In this document: piece after piece, positions 1 to 64,000 of the stretch
Numbering within the stretch: position 1 is the stretch's first letter
Layout: the number at the start of each line of letters is the position of its first letter
Assembly (NCBI GenBank): GCA_963769935.1
Contig: CAVYNY010000022.1
Span: forward strand, 512,001 to 576,000
From: an uncultured delta proteobacterium
Lineage (GTDB): Bacteria > Desulfobacterota > Desulfobacteria > Desulfobacterales > JAFDCJ01
Direction of reading: 5' to 3'
Length of the DNA: 64,000 nucleotides
Made by a program: the position numbers and the translations under genes
The notes under the pieces: model-generated
The model's database searches: none
What the model was told of the DNA's origin: nothing
What the model saw: the letters and a program-made list of their open reading frames with translations, nothing else

Positions 1-125
1 CCGCAAATTCCGGCCAAATAGGTTTTAACGAGCACGTCTTCAGGACCGAGCCGAATTTCTCTTTCAACAAGGCCGATATCTTTGGGACCTCGCAACACCA
101 CAGCTTTTGTTTTCATTTTTTTCAT
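1..125 (-). CDS. Zn-dependent dehydrogenase (MDR family), N-terminus; runs off window edge
   Basis: Manual translation MKKMKTKAVVLRGPKDIGLVEREIRLGPEDVLVKTYLAGICG; typical MDR start ending in GICG. Confidence 0.75.
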   Translation of the reverse strand, partial: MKKMKTKAVVLRGPKDIGLVEREIRLGPEDVLVKTYLAGIC

Positions 126-142
126 TTGTCAAGTCAGCGTAT

Positions 143-604
143 TTATTGGTGATTATTAAGGCTTTTTGAATCGGTTTTTAACTTTCCGATAACAATGATG
201 ATGGCGACCAAGCCGGAAACCGGCAGAATAAAATAGACATATGCCATGGAAATTCGAAGCTGCATGGCATGTTGTTGAACGTTATTGATCGTGAAAAGAA
301 TACCCGACCAGGTAAACAAAATCAAAAATGCAAGTACGATGATATTCGCTGTCATAATAATAACCGCTCGAACCCCGGCCGGCATCCAATTTACAAAAAA
401 TTCCACCTTGACATGGATGCCTTCTTTAAACGCGACCGCCGCGCCTAAAAATACCAGCCAAAAAAAGCCGAAAAGAGCAATATCTTCCATGGCAATCATG
501 CTTTGGCCCAGAGTTCTGAGGACGATCTGAATTAAAATTGCACTTCCCATCACAATAAAAACACCCACGAGGATAAATTCACACGCTTTGGTGAGTCGCC
601 TCAT
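143..604 (-). CDS. dctQ: TRAP transporter small permease
   Basis: 153 aa, 4 TM segments, FLGAA..HVKVEFF motif, in TRAP cluster. Confidence 0.9.
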   Translation of the reverse strand: MRRLTKACEFILVGVFIVMGSAILIQIVLRTLGQSMIAMEDIALFGFFWLVFLGAAVAFKEGIHVKVEFFVNWMPAGVRAVIIMTANIIVLAFLILFTWSGILFTINNVQQHAMQLRISMAYVYFILPVSGLVAIIIVIGKLKTDSKSLNNHQ

Positions 605-652
605 TTAATTTATCAAAATAGATTGACCGGCGTTTCATGTCATCATCCTCTT

Positions 653-1939
653 TTACATTCCAAACAATGACGGAAACCATAGCGCCGTTCCGGGAATAAA
701 CCATATGATAAGCGCAACGGTCAAAATACCGAAGACAAAAGGAATTGAATCTTTGGCGATCGCTTCAACAGACAACCCGCTGACGCCCGATGCGACAAAT
801 AAACAAAGACCCACCGGCGGGGTCACCAGTCCGGCCGCCAAAATAACCATGTAAATCATGGCGCCTTGAATCGGATCGATACCGGATTTAAGCATAAGCG
901 GCGCGATTATCGGGCCTACCAGAAGAATGATAACCGATATGTCCATGATCATGCCGAGCAGCATGAATAAAGCGACCGTGATGATGATGAAGCGTTCCGG
1001 CGATCCACCGATGATCAGCAATTTTTCAGTAATAATCATCGGCACATCCATAATGGTAAGAACATAAGAAAAAAGTGAGCTGCCGGCCACAATGAAAAGA
1101 ACCATGGCTGACAGGGTTCCGGCCTTTAAAAATACTTTCGGAAGATCTCTTAAACTAAGTTCTTTATATATGAACATACTCAGGACGAGACAGTACAGGA
1201 CCGCAATTATGGCTGCCTCAGTCGGCGTAAAGAGACCCGAAACGATTCCACCGATAATTAAAAATGGCGCGATCAACGTCAAAATTCCATCTTTGGATTG
1301 AACAATTATTTCGCGCCAACGAAAACGGCTGGCGTTCACCATAACCTTTCCTGTACGAGATAATTGAACACAAAAATATCTGAATCAGCCCTATCAGGAT
1401 TCCGGGAACCATCCCTCCCAGAAAGAGATTGCCCAGAGATACGCCGGATACGAAACTCCAGAGCACCATCGGAATTGAGGGCGGAATTATCATGCCGATG
1501 CAGGAAGATGAAGCCGTGACGGCCGCCGAAAACGGTCCTGAATAGTTCTGGCGTCTCATGGCGGGGATCAGAATAGATCCTAAAGCGGAGGTATCCGCCG
1601 AAGCCGAACCGGTAATTCCGCCAAAAAGCATACTGGCCAACACGTTGACCGCCGCCAGCCCTCCGGGAAGAAATCCCACCAGCGCACTGGCAAAGGCAAC
1701 GATACGACGTGTCAAGCCGCCGCTTTCCATGATGGCTCCGGCAAGCATAAAAAAGGGAATCGCCAATAAAACCCAGCTTCTGGTCACCCCGTACATACGC
1801 TGCGCAATGATCTCAATCGCCGTAGAACCTTCATGAATGAAAAGCGCCATTACGGCGGAAAACGCGAGCGCAACGGCAATCGGCACCCGCATAAAAGAAA
1901 CAAGACCATCAAAATAAGCATCAAGATCCAGGGTTCCAT
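653..1939 (-). CDS. dctM: TRAP transporter large permease, frameshifted near 1900 and 1320
   Basis: ORFs 1218-1892 (LAIPFFMLAG, GITGSASAD, IIPPS) and 653-1342 (FTPTEAA, TPPVG) are two halves; likely start MEPWILM at 1939. Confidence 0.85.
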
Positions 1940-2032
1940 GATATTTATTTACAGTTTTCCCTGTCGTTATCGAGGCATATAATGGTTATTAAACGAAAGC
2001 CGAATTTAAAAAATGCCGCCGTGCAATATAAT

Positions 2033-2063
2033 TTACGCCGCCGGTCAACGGTCGGCGGCGTAA
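2033..2063 (-). terminator. Hairpin just downstream of dctP (terminator or mRNA stabiliser)
   Basis: TTACGCCGCCG-9 nt-CGGCGGCGTAA inverted repeat. Confidence 0.55.
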
Positions 2064-2072
2064 TTAATGATT

Positions 2073-3059
2073 TTATTTTACATTGACAATGGCCTCCACC
2101 CATTTGGGGCCATATACTTCTTTCAACTGCGGAACGCAGACCTCATAAAATATCTTAAGAAAAGCGTCCAGGTCGATATCTTTTTCCTCCGCCACAATCA
2201 TGCCTTTGGATTTAACCAGATCGATATATTCCTTCTCCTGAGCTAAGCCCAGCGCCGGAACCATAATCGCAGTTTCTTTCGCTGCCGCCATAATTATTTC
2301 CTGCTGGGCGGAATCCAGGCGGCCCCATGCTTTCCTGCTGAGGGTCACGATGTGCGGCGGCAAACCGTAGGGCAGCAATGAGACATATTTCTGTACTTCA
2401 TAGAATTTAGAACCAACGATATGGGAAAATGGATTGTGCTGGCCATCGACAACCTTGCGCGAAAGCGCCATATACAGCTCGGCGAAATCCATCGGAACCG
2501 GCACGGCTCCCATCGCCTTGGTCACAATACTGTATGCCGGAACATTGGGATCTCGGATTTTGAGGCCCTTCATATCTGCCGGTTTCAGAATGGGACGCAC
2601 GCTGTTGGTAGGTCGTCGGAACGACCCGTGCGGGAAGAATAAAAAGCGGTTTCACACCAAGCTCTTGTTCTACAGCTGCCATTAATTCTTGGCCGACAGG
2701 TCCGGTAACAACTTTAGTGAAGTGGTCAAAATCGCGATATATAAAGGGGGCCTGGAACACACCGGCCCAAGGCAAAAAGCGTTCCCATGTACCCGCTATC
2801 AGACCGTCTATGGTTCCGGATTTCACGCCTTCCTGCAATTGCTGTTCAGATCCCAATGTCGCAGAATGATAAAGCTTAATTTCTATATCGCCTTTGCTTT
2901 TGTAGGCAACTAAAGCGGCAAAGACCTCACCACCTTGCTGCTGAGGGCTGATGGGAGCACCGACATGCCCGATTTTTATCGTAACTTTAGCACTTGAGGG
3001 CAATGCTGCCACGGCAAATATAATTAACAAAGCAACGAAAAAACGACAATTTTTTTCAT
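2073..3059 (-). CDS. dctP: TRAP transporter substrate-binding protein, frameshifted
   Basis: ORFs 2407-3030 (LGSEQQLQEGVKSGTID) and 2073-2600 (DMKGLKIR, GAVPVPMDFAELYMAL, VDGQHNP); signal-peptide start MKKIVVFSLL at 3059 is out of frame. Confidence 0.85.
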
Positions 3060-3303
3060 GATAAATATCCCTTTCCTAATTTTTAAGTTTAGGATATGGT
3101 GATTGAAGATGACCAAATGACAGCGATGTTTATCCACCTCCTTTTCCTTGGAATTTAACCTCTAAATTTGTCGGCTGCGGTCGATTCATTTTTAACATTT
3201 TCAATTTGCCTTCACCGCCGGATCGCAAAAAAATTAAGCTCAAAATTCAAGATGAGACTAAATAAAGTGAAGATTGAATCGATTCAGAGTTTCCATCAAT
3301 TCC

Positions 3304-3954
3304 TCAAGGGCACGCTCCCGGTGTTGCCGATAAATTTTGCGGGCCTTGACGGCGATCCCCTTCAAGCAACGCGTTGACATGATCTCGATGCTCTTTGGTC
3401 GACTGTATCGGTTTTTTGCGCAGCAACAGCGTGACGCGGGTCAACCGATGTTCTTGATCCATGAAGGTTAAGCCGATGTTGAGCAAACGTTTGTTTTTGC
3501 ATAAGCGCAGAAGAGATTTGTGAAAGCGTGTATTGGCAGCAGCCCACGCATCCAGATCATCAGCCTGCATGGCCTTTTCCATCGCCGCTGCAGCACTGTC
3601 CAAGGGGGCGACCTCTTTCCGTGTAGGTTTTCTGCTCGCTATGATCGAAACCGCTTCACATTCGATCGCATTCAAGACTTCGTAAATCTCGCGCATGTCG
3701 GACGGGCGCAATGGCAGAACGCGCATACCTCGCCTTGGTTTGAGCTCAATCAGCCCTTCATTTTGAAGGCGAACCAACGCCTCGCGCACGGGGGTTCGGC
3801 TCATATTCAGCATATTTGCGAGATCTTGCTCGAAGGCCTGGAAACCGGGCGGCATTCTGTTTTCCATTATCTCCTTTTTAAGCCGGTAGTAGGCCTGGTC
3901 CGTCAAGGAATTGCGAGGTTTGCCGCCTGTGATGTTAATTTCCGAAGTCTGCAT
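3304..3954 (-). CDS. GntR-family regulator (FadR/FCD type)
   Basis: wHTH EQDLANMLNMSRTPVREALVRL; FCD motifs NTRFH and KEHRDHV. Confidence 0.92.
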   Translation of the reverse strand: MQTSEINITGGKPRNSLTDQAYYRLKKEIMENRMPPGFQAFEQDLANMLNMSRTPVREALVRLQNEGLIELKPRRGMRVLPLRPSDMREIYEVLNAIECEAVSIIASRKPTRKEVAPLDSAAAAMEKAMQADDLDAWAAANTRFHKSLLRLCKNKRLLNIGLTFMDQEHRLTRVTLLLRKKPIQSTKEHRDHVNALLEGDRRQGPQNLSATPGACP

Positions 3955-4037
3955 CTGAATTGATCGGGTCTTCCAAATCTATTTTATCTTAGAATTTTTG
4001 GTTGGTCGTTTTTGATCAACGGCAATTTATGAATCCG

Positions 4038-4074
4038 TTGTCGTACACATTAATAAATTTATTATTGTATACAT
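4038..4074. promoter_or_regulatory. Putative GntR operator sites upstream of the regulator
   Basis: Palindrome TGTATACA (4066-4073) and related TTGTCGTACA (4038-4047), resembling FadR-subfamily boxes. Confidence 0.45.
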
Positions 4075-4227
4075 TAAATAGATTTTACTGATACCAATCG
4101 AAAAGAAGCGTGTCAACATTTATATGAAGTATTCTGGAAAATTTGGGGGAGAAACCCGACACGATATTAACGAAGCCGTCTGCATTCCTATGAGCTGAAT
4201 GCCCACAAGGTTTGAATATGGCAACCG

Positions 4228-4470
4228 CTATTCAATTTTTACGCCCGCCCGGCTGATGACGGCGCAGGAAAACGGACCGGAGATTTCAGCATTGATTTCA
4301 GCTTGTTTTTCCAGATTTGAGCGTATCTCGGTCAATATGTCTTCCAAGGGCCTATTTTCTTTGCTCAGCTGATCGAGTCTGTATTCAAGCCGAATAAGCC
4401 TTGGTACCGAGTAGGCCGAAGATATTTCATCGCCGTCCAGTTGCGGTAATTTCATTTTGGTCCAAAGCAA
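4228..4470 (-). CDS. Hypothetical protein, N-terminus possibly frameshifted
   Basis: 80-aa ORF of protein-like composition, no recognised motif. Confidence 0.35.
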   Translation of the reverse strand: MLWTKMKLPQLDGDEISSAYSVPRLIRLEYRLDQLSKENRPLEDILTEIRSNLEKQAEINAEISGPFSCAVISRAGVKIE

Positions 4471-4702
4471 ATAGAGTTGAAAGGGTTTTTGGTCGCTTTT
4501 CCATTCGAATTGGATTTAAAAGTCGAATATCGAAAAAATTACTACGCTTCATATAATATAAACCCGTTGTCAAGCCCAGTGGCGAGGAACCCGGTCTAAA
4601 AATACAGCCTCTTGCCAAAAGCCCTTACATCATGTACACAAGCGCTGATTTAACTATTTTATTCACCGTGCTTCCGGCACCGGATTATTTTTAGAGGAAA
4701 CT

Positions 4703-6157
4703 ATGCATTTTTTTTCGGTATTCAGTCTTGTGACAATGGCGCATGTGCTGATCACAATCAGCGTGTCCCTCCGGGTAATCAAGGTACGGCTTCCGGTGGC
4801 GACATCTCTGGCCTGGATGATCCTGGTATTCTTCCTACCCGTGGTGGGAGCAGCTGCCTACCTGGTGCTGGGTGAAAAGCGTCTGGGGAAAAAATTTGCG
4901 GCGCGTACACAGGTCATTAAGGGACGTTATGACAGCTGGCTGAAAAAGCTGCCGCCGGAAATTCGGTCCGACCCGCAGCGCTTGAGTCCCCAGGCCCGGT
5001 CCCTCATCCGCCTGGCCGCAACTACCGTGAATATTCCGGCCCTGTCCGGCAACCGGCTTCAACTGCTCGACGCGGCCGAACCGATTCTGCGCGCTATTAT
5101 CGAGGACATCGACCGCGCCGCTCGATTCTGCCACCTGGAGTTTTACATCTGGACTGAGGGCGGTATGGCGGACGACGTGGGGGCGGCCCTTTTGCGAGCG
5201 GCCGGCCGCGGCGTTGCCTGTCGCGTGCTGCTGGATGCCGTCGGAAGCGCCCGCTTCCTGAAAGGCCGTCTGGTGGAGCAGCTCAAAGCCGGCGGCGTCG
5301 AAGTGGCCTTCGCCCTGCCGGTCAGCTCGATCAGTGTATTCAAAGTGCGGCCGGACCTGCGGCTGCATCGGAAAATCGTAGTCATCGATGACACGGCAGG
5401 CTACACGGGCAGCTTTAATCTGGTGGATCCCCGCTTTTTCAAACAGGATGCCGGCGTCGGGCAATGGGTTGACGCCATGGTGCGTCTCGAGGGGCCGGGT
5501 GTCTTTGCGCTGAACGCGCTCTTCCGGTGGGACTGGGAGGTGGAGACCGGATGCGATCTGGACGCTCAGGCCGCAGGCGGAGGCTTCCCGGCCGACATCC
5601 GGGCCGGTGAGAGCGACGTGCAGGTGATTCCTTCCGGTCCGGGCTTGACCGGCAACACTATTTATCAAATACTGCTGATGTCCATCTATTCCGCCCGGCG
5701 TGAAGTCGTTATGACCACGCCCTACTTCGTGCCCGACGAAGCAGTCGGTACGGCCCTTTTGACAGCGGCTGAGCGCGGCGTCAAGGTCACGATCATCGTG
5801 CCGGAACGCAACGATTCCCGGCTGGTGCACTATACCTGCCGTTCCTACTTTGATGATATGCTGGCCGCCGGCGTTCGCATTTTCGAATTTAAGGGCGGGC
5901 TGCTGCACACCAAAAGTGTTGTGGTAGACGGGCAGCTGGCGTTGTTCGGCTCGGTCAATCTCGATATCCGCAGTTTCTGGCTGGATTTCGAAGTGACCCT
6001 TGGCGTGTATGACCCGGAGTTCGCACACCGGCTATTGGCATTGCAAGACCAGTATATTCAGCAGGCCATACCTGTGGATCGGCAAACCTGGCAGCAGCGT
6101 GCGGGCAGGGAGCGCTTTTTTGAAAACCTGGCCCGGCTCGCCAGTCCGCTGCTCTAA
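4703..6157 (+). CDS. cls: Cardiolipin synthase
   Basis: Two N-terminal TMs and two HKD motifs (HRKIVVID, HTKSVVVD). Confidence 0.95.
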   Translation: MHFFSVFSLVTMAHVLITISVSLRVIKVRLPVATSLAWMILVFFLPVVGAAAYLVLGEKRLGKKFAARTQVIKGRYDSWLKKLPPEIRSDPQRLSPQARSLIRLAATTVNIPALSGNRLQLLDAAEPILRAIIEDIDRAARFCHLEFYIWTEGGMADDVGAALLRAAGRGVACRVLLDAVGSARFLKGRLVEQLKAGGVEVAFALPVSSISVFKVRPDLRLHRKIVVIDDTAGYTGSFNLVDPRFFKQDAGVGQWVDAMVRLEGPGVFALNALFRWDWEVETGCDLDAQAAGGGFPADIRAGESDVQVIPSGPGLTGNTIYQILLMSIYSARREVVMTTPYFVPDEAVGTALLTAAERGVKVTIIVPERNDSRLVHYTCRSYFDDMLAAGVRIFEFKGGLLHTKSVVVDGQLALFGSVNLDIRSFWLDFEVTLGVYDPEFAHRLLALQDQYIQQAIPVDRQTWQQRAGRERFFENLARLASPLL

Positions 6158-6198
6158 AAACCACAAATGCGCCGATACGGGAAACGGGTCAAACCTAA

Positions 6199-6354
6199 GG
6201 GCTCACTCAAAAATAACTTCACATTTTATACGCCGCTGCATCTCTTGCGGCTGCGTTGCGAAAGCTCGGAATATCCAGATATTCCTGCGTTTTCGCGCCT
6301 TGCCGCCAGAGCGCCGCAACGCCTAAAGCTGTGAATTAATTTTTTCGTGAACCC
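6199..6354. mobile_element. 156-bp MITE copy 1
   Basis: Imperfect TIRs GGGCTCACTCAAAAATAACTTCACA / TGTGAATTAATTTTTTCGTGAACCC, TAA on both flanks, similar copy at 33567-33722. Confidence 0.8.
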
Positions 6355-6430
6355 TAAACCGGTTGATGCGGCCCCGCTTTCGACAATTCGGTCGCGCGGG
6401 CCGCAAGTTTATCCGCTGTCTTCACGCTTT

Positions 6431-8953
6431 TCACCTTTTGGCTGGCAACGCCGGCTGGTCAGCCGTTGGCGTCTTTTCGATGGGCACGGCCTCGGCGTGC
6501 CAGATATCCCGGTTGTATTCCTGAATCGTGCGGTCGGATGAAAACTTTCCGATCCGGGCGACATTCAAAATGGATTTGCGGGTCCAGGCCTCCGGGTCAC
6601 CATACAAGGTGTCGATTTCCATCTGGGCGCGCTGGTAGGCTTCAAAATCGGCCAAAACCAGATAGCGGTCCTCATTCATGAGCAGGTCCATCAGCGGCTG
6701 GAACAAGCTGCGGTCATCCGGGCAAAAGAAACCCTCACGAATCAGATCGATGGCCTGTTTGAGCGCGGGAATGTTCTGGTAAAACTCATGCGGCCGGTGG
6801 GAAGATCTCTGGTCGGCGACTTCCTCGGCGGTGAGTCCGAAGATGAATATATTTTCAGCTCCGACTTCCTCCATGATCTCGATGTTGGCGCCGTCCAGTG
6901 TTCCAACGGTAAGTGCGCCGTTCAGGGCGAACTTCATGTTGCTGGTCCCCGAAGCCTCGTAGCCGGCAGTGGAAATCTGTTCGGACACATCCGCGGCCGG
7001 ATAAATGATCTCGGCCGTCGAGACCCGGTAGTTGGGGATAAACACCACTTTAAGGGACCGGTTGGTGGAGGTATCGCGGTTGATCATATCGGCTGCATGG
7101 CAGATGAACTGGATGATCGATTTAGCAGTGAGGTAGGCGGGCGCGGCTTTGCCGCCGAAAAAGAAGGTGCGGGGTTGGATCTGAAAGTCTTTTTCCTCCT
7201 TGAGCTTCAGCCAGAGACAGACAATATGCAAAATATTGAGCAGCTGGCGTTTGTACTCATGGATACGTTTGACCTGTACATCGAAAAGCGAATCGGGGTC
7301 CGGGCGCACGCCGGCCAGCTTAAAAGCCAGACCGGCCAGCCGTTGTTTGTTGCGGCGTTTGATTTCGCGCCACTCCCGGTGGAAGTCGGGATCTCCGACC
7401 AGGGACTCGATTTTCCTGAGTTCGTAAAGGTCTTTGATCCAGTGATCGCCGATGTGCCGGGTGATCAAGGCCGCTAATTCCGGATTGGCGGCCAGAAGCC
7501 AGCGGCGTTGTGTGATCCCGTTGGTCTTGTTGGTGAAACGCCCAGGGTACATCTCGTTGAAATTGCTGAGCTCTTTTTCCTGCAGCAGGCGGCTGTGAAG
7601 CTCGGCTACACCATTGACCGCGTGGGAGCCGACGATGGCAAGGTGCGCCATGCGCACCCGCTGCTCAGGTCCCTCCTCGATCAGCGACATGCTGCGCAGG
7701 CGTTCCGGTTGGCGCATAAAGCTAATGGAGACGTCTTTTAGGAAGCGTCGGTTGATTTCATGTACAATCTGAAGATGCCGCGGTAAAAGCTTGCCGAGCA
7801 TGGAGACCGGCCATTTTTCCAAAGCCTCGGATAAAAGTGTATGGTTGGTGTAGGCGCAGGTACGGGTGGTCAGGTCCCAGGCATTCTCCCAGCTCATGCC
7901 ATAGTTGTCCAAAAAAAGGCGCATCAGCTCGGTGACAGCCAGCGCCGGGTGGGTGTCGTTGAGCTGGATCGCGACTTTGTCGGGGAAGGCTTCGAAGGTG
8001 TCATGGGTAACCAGGTAACGCCGAATGATGTCTTTAATGGAACAGGATACAAAAAAGTACTGCTGTTTCAATCGGAGCTCGCGGCCTTCGTAGAATTCAT
8101 CATTGGGATAGAGAACCTTTGAAATGTTCTCGGAAACGTTTTTTTCCTCCACGGCCTTGAGATAGTCTCCGTGCTGAAAATAGTTCAAATCGAATTCGTT
8201 GGACGCCCTGGCCGACCATAATCTCAGGGTATTGACCGTGTTGTTGTTGTATCCGGCGATGGGGATGTCGTAGGGAATGCCGACGACATCGCTGGTGTCG
8301 GTCCACTCGCTTTGGATCCGTCCGTCCGGCAGGGTGACCTGTTTGACCCGGCCGTAAAAGTGCACCGTAAAGATGTATTCCGGATGGGAAATCTCCCACG
8401 GATCGCTGTAGCGGAGCCAGTTTTCGGGAAGTTCCACCTGCCGCAGGTTTCGAATCTCCTGGTCGAAAATACCAAACTCGTAACGAATGCCGTATCCGAC
8501 GGCCGGCAGTTCGAGGGTTGCCATCGAATCCAGAAAGCAAGCCGCCAGGCGGCCAAGGCCCCCGTTGCCCAGCCCCATGTCCGGCTCCTGGTCGACGAGT
8601 TCCTCCAAATCGATTTTCAGCTCCTGCATGGCTTTGCAGGTTTCCTGGTACATATCCAGGTTGATCAGGTTGTTGATCAAAAGGCGGCCCATCAGGTATT
8701 CAGCCGACAGGTAATACACGCGTTTAACATCCGCCTTGTAATACTGCTGCTGGGTTTTGATCCAGCGCTCGATTAAACGATCACGGGCCGAAAGCGCCAG
8801 CGCAAGATAGAGATCGCGCGTCGTGGCGGTATACTGGTCCTTGGACAGCGAATATTCCAGGTGGCTGGCGAAGGACAACTCTATGCCCTGCGCATCCATG
8901 CCTTTGTGGTAAGTTCCCCAAGACTGGAACAGCTTGCTATTTTTCATGGTCAT
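6431..8953 (-). CDS. glgP: Glycogen/alpha-glucan phosphorylase
   Basis: GLGNGGLGRLAACFLDS, QLNDTHP, EASGTSNMKF (PLP lysine). Confidence 0.97.
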   Translation of the reverse strand: MTMKNSKLFQSWGTYHKGMDAQGIELSFASHLEYSLSKDQYTATTRDLYLALALSARDRLIERWIKTQQQYYKADVKRVYYLSAEYLMGRLLINNLINLDMYQETCKAMQELKIDLEELVDQEPDMGLGNGGLGRLAACFLDSMATLELPAVGYGIRYEFGIFDQEIRNLRQVELPENWLRYSDPWEISHPEYIFTVHFYGRVKQVTLPDGRIQSEWTDTSDVVGIPYDIPIAGYNNNTVNTLRLWSARASNEFDLNYFQHGDYLKAVEEKNVSENISKVLYPNDEFYEGRELRLKQQYFFVSCSIKDIIRRYLVTHDTFEAFPDKVAIQLNDTHPALAVTELMRLFLDNYGMSWENAWDLTTRTCAYTNHTLLSEALEKWPVSMLGKLLPRHLQIVHEINRRFLKDVSISFMRQPERLRSMSLIEEGPEQRVRMAHLAIVGSHAVNGVAELHSRLLQEKELSNFNEMYPGRFTNKTNGITQRRWLLAANPELAALITRHIGDHWIKDLYELRKIESLVGDPDFHREWREIKRRNKQRLAGLAFKLAGVRPDPDSLFDVQVKRIHEYKRQLLNILHIVCLWLKLKEEKDFQIQPRTFFFGGKAAPAYLTAKSIIQFICHAADMINRDTSTNRSLKVVFIPNYRVSTAEIIYPAADVSEQISTAGYEASGTSNMKFALNGALTVGTLDGANIEIMEEVGAENIFIFGLTAEEVADQRSSHRPHEFYQNIPALKQAIDLIREGFFCPDDRSLFQPLMDLLMNEDRYLVLADFEAYQRAQMEIDTLYGDPEAWTRKSILNVARIGKFSSDRTIQEYNRDIWHAEAVPIEKTPTADQPALPAKR

Positions 8954-9205
8954 CTCCCCGGGATTAAATTTTGTAAGCTACCAATCGATAATGGCGCATG
9001 CAGATCGATAAATATTAATTCTATAACGACGCCTGCAAACAGTCAATGGAGCTTTGGCGGGCTGATAGAACATTAAAAGTCATCGGCCATGCGGTAGGTT
9101 GGCCTTTGTCAAATGGGATGGCCGGAAAAAAAGAAGCCGGCTGAGAGTAAAGAATCCTGGCCTATAGGATCAGGTTTTCAATGTTGGAATACACTCAACC
9201 CGGGT

Positions 9206-12200
9206 TTAACGCCCGTCGGAGGCCAGCAGGCGGGCGAAGGCTTCGGTAATCGAATCGATTGATTTCACCGGATTGCCTAAATCAAGCCGCACGGGGTCAA
9301 GCAGACGGGACTTGCCTGCATATTGCATCATTACATAGGCTTCCACGGATGGCGCTGTGAACACAATCGGCAGGTCCAGCCGCACCGACTCGATTCGGGG
9401 GATTTGTTTGTCCAGGTTCAGGACCACCTCATCAAGGCCCTGCCGGATCTTGTCTTTCACCGCATAGTCGGCCCCGGCGGCTTGAGCCTGGCTCCAGCTT
9501 GCCGGCAGCCTGCCGATGGCGCTCTGGAGGTCCTGCAATTGGTTGCGGAAGGGCTTTACCGGATCCGGAATCGTGATCGTTTTGGAGAAGGTTTTTCCGA
9601 CGGTCTTGCGGTAGGTATACTTTATGTCGCCCATATCAATGACGGCCTGCAGCATTTGCTGCAGCAGCGCGCGGGTCTGGGCGTTCCGGGCGGTTTCGTC
9701 GCCGCCGGTGATATTATTCAGTCCATCCTCCAATCGTTTAATGCGGGGCGCAAAGTGCTGCTGAAAGAACGCCTGTGCCGCCTTTCTGATGTCCGATTCT
9801 TTGACGGCCAGCTTCTGCCACCATGTCAGCCCCCGATAGGCGCTTTTGACCCGTGCCGTGATAATTCCCGGTATTGTCGCAGTTCTTAAGTCTTTCAAGT
9901 AGCCCGGCAGTTTGCGGCGCAAATCATTAAATCCTCCGATGTTGCTTTGAAAGTCGGCCAGCGCCTGATTCATGATGTTTTGAGCGTCGGCGGCAGCCCG
10001 GTCGATTTCGCCCTGATACCTTTCTATTGATAAGCCGAGTTTGGCGTTCAGGCCGCTCACGTCATCCAGTCGGGCCCGGGCACCTAGCGGGGTCGGCTTG
10101 TCGACATCCAAATACAGTACAACTTCCGCGCAGTGGGTACCGAACAAGCCGGCGGTACCGACCCCGATCTCAAATCCGGTACCGTTAAAACGCGCAAAAA
10201 TGTCCGTTGCGCCCGTGGGGGTCTGCCCCTTGGCGTAGCCCCAGGAGAATGTGCCTTTGAGATAGACTTGATCCTGCCCGATATAAAAATCGCCGGCCAG
10301 GACCGCTGCATCGAGCAACCGGAGTTCGGCTTCCAGCTCGAAACTGTGATCGGTAACGGTGATAGTCTGCGTGGAGCCGATGAGCTCGGTCTTGTCAAAC
10401 GTGAGGCTGCAATCTCCTTCGACGGTGGTCACGCCTTGCTGACTGACCTTGACCAGGCCGCACAATCTGAGCGATATCCGGCCGGCAATGCGGCCATCCA
10501 TCATCAACCTGGTCGCAAAGCCGCCGCCGCCGGTCACGGCCATGCCGAAATTGGTCCCGTATTCAAGAATGCCAGCCAGGCCGCCCCGGGCCATCAGCAG
10601 GACGATAAAACCCTTGTCGTAGGCGGGCCCGCTTTTGGCCGGCAGATTATCCAGCACGGCATCGGCATTGAGTTCACCCAGCAGCTTTTGCGCGTCTTTG
10701 TCAGGGACGATTTTGTTCCTGAACTCATCTTCGGTGGTGATACACCAGCCCAGTGCGGCTTCAAATCTGAGCGGACCAAACGCGGCGCCGCCTTTTTGCG
10801 ACCCGATGCGAATGAATCCATCGGTCTGCGGGTTCCGCAGGGGTATGGCCTGAATCAGGTATCCGGCGTTGCCGAATTTCATGGCATCGAGGAAGCATTT
10901 TATGCCGTAGGCCAGGTCCATGGTCGGCAGTGCCTTTTGCAAGCCGAGCACAGCGCCGCCGAGATAGTCGGGCAGAGCTATATAGTTGGGGCCGATCGTC
11001 AGGTCCAACGCGAAATTTTTCTCGTTGGGCGGATCGTGCAGCTTAGCGTCAGGATTGCTGAAAAACGGGATCAGACTGCCGATCACGGCGAACAGATTGG
11101 ATTGTTCCTGCAAGTGCCAATCTGCCAACAACCTAAACCCGGTCCAGGCTTGATAGTTCCAGTTGAGGGTGTCGTAAGTCAACGGGATCGGCACCGGCAG
11201 CGCGGGCCAAAGGACAAGCGTGGTCTCGCCCAGGGTAATCTCATTTTTGAGGCCGCGGGCCTGCTCTTGGGCGATGATCCCGGTACCGGCGACTACCAGG
11301 CTGATCAGATCGAACTGATCGATGACGCCGTCGATTTTGACCAATACCGCTCCGCCGACAGTCTGCCCGACATCCAGGCTGCGCAAGGTCACACCCAGAA
11401 ACCCCGGCGGTACACCGGCAAACCAGGGCAGCATGACTTTGAGCGGATGCCCATCGTCCGTATGCAGGCCGATGATCGGGCCGCCGCCGGGTGAAGCGCC
11501 GAATTTCAGCCTCAGCTCTTTAATGTCCGGTATCTGCAGATAGCCTTCGAAGTCCGCCGGCAGCCGGTCAATGATCATTTTGAATTGCTTCGACAGCGTC
11601 TCAAAGTCCGCCAGGGGCTCGGCGAGAAGTTTGTCTTTTTTAATCTGCGCGACTGTATTCCGGCCGAGAAATTTCTCCAGTGATCCCGCCAGATCGGTAA
11701 AATCGAAGACTTCCACCGGCACGCTTTCGGGAAGGTAGCCCAATAGGCTCGAAGGAAAATCAAGCCGGCCGAGAATATACTTGACGGGCATTAAGGGAAG
11801 CTTGAGCGGGCTCGGCAGTTCTACGCCGGACGTGCCGATCCAGGCATCCCCTTCGAACGTGAGCGTCGGTATGTCTACCCGGAAAATACCAAATTCCCCG
11901 AAGTTCCAGTCCAGGAAGTCCCCTTTGGCGTCGGTTTTATAATTGAGCGCCCTGAAAGGTGAGGTGCCATTGGCAAGCGCCAGCGAAAGTCCTTTGCCCA
12001 GCGACAGCGCCAGATCGAAATCGGGATTTAAAAATTCGAAATTCGGCTTGCCGGTGTTGGGATCGGTCCCCAAAAAATAGTTGAGCTGCGGGGGCAACTC
12101 CACATGCAGGGTGCCCCGGATCTCGGGCGCTTCTCCCAGACTGGCGCCGATCTTAGTGATACTGATCTTCGGCAAAAATTCCCGGCCTTCGACTTCGGCC

Positions 12201-14518
12201 GAGAACATGCGGCACTCGGGCGCCAGCGGCGTGGCCAGGATGCAGTCGAAAAATATGCCCTTGTTGCTGACCCTCAGCCGGCCGTCCGGCAGGTCGGCGG
12301 GAAAATAATTCCGGACCAATTCCGGAATATCATGCAGCGCGCCGCGGGCGTTCGTCGTCAAAGACCAGGTCTTACTACTGCTGTCAACCTCTACTCGAAT
12401 CCCGGATAAGGCGAGTTCGAAAACAGGCTGGTGTCCGGCGAGCGGATTCAGAGACACCCGCATCGGGCTTGGCTCGCGAAAGATAAATCCGAGCCTGTTA
12501 TTTTCATCGTCCGAAGATAGCTGGAGGTCGAAATCAGACGCGAACAAGGACCGCCCGATCGTGATCCGCCCGGATCCGGCGACGGCAATCCCTAAACTGG
12601 ATTGGCCGTCGTCGCGGACCGCTTGCGCCAGCGATATTGTGAAACTGGACAGGCTCAATGAAGCCGTATCGTCTATGGATAACAACACCGGTGCCGGCGT
12701 CGCGCTCCAAGAGAAACTCATCGTCCGGCTTGCATCGCCAACCGAGAAGTCCGCCGCAAGGTTCATATCGTAGTCAAAAAGCTGCGCGGCGAGATTTCCC
12801 CGGGCCTGCCATTGGCCGCCGGCGGCGAGCTCAAACCTCAGTGAAAAATCACCGAATGCAAGGCCTTGCGCCGGCTGTCCGGGGCCTTGGCCGGTAAGCT
12901 GGATGAAACCGTCGATTTCACTCTCGGCATTTTTCCGGCTAAGCCCGATGGTGACATCGGTAATATTCATGCCGCCGCCGGCCGGAAACTCCCATGTCCC
13001 GGATGACCGGCCGCTGATGGAAAACGCGCCGGTCGCAGGTGCGGCGGTCAGCCCCACATCGAAGAGCTCGGCGTCCGGCAGGGCGGTGGGAAGAGAGATC
13101 CCGGTTAGAAACTCCCTGACGAGCACCGCCAAATTTATATGTGGGATGACACCGCTGAAGGCAACCGCATCAGACAGCTCAGCGCTTATTGCGACCTCAA
13201 CGCCTTGCACCTTCGCGAGGCCGCTCACGCTTGCAGCTGTCGTCGCACGTTGGCCGGCGCCCGTGTGAGCGAGCTGCAGCGCCATGTTGCCGATCGTTAA
13301 TTTGGCCGCGCCCAGGTCAATCTCCCAGGCATCGGCGACTTCACCATACACCGTCAGACTCCCGGCTCCGATATCGGCGGAAACTGCGAAGCCGGAAATC
13401 TTCAGGCTGGGCAGCCAAGGCGCTTCGGCCCAGAAATGTTTGATCAGGCCGGCAACATCAATCTGACCGCGGGTCAACTGGCCCGAAAGACGAAACCCTG
13501 GGATCCCGATAAACACCTCGACCGTGGTACCGGCTATCTGCACGGCACCGGAAACCGAAACCAAAGCGGGAACGCCGGACTCGGCATCAAAGCTGATCTC
13601 TACGCCGGTGATGGCGAATCCGTCCAATCCCAGGTTTTTAATCGTCTGTTGAAATGTTGGGCTCATATCTGCCGCGCCAACCAGGGCCGCCAAATCATCA
13701 AGGGCCGGCAAGCCTTGGCCGGTGTCCGGCAGAATTTCGGCAACGGCGTCACCGATACCGCCCAGGTTGCGAAAAGCCACGACATAGCCGCCGCTGCCGA
13801 TACGTACGTCGGCCCGCAAACTGAAAGCCAAGCCGGATTGCGGCGTCTTGGTCGACGATGCGCAGTGCATCACGGATATGCCGGCGGAACGCAGATTCAC
13901 GGCGGGCAGACCCTGCAAGATCGTTAGCCGGCCTGCCAGGGCCAGTTCGCATGAGAGATAGCATTGGGGTTCCGAGCCCAGGCCGAGCTCCAAAGTAAAA
14001 TCTTCGATGGCGGTTGGGTCTGCGACAGGCAGTCCGATACGCTGCAGCGTTAACCAGGCGGATGCGCTCGACCCACCGGCCCATGCTACCAGTTGCGTCA
14101 GGCCGACATGCTGCTTTTCATCTGTCACCCTCAAGACCCAGGTGTCCTGCTCTGAAAGGCTGCCTCGGACAGGCCAGCGGGACCCGCCGACAGTAATTGC
14201 CCCATCTAGTTGAGCATCGACCTTGAGAGCCGTATCTGCCGCTTCCGTAATAATCAGGCTGACAGCGGTTGGTTTTAAACCTGATTCCGAAATCCCCGGC
14301 ATGGGCCAACTTCCGTCGATACTTCCGCTTACGCAAAGAACCGGCGGCGCCGATTTCTCGTCCAATACCAACTCAGCCTGATGGATCACGAGCTGCGGTT
14401 CGGGCAGGTCGTCCAAAACATACAGGATTTCTGCGGGCACCCCCGAGTTCTTATTCAGCGTGAGTGTACGATCTTCAGTGCTGTTTGCCAGGTTGCGATA
14501 GAGTTGCTGCAGGCTCAT
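9206..14518 (-). CDS. 1770-aa hypothetical protein, beta-rich with a helical segment near the C-terminus
   Basis: Uninterrupted 5.3-kb ORF; alternating hydrophobic strands; no signal peptide or known catalytic motif seen. Confidence 0.85.
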   Translation of the reverse strand: MSLQQLYRNLANSTEDRTLTLNKNSGVPAEILYVLDDLPEPQLVIHQAELVLDEKSAPPVLCVSGSIDGSWPMPGISESGLKPTAVSLIITEAADTALKVDAQLDGAITVGGSRWPVRGSLSEQDTWVLRVTDEKQHVGLTQLVAWAGGSSASAWLTLQRIGLPVADPTAIEDFTLELGLGSEPQCYLSCELALAGRLTILQGLPAVNLRSAGISVMHCASSTKTPQSGLAFSLRADVRIGSGGYVVAFRNLGGIGDAVAEILPDTGQGLPALDDLAALVGAADMSPTFQQTIKNLGLDGFAITGVEISFDAESGVPALVSVSGAVQIAGTTVEVFIGIPGFRLSGQLTRGQIDVAGLIKHFWAEAPWLPSLKISGFAVSADIGAGSLTVYGEVADAWEIDLGAAKLTIGNMALQLAHTGAGQRATTAASVSGLAKVQGVEVAISAELSDAVAFSGVIPHINLAVLVREFLTGISLPTALPDAELFDVGLTAAPATGAFSISGRSSGTWEFPAGGGMNITDVTIGLSRKNAESEIDGFIQLTGQGPGQPAQGLAFGDFSLRFELAAGGQWQARGNLAAQLFDYDMNLAADFSVGDASRTMSFSWSATPAPVLLSIDDTASLSLSSFTISLAQAVRDDGQSSLGIAVAGSGRITIGRSLFASDFDLQLSSDDENNRLGFIFREPSPMRVSLNPLAGHQPVFELALSGIRVEVDSSSKTWSLTTNARGALHDIPELVRNYFPADLPDGRLRVSNKGIFFDCILATPLAPECRMFSAEVEGREFLPKISITKIGASLGEAPEIRGTLHVELPPQLNYFLGTDPNTGKPNFEFLNPDFDLALSLGKGLSLALANGTSPFRALNYKTDAKGDFLDWNFGEFGIFRVDIPTLTFEGDAWIGTSGVELPSPLKLPLMPVKYILGRLDFPSSLLGYLPESVPVEVFDFTDLAGSLEKFLGRNTVAQIKKDKLLAEPLADFETLSKQFKMIIDRLPADFEGYLQIPDIKELRLKFGASPGGGPIIGLHTDDGHPLKVMLPWFAGVPPGFLGVTLRSLDVGQTVGGAVLVKIDGVIDQFDLISLVVAGTGIIAQEQARGLKNEITLGETTLVLWPALPVPIPLTYDTLNWNYQAWTGFRLLADWHLQEQSNLFAVIGSLIPFFSNPDAKLHDPPNEKNFALDLTIGPNYIALPDYLGGAVLGLQKALPTMDLAYGIKCFLDAMKFGNAGYLIQAIPLRNPQTDGFIRIGSQKGGAAFGPLRFEAALGWCITTEDEFRNKIVPDKDAQKLLGELNADAVLDNLPAKSGPAYDKGFIVLLMARGGLAGILEYGTNFGMAVTGGGGFATRLMMDGRIAGRISLRLCGLVKVSQQGVTTVEGDCSLTFDKTELIGSTQTITVTDHSFELEAELRLLDAAVLAGDFYIGQDQVYLKGTFSWGYAKGQTPTGATDIFARFNGTGFEIGVGTAGLFGTHCAEVVLYLDVDKPTPLGARARLDDVSGLNAKLGLSIERYQGEIDRAAADAQNIMNQALADFQSNIGGFNDLRRKLPGYLKDLRTATIPGIITARVKSAYRGLTWWQKLAVKESDIRKAAQAFFQQHFAPRIKRLEDGLNNITGGDETARNAQTRALLQQMLQAVIDMGDIKYTYRKTVGKTFSKTITIPDPVKPFRNQLQDLQSAIGRLPASWSQAQAAGADYAVKDKIRQGLDEVVLNLDKQIPRIESVRLDLPIVFTAPSVEAYVMMQYAGKSRLLDPVRLDLGNPVKSIDSITEAFARLLASDGR

Positions 14519-14631
14519 GCGAACACCCTTGACTTTCGGATACTGCCGGCATCAGGCCATGACCGGACAGCGCAAGGATGGGATTAGCCTTATGCCGCGA
14601 TCGTATCGCCCGGATCGTCCGATGCGTCGGT

Positions 14632-15651
14632 TTATACAGCTTTGACCGTTTGGGCCAGCCATCCTTTGTACCATTCTTTCTCTTTCTTGTTCGGGTCATT
14701 AATTTTAGAACTGATACAATCCACATCCATCCCGGCATCGAGCGCAGGTCTAGAAAGCTGTTGATTTTCCGGAATCGTTTTTCGCAAATCAGCGTCAAAC
14801 ATAGGAAGAAGTTTTTCCAGGCTATTCATGTCATCGCCGTAAAAAGCCCTGACACAAATCTCCAATCCCTGCCGGCGACTCTTGACTTGATCGTTTGGCG
14901 GCGTATCGCATAGGCGCACCGCTTGTTCGACGAGGGCTTTTACTGCTTTGAACTGCTCTTCGTACTGCGGAAAAACCCCAATTTCGAGATTGTAAGGTTT
15001 GGCAGCGCCAAACAGGATTGCGAAATACTCGGCGAAGCCTTCGGCAAAAAAAGAGCTTGCGGACAAATTGCCGCGGCTTTCAAATGCATGAAAAATTTCG
15101 TGAAAGAGCGCATCGCGAAAGCCCTGTTGATGGGTATTGAGGAAGATCCCGTCGTCAGTATTGAACAATCCTATGGATTCATTGAAGATAACCTCGGCGA
15201 CATATTCTTCGAAGATCCAGTACTGCCAGCGAGACGGCCATCGCGAGGCATCCCCGTCGTAAAACCCCTGATAGATGCTCTTTTCGGTAAACTCTTTAAA
15301 CCCGCCCGGTATGCTCAGCCGGCCCCAGGTATCGATCCATCTATTCCATACCTGCGAGACGACAATACGGATGGACTTGTCTCCGATTTCGCGCACGAAT
15401 CGATAGGGATTTCCAAGCAGAAAAATAGAGGGACATTTATCCGCAGGATCTTTTTGGTAGCGGGGTCCTTCGTAATACTTTAATGCCGGCGCTTTGGTCA
15501 CCCCATAGCGGCTCAAAAAGGTCCTGGCATTTTTGACAAAGGTGCGTGGGTCGATGCCTTCGAGTTTGCCGAGCTCTTCAATCAAGGGGTAGGGGCTTGC
15601 CGCCGGCAAGTTGGCTGCTTTTTTAAATTCGAACTTCGTGCCCCCGTACAT
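14632..15651 (-). CDS. Putative gluzincin-type zinc metallopeptidase
   Basis: LFHEIFHAFE (HExxH) followed by FAEGFAEYFA; AGAGG-type RBS upstream. Confidence 0.7.
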   Translation of the reverse strand: MYGGTKFEFKKAANLPAASPYPLIEELGKLEGIDPRTFVKNARTFLSRYGVTKAPALKYYEGPRYQKDPADKCPSIFLLGNPYRFVREIGDKSIRIVVSQVWNRWIDTWGRLSIPGGFKEFTEKSIYQGFYDGDASRWPSRWQYWIFEEYVAEVIFNESIGLFNTDDGIFLNTHQQGFRDALFHEIFHAFESRGNLSASSFFAEGFAEYFAILFGAAKPYNLEIGVFPQYEEQFKAVKALVEQAVRLCDTPPNDQVKSRRQGLEICVRAFYGDDMNSLEKLLPMFDADLRKTIPENQQLSRPALDAGMDVDCISSKINDPNKKEKEWYKGWLAQTVKAV

Positions 15652-15942
15652 CGTCCACGTACCTCTTTATGCTTGAAATCAGCAGCAAATTCGGCCCCTT
15701 CCGGGGCTGATTTTTATCTGCGATTATACGGATAAACTCGCTGTATCGGCATCCGCCGGTCTCGTATTTCTTTAATTTCTTCAGTGTGCCGGATTATTTT
15801 GCCATCTGTTTTTTTTGAAGCATTTAAATATATTTCCCCGTCTAGCCGATGTCAATTTACTATTGATTCAAGCATTTTTCCGAATCGAAGATGGAAAAAA
15901 CAGCAAATCGAGCTGCCGGCGAGCCGGTTTGCAACATTTTTA

Positions 15943-17035
15943 TCATTCCTTGTCAATGATGGCGGGTTCTCCGTTTTGTTCGTCGGCGGACACCCATGTC
16001 TTCAAAAGGGTATAGGCGACTGCCAGCACCACCGGCCCGATGAAGAGCCCGATGATGCCGAATGCTATCAGGCCGCCGATAACACCGGCAAAAATCAGCA
16101 GCAGCGGCAGGTCGGCCCCTCTCCTGATCAGTGCCGGCCGCAAAAAGTTATCCAGGATAACGACGGGCAGCGACCAGATCAGCAGGACAGTCCCCCCGAA
16201 GGTATCGCCCCTCCAGTACAGCAAGATGATTGAGGGCACCAGCACTAGGCCCGGGCCGAGCTGGGCCACGCAGAGTATAAACATAACGGCTGTAAGGACG
16301 GCGGCCGCCGGCACGCCGGCGACGGCCAACCCAATTCCGCCAAGGACGGCTTGGATGATGGCCGTGAGGGCGACACCGAGAGCCACCCCCCGGACAGCCT
16401 TGGCGGCGAGAACGGCAGCCTCCTCTCCCTTTTGCCCCGCCAGGCGGCGGGCAAAACTTTTTACGCCGGTTGCCGCTGCATCGCCATTGGCATACAGGAT
16501 GGCTGCAATAACCACTGTCAGCAGGAATTGGAGAATCATCATCCCGGCACTGCCGGCCTGGGAAACGAACCAGCCTACGACCTTGCCCGCATAAGGTGCA
16601 AGCCGCGCGGACAGGTCCTCCGGACGGAGTGCAGCGAGATCCTGCCAGCGATCAACAAGTTTTGCGCCGATCAGCGGGATGCCCGCAATCCACTGCGGTG
16701 GCGGCGGAACGGTAATGGATGCCAGCGACTTGACCCAGCCCACGATTTCATCCGCCTTGTCAACGATGGTGACAACGGCGAGCGAGAAAGGCACGACCAG
16801 CACCAGCAGCAGCACCCCCGTCATTACCGCCGCGGCAAACCTGCGTTTGCCCCAAAGAAGTTTCTGCAGGTCCAGCAGAAGGGGCCAAAGTGGCCACGAC
16901 GATCGTGGCTGCCCAGACAAACGGGGTGAGGAAGGGGTGAACCAGCCAGAAGCTGGCCAGGATAAGTACGCTGATAAACAGTACCGCCAGAGTCGTGCGG
17001 GTGACATCAAATGGGGCGCTGATCTTTATATTCAT
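15943..17035 (-). CDS. ydiK: AI-2E family transporter (YdiK-like), frameshift near 16890
   Basis: N-terminus in ORF 16760-17035 (DVTRTTLAVLFI..VWAATIVVAT); C-terminus DNFLRPALIRRGADLP..GLFIGP. Confidence 0.8.
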
Positions 17036-17667
17036 TATCGGTTACCCCCTCTCATTTTTCCACTATTCCAATATTTCATGGGTTACTTGACGGACAAAAC
17101 CACCTCGCTCTCCGAGCTGTAAGCTCTACGAGCCGGAAGCTGGGATGAAGTCAAAGTCTGGCCCTCGGGGTCAGGTTGCTTCATTTTCTTATATTTTTTT
17201 CTTTTCAATTCAATCTATCTGCTTGCGTATAAAGAAACATAGCGGTAATTAGACACCTGATATCGTTATTTTTCAGGGCGGAGTAATTAGCCGCTATTTA
17301 ATCATTGCGCATGTAAAACTGTTTCTTTTAGAAAGATTAGCCACGGAGCCATCCGGCAATTTTTTCCTCGGCGCCGCCGGCCGGATAAGATCGGATAAAA
17401 GCTGTCATTACTTCTACCGATTTCAATATCAATTATGATTTATTTAATCAATCCCGGTTCGGGAATATAAGCAAATACCGGAAAAAAAGACAGCTGGTGC
17501 AATCATGGCGAATATGTCACAACCCGGAAGCAGGATGCTTTAATCTCCATTAGGGTCTAACTCCCCGCCGCCTGCTGCGATAGAATCGACAACGTCATTT
17601 GACAGATAACACGCAGACTGCCGGGAGGAGGCTCATTGGGACGGTTCAGCAGGAAAGGTAGCAATCC

Positions 17668-18492
17668 ATGCCGGTTATTTTTATCTCACGGGGGACCATG
17701 TCCGGTGTTCGTTTGCTGGTGGACTGCCTTCGCAATCGCACGGGAATTCGCTGCATTTCTCGTGAAGATCTGGAAAAAATAGTCAATCGACAGGGGGAGC
17801 TGGCCACACGGGTCCTGGAAAAGCTCGCCAAGGCCACCTCGGCTTACGACCAATTCAGCGAACTGCGATGGCCGTATATGGTACTCATGCGCGAAGCGCT
17901 GCTGGAGGAAATCCGAGCCGATAATATATTGTATCACGGATATTCAGGTCATCTGCTTTTGCCGGTCCTCCGACATTTTGTCAGAGTCCGCATCGAAGCG
18001 CCGTTCGACCTGCGGGTTAAAATGACCATGCAGCGGTTGGAATGCGACGAGACGAAGGCTCGCGATTACATTTTTGAAGCCGACGATCATCGTGTCAGGT
18101 GGGCGAGATTCATGTATGGCCAGGATATATGCAATACCCTGCTCTATGATCTCCACTTGAACCAGGAGCGTGTGACGATGGAGACGGCGTGCGGTATCCT
18201 CGAACACATCATGGCTGCCAAAGATTTTCAAGCCTCCATCGAGTCTCAAAGCGAGGTGGAGCGGCTGTACCTGGCGGTCCGCGTCGAAGCGGCCCTGGTC
18301 ACCGACCCGCGTACGCAGGCCTTCGAAATAAGCGCTGCAGTCCAAAACAACGGAATTCGCCTGACGGGACCCTATCTCGATGACGCGGAGCTTGCGGCGG
18401 TTAAAGAGATCGCCCTGAGGGTTGCCGGGGTCGAAAAGGTGCAATACAGCCCGGGCTATGCTTCCAAGCTTGAGTTAAACAATTATTACTGA
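17668..18492 (+). CDS. Cytidylate kinase-like family protein with BON-like C-terminus
   Basis: VIFISRGTMSG, FVRVRIEAPFDLRV, YDLHLN; C-terminal VEAALVTDP..IRLTG..VAGVEKV. Confidence 0.75.
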   Translation: MPVIFISRGTMSGVRLLVDCLRNRTGIRCISREDLEKIVNRQGELATRVLEKLAKATSAYDQFSELRWPYMVLMREALLEEIRADNILYHGYSGHLLLPVLRHFVRVRIEAPFDLRVKMTMQRLECDETKARDYIFEADDHRVRWARFMYGQDICNTLLYDLHLNQERVTMETACGILEHIMAAKDFQASIESQSEVERLYLAVRVEAALVTDPRTQAFEISAAVQNNGIRLTGPYLDDAELAAVKEIALRVAGVEKVQYSPGYASKLELNNYY

Positions 18493-18506
18493 AGAAGGAG
18501 CATGCA

Positions 18507-19217
18507 ATGGATGAAGACACCTTTCGAGAGAAGATTGCTGCTGTTTTGGATGATATCCACTTGCAGCTGGTCCGGTCGCTGAATTTTCAGGCAGAAGGCA
18601 CCGAGATCGACAGGAACATACGTGATTTGGAAAAACAGCACACTGAAGCGGCCTCGGGTTTGCTGGAATCTACCGCTGTAACCAATACACTCGCCGGGCA
18701 GCGAACCGACATGGCCAAGGAGCGCACCGCGCTCGTCCGTGAACAAACCCGCCTTTCCACGAAATCCACGGAGCTCGCCACCATTCGCACCGAGATGTCG
18801 CGCGAGCGATCCTCTCTGGCAGGTCAAAGGACGGACCTGGCGGTTTTGCGTACCGATTTCTCACGGTCCCGGACAAGTTTGGCCGATCAGCGCACAAAGA
18901 TGGCCGGCAATCGCACCCGGTTTTCGGAGAAGCGCACCAGACTGGCGGGCACGCGCACGATTTTTTCTAATATGCGCACGGAACTGGCTCACGGCAGGAC
19001 CTATTTAGCGCTCGTTCGCACCGGCTTGACCTTTTTGACACTGAGCATCGCGTTGTTTCGCATGTTCGGCCTTTCCTGGTGGTCTGTGTTCGACGGCGTC
19101 CTGGCGCTTGGGAGTCTGACCATGACCGTGGTTGGATTGACGGGTTATTGGCATTCGTTTCGTGCCGTGAGGGCCCTCGAAGGCAGGGTTTCTGGTGATG
19201 AAGAGGCGGCGGCCTGA
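18507..19217 (+). CDS. DUF202/YidH-like membrane protein with expanded heptad stalk
   Basis: RTYLALVRTGL plus 2 TMs, preceded by a run of xLAxxRT-like heptads. Confidence 0.75.
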   Translation: MDEDTFREKIAAVLDDIHLQLVRSLNFQAEGTEIDRNIRDLEKQHTEAASGLLESTAVTNTLAGQRTDMAKERTALVREQTRLSTKSTELATIRTEMSRERSSLAGQRTDLAVLRTDFSRSRTSLADQRTKMAGNRTRFSEKRTRLAGTRTIFSNMRTELAHGRTYLALVRTGLTFLTLSIALFRMFGLSWWSVFDGVLALGSLTMTVVGLTGYWHSFRAVRALEGRVSGDEEAAA

Positions 19218-19348
19218 CCAAGCGGCAATTTTCGTCTGATGATTTTCATTACAACGGCTAAATTCAAGAAAATATTTTATGCAACTTTAGGCTTTATTGA
19301 AGAATACCAGCCCGACCTGCGGACCGTAAGGGCAACGGACAGGATTCT

Positions 19349-22003
19349 TTACTGGCAGATATCTTTTTGATCCACGTTGTAGGGCGTCGTCATATCGAAC
19401 CAGGTGTCGGAAGGCTTGGTAAAAAGTTCCTTATTGTTCCGCTGCAGCTGGAGGCGGTCACTCTCGTCCATCTTGGCACGATAGAGGGTTTTTACGGTTT
19501 TTACATCTTCGATCGACAGATTTTTCACATCGCGCAGGTCGGCGCACCTCAGGTCCGCACCCGTCAATTTTGCATTATTGAAATCAGCCCCCTTAAAATC
19601 TGCCAATCCTAATTGCGCGTCCCTCAGATCCGCATCACCCAGGTTGGCATCCGTCAGAACGGCTTCACGAAAGTCGGCGCCGTGAAAATTCCCCTGCCTC
19701 AGATCGGCGAGTTCCAGGTTGGCACCGCGCAAGTCGGCTTTTCGAAAATCCGACTCCCGCAGCCTGGCGCCGCGCATTTCCGAATTGCGCAAATTGGCTT
19801 TGACCACAAACGCCTGATATATGTCGGCATACCGGAGATCCGTTTTTTGCAATAGGGCGCCTTCAATAGCGTTCAGGCGGTCTGATTCAGATTTTATCAA
19901 CCAGTAATTGTCCGGCAATTTAGAGACTTGCTGTTCCTTGAAGTCGAAAAATACATCGTAGCCGATCTTATGAAACAGCCATGGTACCAGGGCATGAACA
20001 TCTCCATACTTCTTAAGGTGGCGTTCGGGGGTTCCCTTGAAAACACCCAAAGACAGGGTCCAGACGGCCAGTGCGACCAGCACCACACAAATGATCCCGG
20101 AAATCTTTACCTGCTGTCTTAAACGCATGGTCCCCTGGCCTCCGGGTCTGGAGGAGCGGTAAAAAAGGACCGCCATCAAGATGGAAAGGGTTATAAAAAC
20201 GATGTGAAAAGCGGTGACCGTCCAGTCGCGCCGCAACAAATAATGCACCCACAATCCGATGAATACCGCCGGTACCGTAATCCAGGCCAGCACCTTCAGA
20301 CTCGCTATTTCCAGCCAGGCCGTCCAGGATCTGTTACCCGTAAATGCTTTCGGCTGGGATGACAATATCAGCACGAGACGCTGCAAGTGGAAAAGAAACC
20401 AGGCATAAATGCTGGTCATCACCAGCGGGGATACCAGGTAGAGCAGGTTGGTGGACATCCTGGTACCGATAATCGGCAGAGAAGTCGAATTGGTGGCCAA
20501 CGATACATCATCGGTGGTTGCGATCACCAGCCAGCCGTAAATGCACGCATAGACACAAACCAGAAAAGAGATGATGAACATCTTGTTCGTCTTTTGTTTC
20601 TTAACACTTTGTTCCAGGAAACCCATGGCCAGGTTGAACTTCGTGTCGTAGCGGCCGGCCCATTCGACACTGGGTTGTTGCTGCCGCTGCCAGTCCAGGG
20701 CCACCTGCAGGTCGGCTTCCTTGTACAGGCCTGCTTTGCCGCCGGCGTTCAGTTCGGCACTTTGAGCCAGTCTTTGGTATATCCGGGCGGACTCGGCTTC
20801 CTGGTCCACCCAATCGGCCAGGGTTTTCCACTGCCGAATCAGGCTTTCGTGGGAGATATCCACCAGCGGGTCATCGGTGGAGGTTCGATATGAAAGCACC
20901 AGAAAGTTACGGTTCTCGGCATTGAAACGCTTGATCAGCGACATGATTGTTTCCGGCACCACCTTTTTGCCGCAGATGGCTGCGATCTGGCTCAGATGGG
21001 CGGGCCGCCGGATGCGCCGGTTGGAGGCATCGGTCTCGGTGAGGGCCTGAAACATGCGCCTTGCGATCAGGCGGTATTCCTCATCCAGATCTTTCAGCGC
21101 TTCGTCCGCATGCAAACACAGTGAATTTTTAAGGGTACCCGATCTTTCGTAATGGTCGAGATCGATCGCTCCCCGGCCGCCGTCTTCGGCCCATACATTC
21201 CACGTCCGCATGAGCACGTGTTGCAGCACCGGCAGGTCGTCCCGGGTGTCGAGGCTTTCGTTCAGCAGACGGTCCATGAGGCGGGAGGTAATATCGGCCC
21301 CGGCCAGCCGGATGGGGCCAAGGAAGGCTTCCCGGCGTTGTTGGCGGGTCAGACGCGGAACTAAATACTGACTGTTGTTCATGGCTTCCGGCAGCCCCTG
21401 GAAGGCGTCACATTCGCCCAGAAAATCCGACCGCATGGTCAGTACGACATAAATGGGAACCACGGTCTGTTCCGCCAGATACAGCAAGATGGAAACGAAA
21501 TCAGCCGACTCCTCCCGCACCCGGGTCGTTCTGGCCTGCTGAAAGCGAAACAACTCTTCAAACTGATCCACCACGATCAACAGGTTGCTGTCCTCACCAT
21601 TGCGAGTAGACTGAGCCAGCTCGATAAGCGCTTGCGCCCCCCGGCGTTGAACCGTTTCCATTAAGGATTCGACGGCAGCAGAGAGATTTGGAGACTCAGT
21701 CAGGGAAGCTACGGACGCGACCAGATGGTAAAGCGGCGCATCGCCCGGCTTGAAGGTCGCGATTTCCCACAAATCCCGGTCCTGCACCAGAAAACCCGCT
21801 TCCAGGTTGGGAATGAGTCCCGCCCGCACCAAAGAGGACTTGCCGCAGCCGGAACTGCCCACCACGGCCACAAATCGATGCGCGTACAATTGCCTCAGAA
21901 GGGCGTGGGTTTGTTCCTTGCGCCCGAAATAGTAAATGCTGTCTCGGCTTTCAAAGGGCCGCAGACCGACAAATGGGTTATGCACGGCGGCAGCGCGATT
22001 CAT
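19349..22003 (-). CDS. nSTAND1-type NTPase with about 5 TM helices and pentapeptide repeats
   Basis: NPFVGLRPF, Walker A GSSGCGKSS, Walker B LIVVDQFEELF, VDISHESLIRQW; ADLRG/ANLEL/ADLRQ repeats. Confidence 0.9.
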   Translation of the reverse strand: MNRAAAVHNPFVGLRPFESRDSIYYFGRKEQTHALLRQLYAHRFVAVVGSSGCGKSSLVRAGLIPNLEAGFLVQDRDLWEIATFKPGDAPLYHLVASVASLTESPNLSAAVESLMETVQRRGAQALIELAQSTRNGEDSNLLIVVDQFEELFRFQQARTTRVREESADFVSILLYLAEQTVVPIYVVLTMRSDFLGECDAFQGLPEAMNNSQYLVPRLTRQQRREAFLGPIRLAGADITSRLMDRLLNESLDTRDDLPVLQHVLMRTWNVWAEDGGRGAIDLDHYERSGTLKNSLCLHADEALKDLDEEYRLIARRMFQALTETDASNRRIRRPAHLSQIAAICGKKVVPETIMSLIKRFNAENRNFLVLSYRTSTDDPLVDISHESLIRQWKTLADWVDQEAESARIYQRLAQSAELNAGGKAGLYKEADLQVALDWQRQQQPSVEWAGRYDTKFNLAMGFLEQSVKKQKTNKMFIISFLVCVYACIYGWLVIATTDDVSLATNSTSLPIIGTRMSTNLLYLVSPLVMTSIYAWFLFHLQRLVLILSSQPKAFTGNRSWTAWLEIASLKVLAWITVPAVFIGLWVHYLLRRDWTVTAFHIVFITLSILMAVLFYRSSRPGGQGTMRLRQQVKISGIICVVLVALAVWTLSLGVFKGTPERHLKKYGDVHALVPWLFHKIGYDVFFDFKEQQVSKLPDNYWLIKSESDRLNAIEGALLQKTDLRYADIYQAFVVKANLRNSEMRGARLRESDFRKADLRGANLELADLRQGNFHGADFREAVLTDANLGDADLRDAQLGLADFKGADFNNAKLTGADLRCADLRDVKNLSIEDVKTVKTLYRAKMDESDRLQLQRNNKELFTKPSDTWFDMTTPYNVDQKDICQ

Positions 22004-23496
22004 TAGCCAACTCCGGCCGCAAGGAGTCGGGCGGTAATTCGGGGGTCGATGCGATCTGACTGGCTGTTATCCAGAATGTCGATGTGGATCAGGGGAGGGA
22101 AGGCGGGCAGGTCCGGCCGGCCTGTGCTGAGGGGCGCCAGGAACAACCAGATATGTTCGAGGCTGGATCGATTTTCAAATTCAAATTGTTCCGAGATTAC
22201 CTTGAAAGCCTTTTTGATGCGTCCAATCAGCCAGGCGGGTCCGACCTTGCCGCAAACCAAAACCAGGTTCTTCACATTCTTCACGGAATGCTCGAATTTG
22301 ATGAGGCTGACGGTGGGATCTTGGGACTCATGGTTGAAATCGACTTCAGCCCCCTTTTCCATAAGAAAATCGGCCAGTTTAAAGGCATAGCGCTGGTCCT
22401 TCTGGTGGGTGTCGATGAGATAGCTCGGGTGCCTGGCCGGGTCGTTGGTTTGCTGCCGAATCTGATCAATGCGGTCACGCACCAGACTCACGAAATCGCT
22501 TTGCAGACATTTGACAAACTCATACTGCCCCAGCGTTCTGGGTCTGGTTTCGCAATTTTGAAGAAACCGGCGCTGTGCTTCGTCTTCGACGGTGGCGATG
22601 TCCAGATCGGAGGGCACCCAAACCAGCTGCTGAATTGACTGTTTGAAGGCAATTTCGTGCTGCTCGCGGGGATAGGTGGTTTCTTTGCGATCTACGATTT
22701 TCCTTCCCGGCCACTGGTTCAGCAGATGAATGGAAAACCGCGCCCGAGCCAGCGACTGGCTCAAGGTGTCGGCATGGGCGGCCGCATCCATGGGAGGCGG
22801 AATCTCCGTGGCTACCTCCACCTTTTTTTGTTGAGCTTCGGCGATGATGCGCTCCTTGAAGTCCTGCAGCGCGTCCGGCACATCGGCCATAAAGATGGAT
22901 ATTTGTTCGGCCTGGGGAATATCTTCGGCCTGGACCAGGGACGCCGGCGTCATTTTATGGATGCAGTCTTCGATCGCATCCACGATGGGCCGTAGCTGCT
23001 TTTCAAAAGTGCTGTCGTTCGGTGAGGTAAAATCACCCGGGTTTTCATCGGATTCGGCATCGTTCATGGGGAATCCGCTGGCACCCTGAAATTCCGCAGG
23101 CCAGTTCTGATGCGGGATATTGTGAAGCAGGATGTTGAAAAGGCGAGATGAGTCGCCTATCTGTAAGCCGCCGCTTTGGCGGCCATGGGATTGGTAAAAC
23201 CGGTGCAGTTCCTTGCGGCAATAGTCCGACTGAAGGTAGTTGTGTGAGGTTAGGGCCAGGAAGACGGCAGATCCATCTAAAGCGTTTTGGATGGCGTCGT
23301 CAAACACGGTATTGCCGCGCATTCGTTTTTTATCACGCCAGATTCGAAGATCCGTCAGCCCCCGGCGTTTGTTGAGCCAGTTATACAGCCAGTCTTCAAA
23401 AACGTCCACCCAGCCCGGACGCCCGCCAAATCCATAATTGTCGTTATGGGCATAGCTGATGAAGATATCGTGATTGTAACCAGGTACCTGTGCCAT
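22003..23496 (-). CDS. TIR-domain protein with two further TIR/Rossmann-like modules
   Basis: DIFISYAHND, RIWRDKKR, YLQSDYCRKEL; stop overlaps the STAND start (TAATG). Confidence 0.88.
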   Translation of the reverse strand: MAQVPGYNHDIFISYAHNDNYGFGGRPGWVDVFEDWLYNWLNKRRGLTDLRIWRDKKRMRGNTVFDDAIQNALDGSAVFLALTSHNYLQSDYCRKELHRFYQSHGRQSGGLQIGDSSRLFNILLHNIPHQNWPAEFQGASGFPMNDAESDENPGDFTSPNDSTFEKQLRPIVDAIEDCIHKMTPASLVQAEDIPQAEQISIFMADVPDALQDFKERIIAEAQQKKVEVATEIPPPMDAAAHADTLSQSLARARFSIHLLNQWPGRKIVDRKETTYPREQHEIAFKQSIQQLVWVPSDLDIATVEDEAQRRFLQNCETRPRTLGQYEFVKCLQSDFVSLVRDRIDQIRQQTNDPARHPSYLIDTHQKDQRYAFKLADFLMEKGAEVDFNHESQDPTVSLIKFEHSVKNVKNLVLVCGKVGPAWLIGRIKKAFKVISEQFEFENRSSLEHIWLFLAPLSTGRPDLPAFPPLIHIDILDNSQSDRIDPRITARLLAAGVG

Positions 23497-23662
23497 GGTG
23501 TTTGACTATCTGCAAGATATTTAAACCTGAATTGGGTGATCTGCTGCGCTTCCCGGGCCGTCTTTTAGCACGCTCGGATTCGCAAAGAGAAATCTGCATT
23601 TGAAGAATACTTTTAGTATAAGTCCTTGAAAATAAAAATCAAGCTGGAAGAAGACAAAGGAA

Positions 23663-23752
23663 ATGTTCGTTACCATTTTATTCGGGATTCTGAACCGCAC
23701 CACGCAACGGTTCTCGTACGCGCGCGCCGGACACGAGCCTCCAATTTTCTTT
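23663..23752 (+). pseudogene. Fragment of SpoIIE/RsbU-type PP2C phosphatase
   Basis: MFVTILFGILN..FSYARAGHEPP; rest of the gene is absent. Confidence 0.65.
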
Positions 23753-23871
23753 GGGGGGAAATACATGATCCAACCTATTGACAAGCATGATGAACAGACC
23801 CATCCTCAACTGTCGGAGCAGCTGGTCCGCTCCAAGCTAAAATTATTTATGCTTTACCGTCAAAAATGTCG

Positions 23872-24083
23872 ATCAATCACATCCAGCCCGGTCCCGTTGA
23901 AACCGATATGAACCCTGCCACAAGCGATTTTGCCAAGATGCCGGTGCAGCAAGTGATGGCGATTCCCGCTACGGGACCGGCGATGAAATCGCTTCGCTGG
24001 CGGCCTATTTGGCAAGCTCCGAGGCAACCTATGTGACAGTTGCCAGCCTGAGCATTGACGGCGGATTTACCGCGCGACCGTAA
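23872..24083 (+). pseudogene. C-terminal fragment of SDR oxidoreductase
   Basis: INHIQPGPVETDMNP, frameshift, then GDEIASLAAYLASSEATYVTVASLSIDGGF. Confidence 0.7.
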
Positions 24084-24114
24084 AAGCAGCCGCCGCCAAG
24101 GGGGGGGACAGGTT

Positions 24115-25089
24115 ATGAAAAAAATTCCTGCAACCCATGAGCCCGGGCGGACACGGCCGATGAGAGCGGTGCGAGTCCACCGGTTCGGCGGTCTTGAAAC
24201 GATCGTGTATGAGGAAGTGTCACGACCCGTCCCGGGGGAGGGACAGGTGTTGGTCCGAGTGAAAGCGGCGGGAGTCGGACCATGGGATGCCTGGGTGCGG
24301 TCCGGCAAAAGCGCACTTCCTCAGCCGCTGCCGTTAATTCTCGGATCCGACCTGTCGGGTACCGTCGAGGAGGTCGGGACGGGCGTTTCCGGCTTCCAAC
24401 CCGGCGCTGAAATATTCGGAGTGACGAATTCACGGTTCACCGGCGCCTATGCCGAGTACGCCGTCGCCGATGTCGGCATGATCGCGGCCAAACCGGTTCG
24501 GCTCAGTTACGTTGAGGCGGCCTCCGTCCCGGTCGTGGCAAGCACGGCCTCACAGATGGTGTTCGATCACGGACGGGTGGACGGCACGAAACGGGTTCTC
24601 GTGCACGGCGCCGCCGGCAATGTCGGTGCCTATGCGGTGCAGCTCGCGAAGCGAGCCGAAGCCGAAGTCATCGCTACGGCGTTCAGCCGCAGTGTTGATT
24701 ATGTCCGCAGCCTGGGTGCCGACCGGGTAATCGACGTACAAACAGATAAATTCGAGGAGCGCGTGAAGGATGCCGATGTCATTATTGACACGGTCGGCGG
24801 CGAGACCCTCGACCGATCTTTCGAAATTCTCAAGTCCGGGGGCGTCCTCGTGTCGTCGGTCGCCATGCCCGATCAGGCCAAAGCCGCGCAGCACCGCGTC
24901 CACGGCGTGTTTTTTCTTGTAGCCGTCACATCCGAAGGTTTGACCCGGATTGCCGGCCTGCTGGATTCGGACCAACTTACAACCAATGTCGGTGAGGTGC
25001 TGCCGCTCGCCGAAGCGAGGCTGGCACACGCGATGCTGGCCGGCAAGCCCCACAAGCGGGGCAAAATCGTCTTGATCGTGGATGGATGA
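24115..25089 (+). CDS. NADP-dependent oxidoreductase (MDR, quinone oxidoreductase-like)
   Basis: PLILGSDLSG, VLVHGAAGNVG, GKIVL; no Zn-binding Cys cluster. Confidence 0.9.
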   Translation: MKKIPATHEPGRTRPMRAVRVHRFGGLETIVYEEVSRPVPGEGQVLVRVKAAGVGPWDAWVRSGKSALPQPLPLILGSDLSGTVEEVGTGVSGFQPGAEIFGVTNSRFTGAYAEYAVADVGMIAAKPVRLSYVEAASVPVVASTASQMVFDHGRVDGTKRVLVHGAAGNVGAYAVQLAKRAEAEVIATAFSRSVDYVRSLGADRVIDVQTDKFEERVKDADVIIDTVGGETLDRSFEILKSGGVLVSSVAMPDQAKAAQHRVHGVFFLVAVTSEGLTRIAGLLDSDQLTTNVGEVLPLAEARLAHAMLAGKPHKRGKIVLIVDG

Positions 25090-25176
25090 GGTTCGCAAGT
25101 AAAATCAGCCAAACTATGAATAAAGTCAGGACAAAGGACGGCACGTAAATCCAAATTAAAATGACACGGGGCTGAA

Positions 25177-25887
25177 ATGGAAAATCTTGATGGATCAGAG
25201 CGGGTGATGGTGATTAGTCCTCATCCGGATGATGTGGATTTCGGGTGCAGCGGGACCATAGCCAAGTGGAGCCGCCTGGGAGTGGACATTACGTATGTCA
25301 TCTGCACGAGCGGGGATAAGGGAACAGACTTGCCGATGAGCGCCGCGAGTCGATCGCAAGCATAAGGGAAAAGGAGCAATTGGCTGCGGCGGAAATCGTT
25401 GGGGTGCCGCAAGGTTATCTTTCTTCGTTTGAAGGACGGTGAACTCGAGAATAATCGAGAATTCAGGAAGATGCTCGTTCGCGTACTGCGACAGTATCGT
25501 CCCGATATCGTTTTGGCCATGGATCCTGCGAACCTTCGTTTTGAGAACGTATACGTGAGCCACTCCGACCATCGGGCCGGCGCCCTGGCCGCATTTGACG
25601 CAATCTATCCGGCGGCAAGAAATCGGAATTTTTTTCCCGAGCTCCTGGAAGAGGGATTGTCGCCGCATGCGGTCAACAGGATCTATTTCTTCGGAACCGC
25701 CGATCCGAATACCTGGATCGATATCAGTGAAACCATAGAAATCAAGATCGAGGCCCTGCGGGCCCACAAAAGCCAGGTGGAAGCATTCGAAGACTTGAGC
25801 GCCTGGGTGAGAGAGCGATTCGGGCAGTATGGGAAAGAGAAGGGGGTTGCCTATGCCGAGACCTTCCGGCATCTTGTCATCATGTGA
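25177..25887 (+). CDS. PIG-L/LmbE family deacetylase, frameshift near 25350
   Basis: SPHPDDVDFG in 25177-25365; HSDHR and KIEALRAHKSQ in 25399-25887. Confidence 0.85.
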
Positions 25888-25993
25888 ACGGCTGTCGGCC
25901 AAACAGTCAGGCCGGCGAGAGCACCGGAAGAGAACAGGGGTTCTCTCCCCGACTCCGGAAAGACCGGTATTTCACAAATTTTATTGGAGCTAA

Positions 25994-26386
25994 TCATCCC
26001 AGCCTAGGACTCAGCCACAACGGATCGTCATGCTGAGCCAGATACCAGTTGGTGCGTCGATCCGTCTGTACTTCCCACCGGTTTTGGAGCAGTTGCTCGT
26101 AGTTCTGGCGAGTTCCCTTATAATAGCATCGGCAGCCCGCCGCATCCGCCCAGAGGTAAACCTCCCGATCCTTGATCATGGCCCTTACAACCTGTTTCTG
26201 AGGGATGCCGCTGATGCGTTCGATCTTTGCCGGCGTGTCCGCCATCTTCAGCTGGAACCCGGCTGCTGCGAGGGCTTCCTCGGCTTGCAAAGTTTTGTTC
26301 ACATGCTTCCCGGCACAGCCGGAAAGCGCCATAAACAATCCCGGCGCCAGGATCAAAAGGATTCGTATGCGCTTAACCCATTCCAT
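25994..26386 (-). CDS. Putative lipoprotein
   Basis: Signal peptide with lipobox LSGC. Confidence 0.7.
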   Translation of the reverse strand: MEWVKRIRILLILAPGLFMALSGCAGKHVNKTLQAEEALAAAGFQLKMADTPAKIERISGIPQKQVVRAMIKDREVYLWADAAGCRCYYKGTRQNYEQLLQNRWEVQTDRRTNWYLAQHDDPLWLSPRLG

Positions 26387-26563
26387 TTATTGCCCTCCTT
26401 TTAGCCGATCCGGCCAAGACCCTGCAAAGGTGAACCGCTGTAACTCAAGCGTTTCCTGGTTTGCGACCGCCCCTCAGGGATTACATACTTCGAACGTCGC
26501 CTCGTAAAAAGCCCAATACGTTCATATATCAACCCACTAACAAAGAGTCAATCATACTGTTTT

Positions 26564-26654
26564 ACCGTCATTGCTGCAGATCCCGGGTCGAGTCCGGGAG
26601 GAATCCGGAAAATTCAAGATGTTCTGGATGCCGGATCGAGTCCGGCATGACGGT
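26564..26654. repeat. REP-like palindromic element
   Basis: ACCGTCAT...ATGACGGT ends enclosing two hairpins (CCCGGGTCGAGTCCGGG, GCCGGATCGAGTCCGGC). Confidence 0.65.
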
Positions 26655-26802
26655 TCGAGTATTTTTTTAGGACCCAATCAAGTTTGAATATAAACAAAGC
26701 GGCTTCTGAAATTTTTTGTAGCCGCAATCTTTTGGGGGGTGGTCTGAAGGATCAAAAAACAATCAAAAAGCAGACTCGGATGTAGCATGGCTAAAAAAAT
26801 GC

Positions 26803-26831
26803 TTGACAAGAAATACCGATCGGTATATTTT
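26803..26831 (+). promoter_or_regulatory. Sigma70-type promoter with TetR-like operator in the spacer
   Basis: TTGACA-17 bp-TATTTT; perfect palindrome ATACCGATCGGTAT at 26813-26826. Confidence 0.6.
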
Positions 26832-26855
26832 AGACGGTTACAAGGGAGAAACAGT

Positions 26856-27040
26856 ATGAACACACTAAAACTGAGCGGTCTTGAAATACTGGAAAAATTC
26901 AAGGAAGGAGCTTTCCCTCACCCGACCATGGCGACCACCATTCCAAAGGGATGATCAAGAAAATCTGCCTGGAGGCCGGGGCCGATGATGTGGGGCTGGT
27001 GGATCTTGATCGGGAATCGCTCAGCAAGGAACGAGAAGGA
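26856..27040 (+). pseudogene. Two abutting gene fragments: PaaI-thioesterase-like N-terminus and QueG-like/4Fe-4S protein piece
   Basis: MNTLKLSGLEILEKFKEGAFPHPTMATTIP, then in another frame MIKKICLEAGADDVGLVDLDRESL. Confidence 0.45.
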
Positions 27041-27714
27041 TACTCAAGCCTCTAAAAGACCGTCAGGAGCGGGTATACGTTACGGCAGGCTCCAAGGCAG
27101 AGGCAAAGGCCAGGCGGAATACCAGTAAGGAGGTCACAATCGTGAAGGGAATGGCGCGATCGCTCCCGAAAAAATTGGGCGAAAACCAGTGACGCCAGAC
27201 TACTATGTAAAGTGAAAGCGATGCAGCCCGTGTATAATCAAGCTGCTCCTAATGCGGTCTTTTTGATTTGCTTCCCCATAGCCATTAACAACCTGGCTTC
27301 GCTCTCTAAAGTGAAATTCGGGTTCATTCGCATCACATTTTGGGCAGCCCACTGGGCATCGGCATGCCGGCCGGTAAGCTCGTACGCTGCGGGGAGCCCC
27401 TGCCAAGCTACATAGCTTGAAATGATTGAGGACTGCGATCGATGACCTCTTTAAATACCGGTATTGACGCGTCATATTGAGCATTTCCCACCAATAAAAA
27501 AATTCAGCTGCAGGCACACCTGTGAGCCATAATCAAACTGACCTGAAATTGCAATCCCGGCGCAATAAATTAAGATTGACAACAAAGCCGGCTTCCGCTA
27601 TCCGGATGGGTATTGGTTTCGTTGAATTGATGCCTCAATCTTTTTGGGCTGCAGCCGAAGCCGGAATACAATTCACCAATTTCGATTCAACCGCTTTAAA
27701 AAAGCAATTTCTTA

Positions 27715-29490
27715 GTGCGCCAAGCAAGCTTGGCGCTTCTTATGGAGTGAAAGTCTCCATCGGGTAAGGTTTAGCCAGCCACCCGTACCGCGTGTTGCGT
27801 GATTGGGAAGGATAGACATAGCGTCGAACGACCCACACGAAGCGTACACAGGGAATTCTATGGGCCGTAAGGAGGCTCGCACCCTCCTGAGGCGATTCAG
27901 CCTCGTCATTGCATGAGCAGGTGGCGACGATCTTAAGAAATCGGAAGCCTATACGAAGGGATCGATAAGACGGCGAGATCCTGGAGGGCCTGTCGGGGTC
28001 AGAGAGCATGGCACGTAGGAAGAGAAGCGTTAGGAACTTGGGAGACCCTTGCGTTTCCTGTTTGAACAGGTAGGGCTTTTCAACTAAATGAAGAGAGCCC
28101 GATGGGCGTGAGGGAGTCAGATCGTCTCATAGTACTCTGAGGCGGGAGAGCCGACCACATGGGGAAGGGGACGACGGATCTGTGTAGCTCGTAAAGGAAA
28201 CATGGCCCGGATAAGAAAGGCTGGATCAACCATGCAAACCTCACTGCGGGGAATATCGAGAAGGGCAGCAAAAGACAAAGAGCACCGGTTTGGCAATTTG
28301 TATGGATGTGTTGGACGAGAATTTTCTCAAGTGGTGTTTTTGGCAACTCAAAAGAGATGCCGCGCCTGGAGTCGATCGGGTGGATTTTTATGAATACCGG
28401 GAGAATCTGGACGAAAACATCGCGAATCTCGTCAAGCGTCTGAAACAAAAGAACTATCGAGCCAAGCTGGTCAGGAGACAGCTACATTCCCAAACTCAAT
28501 GGGAAACTGAGACCACTGGGGATTCCTGCTACGGACGACAAGGTGCTGCAATTTGCAGTGGCGAAGATTCTGGAAGCCATTTATGAAGAGGATTTTCTGG
28601 ATGTAAGTTACGGTTACAGACCGCGGACAGGTCCACAAGAGGCGGTACGGGAGCTGACCCGCAAGCTGCAGTTCGGAAGATTCTCACACATCGTTGAGGC
28701 CGATATCAAAAGCTTTTTCGACAATATCGATCATCATTGGATGATACGTATGCTCGAAGAACGCATCGATGATAGAGCGTTTCTGCGGCTGATTCAAAAA
28801 TGGCTGAAGGCGGGGATTCTGGATACCTGTGGTGAAGTGATCCACCCGGCAACGGGAACGCCTCAGGGGGGAATTGTATCTCCTATTTTAGCGAACGTGT
28901 ATCTTCATTATGCACTGGATCTATGGTTCGAGAAAAGAATCAAACGAGAGTGTAATGGAGAAGCACTGATCACCCGCTATGCGGATGATTTTGTATGTGC
29001 GTTTCAGTACCAACAGGATGCAGAGTTGTTTTATCAGCAGCTCAACGAACGTCTGGGAAAATTTGGCTTAGAGGTTTGCCCTGAGAAGACGAGGATTTTG
29101 CTGTTTAGCCGGAGTATGCTGAGACAAAGCGGAACATTCGACTTTTTAGGATTCGAGTTTCGCCGTGCGATCAGCCGAAAGTTCAAGTCGATCGTCCGAA
29201 GACGAACATCTCGGAAGAAACTCAGAGCCTCAATCGCCGCATTTACAGAATGGATAAAAAAGAATCGTAATAAGAAAATTTCCAAGCTGATGACAACCCT
29301 TAGAACCAAGTACCGCGGGTACTGGAACTATTATGGCGTTATCGGTAATTATGGCAGTTTGAAGACATTCTATTACCGGACAAGACGCATCCTGTTTAAA
29401 TGGCTCAACCGGCGCAGTCAAAGGTTGAGTTACAATTGGGCCGGATTCGGAGACCTGTTGAACCAGTTTTTGATACCGGCTCCGAAAATT
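27715..29490 (+). mobile_element. Group II intron, 5' part present, 3' domains V/VI not found
   Basis: GTGCG 5' end at 27715; typical motifs GGAACTTGGGAGACCC, GGAGTCAGATCGTCTCATAGTAC, GGGGAAGGGG; no GAGCCG-type domain V after the ORF. Confidence 0.8.
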
Positions 29491-29661
29491 TCTCTTTATC
29501 TTTCTGAACGAAGTCTCGGCAGAAGGCAACGCGCGACGAAACTACACTTGATCACCGCATACACACCGGAACAGATGCATATCGTTCTAAATCGGCTCGC
29601 ATCGAACTTGCGGTATGTCGTTTATAATCCTTATCCGCTTGTGAAAATCTTAGCAATATGA
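28232..29661 (+). CDS. ltrA: Group II intron reverse transcriptase/maturase without endonuclease domain; two +1 frameshifts near 28310 and 28482
   Basis: APGVD, YIPK..RPLGIP, GTPQGGIVSPILANVYLH, RYADDF, FDFLGF, domain X GYWNYY..WLNRRSQR. Confidence 0.9.
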
Positions 29662-31583
29662 AATACAATGCCTTTATATCCTACAGTCACCGCCAGGATT
29701 CCAAGCTGGCTCCCTGCCTGGAAACGGCTCTGGAAAAGTTCGCCAAGCCAACCTTCAAGCGCCGGGCGCTGGATATTTTTCGGGATTCGAATGACCTATC
29801 GGCTTCTCCCGACCTGTGGGGCAAAATAGAAGAAGGCCTGGACGAATCGGAGTATTTTATTTTTTTGGCTTCTCCCGCGGCGGCACAATCGCGCTGGTGT
29901 AAAAAAGAAGTGGACCACTGGCTGAAAACAAAGTCCATCGATCAGTTTTTGGTGGTCATAACCGAAGGGGAATTGGTCTGGGATGAAGAAACTTCCGATT
30001 TTGACTGGACGAAAACCACGGCCCTGCCTCAAAATCTATCCGGCGCCTTCAAAAATGACCCCCTGTATATAGATTTTCGGGGCGATCCTCCCGAAGAAGA
30101 ACTTACCCTGGACCACCCTGAATTTAAGGATAAACTCGTCCATCTTGCCGCCACCATACATGGGATGGCGGTAGGAGACATGGTTGGTGAAGCGGTCAAG
30201 CAATACAAGCGCACCATGCGCATTCGAAATGCGGCTATTACCGTCTTGAGTGCACTACTGGTAGCAGCCATCCTTTTGTCGATCTATGCTACCCATCAAA
30301 AAAACGTGGCCGAATCTGAAACACGAAAAGCATTATTATCCAATTATATCTCCGGCTCACAGGCGCAACTGGCCGAAGATCCCACTAAATCGCTGCGATT
30401 GGCAGAGTATGCCTATCGCTACGCCAAGGAAAATGAATTGCCCACCAAAGAGGCTGCCGAGCAACTTATAAAGGTTTTTTACAGCGGCTATGGTTTCTAC
30501 CAAAAGCCCGCTAATGAAACGGCTGCCCAAGCAGTAAAAACCGGGGATCCAAGCAACGCCGAAGATTTTGAGTTATTCAGGCAAAAAACAATTGACATCA
30601 TCAATAAAGTTCAGCCGAACTTTTATTTAGGAGGCCCAGTTACCGCTTTTAATATAGATCTGCGATCAAACCAAGCCGAATTCCTTATTGCAGGCGGCTC
30701 TCTGGAATTCCCGCGCCTCTATTTCTTTAGTGATCCTGCTGATGAGTCCGGAGGTCCCGATGATATTGAAATAAAACTGGAAGGATTCGGCGGATTTACA
30801 GGTTACATACTGGATGTTGCCATTTCGTCGGACGGCCGTTATTCGCTTTTGGGTTCGGCCAATAGTAAAACGGCGTTGATCGATAACGATGCCTACCGCC
30901 AGGATGCCAATAATGCGGATGTGTTCAAGACCCGATCCATCCTGATAAGCGGTGAAAAGAATGCTATTTTTGATGTCGGCTTTACAGAAGACGATCAGTA
31001 TTTCATTACCCGAAGCCACGTGAGGACCTGGAGAGATTCCGAACAAAGCAAGATAACGGGTACCATTACACATCTTTGGAAAACAGAGCCCTTTCCGTAT
31101 ATTGAAATGCACAATTCGCCTGCGGAACATCATAATATCTCTATTAGCGGAGGGTATTATATGGTTCCGGTTGCTGGGGATCAGGACGAATTTGTCTGGT
31201 TCCATTATGCGCAAATAATTCACGACAAAAAGGATGCTGTTGTGGCTAAATTTCCCGATGCCAAAGGCATTGTTCCAAAAATAACGACAAGCCCCAACGG
31301 GAAATTTTTGGTGAACTATCAGGGGATCTTTAACAAGGAAAATGAATTGCTCATAACCTTGAGTTCCTATTTTTTTGATAACTCCGGCATTGCCTATTGT
31401 TTTTCGTTGGATGGCAATTTTCTTAAACTGAGTTATCTGGATGGACTTGAGCGAATTTTTGCCCTGGACCCCGAGTTTATTTTGGTACGATTGAATGACC
31501 CCGAGATCATGGGAACCATTGCCAGGCTGAGTGAGGAGGATAAAAAACGCTTTCTCATTGAAGTGGATTCGAATTCTGATTAG
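29658..31583 (+). CDS. TIR - TM - degenerate WD40-like protein
   Basis: NAFISYSH, IFRD, SRWCKKEV; TM AAITVLSALLVAAILLSIYA; blades such as ILDVAISSDGRYSLLGS and SPNGKFLV. Confidence 0.85.
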   Translation: MKYNAFISYSHRQDSKLAPCLETALEKFAKPTFKRRALDIFRDSNDLSASPDLWGKIEEGLDESEYFIFLASPAAAQSRWCKKEVDHWLKTKSIDQFLVVITEGELVWDEETSDFDWTKTTALPQNLSGAFKNDPLYIDFRGDPPEEELTLDHPEFKDKLVHLAATIHGMAVGDMVGEAVKQYKRTMRIRNAAITVLSALLVAAILLSIYATHQKNVAESETRKALLSNYISGSQAQLAEDPTKSLRLAEYAYRYAKENELPTKEAAEQLIKVFYSGYGFYQKPANETAAQAVKTGDPSNAEDFELFRQKTIDIINKVQPNFYLGGPVTAFNIDLRSNQAEFLIAGGSLEFPRLYFFSDPADESGGPDDIEIKLEGFGGFTGYILDVAISSDGRYSLLGSANSKTALIDNDAYRQDANNADVFKTRSILISGEKNAIFDVGFTEDDQYFITRSHVRTWRDSEQSKITGTITHLWKTEPFPYIEMHNSPAEHHNISISGGYYMVPVAGDQDEFVWFHYAQIIHDKKDAVVAKFPDAKGIVPKITTSPNGKFLVNYQGIFNKENELLITLSSYFFDNSGIAYCFSLDGNFLKLSYLDGLERIFALDPEFILVRLNDPEIMGTIARLSEEDKKRFLIEVDSNSD

Positions 31584-31732
31584 AATAAACTCCAACGTTG
31601 CAACCTTGGGGTGAAAAGTGTTCGACGTCAGCACTAGTTGGACCAAAGCGGGCATTTGAATAAAAGGGATATCTCAAACTTAGTGGAAAGCATGGGATAC
31701 TAATTAACATTAAATGACATTAAGTACCATTC

Positions 31733-31748
31733 TGGCTGCATAATTGCA
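31733..31748 (+). promoter_or_regulatory. Possible sigma54 -24/-12 promoter for the ldt-lpp cluster
   Basis: TGGCTGCATAATTGCA has GG-N10-GC spacing; partial consensus only. Confidence 0.3.
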
Positions 31749-31999
31749 TATTTGTTATCCCTAAAGCTGCCTGCTTTAATACATCATCCGGATTTATGGG
31801 CTTAAATTCTGTATGAGCGGTATATCCTTACTTTAGGATGCCCCAATTGAAATTGCCCCATTGCCAAGTCCGCATGCTCTCAAAGCATTTGATATGTGAA
31901 CAATAATATACATCTGTAATAATAAAATGTACTGGAATCAAAACCAAGTTTATATGGAATTGAGCTTTGCGCGTCAATACAATCTAATATTGCGGAAAG

Positions 32000-33409
32000 A
32001 TGATTTTTAATTTTTATTCTATAATCAAGGTCGCTTATATAACCCTGTGCCGAATATTTGACCGGTCGCCCTTACCCAATAAGCTACTTCTTGCAATACT
32101 ATTGATGCCCGTCTTATTTCTCCACGGCTGTGCAGCTATGAGAGAAGTTCTGGAGCAATCTCTGCCGCTTCCAAGCCATCTGGAGGAAAAGATCGAACGA
32201 AATGAGTTTGTTGTTGCAAAAGGAGATGATGTCATTGGCCGGTTGGCGGTCGTCAGGCTTGAAAAGGGGGATACGCTGCCGGATATTGCGAGAAACTTCA
32301 GTTTGGGAATCAATACAGTCAGTGCAGCTAATCCGGGGATAGATATCTGGGTGCCCGACTCCGGCGAGCGTATCCTGTTGCCTCTGAGCTTTATCCTGCC
32401 GGACACCCTAAGAAAAGGTATCGTTATCAACTTGGCCGCCATGAGGCTCTTTTATTTTAAAGCAGACGGCAACCTATTGGCCGTGTCGACCTACCCGGTC
32501 GGTGTCGGTACCACAGAGCGACCCACTCCCATGGGCCAGATGTATATAGTGCGCAAGAAGGTCCGGCCGACCTGGTATGTGCCAGCCTCGATTGCTGCAG
32601 ATCATAGGAACAAGGGGGATCCTCTGCCGGCTAAAGTACTACCGGGGCCTCTAAACCCATTGGGAGAATACGCTCTCTATTTAAGTGAGTCAGGTTATTT
32701 GATCCATGGTACCAATAAACCGGCCAGCATCGGTCTCAGGGCAACCAATGGCTGCATAAGACTCTATCCGGAAGACATAAAGAGACTTTTCAAAAACATC
32801 CCGGTGAAAACATCTGTGCGTATTGTTAACCAGCCATATCTCGTAGGCCAACGGGATGGAATAGTTTACCTGGAGGTCCATCCGTCCTTTGAAGAATCAG
32901 GTTCCGCTGAGTTGGAGAAGGCCTATGCAAAATTGAGGAATATTGAAAAGAAGTCAGGACACTCGTTAGACTGGAAAAAGGTTAAAGAAGTAGTGGCCGA
33001 GGCACGGGGGATCCCCGTTCCCATATTCGAGAACCATCATGGAAGTGAAAGGTATGTTACGGAAACCATAAAACTCAAGCACCCGGACAAATTGTATGGC
33101 AAACCGGAAATACCGGAACTCAAAACGGACGCGTGGTATGTTCTGGCGGCTACTTTAAGAGACAAGGTTGACGCACAGAGGCTTGCCGCAATTATTAACC
33201 ATCAGGGTCCGCAAATTCCTGCAAGGGTGTTGTCAACTGGCGATAGACACCGGGTTCTTGCAGGCCCTTTCAATAATATGAGCCAGGCCAAAGACGCAGC
33301 AAAGCGCTTGAAAATTGATTTGGAAATAGACGGTATGTTGGTTGAACCTGTAAGAGAGACGCAGCCGATTGCGCTTTTTCTTACACGTTCAAGCCGCATG
33401 TCTTATTGA
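32000..33409 (+). CDS. L,D-transpeptidase (ErfK/YbiS/YcfS/YnhG family) with LysM-like and C-terminal SPOR-like domains; probable lipoprotein
   Basis: Lipobox LHGC, GDTLPDIARNF, GPLNPLG, IHGTNKPASIGLRATNGCIRL, HRVLAGPF. Confidence 0.9.
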   Translation: MIFNFYSIIKVAYITLCRIFDRSPLPNKLLLAILLMPVLFLHGCAAMREVLEQSLPLPSHLEEKIERNEFVVAKGDDVIGRLAVVRLEKGDTLPDIARNFSLGINTVSAANPGIDIWVPDSGERILLPLSFILPDTLRKGIVINLAAMRLFYFKADGNLLAVSTYPVGVGTTERPTPMGQMYIVRKKVRPTWYVPASIAADHRNKGDPLPAKVLPGPLNPLGEYALYLSESGYLIHGTNKPASIGLRATNGCIRLYPEDIKRLFKNIPVKTSVRIVNQPYLVGQRDGIVYLEVHPSFEESGSAELEKAYAKLRNIEKKSGHSLDWKKVKEVVAEARGIPVPIFENHHGSERYVTETIKLKHPDKLYGKPEIPELKTDAWYVLAATLRDKVDAQRLAAIINHQGPQIPARVLSTGDRHRVLAGPFNNMSQAKDAAKRLKIDLEIDGMLVEPVRETQPIALFLTRSSRMSY

Positions 33410-33566
33410 ATTATCGTCCTCCGGCACCCGAGACGACCCTGCATTAAGAAATCATGAATTGGTTGTAGTCTAACTCGAACAGAGGTAAATTTTTTACAAA
33501 ATGTCAATAATCAAGGTGGACATTTTTAGGATGTAACGCGGAATCTTACAGTTCTTCATATGTTAA

Positions 33567-33722
33567 GGGCTCACTCAAAAATAACTTCACATTTTATACG
33601 CCGCTGCATCCCGCCCGACTGCGTTGCGAAAGCTCAGAATATCCAGATATTCCTGCGTTTTCGCGCCTTGCCGGACGGGCGCCTCAACGCCTAAAACTGT
33701 GAACTAATTTTTTCGTGAACCC
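33567..33722. mobile_element. 156-bp MITE copy 2
   Basis: Same length and TIR pattern as 6199-6354; flanked by TAA on both sides. Confidence 0.8.
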
Positions 33723-33757
33723 TAAGTAAATCTGAACGGAAAGGAGGTGACTACATT

Positions 33758-34081
33758 ATGAAGAAGAGTCTTTTGGTGATCTCAATGATGCTTGCTCTCG
33801 CTATTTCTGTAGGGGGTTGCGCAACAAAAGGTGACATTGAGCAGGTGCAGACCCGGGAAATGGAGATTGGCGCGAAAGCTGATCAGGCGGCTCAGGATGC
33901 GCAGGATGCCAAGGCAGCAGCCGATGCGGCCGTGATAAAGGCAAATGATGCGGCGGCCCGCGCTGAAGAAGCTATAAAGAGGGCAGAGGAAAGAGAGCGT
34001 ATCGCAGCTGAAAAGGAGAAAATCGCAGAGGAAAAAGCAAAACAAGCTGAAGCTGCTTTTCAGAAGTCAATGAAGAAATAA
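33758..34081 (+). CDS. Lpp/OprI-like alanine-zipper lipoprotein
   Basis: Lipobox VGGC, Ala-rich coiled coil, C-terminus FQKSMKK, strong RBS AAGGAGGTGA. Confidence 0.85.
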   Translation: MKKSLLVISMMLALAISVGGCATKGDIEQVQTREMEIGAKADQAAQDAQDAKAAADAAVIKANDAAARAEEAIKRAEERERIAAEKEKIAEEKAKQAEAAFQKSMKK

Positions 34082-34085
34082 GTCG

Positions 34086-34127
34086 AAAGGAAGTGGCAAG
34101 GTTCTGGGAACCGACCCACTTCCTTTT
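34086..34127 (+). terminator. Rho-independent terminator after the lipoprotein gene
   Basis: Stem AAAGGAAGTGG/CCACTTCCTTT followed by T-rich tail. Confidence 0.65.
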
Positions 34128-34159
34128 ATTTCTATGGTTTCGTATCGTACCTATAGCAA

Positions 34160-35170
34160 ATGTATAAGAAAAAGGATGGTTTTGCGATCATCAGACCCAC
34201 TATCAACATGTGCAGAGATGTCTACGGGCAAAGACCAAGGGGGGCTCGGGGAGTGCCTTCGCTTTTGCTTTGCCTGGACCGTGATAATTCCGATCCTTAT
34301 AATGCGGATGCAGTTACTTTGATGATGGGACTTCAGGCCAGATCAATTTTTCAGGAGGCAAACGATTTTTTCAACCAGGGAAAATACGAGGCTTCTCTGA
34401 GCCAATACGAGCAAATTATTGAAAAATATCCCTCGGCCGCGGACAGAGGCCTCTTCGAAATGGGCATTATTTATGCCCATCCCAGGAACGAACTCAAAGA
34501 CTATAATAAGTCCCTGGAATGTTTCGAGAAACTCGTAAGGGAGTATCCGGATAGCGAATTCAGGCGGAATAGCCAGATGATGATATTTCAAATCCGAAAT
34601 GTCATTATCAAGGATAAAATAATTGCTGCGCAGCAAACGCAGATTGAGACTTCCCGGCAAGAAATTAAAAGCAGAGAAAACGAGCTTATTGCGCTGCAGG
34701 AAAAGATTGAAACCCTTGAACAAAGGATTTTTCTACTCCGGATGCAGCCTGCAGATAAAGTGCTGATAGAAAAAAAAGAGCGGCGATTAACATTGCTTTC
34801 AAGGGGCGAGGTGATCAAAATTTACAAAATAGCCCTGGGAGGGGACCCGGTAGGGCCGAAGGAAAGGCAGGGCGATAACAAAACTCCGGAGGGAACCTAC
34901 ATCATCGATTCAAGAAACAGGGCCAGCGGCTATCACCTGTCTCTTCATATTTCCTATCCAAACGAGAAAGACAAAATGCGGGCAAAAAAACTTGGTATTT
35001 CTCCGGGCGGAGATATCATGATCCATGGCATCAAAAATGGTTTAGCGTGGATTGGTGCTTTTCATGCAGAGGTGGACTGGACGGAAGGGTGCATTGCCGT
35101 TACAGACGAAGAAATAGAGGAAATCGACAATCTAGTTCCAAATGGTACAATTGTTGAGATAAGGCCATAG
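34160..35170 (+). CDS. YkuD-fold protein (YafK/DpaA-like) with TPR and coiled coil; true start probably 34218 with a frameshifted lipoprotein signal
   Basis: GPKERQGDNKTPEG, LHISYPN, GGDIMIHG, WTEGCIAV; TPR-like N-terminal half; GCSYFDDG in an alternative frame. Confidence 0.85.
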   Translation: MYKKKDGFAIIRPTINMCRDVYGQRPRGARGVPSLLLCLDRDNSDPYNADAVTLMMGLQARSIFQEANDFFNQGKYEASLSQYEQIIEKYPSAADRGLFEMGIIYAHPRNELKDYNKSLECFEKLVREYPDSEFRRNSQMMIFQIRNVIIKDKIIAAQQTQIETSRQEIKSRENELIALQEKIETLEQRIFLLRMQPADKVLIEKKERRLTLLSRGEVIKIYKIALGGDPVGPKERQGDNKTPEGTYIIDSRNRASGYHLSLHISYPNEKDKMRAKKLGISPGGDIMIHGIKNGLAWIGAFHAEVDWTEGCIAVTDEEIEEIDNLVPNGTIVEIRP

Positions 35171-35179
35171 AAAAATGGA

Positions 35180-35398
35180 TCAAGCAGCACTGGCTTGCTT
35201 TTCGGTAGGTAACTTGGTTAAAATTAGTTCTTTTAGATCCGTTTTGCTGGAGGCATTATCGATGTCCATTCCAACCAGTTTATTTTCATCATCATAGTCG
35301 AGCGCGACGCCTGGCGACACCGCTCCGCTTTCCGACCTCTCTTTGGCTGATAAATCAATATCCATTGAATCTGTTTCCGGATATTATGATATTCTCAC
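35180..35398 (-). pseudogene. DUF2283-like protein with an in-frame stop
   Basis: VRIS*YPETDSMDIDLS..GVALDYDDENKLVGMDIDNAS. Confidence 0.7.
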
Positions 35399-35515
35399 CG
35401 CTTAAATGTCCTGTCCGGAATGCACGTCAGCCTGGAGAGCAGGTAACACGCTTATTTCAAGTCCACTAAATGGGTTCTGCGTAGGCTTCCAACCTACGAT
35501 CGTGGGTGACCAATG

Positions 35516-35850
35516 TCAGGTCTTCAGAAATTGCCTGTGCGACAAGCATCCGATCGAATGGATCACCTCAGCGGCAGCGATTTCACCTCCCCATAGTATT
35601 CCAAAATCTGCCGGCTTTATATCCTTAAACCAAAGGCGGGCATCCGTTCTGAATTTTTCTTGAACGAGCTTGGGTTTAAGGTTTTCCGGGTAGGCCTCTA
35701 CTGATCGTCTCAACAATTGCTCGGTTTTGAGCAGGTGTCGCCCTTTTTTCGCCAGGTTGATAAGAAAACCGAGCTCTTTGAGCTCGGTTATCACAAAGTC
35801 AACCGTTCCTAAAGCGACATTGGCTGCTTTGGCCATATCACGGTAGGGTT
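35516..35850 (-). pseudogene. Internal fragment of type IV TA AbiEi-family antitoxin
   Basis: PYRDMAKAANVALGTV HTH, EAYPENLKPKL, WGGEIAA; both ends missing. Confidence 0.6.
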
Positions 35851-35957
35851 GCCTGCTCCATATTCGGAGGAAATTCGATGATAAATTAGATTTATACGAA
35901 TTTACAATTGATTTTAACTACATGAAATTATATAAATAAAACTGAACCGTAAAAACT

Positions 35958-36215
35958 ATGGAAATTCTAAGGACTGATTTGAAGGATCAAGAAACAATCA
36001 GTAAGCAGATCCTGATTGCAGAGAAGGAACTTGCTACTCCTGATGCAAAAAAGGAGGCATTGCAAAACAGAATCAGGCAGCTTAACCACCTGAAGAAATT
36101 AATTGCTGATGAACGATTTTCTTTTGACCGGCTGCCTGAATCAGACGTAACAAATAATTCAGCTCAGGAACAAAAATTGCTCTTTTTCGGTCCTTGTTGC
36201 GCGGGCGGGACGAAC
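35958..36215 (+). pseudogene. N-terminal fragment of TOTE-type primase/SF2 helicase protein
   Basis: Coiled coil, then after one frameshift VTNNSAQEQKIALFRSLLRGRD. Confidence 0.6.
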
Positions 36216-36256
36216 TTAAGGTGACTCTCAATATATTCTTATCAAAGGAACTATGC

Positions 36257-37420
36257 ATGTCACTAAGACCTATAAATACCTACATTCAAAACATGCGACG
36301 ATCTGGAATAAGACGAATTATGGATAAGGCCACATCTCCCGGTATTGTGCACTTGGAGGTCGGCCAACCTGATTTTCCGACACCTGACCCGGTGATTCGC
36401 GCCGCATGTGAAGCAGCGTCTGAAAAAGGCGGTTTATATACCCGCTATACGCCCAACATGGGGTACCTGTCTCTCAGGAAGTCTTTGGTAAAAAAGCTGA
36501 AAAATGAGAACAACATAGATACGACTGAAGATCAAATTTTGGTTACTCCCGGAGCCAATTACGGAATTATGATTGCGCTTTCAGTTCTGCTCAATCAGGG
36601 CGATGAGGTGCTTATTCCTGATCCGGGATACGTGAATTATACATATCTACCGCCCCAATATGGCGCAGTCGTTGCCAGATATCCGCTTTACGAGCATGAA
36701 GGCTTTGTCCCCCGGATCGAAACCATCAATGAGCACATTACGCCCAAAACCAAAGTAATCGTGCACAACAGCCCTTCAAATCCGACCGGTTCCGTCTGTT
36801 CGGAATCCTACGTTAAAGAACTATTGGAGATCGCACGTTTTCATGATCTATACCTGCTTTCGGACGAGACATACGAGCACATCGTGTTTGACGGCAAACA
36901 CTTCAGTCCGGCCCGGTATGATATAGACGGCAGAGTTGTCAGCATATTCAGCTTTTCAAAAAGCTACGCCATGACCGGTTGGCGGGTCGGTTATGTCGTT
37001 TCTAATGCAGCCATTTCAAAGGCTCTGGAAAAGCAACAAGAGCTATGTGTGTCCTGTGCATCTTCAATATCCCAAAAGGCGGCAGAAGCGGCATTAGACA
37101 CAGGCCACAAGCATATCGACCTGATGGTGGCGCAATATCGCCGGCGGCGGGATTTGGCTATGGACATTCTTAAAAAACACGGACTTTATGCTTACACCCC
37201 ACAGGGCGCTTTCTATGTATTGATTGATATATCTTCTACTGGTATGGATTCTGATACTTTTGCAGACCGTATACTGCGTGATCAACAAGTGGCGCTGGCT
37301 CCTGGCGCAACCTTTGGCAATATTGCGGAAAAGTATGTCCGGGTAAGCCTCGCTGTCGATGACAAGGCTGTCATCGAAGGGCTTGATAGAGTTTGCAGCT
37401 TCATCAAGTCAAATTCTTAA
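36257..37420 (+). CDS. PLP-dependent aminotransferase class I/II
   Basis: GQPDFPTP, NSPSNPTG, DETY, SFSKSYAMTGWRVG. Confidence 0.93.
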   Translation: MSLRPINTYIQNMRRSGIRRIMDKATSPGIVHLEVGQPDFPTPDPVIRAACEAASEKGGLYTRYTPNMGYLSLRKSLVKKLKNENNIDTTEDQILVTPGANYGIMIALSVLLNQGDEVLIPDPGYVNYTYLPPQYGAVVARYPLYEHEGFVPRIETINEHITPKTKVIVHNSPSNPTGSVCSESYVKELLEIARFHDLYLLSDETYEHIVFDGKHFSPARYDIDGRVVSIFSFSKSYAMTGWRVGYVVSNAAISKALEKQQELCVSCASSISQKAAEAALDTGHKHIDLMVAQYRRRRDLAMDILKKHGLYAYTPQGAFYVLIDISSTGMDSDTFADRILRDQQVALAPGATFGNIAEKYVRVSLAVDDKAVIEGLDRVCSFIKSNS

Positions 37421-37459
37421 AATCGAACAAATTTTTTTCTAATAAGGGGGGACAGCTGA

Positions 37460-38500
37460 ATGAAGGCAGTTTTCTATGATGAATTCGCAAAACTACCGAC
37501 TATCGAAGAATTACCCGACCCGACTCCTGAAGACCATGGCGTCGTCCTTAGGGTAAAAGCAACCGGACTATGCCGAAGCGACTGGCATGGATGGATGGGG
37601 CATGATCCGGATATTAAGCTGCCCCATGTACCCGGACATGAGATCGCCGGCGTCGTTGAGGCTGTCGGCAAAAATGTCGCAAAATGGAAAGCGGGTGACA
37701 GGGTTACCCTGCCATTTGTTTGCGGCTGTGGAGATTGTCCCCAGTGTTTGTCCGGAAACCATCAGGTCTGCGACAGCCAAACCCAACCGGGATTCACCCA
37801 CTGGGGCTCCTTTGCAGAATTTGTGGCTGTCCATCACGCCGATATCAATTTGGTGAGAATACCCGATGAAATAGATAACGTCACAGCAGCAAGTTTAGGC
37901 TGCCGATTTGTAACTTCGTTTCGAGCAATCGTTGCCCAGGGAAATGTCTCCGCGGGGCAATGGGTTGCGATACACGGATGCGGCGGTGTTGGTTTATCTG
38001 CCATAATGATTGCAAGCGCATTGGGTGCAAGTGTGGTTGCAATTGATATCGCTGATGAAAAACTTGAGCTTGCCCGGTCAGTCGGCGCGAATGCAACCCT
38101 CAACGCCACAAAATCAAAAGATGTGGTGGAAAGTGTAAAAAGTATTACCAACGGCGGCGCGCACGTATCGATAGATGCACTTGGCAGCCCGGTTACCTGT
38201 TTTAACTCAATTGCCAATTTGAGAAAGCGCGGAAAGCATGTTCAGGTTGGACTGATGTTGGCGGACCACAGCAACCCTATCGTACCAATGGATAAGGTGA
38301 TAGCCAATGAGCTTGAAATTATAGGCAGCCACGGAATCCAAGCCTATAAATATTCAATGTTGTTGGAAATGATTAATTCAGGAAAATTACAACCTCAAAA
38401 ATTGATTGGGAAAACCATAAGCCTGGATGAGTCACCAGAAGCACTATCCAATATGAATAGTTTTGCCGGAACGGGGGTAACGGTAATCAATAAATTTTAG
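37460..38500 (+). CDS. Zn-dependent alcohol dehydrogenase family protein
   Basis: [24 protein letters not shown]. Confidence 0.93.
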
Positions 38501-38573
38501 CGTATCAATTTTACGGTTGATCGCATCGTGTCTTTGCTCAAAGTGAGCAATCCCTTAACACAATCGAGTAACA

Positions 38574-38607
38574 AAAAAGCCGCAGTTCATAAGAATTGCG
38601 GCTTTTT
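38574..38607. terminator. Bidirectional terminator-like hairpin beside the att repeat
   Basis: AAAAAGCCGCAGTTC..GAATTGCGGCTTTTT. Confidence 0.6.
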
Positions 38608-38616
38608 ATATCCAAA

Positions 38617-38633
38617 TGGTGCCGAAGGCCGGA
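38617..38633. repeat. 17-bp direct repeat of the tRNA-Leu 3' end (att site)
   Basis: TGGTGCCGAAGGCCGGA identical to 40468-40484. Confidence 0.85.
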
Positions 38634-38765
38634 TATACAAGACAATTAATAATATCAATAAGTTATTAGAAACAAAGTGAGTTTAAACTAGTTTAAGCGA
38701 GTTTTTGTACATTCCTGGCCGCATAATCGCATATCAGTCGCATATTTCAATACACGTAAAATCAT

Positions 38766-39296
38766 TCAGTCAGCTCTATTCCCCACAAAATTTGGGTTGT
38801 CTGGCCGATCCTGCATTATTTCACGAATAGTAGTGAAACTGACCGGATAAAAATCGTTATTGTCCACCCCGATGTCCCATTGCTTGCCGATGGGCGGCAG
38901 TTTGCCATGGGAATGGCCGTATAGCTGCCAGCTGTTGTAGTGTGAGCGAGGCCAAACTCGCATGGCGAAATGACATACAACCACATAATATCCTTCTATT
39001 TCCTTCTCCCAGATGACTGTGGCTGACTTTTTCAGCCAATAATCGTGGCTGCCTTTCAGAAAAATATGGGTTCCGTTAAGCTGCCGAATATAATTTTCGG
39101 CGAAAGACTTTTTCGAAAGGGTAAAGTCTCCTGCATGAATCACAACATCCTTCGGTCCGACCGTTTCATTGTGGCGTTGAATAATCACGGCATCCATTTC
39201 ATCAACCGATGTGAAGGGGCGGTTACTATACTTGATGATGTTTGCGTGCCCGTAGTGTTCATCAGCGGTAAAAAAGAAAGTGGGTTTTGTATTCAT
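38766..39296 (-). CDS. Calcineurin-like metallophosphoesterase
   Basis: ADEHYGH, HAGDF, KGSHD, YGHSH, DIGVD. Confidence 0.88.
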   Translation of the reverse strand: MNTKPTFFFTADEHYGHANIIKYSNRPFTSVDEMDAVIIQRHNETVGPKDVVIHAGDFTLSKKSFAENYIRQLNGTHIFLKGSHDYWLKKSATVIWEKEIEGYYVVVCHFAMRVWPRSHYNSWQLYGHSHGKLPPIGKQWDIGVDNNDFYPVSFTTIREIMQDRPDNPNFVGNRAD

Positions 39297-39466
39297 GCGC
39301 TTTTTATAAATTTTATCTTTTGAGAGAGAGACCGGCAAATTAAGACCATTCGGGTCCAGAACTTCGGATTATAGCCAAAATAGGTAAAAGCCGGCGGAGA
39401 GGATATTAAATAAAGGGATTATGAAATTAAAAAATAAGAAAGTCGATAAGGAATGCTGATTTATCT

Positions 39467-39691
39467 TTACTTTTTCAGAAATTCATTTGGATCAATACCA
39501 GCTTCTTTGAGAATAGCTCTCAACGTTCCCTCGGGCAGATCTCCTGAGTGGTTGGGTATGGTTGTATAACGGTCGGTTTGTGAATCGTACCAGATTTCAT
39601 GACTTCCGGCAGCTTGCCGATCAAATGCAAATCCAAATGCTTTCAAACGCTTTATTATCTGTCGGTATCGGAAACCGGCTAATCGTCCCAT
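39467..39691 (-). CDS. hicA: HicA family toxin
   Basis: AAGSHEIW, TIPNH, GTLRAILKEAG. Confidence 0.9.
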   Translation of the reverse strand: MGRLAGFRYRQIIKRLKAFGFAFDRQAAGSHEIWYDSQTDRYTTIPNHSGDLPEGTLRAILKEAGIDPNEFLKK

Positions 39692-39693
39692 CG

Positions 39694-39924
39694 TTACGCA
39701 TTTACAATCAGAGGGTAGTCGAACGAATCATCTATGGTCGAAAGATTCACTTTTCCGGAACGCTCCGCTTGGGCTTCAATTAACTTGCGTGCAACGTCCC
39801 TTGCGATTTCCAATGCCTCAGTTGCTGTCCGGCCCTGAGCCACCAGTCCCTGAATATCCCTGGAGGTCGCCAGATAAACACCATCCGGCAATTTCTTTAT
39901 ATGGATATTGATAATTTTTTCCAT
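39694..39924 (-). CDS. hicB: Short HicB-like antitoxin
   Basis: YLATSRDIQGLVAQGRTATEAL; 2 bp upstream of hicA. Confidence 0.8.
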   Translation of the reverse strand: MEKIINIHIKKLPDGVYLATSRDIQGLVAQGRTATEALEIARDVARKLIEAQAERSGKVNLSTIDDSFDYPLIVNA

Positions 39925-40025
39925 GATTTTTCGCCGTTGATATGGATTTTTTTCTATTGATAAAATTTAAATGTTTCTAATAACAGATATTCTAGAACAT
40001 CGCAATAATAACATATGTAATTGTC

Positions 40026-40364
40026 ATGAAAGGTGGAATGGGGAAAAAGCAACGTCAGGCTGCATTAAACTCTCTTGAATCTCTTCCAGATGATGCTGAA
40101 AAAGCGCTCCTCGCTACCGGCCGGTACTTAGGAGAAGGATTCGACGACGAAAGGCTTGATACCTTATTTTTGACTTTGCCGATTTCCTGGAGAGGTACTT
40201 TAAATCAATACGCCGGCCGTTTGCACAGAATCCATGAAAGCAAAAAAGAGGTAGTGATTTACGATTACGTGGATTCAAATGTACCGGTTCTGGCAAAAAT
40301 GTACGATCGGCGACTCAAAGGTTATCACTCCATCGGCTATGAAATCGAGGATGACCAATCCTGA
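40026..40364 (+). pseudogene. C-terminal fragment of SF2 helicase (TOTE-type primase-helicase family)
   Basis: LATGRYLGEGFD, QYAGRLHR, IYDYVD; no Walker A/B part. Confidence 0.75.
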
Positions 40365-40467
40365 GGAGTGGCTGTTATTCTATCCCAAACGGTGCGAACT
40401 TCGAGCCTAAAATCGCATATAAAAAACGGCTTCAGTAACATACTGAAACCGTTTCTCTTTTTTTGGT

Positions 40468-40554
40468 TGGTGCCGAAGGCCGGACTTGAACCGGCACGGC
40501 TTTTGGCCACTACCCCCTCAAGATAGCGTGTCTACCAAGTTCCACCACTTCGGC
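40468..40554 (-). tRNA. tRNA-Leu(GAG)
   Basis: 87 nt GCCGAAGTGGTGGAA..CTATCTTGAGGGGGTAG..GGTTCAAGTCC..CACCA, long variable arm. Confidence 0.96.
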
Positions 40555-40591
40555 ACGTTAGACCATATAGCTAAACAGAAAAAAGTTTCTC

Positions 40592-41005
40592 CTACTTCTG
40601 CGCCGGCTGGGATTCCTGCGCCGCTGGGATCTGCCGGGGGGACTGCTGTGCTGGCTGAGATTGCTGGGCCGGCTGTGAGCCGCTGCCTTTGGTTGCCGGC
40701 GGTGCGCTTGGCGCCTGCTGGACCGGACTCTCAATGGGGGCCGGGGTGTTGCCCACGACGGATGCCCCTCGGTTGTGATGCGTGGAGAGGTAAGCCAGCG
40801 CCAGTGAAGTGACCATAAATACAATGGCGGCCCCGGTGGTTGCTTTGCTCAGAAAGGTCGAGGCTCCGGTGCTGCCGAACAGGGTCTGGCTGCCACCGCC
40901 GCCGAAAGCCGCACCCATGTCCGCGCCTTTACCCGTCTGCAGCAAAACAATCAAAATCAGCGCGAAACAAACGACAATGTGAAGTATTATCAAAAAAATA
41001 GTCAT
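40592..41005 (-). CDS. secG: Preprotein translocase subunit SecG
   Basis: IVLLQTGKGADMGAAFGGG; tpiA-secG-tRNA-Leu synteny. Confidence 0.95.
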   Translation of the reverse strand: MTIFLIILHIVVCFALILIVLLQTGKGADMGAAFGGGGSQTLFGSTGASTFLSKATTGAAIVFMVTSLALAYLSTHHNRGASVVGNTPAPIESPVQQAPSAPPATKGSGSQPAQQSQPAQQSPRQIPAAQESQPAQK

Positions 41006-41144
41006 AATGTTAAAATTTTCCTGTCAGGACACGGATGAACACGAATCTGACGAATAGTAAAAGATGGTTTTTCCTATTGGAATAGTTTTCTATGTATATC
41101 TGTGAAAATCCGTGTCCGAAATAAATATTATCACGACATTATTT

Positions 41145-41903
41145 TTATTGAAAATGGACGATCCGGCTGAAGGAATCGGCATCCAGGCTGGCGCCGCCCA
41201 CCAGCGCGCCGTCGATGTCCGGCATTGCCATCAGTTCCGAAACATTGGCCGGTTTGACGCTGCCGCCGTAAAGAATTCTGACGGAGTCAGCCAGGGCCGC
41301 GCCAAAAATGTCATTAATCAACGTACGGATATATTTATGCGCTTCCTGAGCTTGATCGCTGGTGGCCGTCTTGCCGGTACCGATGGCCCAAACCGGTTCA
41401 TAGGCGATGACCAAAGATCCGAGATCTTCAATAACCCTTTCTTTTAACCCGCCTTTTACCTGTTTGTCAAGTACAGAAAATGTATTACCGGATTCGCGTT
41501 CGGATTCAGATTCTCCGATACAGAAAACCGGAATCAGGTCGGCGGCAATCGCGGCGCTGATTTTTTTGTTGACCGCATCGTCGGTCTCTCCGAAATACTG
41601 GCGCCTTTCGGAATGGCCGATAATTACGTAACGGCAGCCGGCCGCAACCAGCATCTCGGCCGATATTTCACCGGTATAGGCGCCTTCTTTTTCCCAGTAC
41701 AGATTCTGGGCTCCCAAGCCGACCCGGCTGCCCTTGAGCACTCTGGAAACCGGGTCCAGGGCGGTAAATACCGGTGCAATCATAACTTCCACATCAGCTG
41801 TGTCGGCGACCAGTTCGACCAGCCGGCCGGCGGTTTCCACGGCTGCGGAATTGGTTTTGTACATCTTCCAGTTGCCGGCAATCAGCGGGGTGCGCGTCTT
41901 CAT
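41145..41903 (-). CDS. tpiA: Triosephosphate isomerase
   Basis: AGNWKM, GHSERR, AYEPVWAIGTG, LVGGASL. Confidence 0.97.
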   Translation of the reverse strand: MKTRTPLIAGNWKMYKTNSAAVETAGRLVELVADTADVEVMIAPVFTALDPVSRVLKGSRVGLGAQNLYWEKEGAYTGEISAEMLVAAGCRYVIIGHSERRQYFGETDDAVNKKISAAIAADLIPVFCIGESESERESGNTFSVLDKQVKGGLKERVIEDLGSLVIAYEPVWAIGTGKTATSDQAQEAHKYIRTLINDIFGAALADSVRILYGGSVKPANVSELMAMPDIDGALVGGASLDADSFSRIVHFQ

Positions 41904-41959
41904 CGTTTTTTCTCCTTTTATGTCAGATGACTGAGGCCGGAATTCGCAGAAATTGCCCA

Positions 41960-42195
41960 CGGCTCACGGCGCAAGGCTAAAGGCGCACGGCATAAGGTTT
42001 AAAATTGCGAGCACAGCGCAAAGAGCATAGCGCATAGCGTTCAAAGACCAATTTTTCATATGAAATGAAAGGCTTTGCCCTATGCGCCAGGCCCTATGCC
42101 ATACTTGTCTATGAGCTGTCAGCTATGAGCTTTTAGTTTTTTCTGCCTTCTCAACTTCTGATCTTCTTATCTTCTGTCCCCTGTCGTCCGGCCTT
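41960..42195. repeat. Stacked degenerate 7-8-mer tandem repeats between gap and tpiA
   Basis: GGCGCAC/GGCGCAA, AGCGCAT, GCTATGA and CTTCT-type runs. Confidence 0.6.
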
Positions 42196-42200
42196 GCCGG

Positions 42201-43205
42201 CTACAGCTCCTTGCCGACCATCGCGGCCAGGTCGACCATGCGGTGGGAGTAGCCGGTTTCATTATCATACCAGGAGAGTACTTTCACCATGTTTTCGATG
42301 ACGTAGGTGGTCGGTGCATCCACGGTAGAAGACAGCGAGCAGCCGTTGAAATCAATCGAGACCAGCGGTGCATCGCTGTAGCCCAGGATGCCGGCCAGCG
42401 ACCCTTCGGAAGCCTGTTTTAAGGCTTCGTTTACGTCTGAGACGTTAATCCCTGCTTTATCAACGGTTGCGACCAGATCCACTATGGATACATTGGGCGT
42501 GGGGACCCGGATTGCAAGGCCGTTGAGTTTGCCGGATAATTCCGGCAGCACCAGCGCAACGGCTTTAGCGGCGCCGGTGGTTGTGGGAATCATGGAAAGC
42601 GCTGCCGCCCGGGCCCGGCGAAAATCCTTGTGAGGGAAATCCAGCAAACGCTGATCTCCGGTATAGGCATGGATGGTGGTCATCAGTCCGTGCTGCAGCC
42701 CGAAGTTTTCAAGCAGCACCTTGGCAACCGGCGCCAGGCAATTGGTGGTGCAGGATGCATTTGAGATGATATGATGCTGCCGGGGATCGTACTGGTTGGA
42801 ATTCACCCCCATGACGATTGTAATATCGGGATTGCCGGCCGGAGCCGAGATAATCACCTTGCGGGCCCCGGCCGCCAGATGTTTTGAAGCCCCTTCGCGA
42901 TCCCGGAAGATTCCGGTACATTCGGCGGCGATATCCACTCCGAGATTGCCCCAGCCGATGCTTTCCGGATCCTTCACGGAGCGAATGGCAATTGTTTTAT
43001 CACCGACCTGGATGCTGTCTCCCTTGGCTTTGACATCCAGATCCAGCTGACCGTGAACCGAATCATATTTTAAAAGATAGGCCATTGTCTCCGAATCGGT
43101 TAGATCATTGATTGCGACCACGTCCACGTCCGGGTGTTTCAAGGCGGCTCGCAGGACCATCCGGCCGATTCTGCCGAAACCATTTATTCCAAGTTTGATA
43201 CTCAT
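42201..43205 (-). CDS. gap: Glyceraldehyde-3-phosphate dehydrogenase
   Basis: GINGFGRIG, ASCTTNC, WYDNE. Confidence 0.97.
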   Translation of the reverse strand: MSIKLGINGFGRIGRMVLRAALKHPDVDVVAINDLTDSETMAYLLKYDSVHGQLDLDVKAKGDSIQVGDKTIAIRSVKDPESIGWGNLGVDIAAECTGIFRDREGASKHLAAGARKVIISAPAGNPDITIVMGVNSNQYDPRQHHIISNASCTTNCLAPVAKVLLENFGLQHGLMTTIHAYTGDQRLLDFPHKDFRRARAAALSMIPTTTGAAKAVALVLPELSGKLNGLAIRVPTPNVSIVDLVATVDKAGINVSDVNEALKQASEGSLAGILGYSDAPLVSIDFNGCSLSSTVDAPTTYVIENMVKVLSWYDNETGYSHRMVDLAAMVGKEL

Positions 43206-43675
43206 ATTTCCTCCTTCAGATTTTTCATCATCACAAGCGCGTCTTCTTTCGAATCCGCGTAATAATTATGTCGACGTCCAATCACGTCGAAACCTAGTTT
43301 TTGATAAAGTCCAACCGCCGGCGTGTTTGAAGGGCGTACCTCGAGATATGCCGAGGTTGCTCCGCGCCCGGCCCCCATTTTCAGACAGCGTTCAGCGAGC
43401 CGGGTGGCGATCCCCTCTCTGCGCCAGGCGGGGGCGACGGCGATTTTTAAAATGTGCAGTTCGTCTGCTGCCAGCCGCAAAAAGGCATAGGCCATCACCT
43501 GTTCGCCGACGTCGTTTTCAGATGATTTGACAATAAGGTTGCAGGCATTGCGGCAGGTCAGTTCGCCTTCAAATGAAAGGCGGCCCCAGGGCCTTCTAAA
43601 CGAACGCTGTTCAATTGCCAGTATCGGTGCAAGTTCATCGGCGCGGCTGATGGTGTCAAGCAGCCAGCTGTTCAC
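43202..43675 (-). CDS. rimI: Ribosomal protein S18 alanine N-acetyltransferase
   Basis: GNAT motifs RREGIA, LEVRPSN, LYQKLGF, YY..EDA. Confidence 0.88.
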   Translation of the reverse strand: MNSWLLDTISRADELAPILAIEQRSFRRPWGRLSFEGELTCRNACNLIVKSSENDVGEQVMAYAFLRLAADELHILKIAVAPAWRREGIATRLAERCLKMGAGRGATSAYLEVRPSNTPAVGLYQKLGFDVIGRRHNYYADSKEDALVMMKNLKEEI

Positions 43676-43677
43676 GG

Positions 43678-44094
43678 CTAGCTCCGTTTGTTGCCTTTTA
43701 AAATTCCGCTGGCCAGCGATATACTCTTTTTACCGAAAACTTCCAGATCCGCCGCCAGTTGGCCGAGTTCGATATTTTTTTCCCGCAGGTTCACCGCCTG
43801 AATGAGAATTGGAAGGTTTACACCGGATAAGACCTCGATGCGGCCTTCCTCCAGAAATGAATAGCTCAAGTTGGAGGGTGTTCCCCCGAACATGTCCGTT
43901 AAAATAAGAGCACCTGCTTGCCCTTGCACCTCTTTTAAGCCCTGGGCAATTTTGGCGCGCAATTTCTCTGCGTTTTCACTCAAGTCAATTGAAATCGATT
44001 CGATGGCCGCCGGCCGCCGGCCGATAATAAATTCAGCCGCTCCGATCAGGGCCTCGCCAAGTTGGCCATGTGTGACAATAACAATACCAAACAT
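43678..44094 (-). CDS. PTS IIA component, mannose/fructose type
   Basis: IVTHG, LTDMFGGTPSN, GVNLP. Confidence 0.9.
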   Translation of the reverse strand: MFGIVIVTHGQLGEALIGAAEFIIGRRPAAIESISIDLSENAEKLRAKIAQGLKEVQGQAGALILTDMFGGTPSNLSYSFLEEGRIEVLSGVNLPILIQAVNLREKNIELGQLAADLEVFGKKSISLASGILKGNKRS

Positions 44095-44359
44095 AAATCA
44101 CCCTGCTAACAATATTTTGGTGGTTGCGGCCCCATTGTCCGCCGGCCGCTTTGCATGCCGTCCAAGGATCAAGACCGACCGGCCGGGTCACCGTTCCGGA
44201 TAGGATTTCGGAAAGTCCATCTATCCTGAACGGCCAACCCGAAGCTGCCCCACATTCGTCAAATGCATCTTCATGGCCACCGGATCAAAATCGGATCCTT
44301 TGCGGTTGACTCCCGGTCGGTTCTTCCTCTTCTGGTTATTACCGGATTGGGTAACTATT

Positions 44360-45241
44360 TCAATCCTGGGAAGGCTGGGTGCGGTCGCGGTCGCGGTGAT
44401 TGAGTTCCACTGTTTTCCCCATGGCGCTGATATGCTCGTAAATAGCCCTGGCAATCGTTACCGAACGATGCCGGCCTCCGGTGCATCCAAGTGCAATGGT
44501 CAAATAGGCCTTTCCCTCTTTTTCGTACAATGGAATTAAATAGTCAAGAAGATCCAGATATTTACCAAGAAAGACGCGGGTGTCCTCCTGGCCTAAAACG
44601 AAATCCTTTATTTCCTGTGTTTCGCCGTCAAGATCCTTTAATTCCGGATTAAAATAAGGATTCACCATAAAACGCACATCCATGATCAAGTCGGCATCGT
44701 AAGGTATCCCGTACTTGAAGCCGAACGATAGAACATTGATGCGCATCGGCACATTTTTTTTGCTTTTCTGAGCGACGTCCAGAATTTTGGATTTGAGCTG
44801 GTGGACATTAAATTTGGAGGTATTGATCACCAGATCCGCCACCGACCTCAAATCTTCCAGCTGTTTTTTTTCCTCTCGAATGCCGACCAGCAGACTTTTG
44901 CCGGTTGACAGCGGATGCTGTCGGCGTGTTTCGCTGTATCGCTGAATCAGGATTTCTTCATCGGCCTCTAGAAACAGAATTTCGAAATAGTAGTCTTTTT
45001 GCTTGAGCTCACTGAAGACGGCGTTGTATTTGGTTAGAAAGCCTCTTTCGCGCAAATCCATTACCAGCGCTACGCCGGCTATTTCAGAATCGCGCTCTAT
45101 CGGCATTTCCAGAAACTTGGGCAGCAGATCCACCGGCATATTGTCGACGCAGTAAAAGCCGGCATCCTCCAAGGCGGCCATCGCCGTGCTCTTTCCCGAT
45201 CCCGAAAGGCCCGTGATTATGAATATGACCTTGTTTTTCAC
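44360..45241 (-). CDS. rapZ: RNase adapter RapZ
   Basis: GLSGSGKS, SFGFKYG, GCTGGRHRSV. Confidence 0.95.
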   Translation of the reverse strand: MKNKVIFIITGLSGSGKSTAMAALEDAGFYCVDNMPVDLLPKFLEMPIERDSEIAGVALVMDLRERGFLTKYNAVFSELKQKDYYFEILFLEADEEILIQRYSETRRQHPLSTGKSLLVGIREEKKQLEDLRSVADLVINTSKFNVHQLKSKILDVAQKSKKNVPMRINVLSFGFKYGIPYDADLIMDVRFMVNPYFNPELKDLDGETQEIKDFVLGQEDTRVFLGKYLDLLDYLIPLYEKEGKAYLTIALGCTGGRHRSVTIARAIYEHISAMGKTVELNHRDRDRTQPSQD

Positions 45242-45260
45242 TTTACATCATATAATCCCG

Positions 45261-45719
45261 CTAAAACTCTTCATCCTCCTCTTTGATGATGCCGAATATT
45301 TCGTCCCCATCCGAGGCATTCAGCAGCCTCTCTTTGAAAGGCTCGTTTTTTAGGATTCTCGATATCCGCGCCAGCAGCTTCAGGTGCAGACCGGTAGAGT
45401 TTTCAGGTGTGACCAGCAGAAAAAAGATATGGGTCGGTTTGCCGTCCAGTGATTCGAAATCTACACCCTTGCGGCTCAGGCCAAATCCTAATACCAGCGA
45501 TTCAAGATTTTTCATTTTGCCGTGCGGAATTCCGATCCCGCCGCCGATGCCGGTGCTGCCAAGCCGTTCTCTTTCCAGCAGGACCTTGACCAGATCCTCC
45601 TGATTGACCTTGGCAATTGCAGCCACCGGTGCCACAAGTTCTTCAAGAATGCCCTTTTTATTTTGGGCCTTCAGATCACCCAGAATCGCTTCCTTATGTA
45701 ACACATCGCAAATTTTCAT
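45261..45719 (-). CDS. ptsN: PTS IIA nitrogen-regulatory protein
   Basis: RERLGSTGIGGGIGIPH; in rpoN cluster. Confidence 0.9.
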   Translation of the reverse strand: MKICDVLHKEAILGDLKAQNKKGILEELVAPVAAIAKVNQEDLVKVLLERERLGSTGIGGGIGIPHGKMKNLESLVLGFGLSRKGVDFESLDGKPTHIFFLLVTPENSTGLHLKLLARISRILKNEPFKERLLNASDGDEIFGIIKEEDEEF

Positions 45720-45808
45720 GTCATCCTAACCATGCAATAATCCGGCTCGACCAAAAGGCGGGCGAACCGGATAATTTAAGATACCCTTCATGAGAGGGTA
45801 GAAAATAA

Positions 45809-46342
45809 TCATGAACTGGGCTGAATCAAGCCAAAGTGACCGTCGCGGCGTCGATATAACACATTTATCTGATCGGATTTAGCGTTGGTGAACACCAGAA
45901 AATTATCTTCGATCAAATCCATCTGCAAAACGGCCTCATCGATATCCATCGGTTTGTATTCGATGTTCATAACTTTTATTTGTCTTTCCGTGTCGTCTTC
46001 CGGCAGAATTCTTTCATCCTCAAGCATGGAGCGACTGCGATTTTTGGAAGAAGTTCTGCGTTCCCTTATTTTCTGCTTGTTTTTTTTGATTTGTTTTTCA
46101 AGTTTGTCAAGGACCATGTCAATGGCCGAATACATGTCGTTGGTTTCTTCTTTCCCGTTGATGCTAAGCCTATCGCCGGCTATGTTTATTTCGGCCGTGT
46201 GCCTGAATTTTTCAACCGTAAGCACCACATTGGCCTCAGCCGGATTATCAAGATATTTGTCTAAGCGTTCCAATTTATCAGCAACATAAGATTTCAAATG
46301 ATCAGAAGAATCAAGATTCTTGAATGTTACGGATGTCTGCAT
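45809..46342 (-). CDS. hpf: Ribosome hibernation promoting factor (long form)
   Basis: DMYSAID, KPMDIDEA, VLYRRRDGHFGLI. Confidence 0.93.
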   Translation of the reverse strand: MQTSVTFKNLDSSDHLKSYVADKLERLDKYLDNPAEANVVLTVEKFRHTAEINIAGDRLSINGKEETNDMYSAIDMVLDKLEKQIKKNKQKIRERRTSSKNRSRSMLEDERILPEDDTERQIKVMNIEYKPMDIDEAVLQMDLIEDNFLVFTNAKSDQINVLYRRRDGHFGLIQPSS

Positions 46343-46356
46343 GCTTTTAGACCTCC

Positions 46357-47790
46357 CTATATTTGTTTGCGTTTATTGGATGGTAATACTCTTAACATCT
46401 CCCGATATTTGGCAACAGTCCTGCGGGCAATATGGATTTCATCCTTTTTAAGAAGCTGGGCGATTTTATCATCGCTGTATGGTTTTTTGGGATCTTCGCT
46501 TAAGATGATTTGTCTGATTTTATCCTGAACACTGGCCGAAGCGATGGTTCCGCCGTGAGCCCGCCGGATGGAGCTGTTGAAAAAATATTTCAGCTCAAAA
46601 ATCCCCTGGGGAGTAAATGAATATTTATTGGTTGTCACCCGGCTGATGGTGGATTCGTGCATCCCGATATCTTGGGCAACGTCTCTGAGCACCATCGGCC
46701 TCAGATAAGCAATTCCCTTATCGAAAAAGTCCCGCTGGAAACTCAGAATGCTCTCCATTACCCGGTAAATGGTTTTTTGACGTTGATGAATACTTTTAAT
46801 CAGCCAGGCGGCCGACCTCATTTTATCCTGGATGTAGTCTTCAGCATCACCGGAAATCTTTTTGCCGCGACTGATGGAATTTTTGTAAAAAGAGTTCACC
46901 CGCAGTTTCGGCATGCCGTCGTCATTGAGCAGGATGACGAAATCGTTTTCGAGTTTATATACGTATATGTCCGGATTTATGTATTGCGGGGTATCATCGC
47001 TAAACTCCCGGCCGGGCTTGGGTTCCAGGTTTTTGATTACATTGATCGCGGAAACCACCTCATCCATGCTCTTTTTCAAAGCCTTGCAAATAGCCTTGTA
47101 ATTTTTCTTCTCCAGATGCTGAAGATGGTCGCTGATGATGTCGGTGATGATGGAATTTTCAAACCCCAGATATTTGGCCTGAATCAGAAGGCATTCACGC
47201 AGATCCCTGGCACAAACGCCGATGGGATCAAAAGTCTGCATAAGGACTAATATCTGCTCGACCTTTTCAACCGGTGATCCACTCACTTCGGAGAGTTCTT
47301 CAGGCGTTACGTCCAGATAACCATCTTTATTCAAATTGCCGACGATGAGACTGGCGATGCGCTCTTCTTCCATGGTCGGCTTGGTCATGATAAACTGCCA
47401 GAGCAGGTGGTCGTTGAGGGATTCTTTGCGGGCGATAAAGGACTCAAACCGGGGGCTGTCCTTGTCCTCGGCTTCGAAGTGAACCCGACCGGGAGTATTA
47501 TATTCATCCAGGTAATTGCTCCAATCAATATCCTGTTGGAGCTTTTCTTCAATGGTAACTTCTTTGGCGGCGGGAGCTTCGGTGGAAACATTCTCCGTTT
47601 GTTCTACCAGATGATCGGCAGCGGCGCTTTCCGGAATTTCCTCCAGAGCCGGATTTTCTTCCAACTCCGTGCGAATTGTTTCCATCAGCTCCAGCCTGGA
47701 CAACTGCAGCAGCTTGATCGCCATTTGAAGCTGCGGTGTCATGATAAGCTGCTGGGTTAATTTGAGTTGTTGTCTCAGTTCAAGTGCCAT
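46357..47790 (-). CDS. rpoN: RNA polymerase sigma-54
   Basis: QQLIMTPQLQMAI, HESTISR, RpoN box ARRTVAKYRE. Confidence 0.98.
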   Translation of the reverse strand: MALELRQQLKLTQQLIMTPQLQMAIKLLQLSRLELMETIRTELEENPALEEIPESAAADHLVEQTENVSTEAPAAKEVTIEEKLQQDIDWSNYLDEYNTPGRVHFEAEDKDSPRFESFIARKESLNDHLLWQFIMTKPTMEEERIASLIVGNLNKDGYLDVTPEELSEVSGSPVEKVEQILVLMQTFDPIGVCARDLRECLLIQAKYLGFENSIITDIISDHLQHLEKKNYKAICKALKKSMDEVVSAINVIKNLEPKPGREFSDDTPQYINPDIYVYKLENDFVILLNDDGMPKLRVNSFYKNSISRGKKISGDAEDYIQDKMRSAAWLIKSIHQRQKTIYRVMESILSFQRDFFDKGIAYLRPMVLRDVAQDIGMHESTISRVTTNKYSFTPQGIFELKYFFNSSIRRAHGGTIASASVQDKIRQIILSEDPKKPYSDDKIAQLLKKDEIHIARRTVAKYREMLRVLPSNKRKQI

Positions 47791-48034
47791 TTTAGCTGCT
47801 GCTGTCGTTTTGTCTTTGAATTTTTAGGATAATCAGTCTTATTTGTGCCGTCAATAATATCCGTTTGCCGGTCCGGGCGACGTGGCCATCGAAATACGTA
47901 ATTTTTTTTATTTTAGATGAATTGACTTAAAATTGCAACCATTTCAAAATTGGAGTCTGATGTCCGATACGAATTTTGATTTTTTTTCCGGCGCAATTCC
48001 TCTGTCCAACCTAACACGATTATAGGTATTGCTG

Positions 48035-48631
48035 TCAATGTTTATCCGCCCCGCCAAGCGACATAAAATTGCGCGAAATCAAGGTGGAAACATTTCCGTT
48101 CAAAGCGATCTGGTTGTTCTTTAAATCATATTTCAAGGAGTTCGCAAAGATCTCGGCATCCGCACCCGATATGTGCACCGGAAGGTCGCTGAAGATCAAA
48201 CGCTCGTTGTGTCTGTAATTCAAGCGTTCCGTCTTCATCCGGTAATTTTCATTCCTTATCACAACATTGCCTGAAAATTCAATGTCATTTGTCGCGGTGT
48301 TTAATATCGCCTGGTCGGCATCGAGGTAAACTTCACGATTATCTTCCAGATAATAGGTTATAAAAACTTTTTTTAAAACCGCCTTTTTTTCGTTTTCGAT
48401 ATAATCCGCCGACCCGGCTTCCAGACTCCATTCTTTTCTGCCATCCCGGTTAGCCGTTTGCCGGATTTTGCCCAGAGACAGGTCGGATCCGTTTTTGATG
48501 GAGGATAGCAGCATTTCAGGCGCGCTGGACACCTGGCGGTAACCAATAAAGATCGCCACAATCGTACCGATAACAATCAGTATGACGACCAGTAAAAAAA
48601 TGCTTAATTTTTTGATTCTTAATCGAGGCAA
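48035..48631 (-). CDS. lptC: LPS export protein LptC
   Basis: N-terminal TM plus beta-jellyroll pattern; follows kdsC. Confidence 0.8.
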   Translation of the reverse strand: MPRLRIKKLSIFLLVVILIVIGTIVAIFIGYRQVSSAPEMLLSSIKNGSDLSLGKIRQTANRDGRKEWSLEAGSADYIENEKKAVLKKVFITYYLEDNREVYLDADQAILNTATNDIEFSGNVVIRNENYRMKTERLNYRHNERLIFSDLPVHISGADAEIFANSLKYDLKNNQIALNGNVSTLISRNFMSLGGADKH

Positions 48632-48682
48632 AACAATATTTAAAGTTCAGGTTTCAGTGTCCAGGTCTTTTGTTTAACAGGG

Positions 48683-48780
48683 ACGATCACAACGATCACA
48701 ACCATCTAAACCATCTAAACCATCTCAACGATCCTAACAGATCCTAACGATCAAAACCTTCTTAACGACCTCAATCATCT
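48683..48780. repeat. 9-mer tandem array (ACGATCACA/ACCATCTAA)
   Basis: About 10 degenerate units directly downstream of the kdsC stop. Confidence 0.75.
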
Positions 48781-49313
48781 CAACAATCGCCTGCAACATC
48801 AACAATTATCTTTTCCCAACTCCCCCGGGCTTTCAACAGCGCTTCACATACCTCTCTGACTGCGCCGCAGCCCCCCGGCGCCGATGTGATCCAATCCGCA
48901 TATTTTTTAACAAGTTCGTGGGCGTCGGCGACGGCAATGGACAATCCGATCCGCCCCATCAGGCCAAGATCGGGTATATCATCCGCAACGTAAGCCGTCT
49001 GGTCGGCGTCCACTCCCGTCTGGGCAACGATCCTTTCAAGCAGTTGGCCCTTTTGCCGAACCCCCTCATACAAATACGCAATTTCAAGATCCCGGCAGCG
49101 GTGATGCAGGGCATCTGATTTTCTTCCGGTCACAATGCCGACCTTGATTCCAGCCGCCATGACCAGCTTTATGCCAAGGCCGTCTCTGACATTGAATTCT
49201 TTGACCTGGCTGCCCGCATCACTGTAAATGATCCTGCCGTCGGTGAGAACACCGTCCACATCCAGCAGAAGCAGTTGGATATTCTTTAACTTTTCAGGCC
49301 CTTTAAGTTGCAT
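48780..49313 (-). CDS. kdsC: KDO 8-phosphate phosphatase
   Basis: DVDGVLTDG, FNVRDG, GAVRE. Confidence 0.93.
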   Translation of the reverse strand: MQLKGPEKLKNIQLLLLDVDGVLTDGRIIYSDAGSQVKEFNVRDGLGIKLVMAAGIKVGIVTGRKSDALHHRCRDLEIAYLYEGVRQKGQLLERIVAQTGVDADQTAYVADDIPDLGLMGRIGLSIAVADAHELVKKYADWITSAPGGCGAVREVCEALLKARGSWEKIIVDVAGDC

Positions 49314-49331
49314 GCTGTTTGACTTTATCTA

Positions 49332-50177
49332 TCAGGCTGGGCATTCGGATCCCTGAATGGGATTGACTGTTCGGTGAATGGATTTAAGCTGGGCTAATAG
49401 ATCATAAATGGTGTCGAGCTTCAGGGAATTGGGGCCGTCACACAGGGCCCGCTCGGGTTCCGGGTGAACCTCCATGAAAATACCGTCCACCCCTGCCGCA
49501 ACAGCTGCTTTGGCCAGCATGGGAGCAAAATCACGCTGCCCCGCTGAGCTGGTACCCGCCCCCCCGGGAAGCTGCACGCTGTGAGTAGCATCAAAAATGA
49601 CCGGATAGCCGGTCCGGCGCATTATCATAAATCCTCGAAAATCCACCACCAGGTTATTATAGCCGAACATGGTACCGCGCTCGGTAATGAGAATCCGGCG
49701 GTTTCCGGTTGAAGTGATCTTTTCCACTACATTGGATATATCCCAGGGCGCCAGAAACTGTCCTTTCTTGATGTTCACCGGTTTGCCGGTTTGGGCGACG
49801 GCGGTAAGGACATCGGTCTGACGACACAGTAAGGCCGGGATCTGAATAATATCCAACACCCGGGCCGCTGCATCTATTTCGCTGATGCGATGAACATCGG
49901 AAAGGATGGGGACATCAAATTCTTTTTTAATTTCGGCCAGAACGCTGAGTCCATCGACCAATCCCGGCCCCCGGAAAGAATTTACCGATGTCCGGTTGGC
50001 TTTATCATAGGAAGCTTTGAATATAAATGGAATCTGCAGCCCGGCGGTAATCTCTTTGAGCTCAGCGGCAATCCCCCGGGTGGTTTCATAATTTTCGATC
50101 ACACAGGGTCCGGAGATCAGAACCAGGGGGCAGCCCTGGCCGAGAACAATGCTGCCTATTTTAATTGGGTGCGACAT
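49332..50177 (-). CDS. kdsA: KDO 8-phosphate synthase
   Basis: KASYDKANRTS, KKGQF, DATHSVQ. Confidence 0.97.
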   Translation of the reverse strand: MSHPIKIGSIVLGQGCPLVLISGPCVIENYETTRGIAAELKEITAGLQIPFIFKASYDKANRTSVNSFRGPGLVDGLSVLAEIKKEFDVPILSDVHRISEIDAAARVLDIIQIPALLCRQTDVLTAVAQTGKPVNIKKGQFLAPWDISNVVEKITSTGNRRILITERGTMFGYNNLVVDFRGFMIMRRTGYPVIFDATHSVQLPGGAGTSSAGQRDFAPMLAKAAVAAGVDGIFMEVHPEPERALCDGPNSLKLDTIYDLLAQLKSIHRTVNPIQGSECPA

Positions 50178-50179
50178 TT

Positions 50180-50440
50180 TTTGTTTGTTGAGTTTGTTGT
50201 GTTTGTTATGATCGTTGAGATCGTTATGATCGTTTGGATCGCCCCTTGGATCGGCCTGCCGCGCCGTAGCCTCGCGCGAAGGCGGGTTGGGATCGATTAG
50301 ACAGTTTAATGTTTCCGTTTCATCCCTTTCATCCTCTCAATTTTCGTTTCTCCGTCTCGCCGAATCCCCGTCTTACCCTCCCACCTTCTATTTTCCATCG
50401 CCTACATCCAGTATCGAGCATCCAGTATCCAGCATCCGGC
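50180..50440. repeat. 9-mer, 8-mer and 7-mer arrays plus a small palindrome upstream of kdsA
   Basis: (TTTGTTGAG)n, (ATGATCGTT)n, CCGTAGCCTCGCGCGAAGGCGG, (CATCCAG)n. Confidence 0.7.
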
Positions 50441-50570
50441 TCCCCCCATAGTCATCCCAAATTATCGTGCCGTCTGTCAAAAGTCAAGAAACGAAAACAG
50501 GCCTTGATTATCATTGATATAGTTGCTATTTATTCAACTTTAACTAATCAAAACGTATAATGTGGACGAC

Positions 50571-51959
50571 ATGAAAACTGAGAAAAAAAAGAATGCCAGA
50601 CTGTGGCTGATTATCATCGGGTGTGTGATCATCATCCTGCCCCTTGCATGGTTTTTAATGGTTCGCCTGGAAGGGCAGGAACCAGTTGTGGAAGTGGATC
50701 TGCTTTCGCCCTATCTGGGCCGCTCACAGGAGCTTACCGTATCCTTGTCCGATATCAAAAGCGGTTTGCGCAGTCTGTGGGTCGGGCTGCTGAAGGACGG
50801 CAAGGAGACCGTTCTGTACGATAAGGGGTTCCCTTCCGCCGGTGTGTTGAAAGGCGGAAGTGTCCATGAAACCTCGGTCAAAATACCGGTAGTACCCAAG
50901 GATTTGGGATTTTCCGACGGCAAGGCTACTCTGCGCATGGTGGTGCGGGATTATTCGTGGCGGGATTGGTGGAAGGGCAATAGAGCCTATGCCGAAAAAG
51001 AAGTCGTCATCGATACCCGGCCGCCCGGGATTGAAGTCTTGAGTCTCGCTCACAATATCAACCAGGGCGGGGCGGGTTTGGCGATTTTTCGCACCTCCGA
51101 GGATTGCTCCCAAAGCGGTGTGCAGGTCGGAGACAGATTTTACCCCGGCCATAAGGGTTATTTTAAAGATGGGCATGTCTATCTTGCGTTTTTTGCCCTC
51201 GGATACGACCAGGGGACCGATACCGCCATCCATATAATAGCCACCGACCTGGCCGGCAACCAGGGGCAGGGCGGTATGAATTATCACATCCGGCGTAAGG
51301 TTTTCAGAAAGGATCGCATTAACATAACCGATGATTTTATAAACAGCAAGCTGCCGGAATTTGCGGCCGAGATTCCGCAGGATGCAAAATTGTCGCCGGT
51401 GGAAAAATTTTTGACTATCAACCGGGATCTTCGAAAATCCAATTACCAGCAAATTGTCGAAGCCTGCCGCAATTCCAGTAACAAACTATATTGGCAGGGG
51501 GTGTTTTCAAGACTGCCGAATGCCGCCAGCCGGGCGCGATTTGCGGATCACCGCACCTATTTTTACAATGGAAAGGAAATTGACCGGCAGGTGCATCTGG
51601 GAATTGATCTGGCTTCGCTGGCCAACAGCCCGGTGCCGGTTGCCAATGCCGGCGTTGTTGTCCTGGCCCGCCCCCTGGGAATCTACGGCGGTACGGTGAT
51701 TGTCGATCACGGCTTCGATTTGTTCAGCATGTATTCGCATCTAAGTTTCATTGCTGTTAAACCGGGCGATCATTTAACCGCCGGCCAGATTCTGGGCCGC
51801 ACCGGCCACACGGGCCTGGCCGGCGGCGATCACCTGCATTTCAGCATGATCGTCCATGATACATTCGTCAATCCGGTGGAGTGGTGGGATGAACATTGGA
51901 TCCAAAACAATATCCTGTCAAAAATTGAGCAGGCCAAAAGCAGCCTAAAGCAGGAGTGA
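50571..51959 (+). CDS. M23 family metallopeptidase, membrane anchored
   Basis: HLGIDLA, YSHL, DHLHF; N-terminal TM. Confidence 0.9.
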   Translation: MKTEKKKNARLWLIIIGCVIIILPLAWFLMVRLEGQEPVVEVDLLSPYLGRSQELTVSLSDIKSGLRSLWVGLLKDGKETVLYDKGFPSAGVLKGGSVHETSVKIPVVPKDLGFSDGKATLRMVVRDYSWRDWWKGNRAYAEKEVVIDTRPPGIEVLSLAHNINQGGAGLAIFRTSEDCSQSGVQVGDRFYPGHKGYFKDGHVYLAFFALGYDQGTDTAIHIIATDLAGNQGQGGMNYHIRRKVFRKDRINITDDFINSKLPEFAAEIPQDAKLSPVEKFLTINRDLRKSNYQQIVEACRNSSNKLYWQGVFSRLPNAASRARFADHRTYFYNGKEIDRQVHLGIDLASLANSPVPVANAGVVVLARPLGIYGGTVIVDHGFDLFSMYSHLSFIAVKPGDHLTAGQILGRTGHTGLAGGDHLHFSMIVHDTFVNPVEWWDEHWIQNNILSKIEQAKSSLKQE

Positions 51960-51965
51960 CGGTGC

Positions 51966-53133
51966 ATGAAGAAGCACAAGGTCGGCAAAACGATCCAGCA
52001 AATCAATCAGAAAATAAAGTCCGGCGAGGTGGTCGTCGCCACGGCCGAAGAGATCATTGATATTGTCAAAAAAGAGGGACCCGTTGAAGCTGCGCGTCAG
52101 GTGGATGTGGTCACCACCGGGACCTTCGCTCCCATGTGTTCATCCGGCGCCTTTATCAATTTCGGTCATTCAACTCCCCCGATCAAAGCATCAAAGGTGT
52201 GGTTGAACAGGGTGCCTGCTTACGCCGGCGTCGCGGCGGTGGATTGCTATATCGGGGCGACGGAAGTCGCTGAAGACGATCCGTTGAACAAAGTATATCC
52301 CGGAGAATTTAACTACGGCGGAGGGCATGTCATTCAGGATCTGGCTGCCGGGAAAAAAGCTCCATCTTAAGGCCACGGCTTACGGGACCGACTGCTATCC
52401 CAACCGCCTGGTGGAAAAAGAAATTACACTGCGCACCCTGCCGCAGGCCACTCTATGCAATCCGAGAAACGGGTATCAGAACTATAACTGTGCCGTCAAT
52501 CTCACCAATAAAACCATTTACACCTACATGGGCGCTTTGAAACCCAGAGCAGGCAACGCCAATTACTGTTCGGCCGGTCAGTTGAGCCCTCTGTTCAATG
52601 ATCCGTATTATAAAACCATCGGTCTCGGCACACGGATTTTTTTAGGGGGCGGAGAAGGGTATGTGACCTGGCATGGAACCCAGCATAAGCCCTCCGCAAA
52701 AAGATCTCCCAAAGGGATTCCTCTGACACCGGCCGGAACTCTGTTCCTTATGGGGGATCTAAAACAGATGAGTCCGCAGTGGCTGGTCGGGGTCAGTATT
52801 CAGGGGTACGGATGCTCATTGGCAGTCGGTTTGGGAATCCCGATTCCGCTGTTGAATGAAGAAATCGCGGCTTACACAGCCGTGTCCGATGACGAGATTT
52901 TCACTCAAATCATCGATTATGGCAGTGACTATCCCAAGGGCATCTCCAAAAGCTACGGTCAGGTGAGCTACGCTGAACTCAAAAGCGGCTGGATAAATAT
53001 CAAGGGCCAGAAAGTCCCAACAGTTCCTCTGTCCAGTCTGGTAAAGGCCCGTGAGATTGCAGATATTCTGAAAAAAAGGATTTCCGAGGGAAAGTTCCTG
53101 CTGGGAGAACCGCAGTTCACGCTGCCGAACTAA
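51966..53133 (+). CDS. Homocysteine biosynthesis protein (DUF39), frameshift in A-run near 52355
   Basis: VDVVTTGTFAPMCSSG, YGGGHVI, NPRNGYQNY, SPLFNDP. Confidence 0.85.
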
Positions 53134-53296
53134 TTACTCCGCCCTCAAGAACAGCATATGCGGGATGAAATTTGCTCTTCTTTGACAATTGAAGAAAGTT
53201 GCCAGATCGGAGGTCCGGCGGATTAATTATTTAATGCTGCGCATTGTTTTATTCTAAAATTGAAAAGCCTGGTCCGCTGGGTAGGACTATTTACTT

Positions 53297-53875
53297 ATGT
53301 TGCAGACCTTACGATCCTTTATCGCGATTGAATTGCCGGAAGCGGTCGGTTCCCTGCTGGAAAAGGTCCAGCAGGATCTTAGGGCCTTGCACCTTAAGGC
53401 CGGATGGGTGCGGCCCCAAAACATCCATCTGACCCTCAAGTTTTTGGGCAATATCAAGACCGATGACATCGATAATATCGGCGTGGCCATGAAGGCCGCT
53501 GCAGAAGAATTCGAGCCGTTTACCCTGACCGTCGGCGGGATCGGCTTTTTCCCGGGCATCAAGCGACCCCGGGTCATCTGGGTCGGCGTCGGCGGACAAA
53601 CGCAGAACCTTTTCGCTTTGCAGCGCAGTCTGGAAGACCGGCTGGCCGCGGCCGACTTCCCGAAGGAGAAACGATCATTCAAAGGACATTTAACGCTGGG
53701 GCGCTTCAGGGACGGGCCGGATCCCGCTGTGATCCGCCGGATCATTCAGGAATACACGGATTTCGGCAAAGAAGAATTCCAGACCCGGCGGATCGTGTTG
53801 TTTAAAAGTGATTTGAAGCCTTCGGGGACGGTTTATTCACAGCTGCTGCAGGCCGGTCTGAAAAATGAATATTGA
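53297..53875 (+). CDS. thpR: RNA 2',3'-cyclic phosphodiesterase
   Basis: Two HxT motifs (HLTLKF, HLTLGR); upstream of recA. Confidence 0.92.
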   Translation: MLQTLRSFIAIELPEAVGSLLEKVQQDLRALHLKAGWVRPQNIHLTLKFLGNIKTDDIDNIGVAMKAAAEEFEPFTLTVGGIGFFPGIKRPRVIWVGVGGQTQNLFALQRSLEDRLAAADFPKEKRSFKGHLTLGRFRDGPDPAVIRRIIQEYTDFGKEEFQTRRIVLFKSDLKPSGTVYSQLLQAGLKNEY

Positions 53876-53950
53876 AAACTGTATATTGTATATTTGAGGA
53901 ATTCGCTGTGCTCAGTTTTTTTTTAAAATTCGATTTGATGGCATACCTTA

Positions 53951-53985
53951 ATTCGTCATTCGTCATTCGTCATTAGACATTTCCT
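53951..53985. repeat. (ATTCGTC)3 heptamers ending GTCATTAGACATTTCCT
   Basis: Resembles the right end of the 57960-58146 element. Confidence 0.6.
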
Positions 53986-54000
53986 ATGGGAGGAGAAAAT

Positions 54001-55032
54001 ATGTCTACTTCAGCAGATAAAGAAAAGGCCTTGGAATCAGCTCTGGCTCAGGTGGAGCGCCAATTCGGCAAAGGGGCCATCATGAAACTGGGCAGCAAGG
54101 AGGTAATGGAAGTGCCGGTAATCTCTACCACTTCCCTGTCCCTGGATAAAGCGTTGGGTATCGGAGGATTGCCCCGGGGCCGGGTGGTGGAAGTTTTCGG
54201 GCCGGAAGCCTCCGGTAAAACAACTCTGGCGCTGCATGCCGTGGCGGAAGCTCAGCGAAAGGGGGGTATTGCGGCCTTTATTGATGCCGAGCATGCCCTT
54301 GACGTCGCTTATGCCAGAAGACTGGGCGTCAATTGCGATGAACTGCTGGTATCGCAGCCCGATACCGGTGAACAGGCCCTCGAGATTACCGACATGCTGG
54401 TGCGAAGCGGGGCTATGGATGTCATCGTAATCGATTCGGTGGCGGCACTGGTTCCGCGGGCTGAAATAGAAGGTGAGATGGGGGATTCACACATGGGACT
54501 GCAGGCCAGACTGATGTCTCAGGCCCTCAGAAAATTAACCGGTTCCATCGGTAAAACCATGACAACCGTCATCTTCATTAACCAGATCCGCATGAAAATC
54601 GGCGTTGTTTTCGGTAACCCGGAAACCACGACGGGCGGCAATGCCCTGAAATTTTACGCGTCGGTCAGACTCGACATTCGACGGACCGGGTCCATCAAGG
54701 ACGGTCAGGAAGTCGTAGGAAACCGAACCCGGGTGCGAGTGGTCAAAAACAAGATGGCACCGCCGTTTACCGAAGCGGAATTCGACATTACTTACGGTGA
54801 AGGAATTTCAAGAACCGGCGATCTGGTGGATGTGGGAGTAGATGCCGGCATCATTGACAAGAGCGGTTCCTGGTATTCCTACAACGGAGAACGCATCGGC
54901 CAGGGACGGGAGAATGTTAAACGATTTCTTTCGGAAAACCGGGATATTTACGACAGCCTTTATCAAAAAGCCAGAGAGGCCCTGGGGTTTGTAAAAAAAG
55001 AGCCCGAAGCGGCTGTGGCAGAGGCTAAGTGA
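54001..55032 (+). CDS. recA: Recombinase A
   Basis: [30 protein letters not shown]. Confidence 0.99.
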
Positions 55033-55035
55033 TGA

Positions 55036-55320
55036 AAGACAGAGGACAGAAGTTATGAAGCGAAGAAGCTAAGAAGCTGAGCGGCTGGGAACGGCGCACG
55101 GCCCACGGCACAAGGCGCAAGGCAAAAATAACGAAGGCGGGGAGGTGTGTAGCACCTTACACCTTACACCTTACACCTAATACCTTATACCGTGCACCGT
55201 GAGCCTTGATCCGAACGCCCTGCGCCGTATTCTATCAACTATCAACAATGAACTATCAACCGTATAAACTCAACAAACACAACAAACTCAACGAACACAA
55301 TATACTCAATAAACACGCTA
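55036..55320. repeat. Stacked 7/8/9-mer tandem repeats between recA and alaS
   Basis: GACAGAG, AGAAGCT, GGCGCAC, (ACCTTAC)n, (CTATCAA)n, (ACAAACTCA)n. Confidence 0.75.
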
Positions 55321-55341
55321 CAGCGCGCAACGGAGCTTTTA

Positions 55342-57990
55342 ATGACAGGCAACGACACCCGCCGAGAATTTCTGGAATATTTTCAAAAACACAACCATCA
55401 GATTGTGCGAAGCTCTTCCCTCGTTCCCCAGGAAGACCCCACGCTGCTTTTCATCAACGCCGGGATGGTGCAGTTTAAGCGCGTTTTTCTGGGCGAAGAC
55501 AAAAGGGGCTATGTGCGGGCTACCACCTCACAGAAATGTGTGCGGGCCGGCGGCAAGCACAATGATCTGGAGAATGTCGGCTATACGGCCCGCCACCATA
55601 CTTTTTTCGAAATGCTGGGCAATTTTTCATTTGGCGATTATTTCAAAGCGGGCGCCATCGAGTTTGCCTGGGACCTTTTGACCAACGGGTATGGCCTGCC
55701 GGCGGACAAGCTGTGGGCCTCGGTTTACCTTGACGACGACGACGCCTATGATCTCTGGCACAAAACCGTCGGTCTGCCGCAAGATCGTATCGTAAGACTC
55801 GGGGAAAAGGATAATTTCTGGTCCATGGGGGATACGGGCCCCTGCGGACCCTGTTCGGAAATTCTGATCGACCGCGGTGAACAATTCGGCTGCGGCCGGC
55901 CGGAATGTACCGCCGGCTGTGAGTGTGACCGGTATCTGGAAATCTGGAACCTGGTTTTCATGCAGTTCAACCGTGATGAAGCCGGCAATCTGACGCCCCT
56001 GCCCAAGCCCAGCATTGATACAGGTATGGGGCTGGAACGGATCGTATCCATCATTCAGGATGTGCCCACCAATTTTGACACGGACCTCATCCGGCCCCTC
56101 ATTGAAAAAACCGAAAGCCTGGCTGAAAAAAATATGGCAGAATCCCGTGAGACCGAGGTGGCCATGAAAGTTATCGCCGACCACAGCCGGGCCGCCGCTT
56201 TTCTCATCGGTGACGGCATCCTGCCATCCAACGAAGGTCGGGGATATGTTCTGCGGCGCATCATGCGTCGGGCCATCCGTTTCGGGCGCAACATCGGGCT
56301 GCACAAGCCGTTTCTGTTTCAAACCGCCGAAGTCGTCTTTGATATCATGAAACAACCGTATCCCGAGCTTCACGATGCCGCCGCCTTTATCACCAATGTG
56401 ATAAAAAATGAGGAGATTCGGTTTCTGGAAACCCTGGATACGGGCATGAAATTATTAAATGACACTCTGTCCGAGATTAAAGCCCGCGGCCGGGACGAAG
56501 TGCCCGGTGAGGTCATCTTCAAACTGTACGACACATACGGGTTTCCGGTGGATATTGTGCAGGATGTCGTGCGGGATGAAGACATGCGTCTGGATATGGC
56601 CGGATTCAACCAAGCCATGGACCGGCAACGGGCGCGATCGCGATCGGTGGCGACGTTCGACCATATCAGCGAGGCCTATAAAAACCTTTCAGCCAAGGGT
56701 GCCAAGCCCGAGTTTGTGGGCTACGATTCCTTGACGGCCGAATCCACCATACTGGTGATCGTGGCCGATGGTGAAGAAATCACCGAAGCTTCCGAAGGCC
56801 GGCAGATTGAAGTCGTAACCGAAATTACTCCGTTTTATGCCGAGTCCGGCGGACAGGTCGGCGATACCGGAACCATAACCGCATCCGATGGCGAGATGCA
56901 GGTGCTCGACACGGTTAAAGATCCCACCGGGCTTATTATTCACAAATGCAGGGTTCTGGCGGGACGGGTCCGCAAAGGCCAGGCGGTCTCCTTAAAGGTG
57001 GACGGAACCAAGCGGCAGGCTACGGCCCTGAATCACACGGCCACTCATATTCTGCATGCAGCGTTGCGCCGGGTATTAGGCGACCATGTTAAACAGGCCG
57101 GCTCGCTGGTGGCGCCCGACCGGCTGCGGTTTGATTTCACGCATTTCTCCCACGTTGAGCCGGATACGGTGAACGCCATCGAAAGACTTGTCAATCAGCG
57201 CATCCGCGAAAACGTTTCCACCTCCACAGTGGAAATGGATGCCGAAGATGCTTTCAAATCCGGTGCCACCGCCCTTTTTGAAGAAAAATACGGCGATCGC
57301 GTTCGGGTTGTTTCATTGCCCGACTTCAGCAAAGAACTCTGCGGCGGGACCCATACCGATCGTACCGGCAACATCGGGCTTTTTATAATTGTAAGTGAAT
57401 CCAGCGTGGCATCCGGGGTCAGAAGAATTGAAGCCCTGACCGGCGAAGCTGCGCTGGCTTACAGCCAGCAGAATGCTAGGATTCTGCTGGAAACCGCCCA
57501 CCTGATTAAGGAGCAGACGTCCGGCATCCCCCGCCGGGTCAGGAAAATGCTGTCGGATATCAAAGCCTATGAAAAAGAGATCGCAGGGTTAAAAACCAGG
57601 CTGGCTTCCGACGACAGGGACACCGCGCCGGATGCCGTAAAATCAGTAAACGGCGTTAAGGTCGTGGCCAAAAGTGTGGCCGTGGATACGCCGGCGGCCC
57701 TGAGAAATCTGGCCGATCAGTGGAAGGATAAGATCAAATCGGGTATTGTTGTTCTGGGAAGCAAATCCGATGCGAAAGCCATGCTGATCGTTGTGGTCAC
57801 GCGGGATCTGACCAATAAATATCATGCCGGTAATATCGTTAAACAACTGGCGGCCGTGGTCGGCGGCAGCGGCGGAGGCAGGCCGGATATGGCCCAGGCC
57901 GGCGGAAACAAACCGGAAAATCTGGATCAGGCGCTGGAAAAGGTCTATGAGGTGGTCTCAGGAATGTCGAATGACAAACCTTTGGAATGA
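55342..57990 (+). CDS. alaS: Alanine--tRNA ligase
   Basis: NAGMVQFK, HHTFFEMLGNFSFGDYFK, NHTATH, ELCGGTH, GGGRPDMAQAG. Confidence 0.99.
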   Translation: MTGNDTRREFLEYFQKHNHQIVRSSSLVPQEDPTLLFINAGMVQFKRVFLGEDKRGYVRATTSQKCVRAGGKHNDLENVGYTARHHTFFEMLGNFSFGDYFKAGAIEFAWDLLTNGYGLPADKLWASVYLDDDDAYDLWHKTVGLPQDRIVRLGEKDNFWSMGDTGPCGPCSEILIDRGEQFGCGRPECTAGCECDRYLEIWNLVFMQFNRDEAGNLTPLPKPSIDTGMGLERIVSIIQDVPTNFDTDLIRPLIEKTESLAEKNMAESRETEVAMKVIADHSRAAAFLIGDGILPSNEGRGYVLRRIMRRAIRFGRNIGLHKPFLFQTAEVVFDIMKQPYPELHDAAAFITNVIKNEEIRFLETLDTGMKLLNDTLSEIKARGRDEVPGEVIFKLYDTYGFPVDIVQDVVRDEDMRLDMAGFNQAMDRQRARSRSVATFDHISEAYKNLSAKGAKPEFVGYDSLTAESTILVIVADGEEITEASEGRQIEVVTEITPFYAESGGQVGDTGTITASDGEMQVLDTVKDPTGLIIHKCRVLAGRVRKGQAVSLKVDGTKRQATALNHTATHILHAALRRVLGDHVKQAGSLVAPDRLRFDFTHFSHVEPDTVNAIERLVNQRIRENVSTSTVEMDAEDAFKSGATALFEEKYGDRVRVVSLPDFSKELCGGTHTDRTGNIGLFIIVSESSVASGVRRIEALTGEAALAYSQQNARILLETAHLIKEQTSGIPRRVRKMLSDIKAYEKEIAGLKTRLASDDRDTAPDAVKSVNGVKVVAKSVAVDTPAALRNLADQWKDKIKSGIVVLGSKSDAKAMLIVVVTRDLTNKYHAGNIVKQLAAVVGGSGGGRPDMAQAGGNKPENLDQALEKVYEVVSGMSNDKPLE

Positions 57991-58146
57991 CGAATGACGA
58001 TTGACGAATGAATAATAAAGGAATTCTGTCGTTTTATATTGGAACTATTGCTATGAAGAAAGGTAGAGCGACACGCGGCGCAAGCGCCTGCGCTGCGCGA
58101 GCGACTTCCACCATTCATCATTTGCCATTCGTCATTCGACATTCCT
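57960..58146. repeat. 187-bp element with perfect 16-bp terminal inverted repeats and GAATGAC heptamer arms
   Basis: AGGAATGTCGAATGAC (57960-57975) and GTCATTCGACATTCCT (58131-58146). Confidence 0.75.
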
Positions 58147-60678
58147 AGTGCGGATCTCATTCTTGGCTGATTCGATCCAGCCGAGCGTTCGTCGGACCTG
58201 CGCGGCGTGGCGCGGCTCTTCCGACAGATCGGTAAACAACTTTTGTCGCTTGCCGATTTCGTCCAGCAGGACGAGATCCTCCTGCTGACCGATGCGCCCC
58301 AAGGTTCGAAATAAAACGGTCAAATGTTGCAGGAGACCTGGTATATATTGCCGGCTGGCCCCGAGTTGGTAGACTTTGGCGGCCGGATCGCCATAATCGT
58401 TGAGGGCGCCCCGGATCACGGCAGCAGCCGTTTTGCCGCCGATGAGTGCCAGAAACATATGCACCTCGCGTTCAAGCGCCAGCAAAAATCGAATCGGAAA
58501 CGAATTTTCATCCGATCCGTCCAGTTCAAACGACGTTAAAAGCTTTTTACGGATGGTAATAACCTTTTCGATAAATTTCTTTTGCTCGCCGTTCACCTTC
58601 CATGCGGCGTAGTGGGTTACGCTTTTATCCAGTCCGACCTGCACCCGCAGAACTTCTTCCGGCGTGATTTCGATATCCATGTTGAGCTCTTGGTTGTAGG
58701 TGCGCAGGAATTGGGTCGCCAGCATCATCGCATTGCGGTCCGGATAGGTTACCCCGGCGGGATCGAGTAGAAAGTCGGAAATCAGGGTCTTGATTGCCTG
58801 CTTGGGTTGCTGAATTTCTTTTAACAACAGCTGCAGCGAATTTAGAAACGGCAGACGATTACTGCGCCGCGGTGTTTCTCTCAGAAATTCCCACAATATA
58901 TCAAATATCCGCTTTGGGTAGCGGGCAAATTCGGAAATGTTTTTCTCGAATAGGGCCCTTTGGAAGTTTCCCTGGCGATCAAAACACAGTTTAAAGATTT
59001 TGGTGATCTCTTCCGCTTCCTTATTCGGAATGTTAAAGGCCTTGGACAAGCGGTCGACATCCTGGGCTGTGAATTCCGCATCCGGCCGGAAGGCAGCCCT
59101 TGCTTTTTTTCTCGTATTGGATCGCTCTTTGGATGATTCGATGATGTTTACGAGATTCTCATTCGCCTTGCCGATGATTTTTTCGTCTTCTCCATCCCAG
59201 ATCTTGATTTCATCATCCTGCACTACCAGATCTTCAAGAACTTCGGCCGGTATCTGATCTACCCCGGTCTGGATTTTCTTAATGACCTGCTGTGCAAACT
59301 CTTTGCTGCCACTTTTCTGCAAAGACGACAAAAGATCGGTAAGCAGATGGAGTCGATCTTCCAGGCCTTCCATTTCCAGCTGGCTGTAATCATTGCTGAA
59401 AATGGTGTGCATGACCCGTGCACCGGTTTCAGGAGAGCCGCTGTAGGTGTCCTTCACGAATCTGGCGATACTCGCTTTCAGGACTGTCGGATCCGTTGCC
59501 CCGGTGGGGCGAGGGTCAATACCGCCGCCTTCGCCATTGACCACGCCGACGCCCTGGCCGGCGTCCCCGTCAGAAACAACGCCGGCAGCAAGGCCGCCTC
59601 CGTCATCAGCTACAAGTCCGGTGCCCTGGTTGCCGGCCCCGTAAGCTGCAAGCCCGCTGCCTTGGCTGCCGCCCCGCTCAAGTGCAACGCCGGCGCCCTG
59701 GCCACCACTCCCGCCCTGGTCCACGCCGGTTGCCCGGCCGGCGGCGGATGGTCCGCCGCGTCCACCCCGGCCGCTGCCGATGCTTGCAGCACCTGTTTGG
59801 GCAGCACCCGTCTGAGAGGGTCTTTCGCTGTTGACCTCGATCGGAGGCCTCGCCAGTTTCTGGCGCAGGCTTTTGATATTGAAAATAGTTTTATAAACAT
59901 TGCCACTTCGCAGACCGGTTGGGGCCAAATCCGGCCGGTTCCTCAGGGTCGAGACTTTTTGAACCATTTCCTGCATGCTAGCCGGACCGATGTCATTTAA
60001 GGCGGCCAACATGGTCAGATTGGGATCCGGTTGTTGATATTCATTTAAAATCGCCGTTATGGTGCGCTTGCCGGCGCCGGTGGCAATTTCAATGGGGGCG
60101 TCATCTGAGACCGCTTTCTTGTACCGGGAGATGATGCGCAGGCAAATATGCATTCTTTCCAGTTCGGCATCGGATGAACCTGGAATTTTAATAGAAATCG
60201 TTTCGATACCCTGGGTTGAAAGCACTTCAAAGGCTTTAATCAATCGCCCCTCTATATGTTTGAGTCGGATTCCCATGCGCTTGATGACGGCAGCGGTGGC
60301 AGCGGCATCCACATTCAGATCGCCGAAGCGAATGACATAATCGGCCTTCGAAGACACTTTGGCGCTATGGGAACCGCGGTAAAGTATTCTGACAAGACCG
60401 TCGTGGCCGGGCATCTGATTGAGGTCGCGCAGAATATTGACGAGATTTTTGAAGGTGTCTTTCTCCGCCTTGACGCCTTCCCAATAGTGTGCGTCGCGAA
60501 ACGAGGCGTTGAGCAGGTAAACCAGATCGACTAAAAGAATACGCCATTGATCCTTTTTTTCCGTCGATGGCAGATTCACACCGGTTTGGTTGACGGGTTT
60601 CACCACGGCCGGCGTTGCCCCCGCACCAGACCCCAAGCCGCCCAGTTCTTCAAGAAGTTGATCAGTTGAATCGTTCAT
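58132..60678 (-). CDS. 848-aa hypothetical protein with Gly-rich central insert
   Basis: Long intact ORF; mostly helical; five 12-aa Gly-rich repeats. Confidence 0.85.
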   Translation of the reverse strand: MNDSTDQLLEELGGLGSGAGATPAVVKPVNQTGVNLPSTEKKDQWRILLVDLVYLLNASFRDAHYWEGVKAEKDTFKNLVNILRDLNQMPGHDGLVRILYRGSHSAKVSSKADYVIRFGDLNVDAAATAAVIKRMGIRLKHIEGRLIKAFEVLSTQGIETISIKIPGSSDAELERMHICLRIISRYKKAVSDDAPIEIATGAGKRTITAILNEYQQPDPNLTMLAALNDIGPASMQEMVQKVSTLRNRPDLAPTGLRSGNVYKTIFNIKSLRQKLARPPIEVNSERPSQTGAAQTGAASIGSGRGGRGGPSAAGRATGVDQGGSGGQGAGVALERGGSQGSGLAAYGAGNQGTGLVADDGGGLAAGVVSDGDAGQGVGVVNGEGGGIDPRPTGATDPTVLKASIARFVKDTYSGSPETGARVMHTIFSNDYSQLEMEGLEDRLHLLTDLLSSLQKSGSKEFAQQVIKKIQTGVDQIPAEVLEDLVVQDDEIKIWDGEDEKIIGKANENLVNIIESSKERSNTRKKARAAFRPDAEFTAQDVDRLSKAFNIPNKEAEEITKIFKLCFDRQGNFQRALFEKNISEFARYPKRIFDILWEFLRETPRRSNRLPFLNSLQLLLKEIQQPKQAIKTLISDFLLDPAGVTYPDRNAMMLATQFLRTYNQELNMDIEITPEEVLRVQVGLDKSVTHYAAWKVNGEQKKFIEKVITIRKKLLTSFELDGSDENSFPIRFLLALEREVHMFLALIGGKTAAAVIRGALNDYGDPAAKVYQLGASRQYIPGLLQHLTVLFRTLGRIGQQEDLVLLDEIGKRQKLFTDLSEEPRHAAQVRRTLGWIESAKNEIRTRNVE

Positions 60679-60930
60679 CCGGAGCCCAATCCATTTTGTA
60701 AAATTTCAGGCCTAAATTTGGCGTCTTTATTTACCTGCTCAAGATTTCATTACCCCGGAAGCCGCTTGGAGTGCTTTAAAACATTTTGTCCTACAATCGC
60801 AGTGGGTTTTGAAACCATCCCGGCTACAATAAGCATAGTTGAATATAGCCCCAGTGTCAATCACGCAGGATAATATAGCTCAGGCAGTTTCGCCTAAGAT
60901 CTTGATAAATAAGAATTCCTGGAAATGAAT

Positions 60931-61761
60931 TTACCTGCCTTTCAACACATCGATCATGGTAAAAACTTTGCCCCGGGCACCTGCTTTTACTTTCTCGAAG
61001 AGAAATAAAAGGGCATTCAGCGTGCCCCGGGCATAAATTTCGCGGCCGTTGATGTTGTGGGTGAATTCGAATCGAACCGTTTTGTCTTCTGAAACGAGGG
61101 TATAGGTATGCCAGCCATGGCCGGATAGATACGTTTGGCCTATGCCCAATTGTTTTTTTTGAATTTCGGGATCCCGGATTTTGATGATTTCATCCTCGGA
61201 AAATGACACGCCCAGTTGATTGAAATACCCGACCATGGCTTTGGCCGTGCCGCTGGTGTCGGCCTTGCCCTTTTGATGGCTCTCTTTGATTTCGAGGGTG
61301 TAGCCCTTAAATAAATCCGGAAATGACTCGGCCGCATATTCCATCATGGCTTGAAATCCGACAATCTGCGTGGCCATGTTGGGTGCCACAACGGCCGCAA
61401 TTGTCGATGATGTTATGGTTTCTGCAAGTTTTTGGCGATCCCCGCCGGTGGTGCCCATGACAAACGGCAATTCGGCGCGGCAATAAAATTCGGCATTAAG
61501 GTTGACCGCCGCGGGGTGGGTGAAGTCCACGCTCAGAAACGGACCGTGGTTTTGCTTAATATAATCGATGCGGGACGTTTTTTCTGCCGGCCTGATGAGC
61601 TCCACCGAATCCGATCCAATCGTGCATTCGGATTCCGTTATCTCCGGCCCGGTCAAAGAATAGGCAAGCAATTCAAATTGCGGGTCCTTTTGAATGTGAA
61701 GGGCCACAGTCCGGGCCACGTTTCCCGGCAGACCGTTGACCATGACGTTGATGGGGTTCAT
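60931..61761 (-). CDS. dapB: 4-hydroxy-tetrahydrodipicolinate reductase
   Basis: VDFTHP, VMGTTG, ESHQKGKADTSGTA. Confidence 0.92.
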   Translation of the reverse strand: MNPINVMVNGLPGNVARTVALHIQKDPQFELLAYSLTGPEITESECTIGSDSVELIRPAEKTSRIDYIKQNHGPFLSVDFTHPAAVNLNAEFYCRAELPFVMGTTGGDRQKLAETITSSTIAAVVAPNMATQIVGFQAMMEYAAESFPDLFKGYTLEIKESHQKGKADTSGTAKAMVGYFNQLGVSFSEDEIIKIRDPEIQKKQLGIGQTYLSGHGWHTYTLVSEDKTVRFEFTHNINGREIYARGTLNALLFLFEKVKAGARGKVFTMIDVLKGR

Positions 61762-61834
61762 GTGATACCTCCTCACTTATTATTTATTAAAATTAAAGCA
61801 GCAAGTTTTACATAAATCCGGGTAAAGCGGAAAA

Positions 61835-61960
61835 AAAATTCAAATCACAAATCACAAATCACAAACAATATCCAATGACCAAATTAACAAATTATTGCTT
61901 TCGGTCATTGAAGTTTCGAATTTTGAATTTATTTGGAATTTGGTGCTTGAGTTTTGTTTT
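61835..61960. repeat. (AAATCAC)n heptamers with a complementary TTTG-rich arm
   Basis: AAATCAC x3, CAATGACC..GGTCATTG inner inverted repeat, TTTGAAT/TTTGGAA/TTTGGTG. Confidence 0.65.
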
Positions 61961-62018
61961 TTTTGAAAAGAACACCCGCAAAATTTATAAGGCGTAAAAA
62001 TAGGCCCTGCCACGCCAG

Positions 62019-63722
62019 CTATGGTACCCTCATCCGTCTGCAGGCATCCTCGACCACCCCGGTCAACCCCGGAAATTCTTTGGAATCGTTCGCTTTGAGA
62101 TTTGATCTGAGGGTTTTCAAGGCTGCCGGTATGTATTTTTCGAATTGCTTTTTACCCTGAACCCGGCTCAAATTGGCAAAGGCACCGAGAATCTGCAGGT
62201 TGCGGGTTAACGTGCAATAATGATAGCAGTCCCGGAATTGATCGGGATCCACCGGAGCCGCTGCCGACAGCATCTTAAGACCGTCTTCCAGCAGCCGGGT
62301 TTGAATGGCTCGCGGCAAGTCCACGTAGGGGTCGATCAGCAGGGAAGCCAGATCATATTGGATCGGCCCGATGCGCCCTCCCTGGAAGTCGATAAAGTAA
62401 ATCCGGCGATCTTTGACCATGATGTTGCGGGATTGCATGTCGCGGTGCATAAACCCGCAGGATGGATGCCGTAGTGCTTTGTCGGCCAACGCTTTAAACT
62501 CAGACTCAAGATCTTCGAAACGTATCCCGGACCCGACATAGCCGTTTAGAAATGCTTCCAAAAAATACCGGCATTCTTTTTCAAGTATCAGCTTATGATC
62601 GTATTCGGAAGTTTGATACGTCCAGCTTCGGTCAAACTTGACGGCACCCTGCCGGGAAAGCCGAATTATTTGAGCAATGACGGATTGGTACAGCCGGATC
62701 ACCCGTGAGGAGTCGGCGGTTGATTGAACAACCTGCTGCAGGTGATCATCACCTAAATCTTCCAGGAAAACCAGGCCGCTGAATGTATCGTAAAAATAAA
62801 TTTTCGGCACGGGCACCTGCTGACGGTAAAGATGCCGTCCCAGATGAACAAAGGCATCGACTTCAGTGGTCATCCGGGTTTGCCGGATGCCGTGATCGAC
62901 CATGATCAGGGAGCCGCGGTCGGATTTCAACCGATACCATTGCCTCTGTGAGCCGTCACCTTTGAGCTTCACCCGGTCGGCCTGCCGCCGGCTGGAATCG
63001 GCAAAGGCCTGTTCAAAGGCCAGCGGCACCGCCTTTTTAATAGCTGCCTGCCGGTATCGTTCGGGGGATCCGATATCCTGCCAACTGCTTTTAGGGATTA
63101 TGACCGCCCTGAGCTTTTTGCCGTCGGCCAACATGGCCCTGAACGCATCGATGCTGCTGAAAGGTGTGTTAGCCGGTATATAATCCAAAACTTCCGGCTC
63201 CAGTACCTGCACCCCGGTAAATGTGAACAGGCTACCGGGCGTTCGGCCGCTATCTCCGGAGGGAGGGGCAAATCCCGTAATCCATTGATTTTGTTCAACG
63301 ACCACACTGTTAAATGTGGGATCATCGCAGAGAACCAGTGTGCCGGCGGGATGATGCCGGCAATGCGCACGATAAATTTCTGCCAGATCAACATCGGCAA
63401 TGATGTCGGCATTGATGACCAGCAAAGGTTGATCGTCCCAAAAGTCAGCCACGTTTTTTAGGGCGCCGCCGGTGCCCAGGATTTGTGGTTCATAGCGGGT
63501 GGCGATCTCGAGGCGATAATTCCGGGAGGCAATAAAGGCCTCAATCTGATGATGCAAATGATGGGTGTTGATGATCACGGCCCGGCAGCCGGCTTTTTGA
63601 AGCCTGCCGATGATCACATCCAGCAACGGGTGACCGCCGATGGAGAACAAGGGTTTGGGCGTATGGTCGGTATAGGGCCGCAGACGAGTTCCGTAGCCGG
63701 CGGCCAGTATCATTGCTTTCAT
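62019..63722 (-). CDS. Nucleotidyltransferase - APH-type sugar kinase fusion (MurU-AmgK-like)
   Basis: ILAAGYGTRLRP..PKPL; then GDGSQRQWYR, LEDLGD, HRDMQSRNI, IDFQG, YDLASLL. Confidence 0.85.
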   Translation of the reverse strand: MKAMILAAGYGTRLRPYTDHTPKPLFSIGGHPLLDVIIGRLQKAGCRAVIINTHHLHHQIEAFIASRNYRLEIATRYEPQILGTGGALKNVADFWDDQPLLVINADIIADVDLAEIYRAHCRHHPAGTLVLCDDPTFNSVVVEQNQWITGFAPPSGDSGRTPGSLFTFTGVQVLEPEVLDYIPANTPFSSIDAFRAMLADGKKLRAVIIPKSSWQDIGSPERYRQAAIKKAVPLAFEQAFADSSRRQADRVKLKGDGSQRQWYRLKSDRGSLIMVDHGIRQTRMTTEVDAFVHLGRHLYRQQVPVPKIYFYDTFSGLVFLEDLGDDHLQQVVQSTADSSRVIRLYQSVIAQIIRLSRQGAVKFDRSWTYQTSEYDHKLILEKECRYFLEAFLNGYVGSGIRFEDLESEFKALADKALRHPSCGFMHRDMQSRNIMVKDRRIYFIDFQGGRIGPIQYDLASLLIDPYVDLPRAIQTRLLEDGLKMLSAAAPVDPDQFRDCYHYCTLTRNLQILGAFANLSRVQGKKQFEKYIPAALKTLRSNLKANDSKEFPGLTGVVEDACRRMRVP

Positions 63723-64000
63723 GGCTGTAAAAGTTTCAAGGCTTTTTGGATGGCGTTCGCATAAACTTCGATTTTTTCCGAGTTTTCGGATCCTTTTATT
63801 CCTTTGCTGGTGAAAAATTCAACGGCATTCTGATAGCTGACCTTGGACAGCGCTTCTTTGCGTTCGATTTCCTTGCGTTTATACATACGATTTCCCCGAG
63901 CCTCGATTTTATTGAGCCGGTCCTTGGTCTTAACCGATTCTTGCGGATTGCGCATGTAGTAGTTGATTGCGATCCAGTATGACTCCAGAAAGGTTTTAAG
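63719..64000 (-). CDS. C-terminal end of a gene entering from the right, possibly PlsB-like acyltransferase
   Basis: Open frame LKTFLESYWI..EALSKVSYQNAV; stop overlaps the next start. Confidence 0.45.
   Translation of the reverse strand, partial: LKTFLESYWIAINYYMRNPQESVKTKDRLNKIEARGNRMYKRKEIERKEALSKVSYQNAVEFFTSKGIKGSENSEKIEVYANAIQKALKLLQP

Follow-up and report, generated by a model that had tools for sequence, protein, structure and literature searches.

The window analysed here is a 64-kb stretch of DNA. On its minus strand a 339-aa ORF (14632-15651) is followed, after 113 bp, by a 1770-aa ORF (9206-14518), and the pair is flanked by the phosphorylase gene glgP (6431-8953) and a gene of the AI-2E/YdiK type (15943-17010). 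The co-oriented ORFs, their sizes, the gap, the motifs HEIFH and EGFAEY in the shorter protein and the glgP and ydiK flanks had been reported in the original prediction, and all of them were re-found in the sequence. The absence of a visible signal peptide was borne out as well, both proteins being without a hydrophobic N-terminus. One copy each of the peptidase gene and of the giant gene is present in the host's own 8.0-Mb genome (G000). The features of the locus are as follows.

15827-15855, minus strand: sigma-70-like promoter match, TTGACA-17-TATATT (11/12), about 175 bp upstream of the peptidase start
14632-15651, minus strand: gene for the likely gluzincin-type (clan MA) zinc metallopeptidase, 339 aa, without signal peptide
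15088-15102, minus strand: HEIFH zinc motif, residues 184-188 (H184, E185, H188), in predicted helix 178-189, invariant in 8/8
15025-15042, minus strand: EGFAEY, residues 204-209, in predicted helix 200-216; E204 is the likely third zinc ligand
14519-14631, minus strand: 113-bp spacer; a homologous spacer, up to the first three codons of the giant, is found at locus L004
9206-14518, minus strand: giant gene, 1770 aa, single copy in the genome
12809-14518, minus strand: giant residues 1-570, likely amphipathic N-terminal helix, then tandem modules of about 115 aa
12119-12808, minus strand: giant residues 571-800, predicted long antiparallel strands, hydrophobic at alternate positions
10445-12118, minus strand: giant residues 801-1358, alpha/beta core that defines the giant family
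10064-10444, minus strand: giant residues 1359-1485, second predicted strand run, whose start is the LamG array insertion point in many relatives
9206-10063, minus strand: giant residues 1486-1770, predicted basic coiled-coil hairpin, an exchangeable tail
9144-9193, no strand assigned: 50-bp dispersed repeat element, directly past the giant's stop codon

The promoter candidate is the top of 6 matches in the region, where 4.1 are expected by chance. As this strong sigma-70-like match precedes the peptidase gene and glgP is preceded by a promoter-like site of its own, the sequence suggests that peptidase and giant form a two-gene unit. GC3 of the two paired genes differs (0.55 vs 0.69). The 50-bp repeat has 47 matches in the genome, 22 of them at least 40 bp long, and is very deep in 4/4 runs.

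Several other features of the window were recorded. An intact giant in a window full of broken genes had been described; the giant is indeed intact, the description of the window was overstated, with 3 genes that appear split among the 44 ORFs scanned. These are dctM, dctP and HcyBio (653-3030, 51966-53133), each split across two overlapping frames, which may be assembly indels. At 19349-23496 (minus strand), 3.7 kb from the pair, a 497-aa TIR protein abuts an 884-aa nSTAND1-pentapeptide protein. A group II intron-type reverse transcriptase ORF overlaps a 641-aa TIR-domain ORF by 4 bp (28543-31583, plus strand), possibly as a defence pair or an intron insertion. An 848-aa ORF at 58132-60678 (minus strand) has no Pfam match and no NCBIfam family near cut-off, and a 236-aa protein at 18507-19217 (plus strand) has a coiled-coil repeat region, a hydrophobic C-terminus and no family above cut-off.

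Gluzincins of clan MA(E) are characterised by a conserved HExxH motif and a third-ligand Glu on the next helix. In the 339-aa protein H184, E185, H188 and E204 are invariant in 8/8 homologues (38-84% identity), and likewise G205, F206, E208 and Y209. dN/dS against 3/3 metagenomic copies is 0.15-0.20. Because of this invariance of the zinc residues and the low dN/dS, the HEIFH motif is not a chance occurrence. Motif and predicted helices together make the protein a likely gluzincin zinc metallopeptidase, whose closest known counterparts are the clan MA gluzincins (M1, M4, M9, M30, M61; DUF1570). No match to the peptidase was obtained in Pfam, including its Tox-MPTase family, or in NCBIfam, PADLOC or PHROGs.

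Beyond residue 570 the giant was modelled with AlphaFold (pLDDT 81). The model consists of long antiparallel strands and a basic coiled-coil hairpin tail; the tail is predicted to have a helical head and a beta-hairpin tip, and to be closed by a terminal strand-strand-helix module. Alternating hydrophobicity was measured along the predicted strands, and the hydrophobic positions may line one open groove. Fold searches with this model gave results dominated by the helical tail. Three of the modules of about 115 aa were detected in the giant, at residues 34-123, 364-450 and 474-546, and G1051, P1183, K1214, R1237 and E1265 are near-invariant in the core. The giant has no match in Pfam, NCBIfam, PADLOC or PHROGs, and its family core none in Pfam, NCBIfam, PHROG or PDB. 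The description of the giant as an orphan of no recognised family thus holds for the curated libraries and fails in sequence space, where 551 homologous clusters were found.

These clusters were matched at E<=0.001 by a core profile built from 7 sequences, 349 of them at E<=1e-30; family analysis was carried out on the best 150 of the 551 together with earlier matches. Where members are named, they belong to Nitrospirales, Cohnella, Nostoc and Leptolyngbya. Among relatives of the host the family is rare (3/61, 5/351 and 2/401 genomes, own genome counted). A hydrophobic N-terminal segment or signal peptide was found in 0/130 full-looking N-termini. The repeat of about 115 aa makes up the N-terminal third and occurs in 1-6 copies in 147/158 proteins (416 domain matches, against 7 in the reversed control). 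Many relatives carry LamG domains, up to 14, inserted after the core, and the tails on this one core fall into at least 4 classes, which are pattern-based and rough. P0004 and P0059 are 62% identical in the core; outside it P0004 is nearer to the window giant than to P0059, both before the core (37 vs 24%) and after it (42 vs 27%). The family is thus a mosaic, in which the core is swapped as a block between relatives and the tails are exchanged too.

The N-terminal repeats are common to a wider superfamily beyond the core-bearing giants, since a 1490-aa relative in genome G015 (L028:401-4873) has these repeats and a coiled-coil tail with the conserved core absent; its weak HBL/NheC scores lie over the coiled coil only. 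His-x-Asp repeats close 15/145 tails of the family. At L019:9557-17333 and L043:4392-9117, in a cyanobacterium and in the host's order, a radical SAM gene and an unknown gene of about 300 aa come after tails or small genes of the giant family with such repeats. The top NCBIfam scores of the radical SAM gene are to sulfatase and cyclophane-type maturases, all under cut-off, and the arrangement resembles an unnamed RiPP-like cassette that is fused to a giant. The accessible text of PMC12923769 holds nothing on the giant family, and members might be listed in the cluster tables of PMC8213781.

The pairing was followed in other loci. At L006 a 325-aa peptidase (37% identical) lies 69 bp ahead of a 1783-aa giant (37%, full length); this pair adjoins a NACHT (STAND) gene, and ydiK and glgP are not its flanks. 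At L004 the peptidase is followed by the homologous spacer and then by the giant's first three codons, while the sequence stops inside the spacer at L003 and inside the gene at L005. The upstream flanks differ among these loci. P0003 (82%) and the peptidase P0026 were read as a further pair, their contigs being equally long. A peptidase profile search gave no match in 9/9 other giant-bearing genomes (G013, G584, G595, G465, G457-G461), including G013, which belongs to the host's genus and carries an orthologous 1753-aa giant. G015 has a truncated peptidase relic of 100 aa that shares 63/98 residues with the L006 peptidase and is not followed by a giant. Given these nine genomes and the relic, the peptidase is an optional partner of the giant, retained in one sub-clade. 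Of the two-gene system originally proposed, co-occurrence of the homologues stands (L006, L004) and obligate pairing does not; the giant, for its part, has no full-length match to any characterised family.

In Rhs/YD and Tc B-C shells a long conserved beta-rich body carries a variable C-terminal module, and there is a protease step at the tip. The giant is similar in that its body is conserved, its C-terminus is variable and its relatives recombine. Unlike polymorphic toxins, it has no YD/RHS or toxin-domain match and no downstream immunity gene (glgP is next), and the tails of its family are structural or peptide-like rather than enzymatic. Foldseek comparison with Rhs/TcdB2-TccC3 gave TM 0.04-0.08. 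Among secretion markers, no signal peptide, PAAR, VgrG, LXG/WXG or RHS was found in the giant (WXG100 E 0.096, under cut-off). By language-model features the nearest named Atlas cluster is DUF6603 (0.79, under the lead threshold), a family itself uncharacterised, on which the literature search returned nothing. Its giants are of similar size and beta-rich, but the window giant has no PF20248 match.

Swappable tails, lectin arrays, a mosaic core and patchy spread would fit a protein of conflict or interaction. The reading that we favour, tentatively and short of an even chance, is that the giant is a lipid- or membrane-binding rod for cell-cell conflict, matured by the neighbouring peptidase. 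In this scheme the giant would fold as a long beta-sheet with one greasy face, as modelled, and this face and the basic helical tip would probably bind lipid or membranes. The peptidase would cut the giant, its putative substrate, so that the tip is matured or released, and the giant may reach other cells or competitors after a signal-independent release, such as lysis. It is also conceivable, at low probability, that the giant represents a new class of anchorless beta-groove modular delivery rods, which take lipid from the target membrane or insert their tip into it. The body of such a rod would be lined with lipid and adjustable in length, glycan-binding domains could be plugged into it, and its tip would be exchangeable and matured by a dedicated enzyme encoded next door: the gluzincin here, the radical SAM pair for His-x-Asp tips.

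A rather unlikely alternative is that the giant acts inside its own cell as an anchorless cytoplasmic bridge-like lipid-transfer protein, which carries lipid from one membrane or inclusion to another and which the peptidase regulates or releases. According to the accessible text of PMC10345924, the beta-groove lipid carriers of bacteria are periplasmic bridges that an N-terminal transmembrane anchor holds in the inner membrane; the bridge design combines repeats in variable number, strands hydrophobic on one face and amphipathic helices at both ends. The giant matches this design in its variable repeats, one-face hydrophobic strands and likely amphipathic end helices; like AsmA/TamB/RBG proteins it is large, with repeated strand and helix-loop modules of variable copy number and strands hydrophobic at one parity. 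In hhalign comparisons its profile came close to TamB/AsmA, scoring 80% to TamB (E 1e-5) against 0.1-0.4% to TonB-dependent outer-membrane barrels. However, reversed controls reached 36-65%, and since they score alike, homology to AsmA/TamB is not separable from the control: the modelled giant resembles beta-groove lipid carriers, and it has no AsmA, TamB or Chorein match in Pfam. The missing signal peptide (130/130 giants) agrees with a cytoplasmic bridge, and an N-terminal transmembrane anchor, present in 23/27 AsmA controls, is seen in 0/130 members of the giant family. Unlike AsmA/TamB/RBG proteins and unlike a housekeeping function, the family is sporadic and missing from most relatives, and its LamG lectin inserts and swappable RiPP-like tails suggest extracellular targets.

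That the pair serves the host's eCIS, to which it is not linked, as cargo or accessory proteins, with the peptidase in a DUF4157-like role, is likewise doubtful. According to the accessible text of PMC8213781, HExxH proteins of the DUF4157 (eCIS_core) family adjoin eCIS toxins, and a role in loading or maturation is proposed; the present pair is similar in that an HExxH gene adjoins a large signal-less protein in an eCIS-encoding genome. The host carries what looks like a complete eCIS (contig C18:1789-28090; L048, L049): besides two DUF4157 proteins of 394 and 1078 aa, it encodes sheath, tube, Pvc16, AAA, gp25 and baseplate J. The pair, however, lies on contig C22, unlinked to this locus, and a T6SS marker on contig C7 is not near it either. 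At the giant loci retrieved, no eCIS or T6SS genes, the neighbourhoods named for checking in the original prediction, were recognised next to the giant, which speaks against this reading. The peptidase has no PF13699 match, its profile does not detect the genome's own DUF4157 proteins, and unlike eCIS toxins the giant has no match in any library searched. Pvc16_N occurs in 6/10 genomes with the giant's core vs 25/351 genomes of the host's order, 4/6 positives being cyanobacteria, which that background does not cover. The order-level Fisher test gives p 0.04 with the host genome and 0.25 without it, and genome size confounds it. The two architectures that come closest outside the genus, G461 and G584, lack Pvc16_N, and so does G015, which carries a more distant paralogue of the giant. 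The co-occurrence of the giant with eCIS is thus weak and no more than a lead.

It is quite improbable that the peptidase is the active effector and the giant its carrier or chaperone. In favour, the peptidase is compact and signal-less, its full-length copies with downstream DNA precede a giant (window, L004, L006), and giants also occur alone, as expected of a carrier whose cargo changes; but the peptidase is not seen as a fused toxin tip, is not matched by Tox-MPTase, has no adjoining immunity-like gene and is encoded upstream of its putative carrier. That the two genes are merely co-transferred neighbours, functionally unlinked, is very unlikely: most giant-bearing genomes lack the peptidase, GC3 differs and the G015 relic has no giant, yet at 37% identity the genes keep their order, their orientation and a short spacer despite differing flanks.

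The cassette is real and conserved, and the maturation of a membrane-binding rod by its neighbour is a plausible mechanism for it. The novelty lies in the giant's family and architecture, which are not assignable to any curated family, the mechanism being what we infer from them. With the giant comes a family that counts at least 349 clusters with strong matches in several phyla and that is without a curated model or a clear solved fold. The pair offers an experimental handle, with a single enzyme, a single candidate substrate and a single catalytic mutant. If the proposed reading is true, an anchorless, signal-less giant with lectin inserts and exchangeable tips would carry the beta-groove design into the cytoplasm or into conflict between cells.
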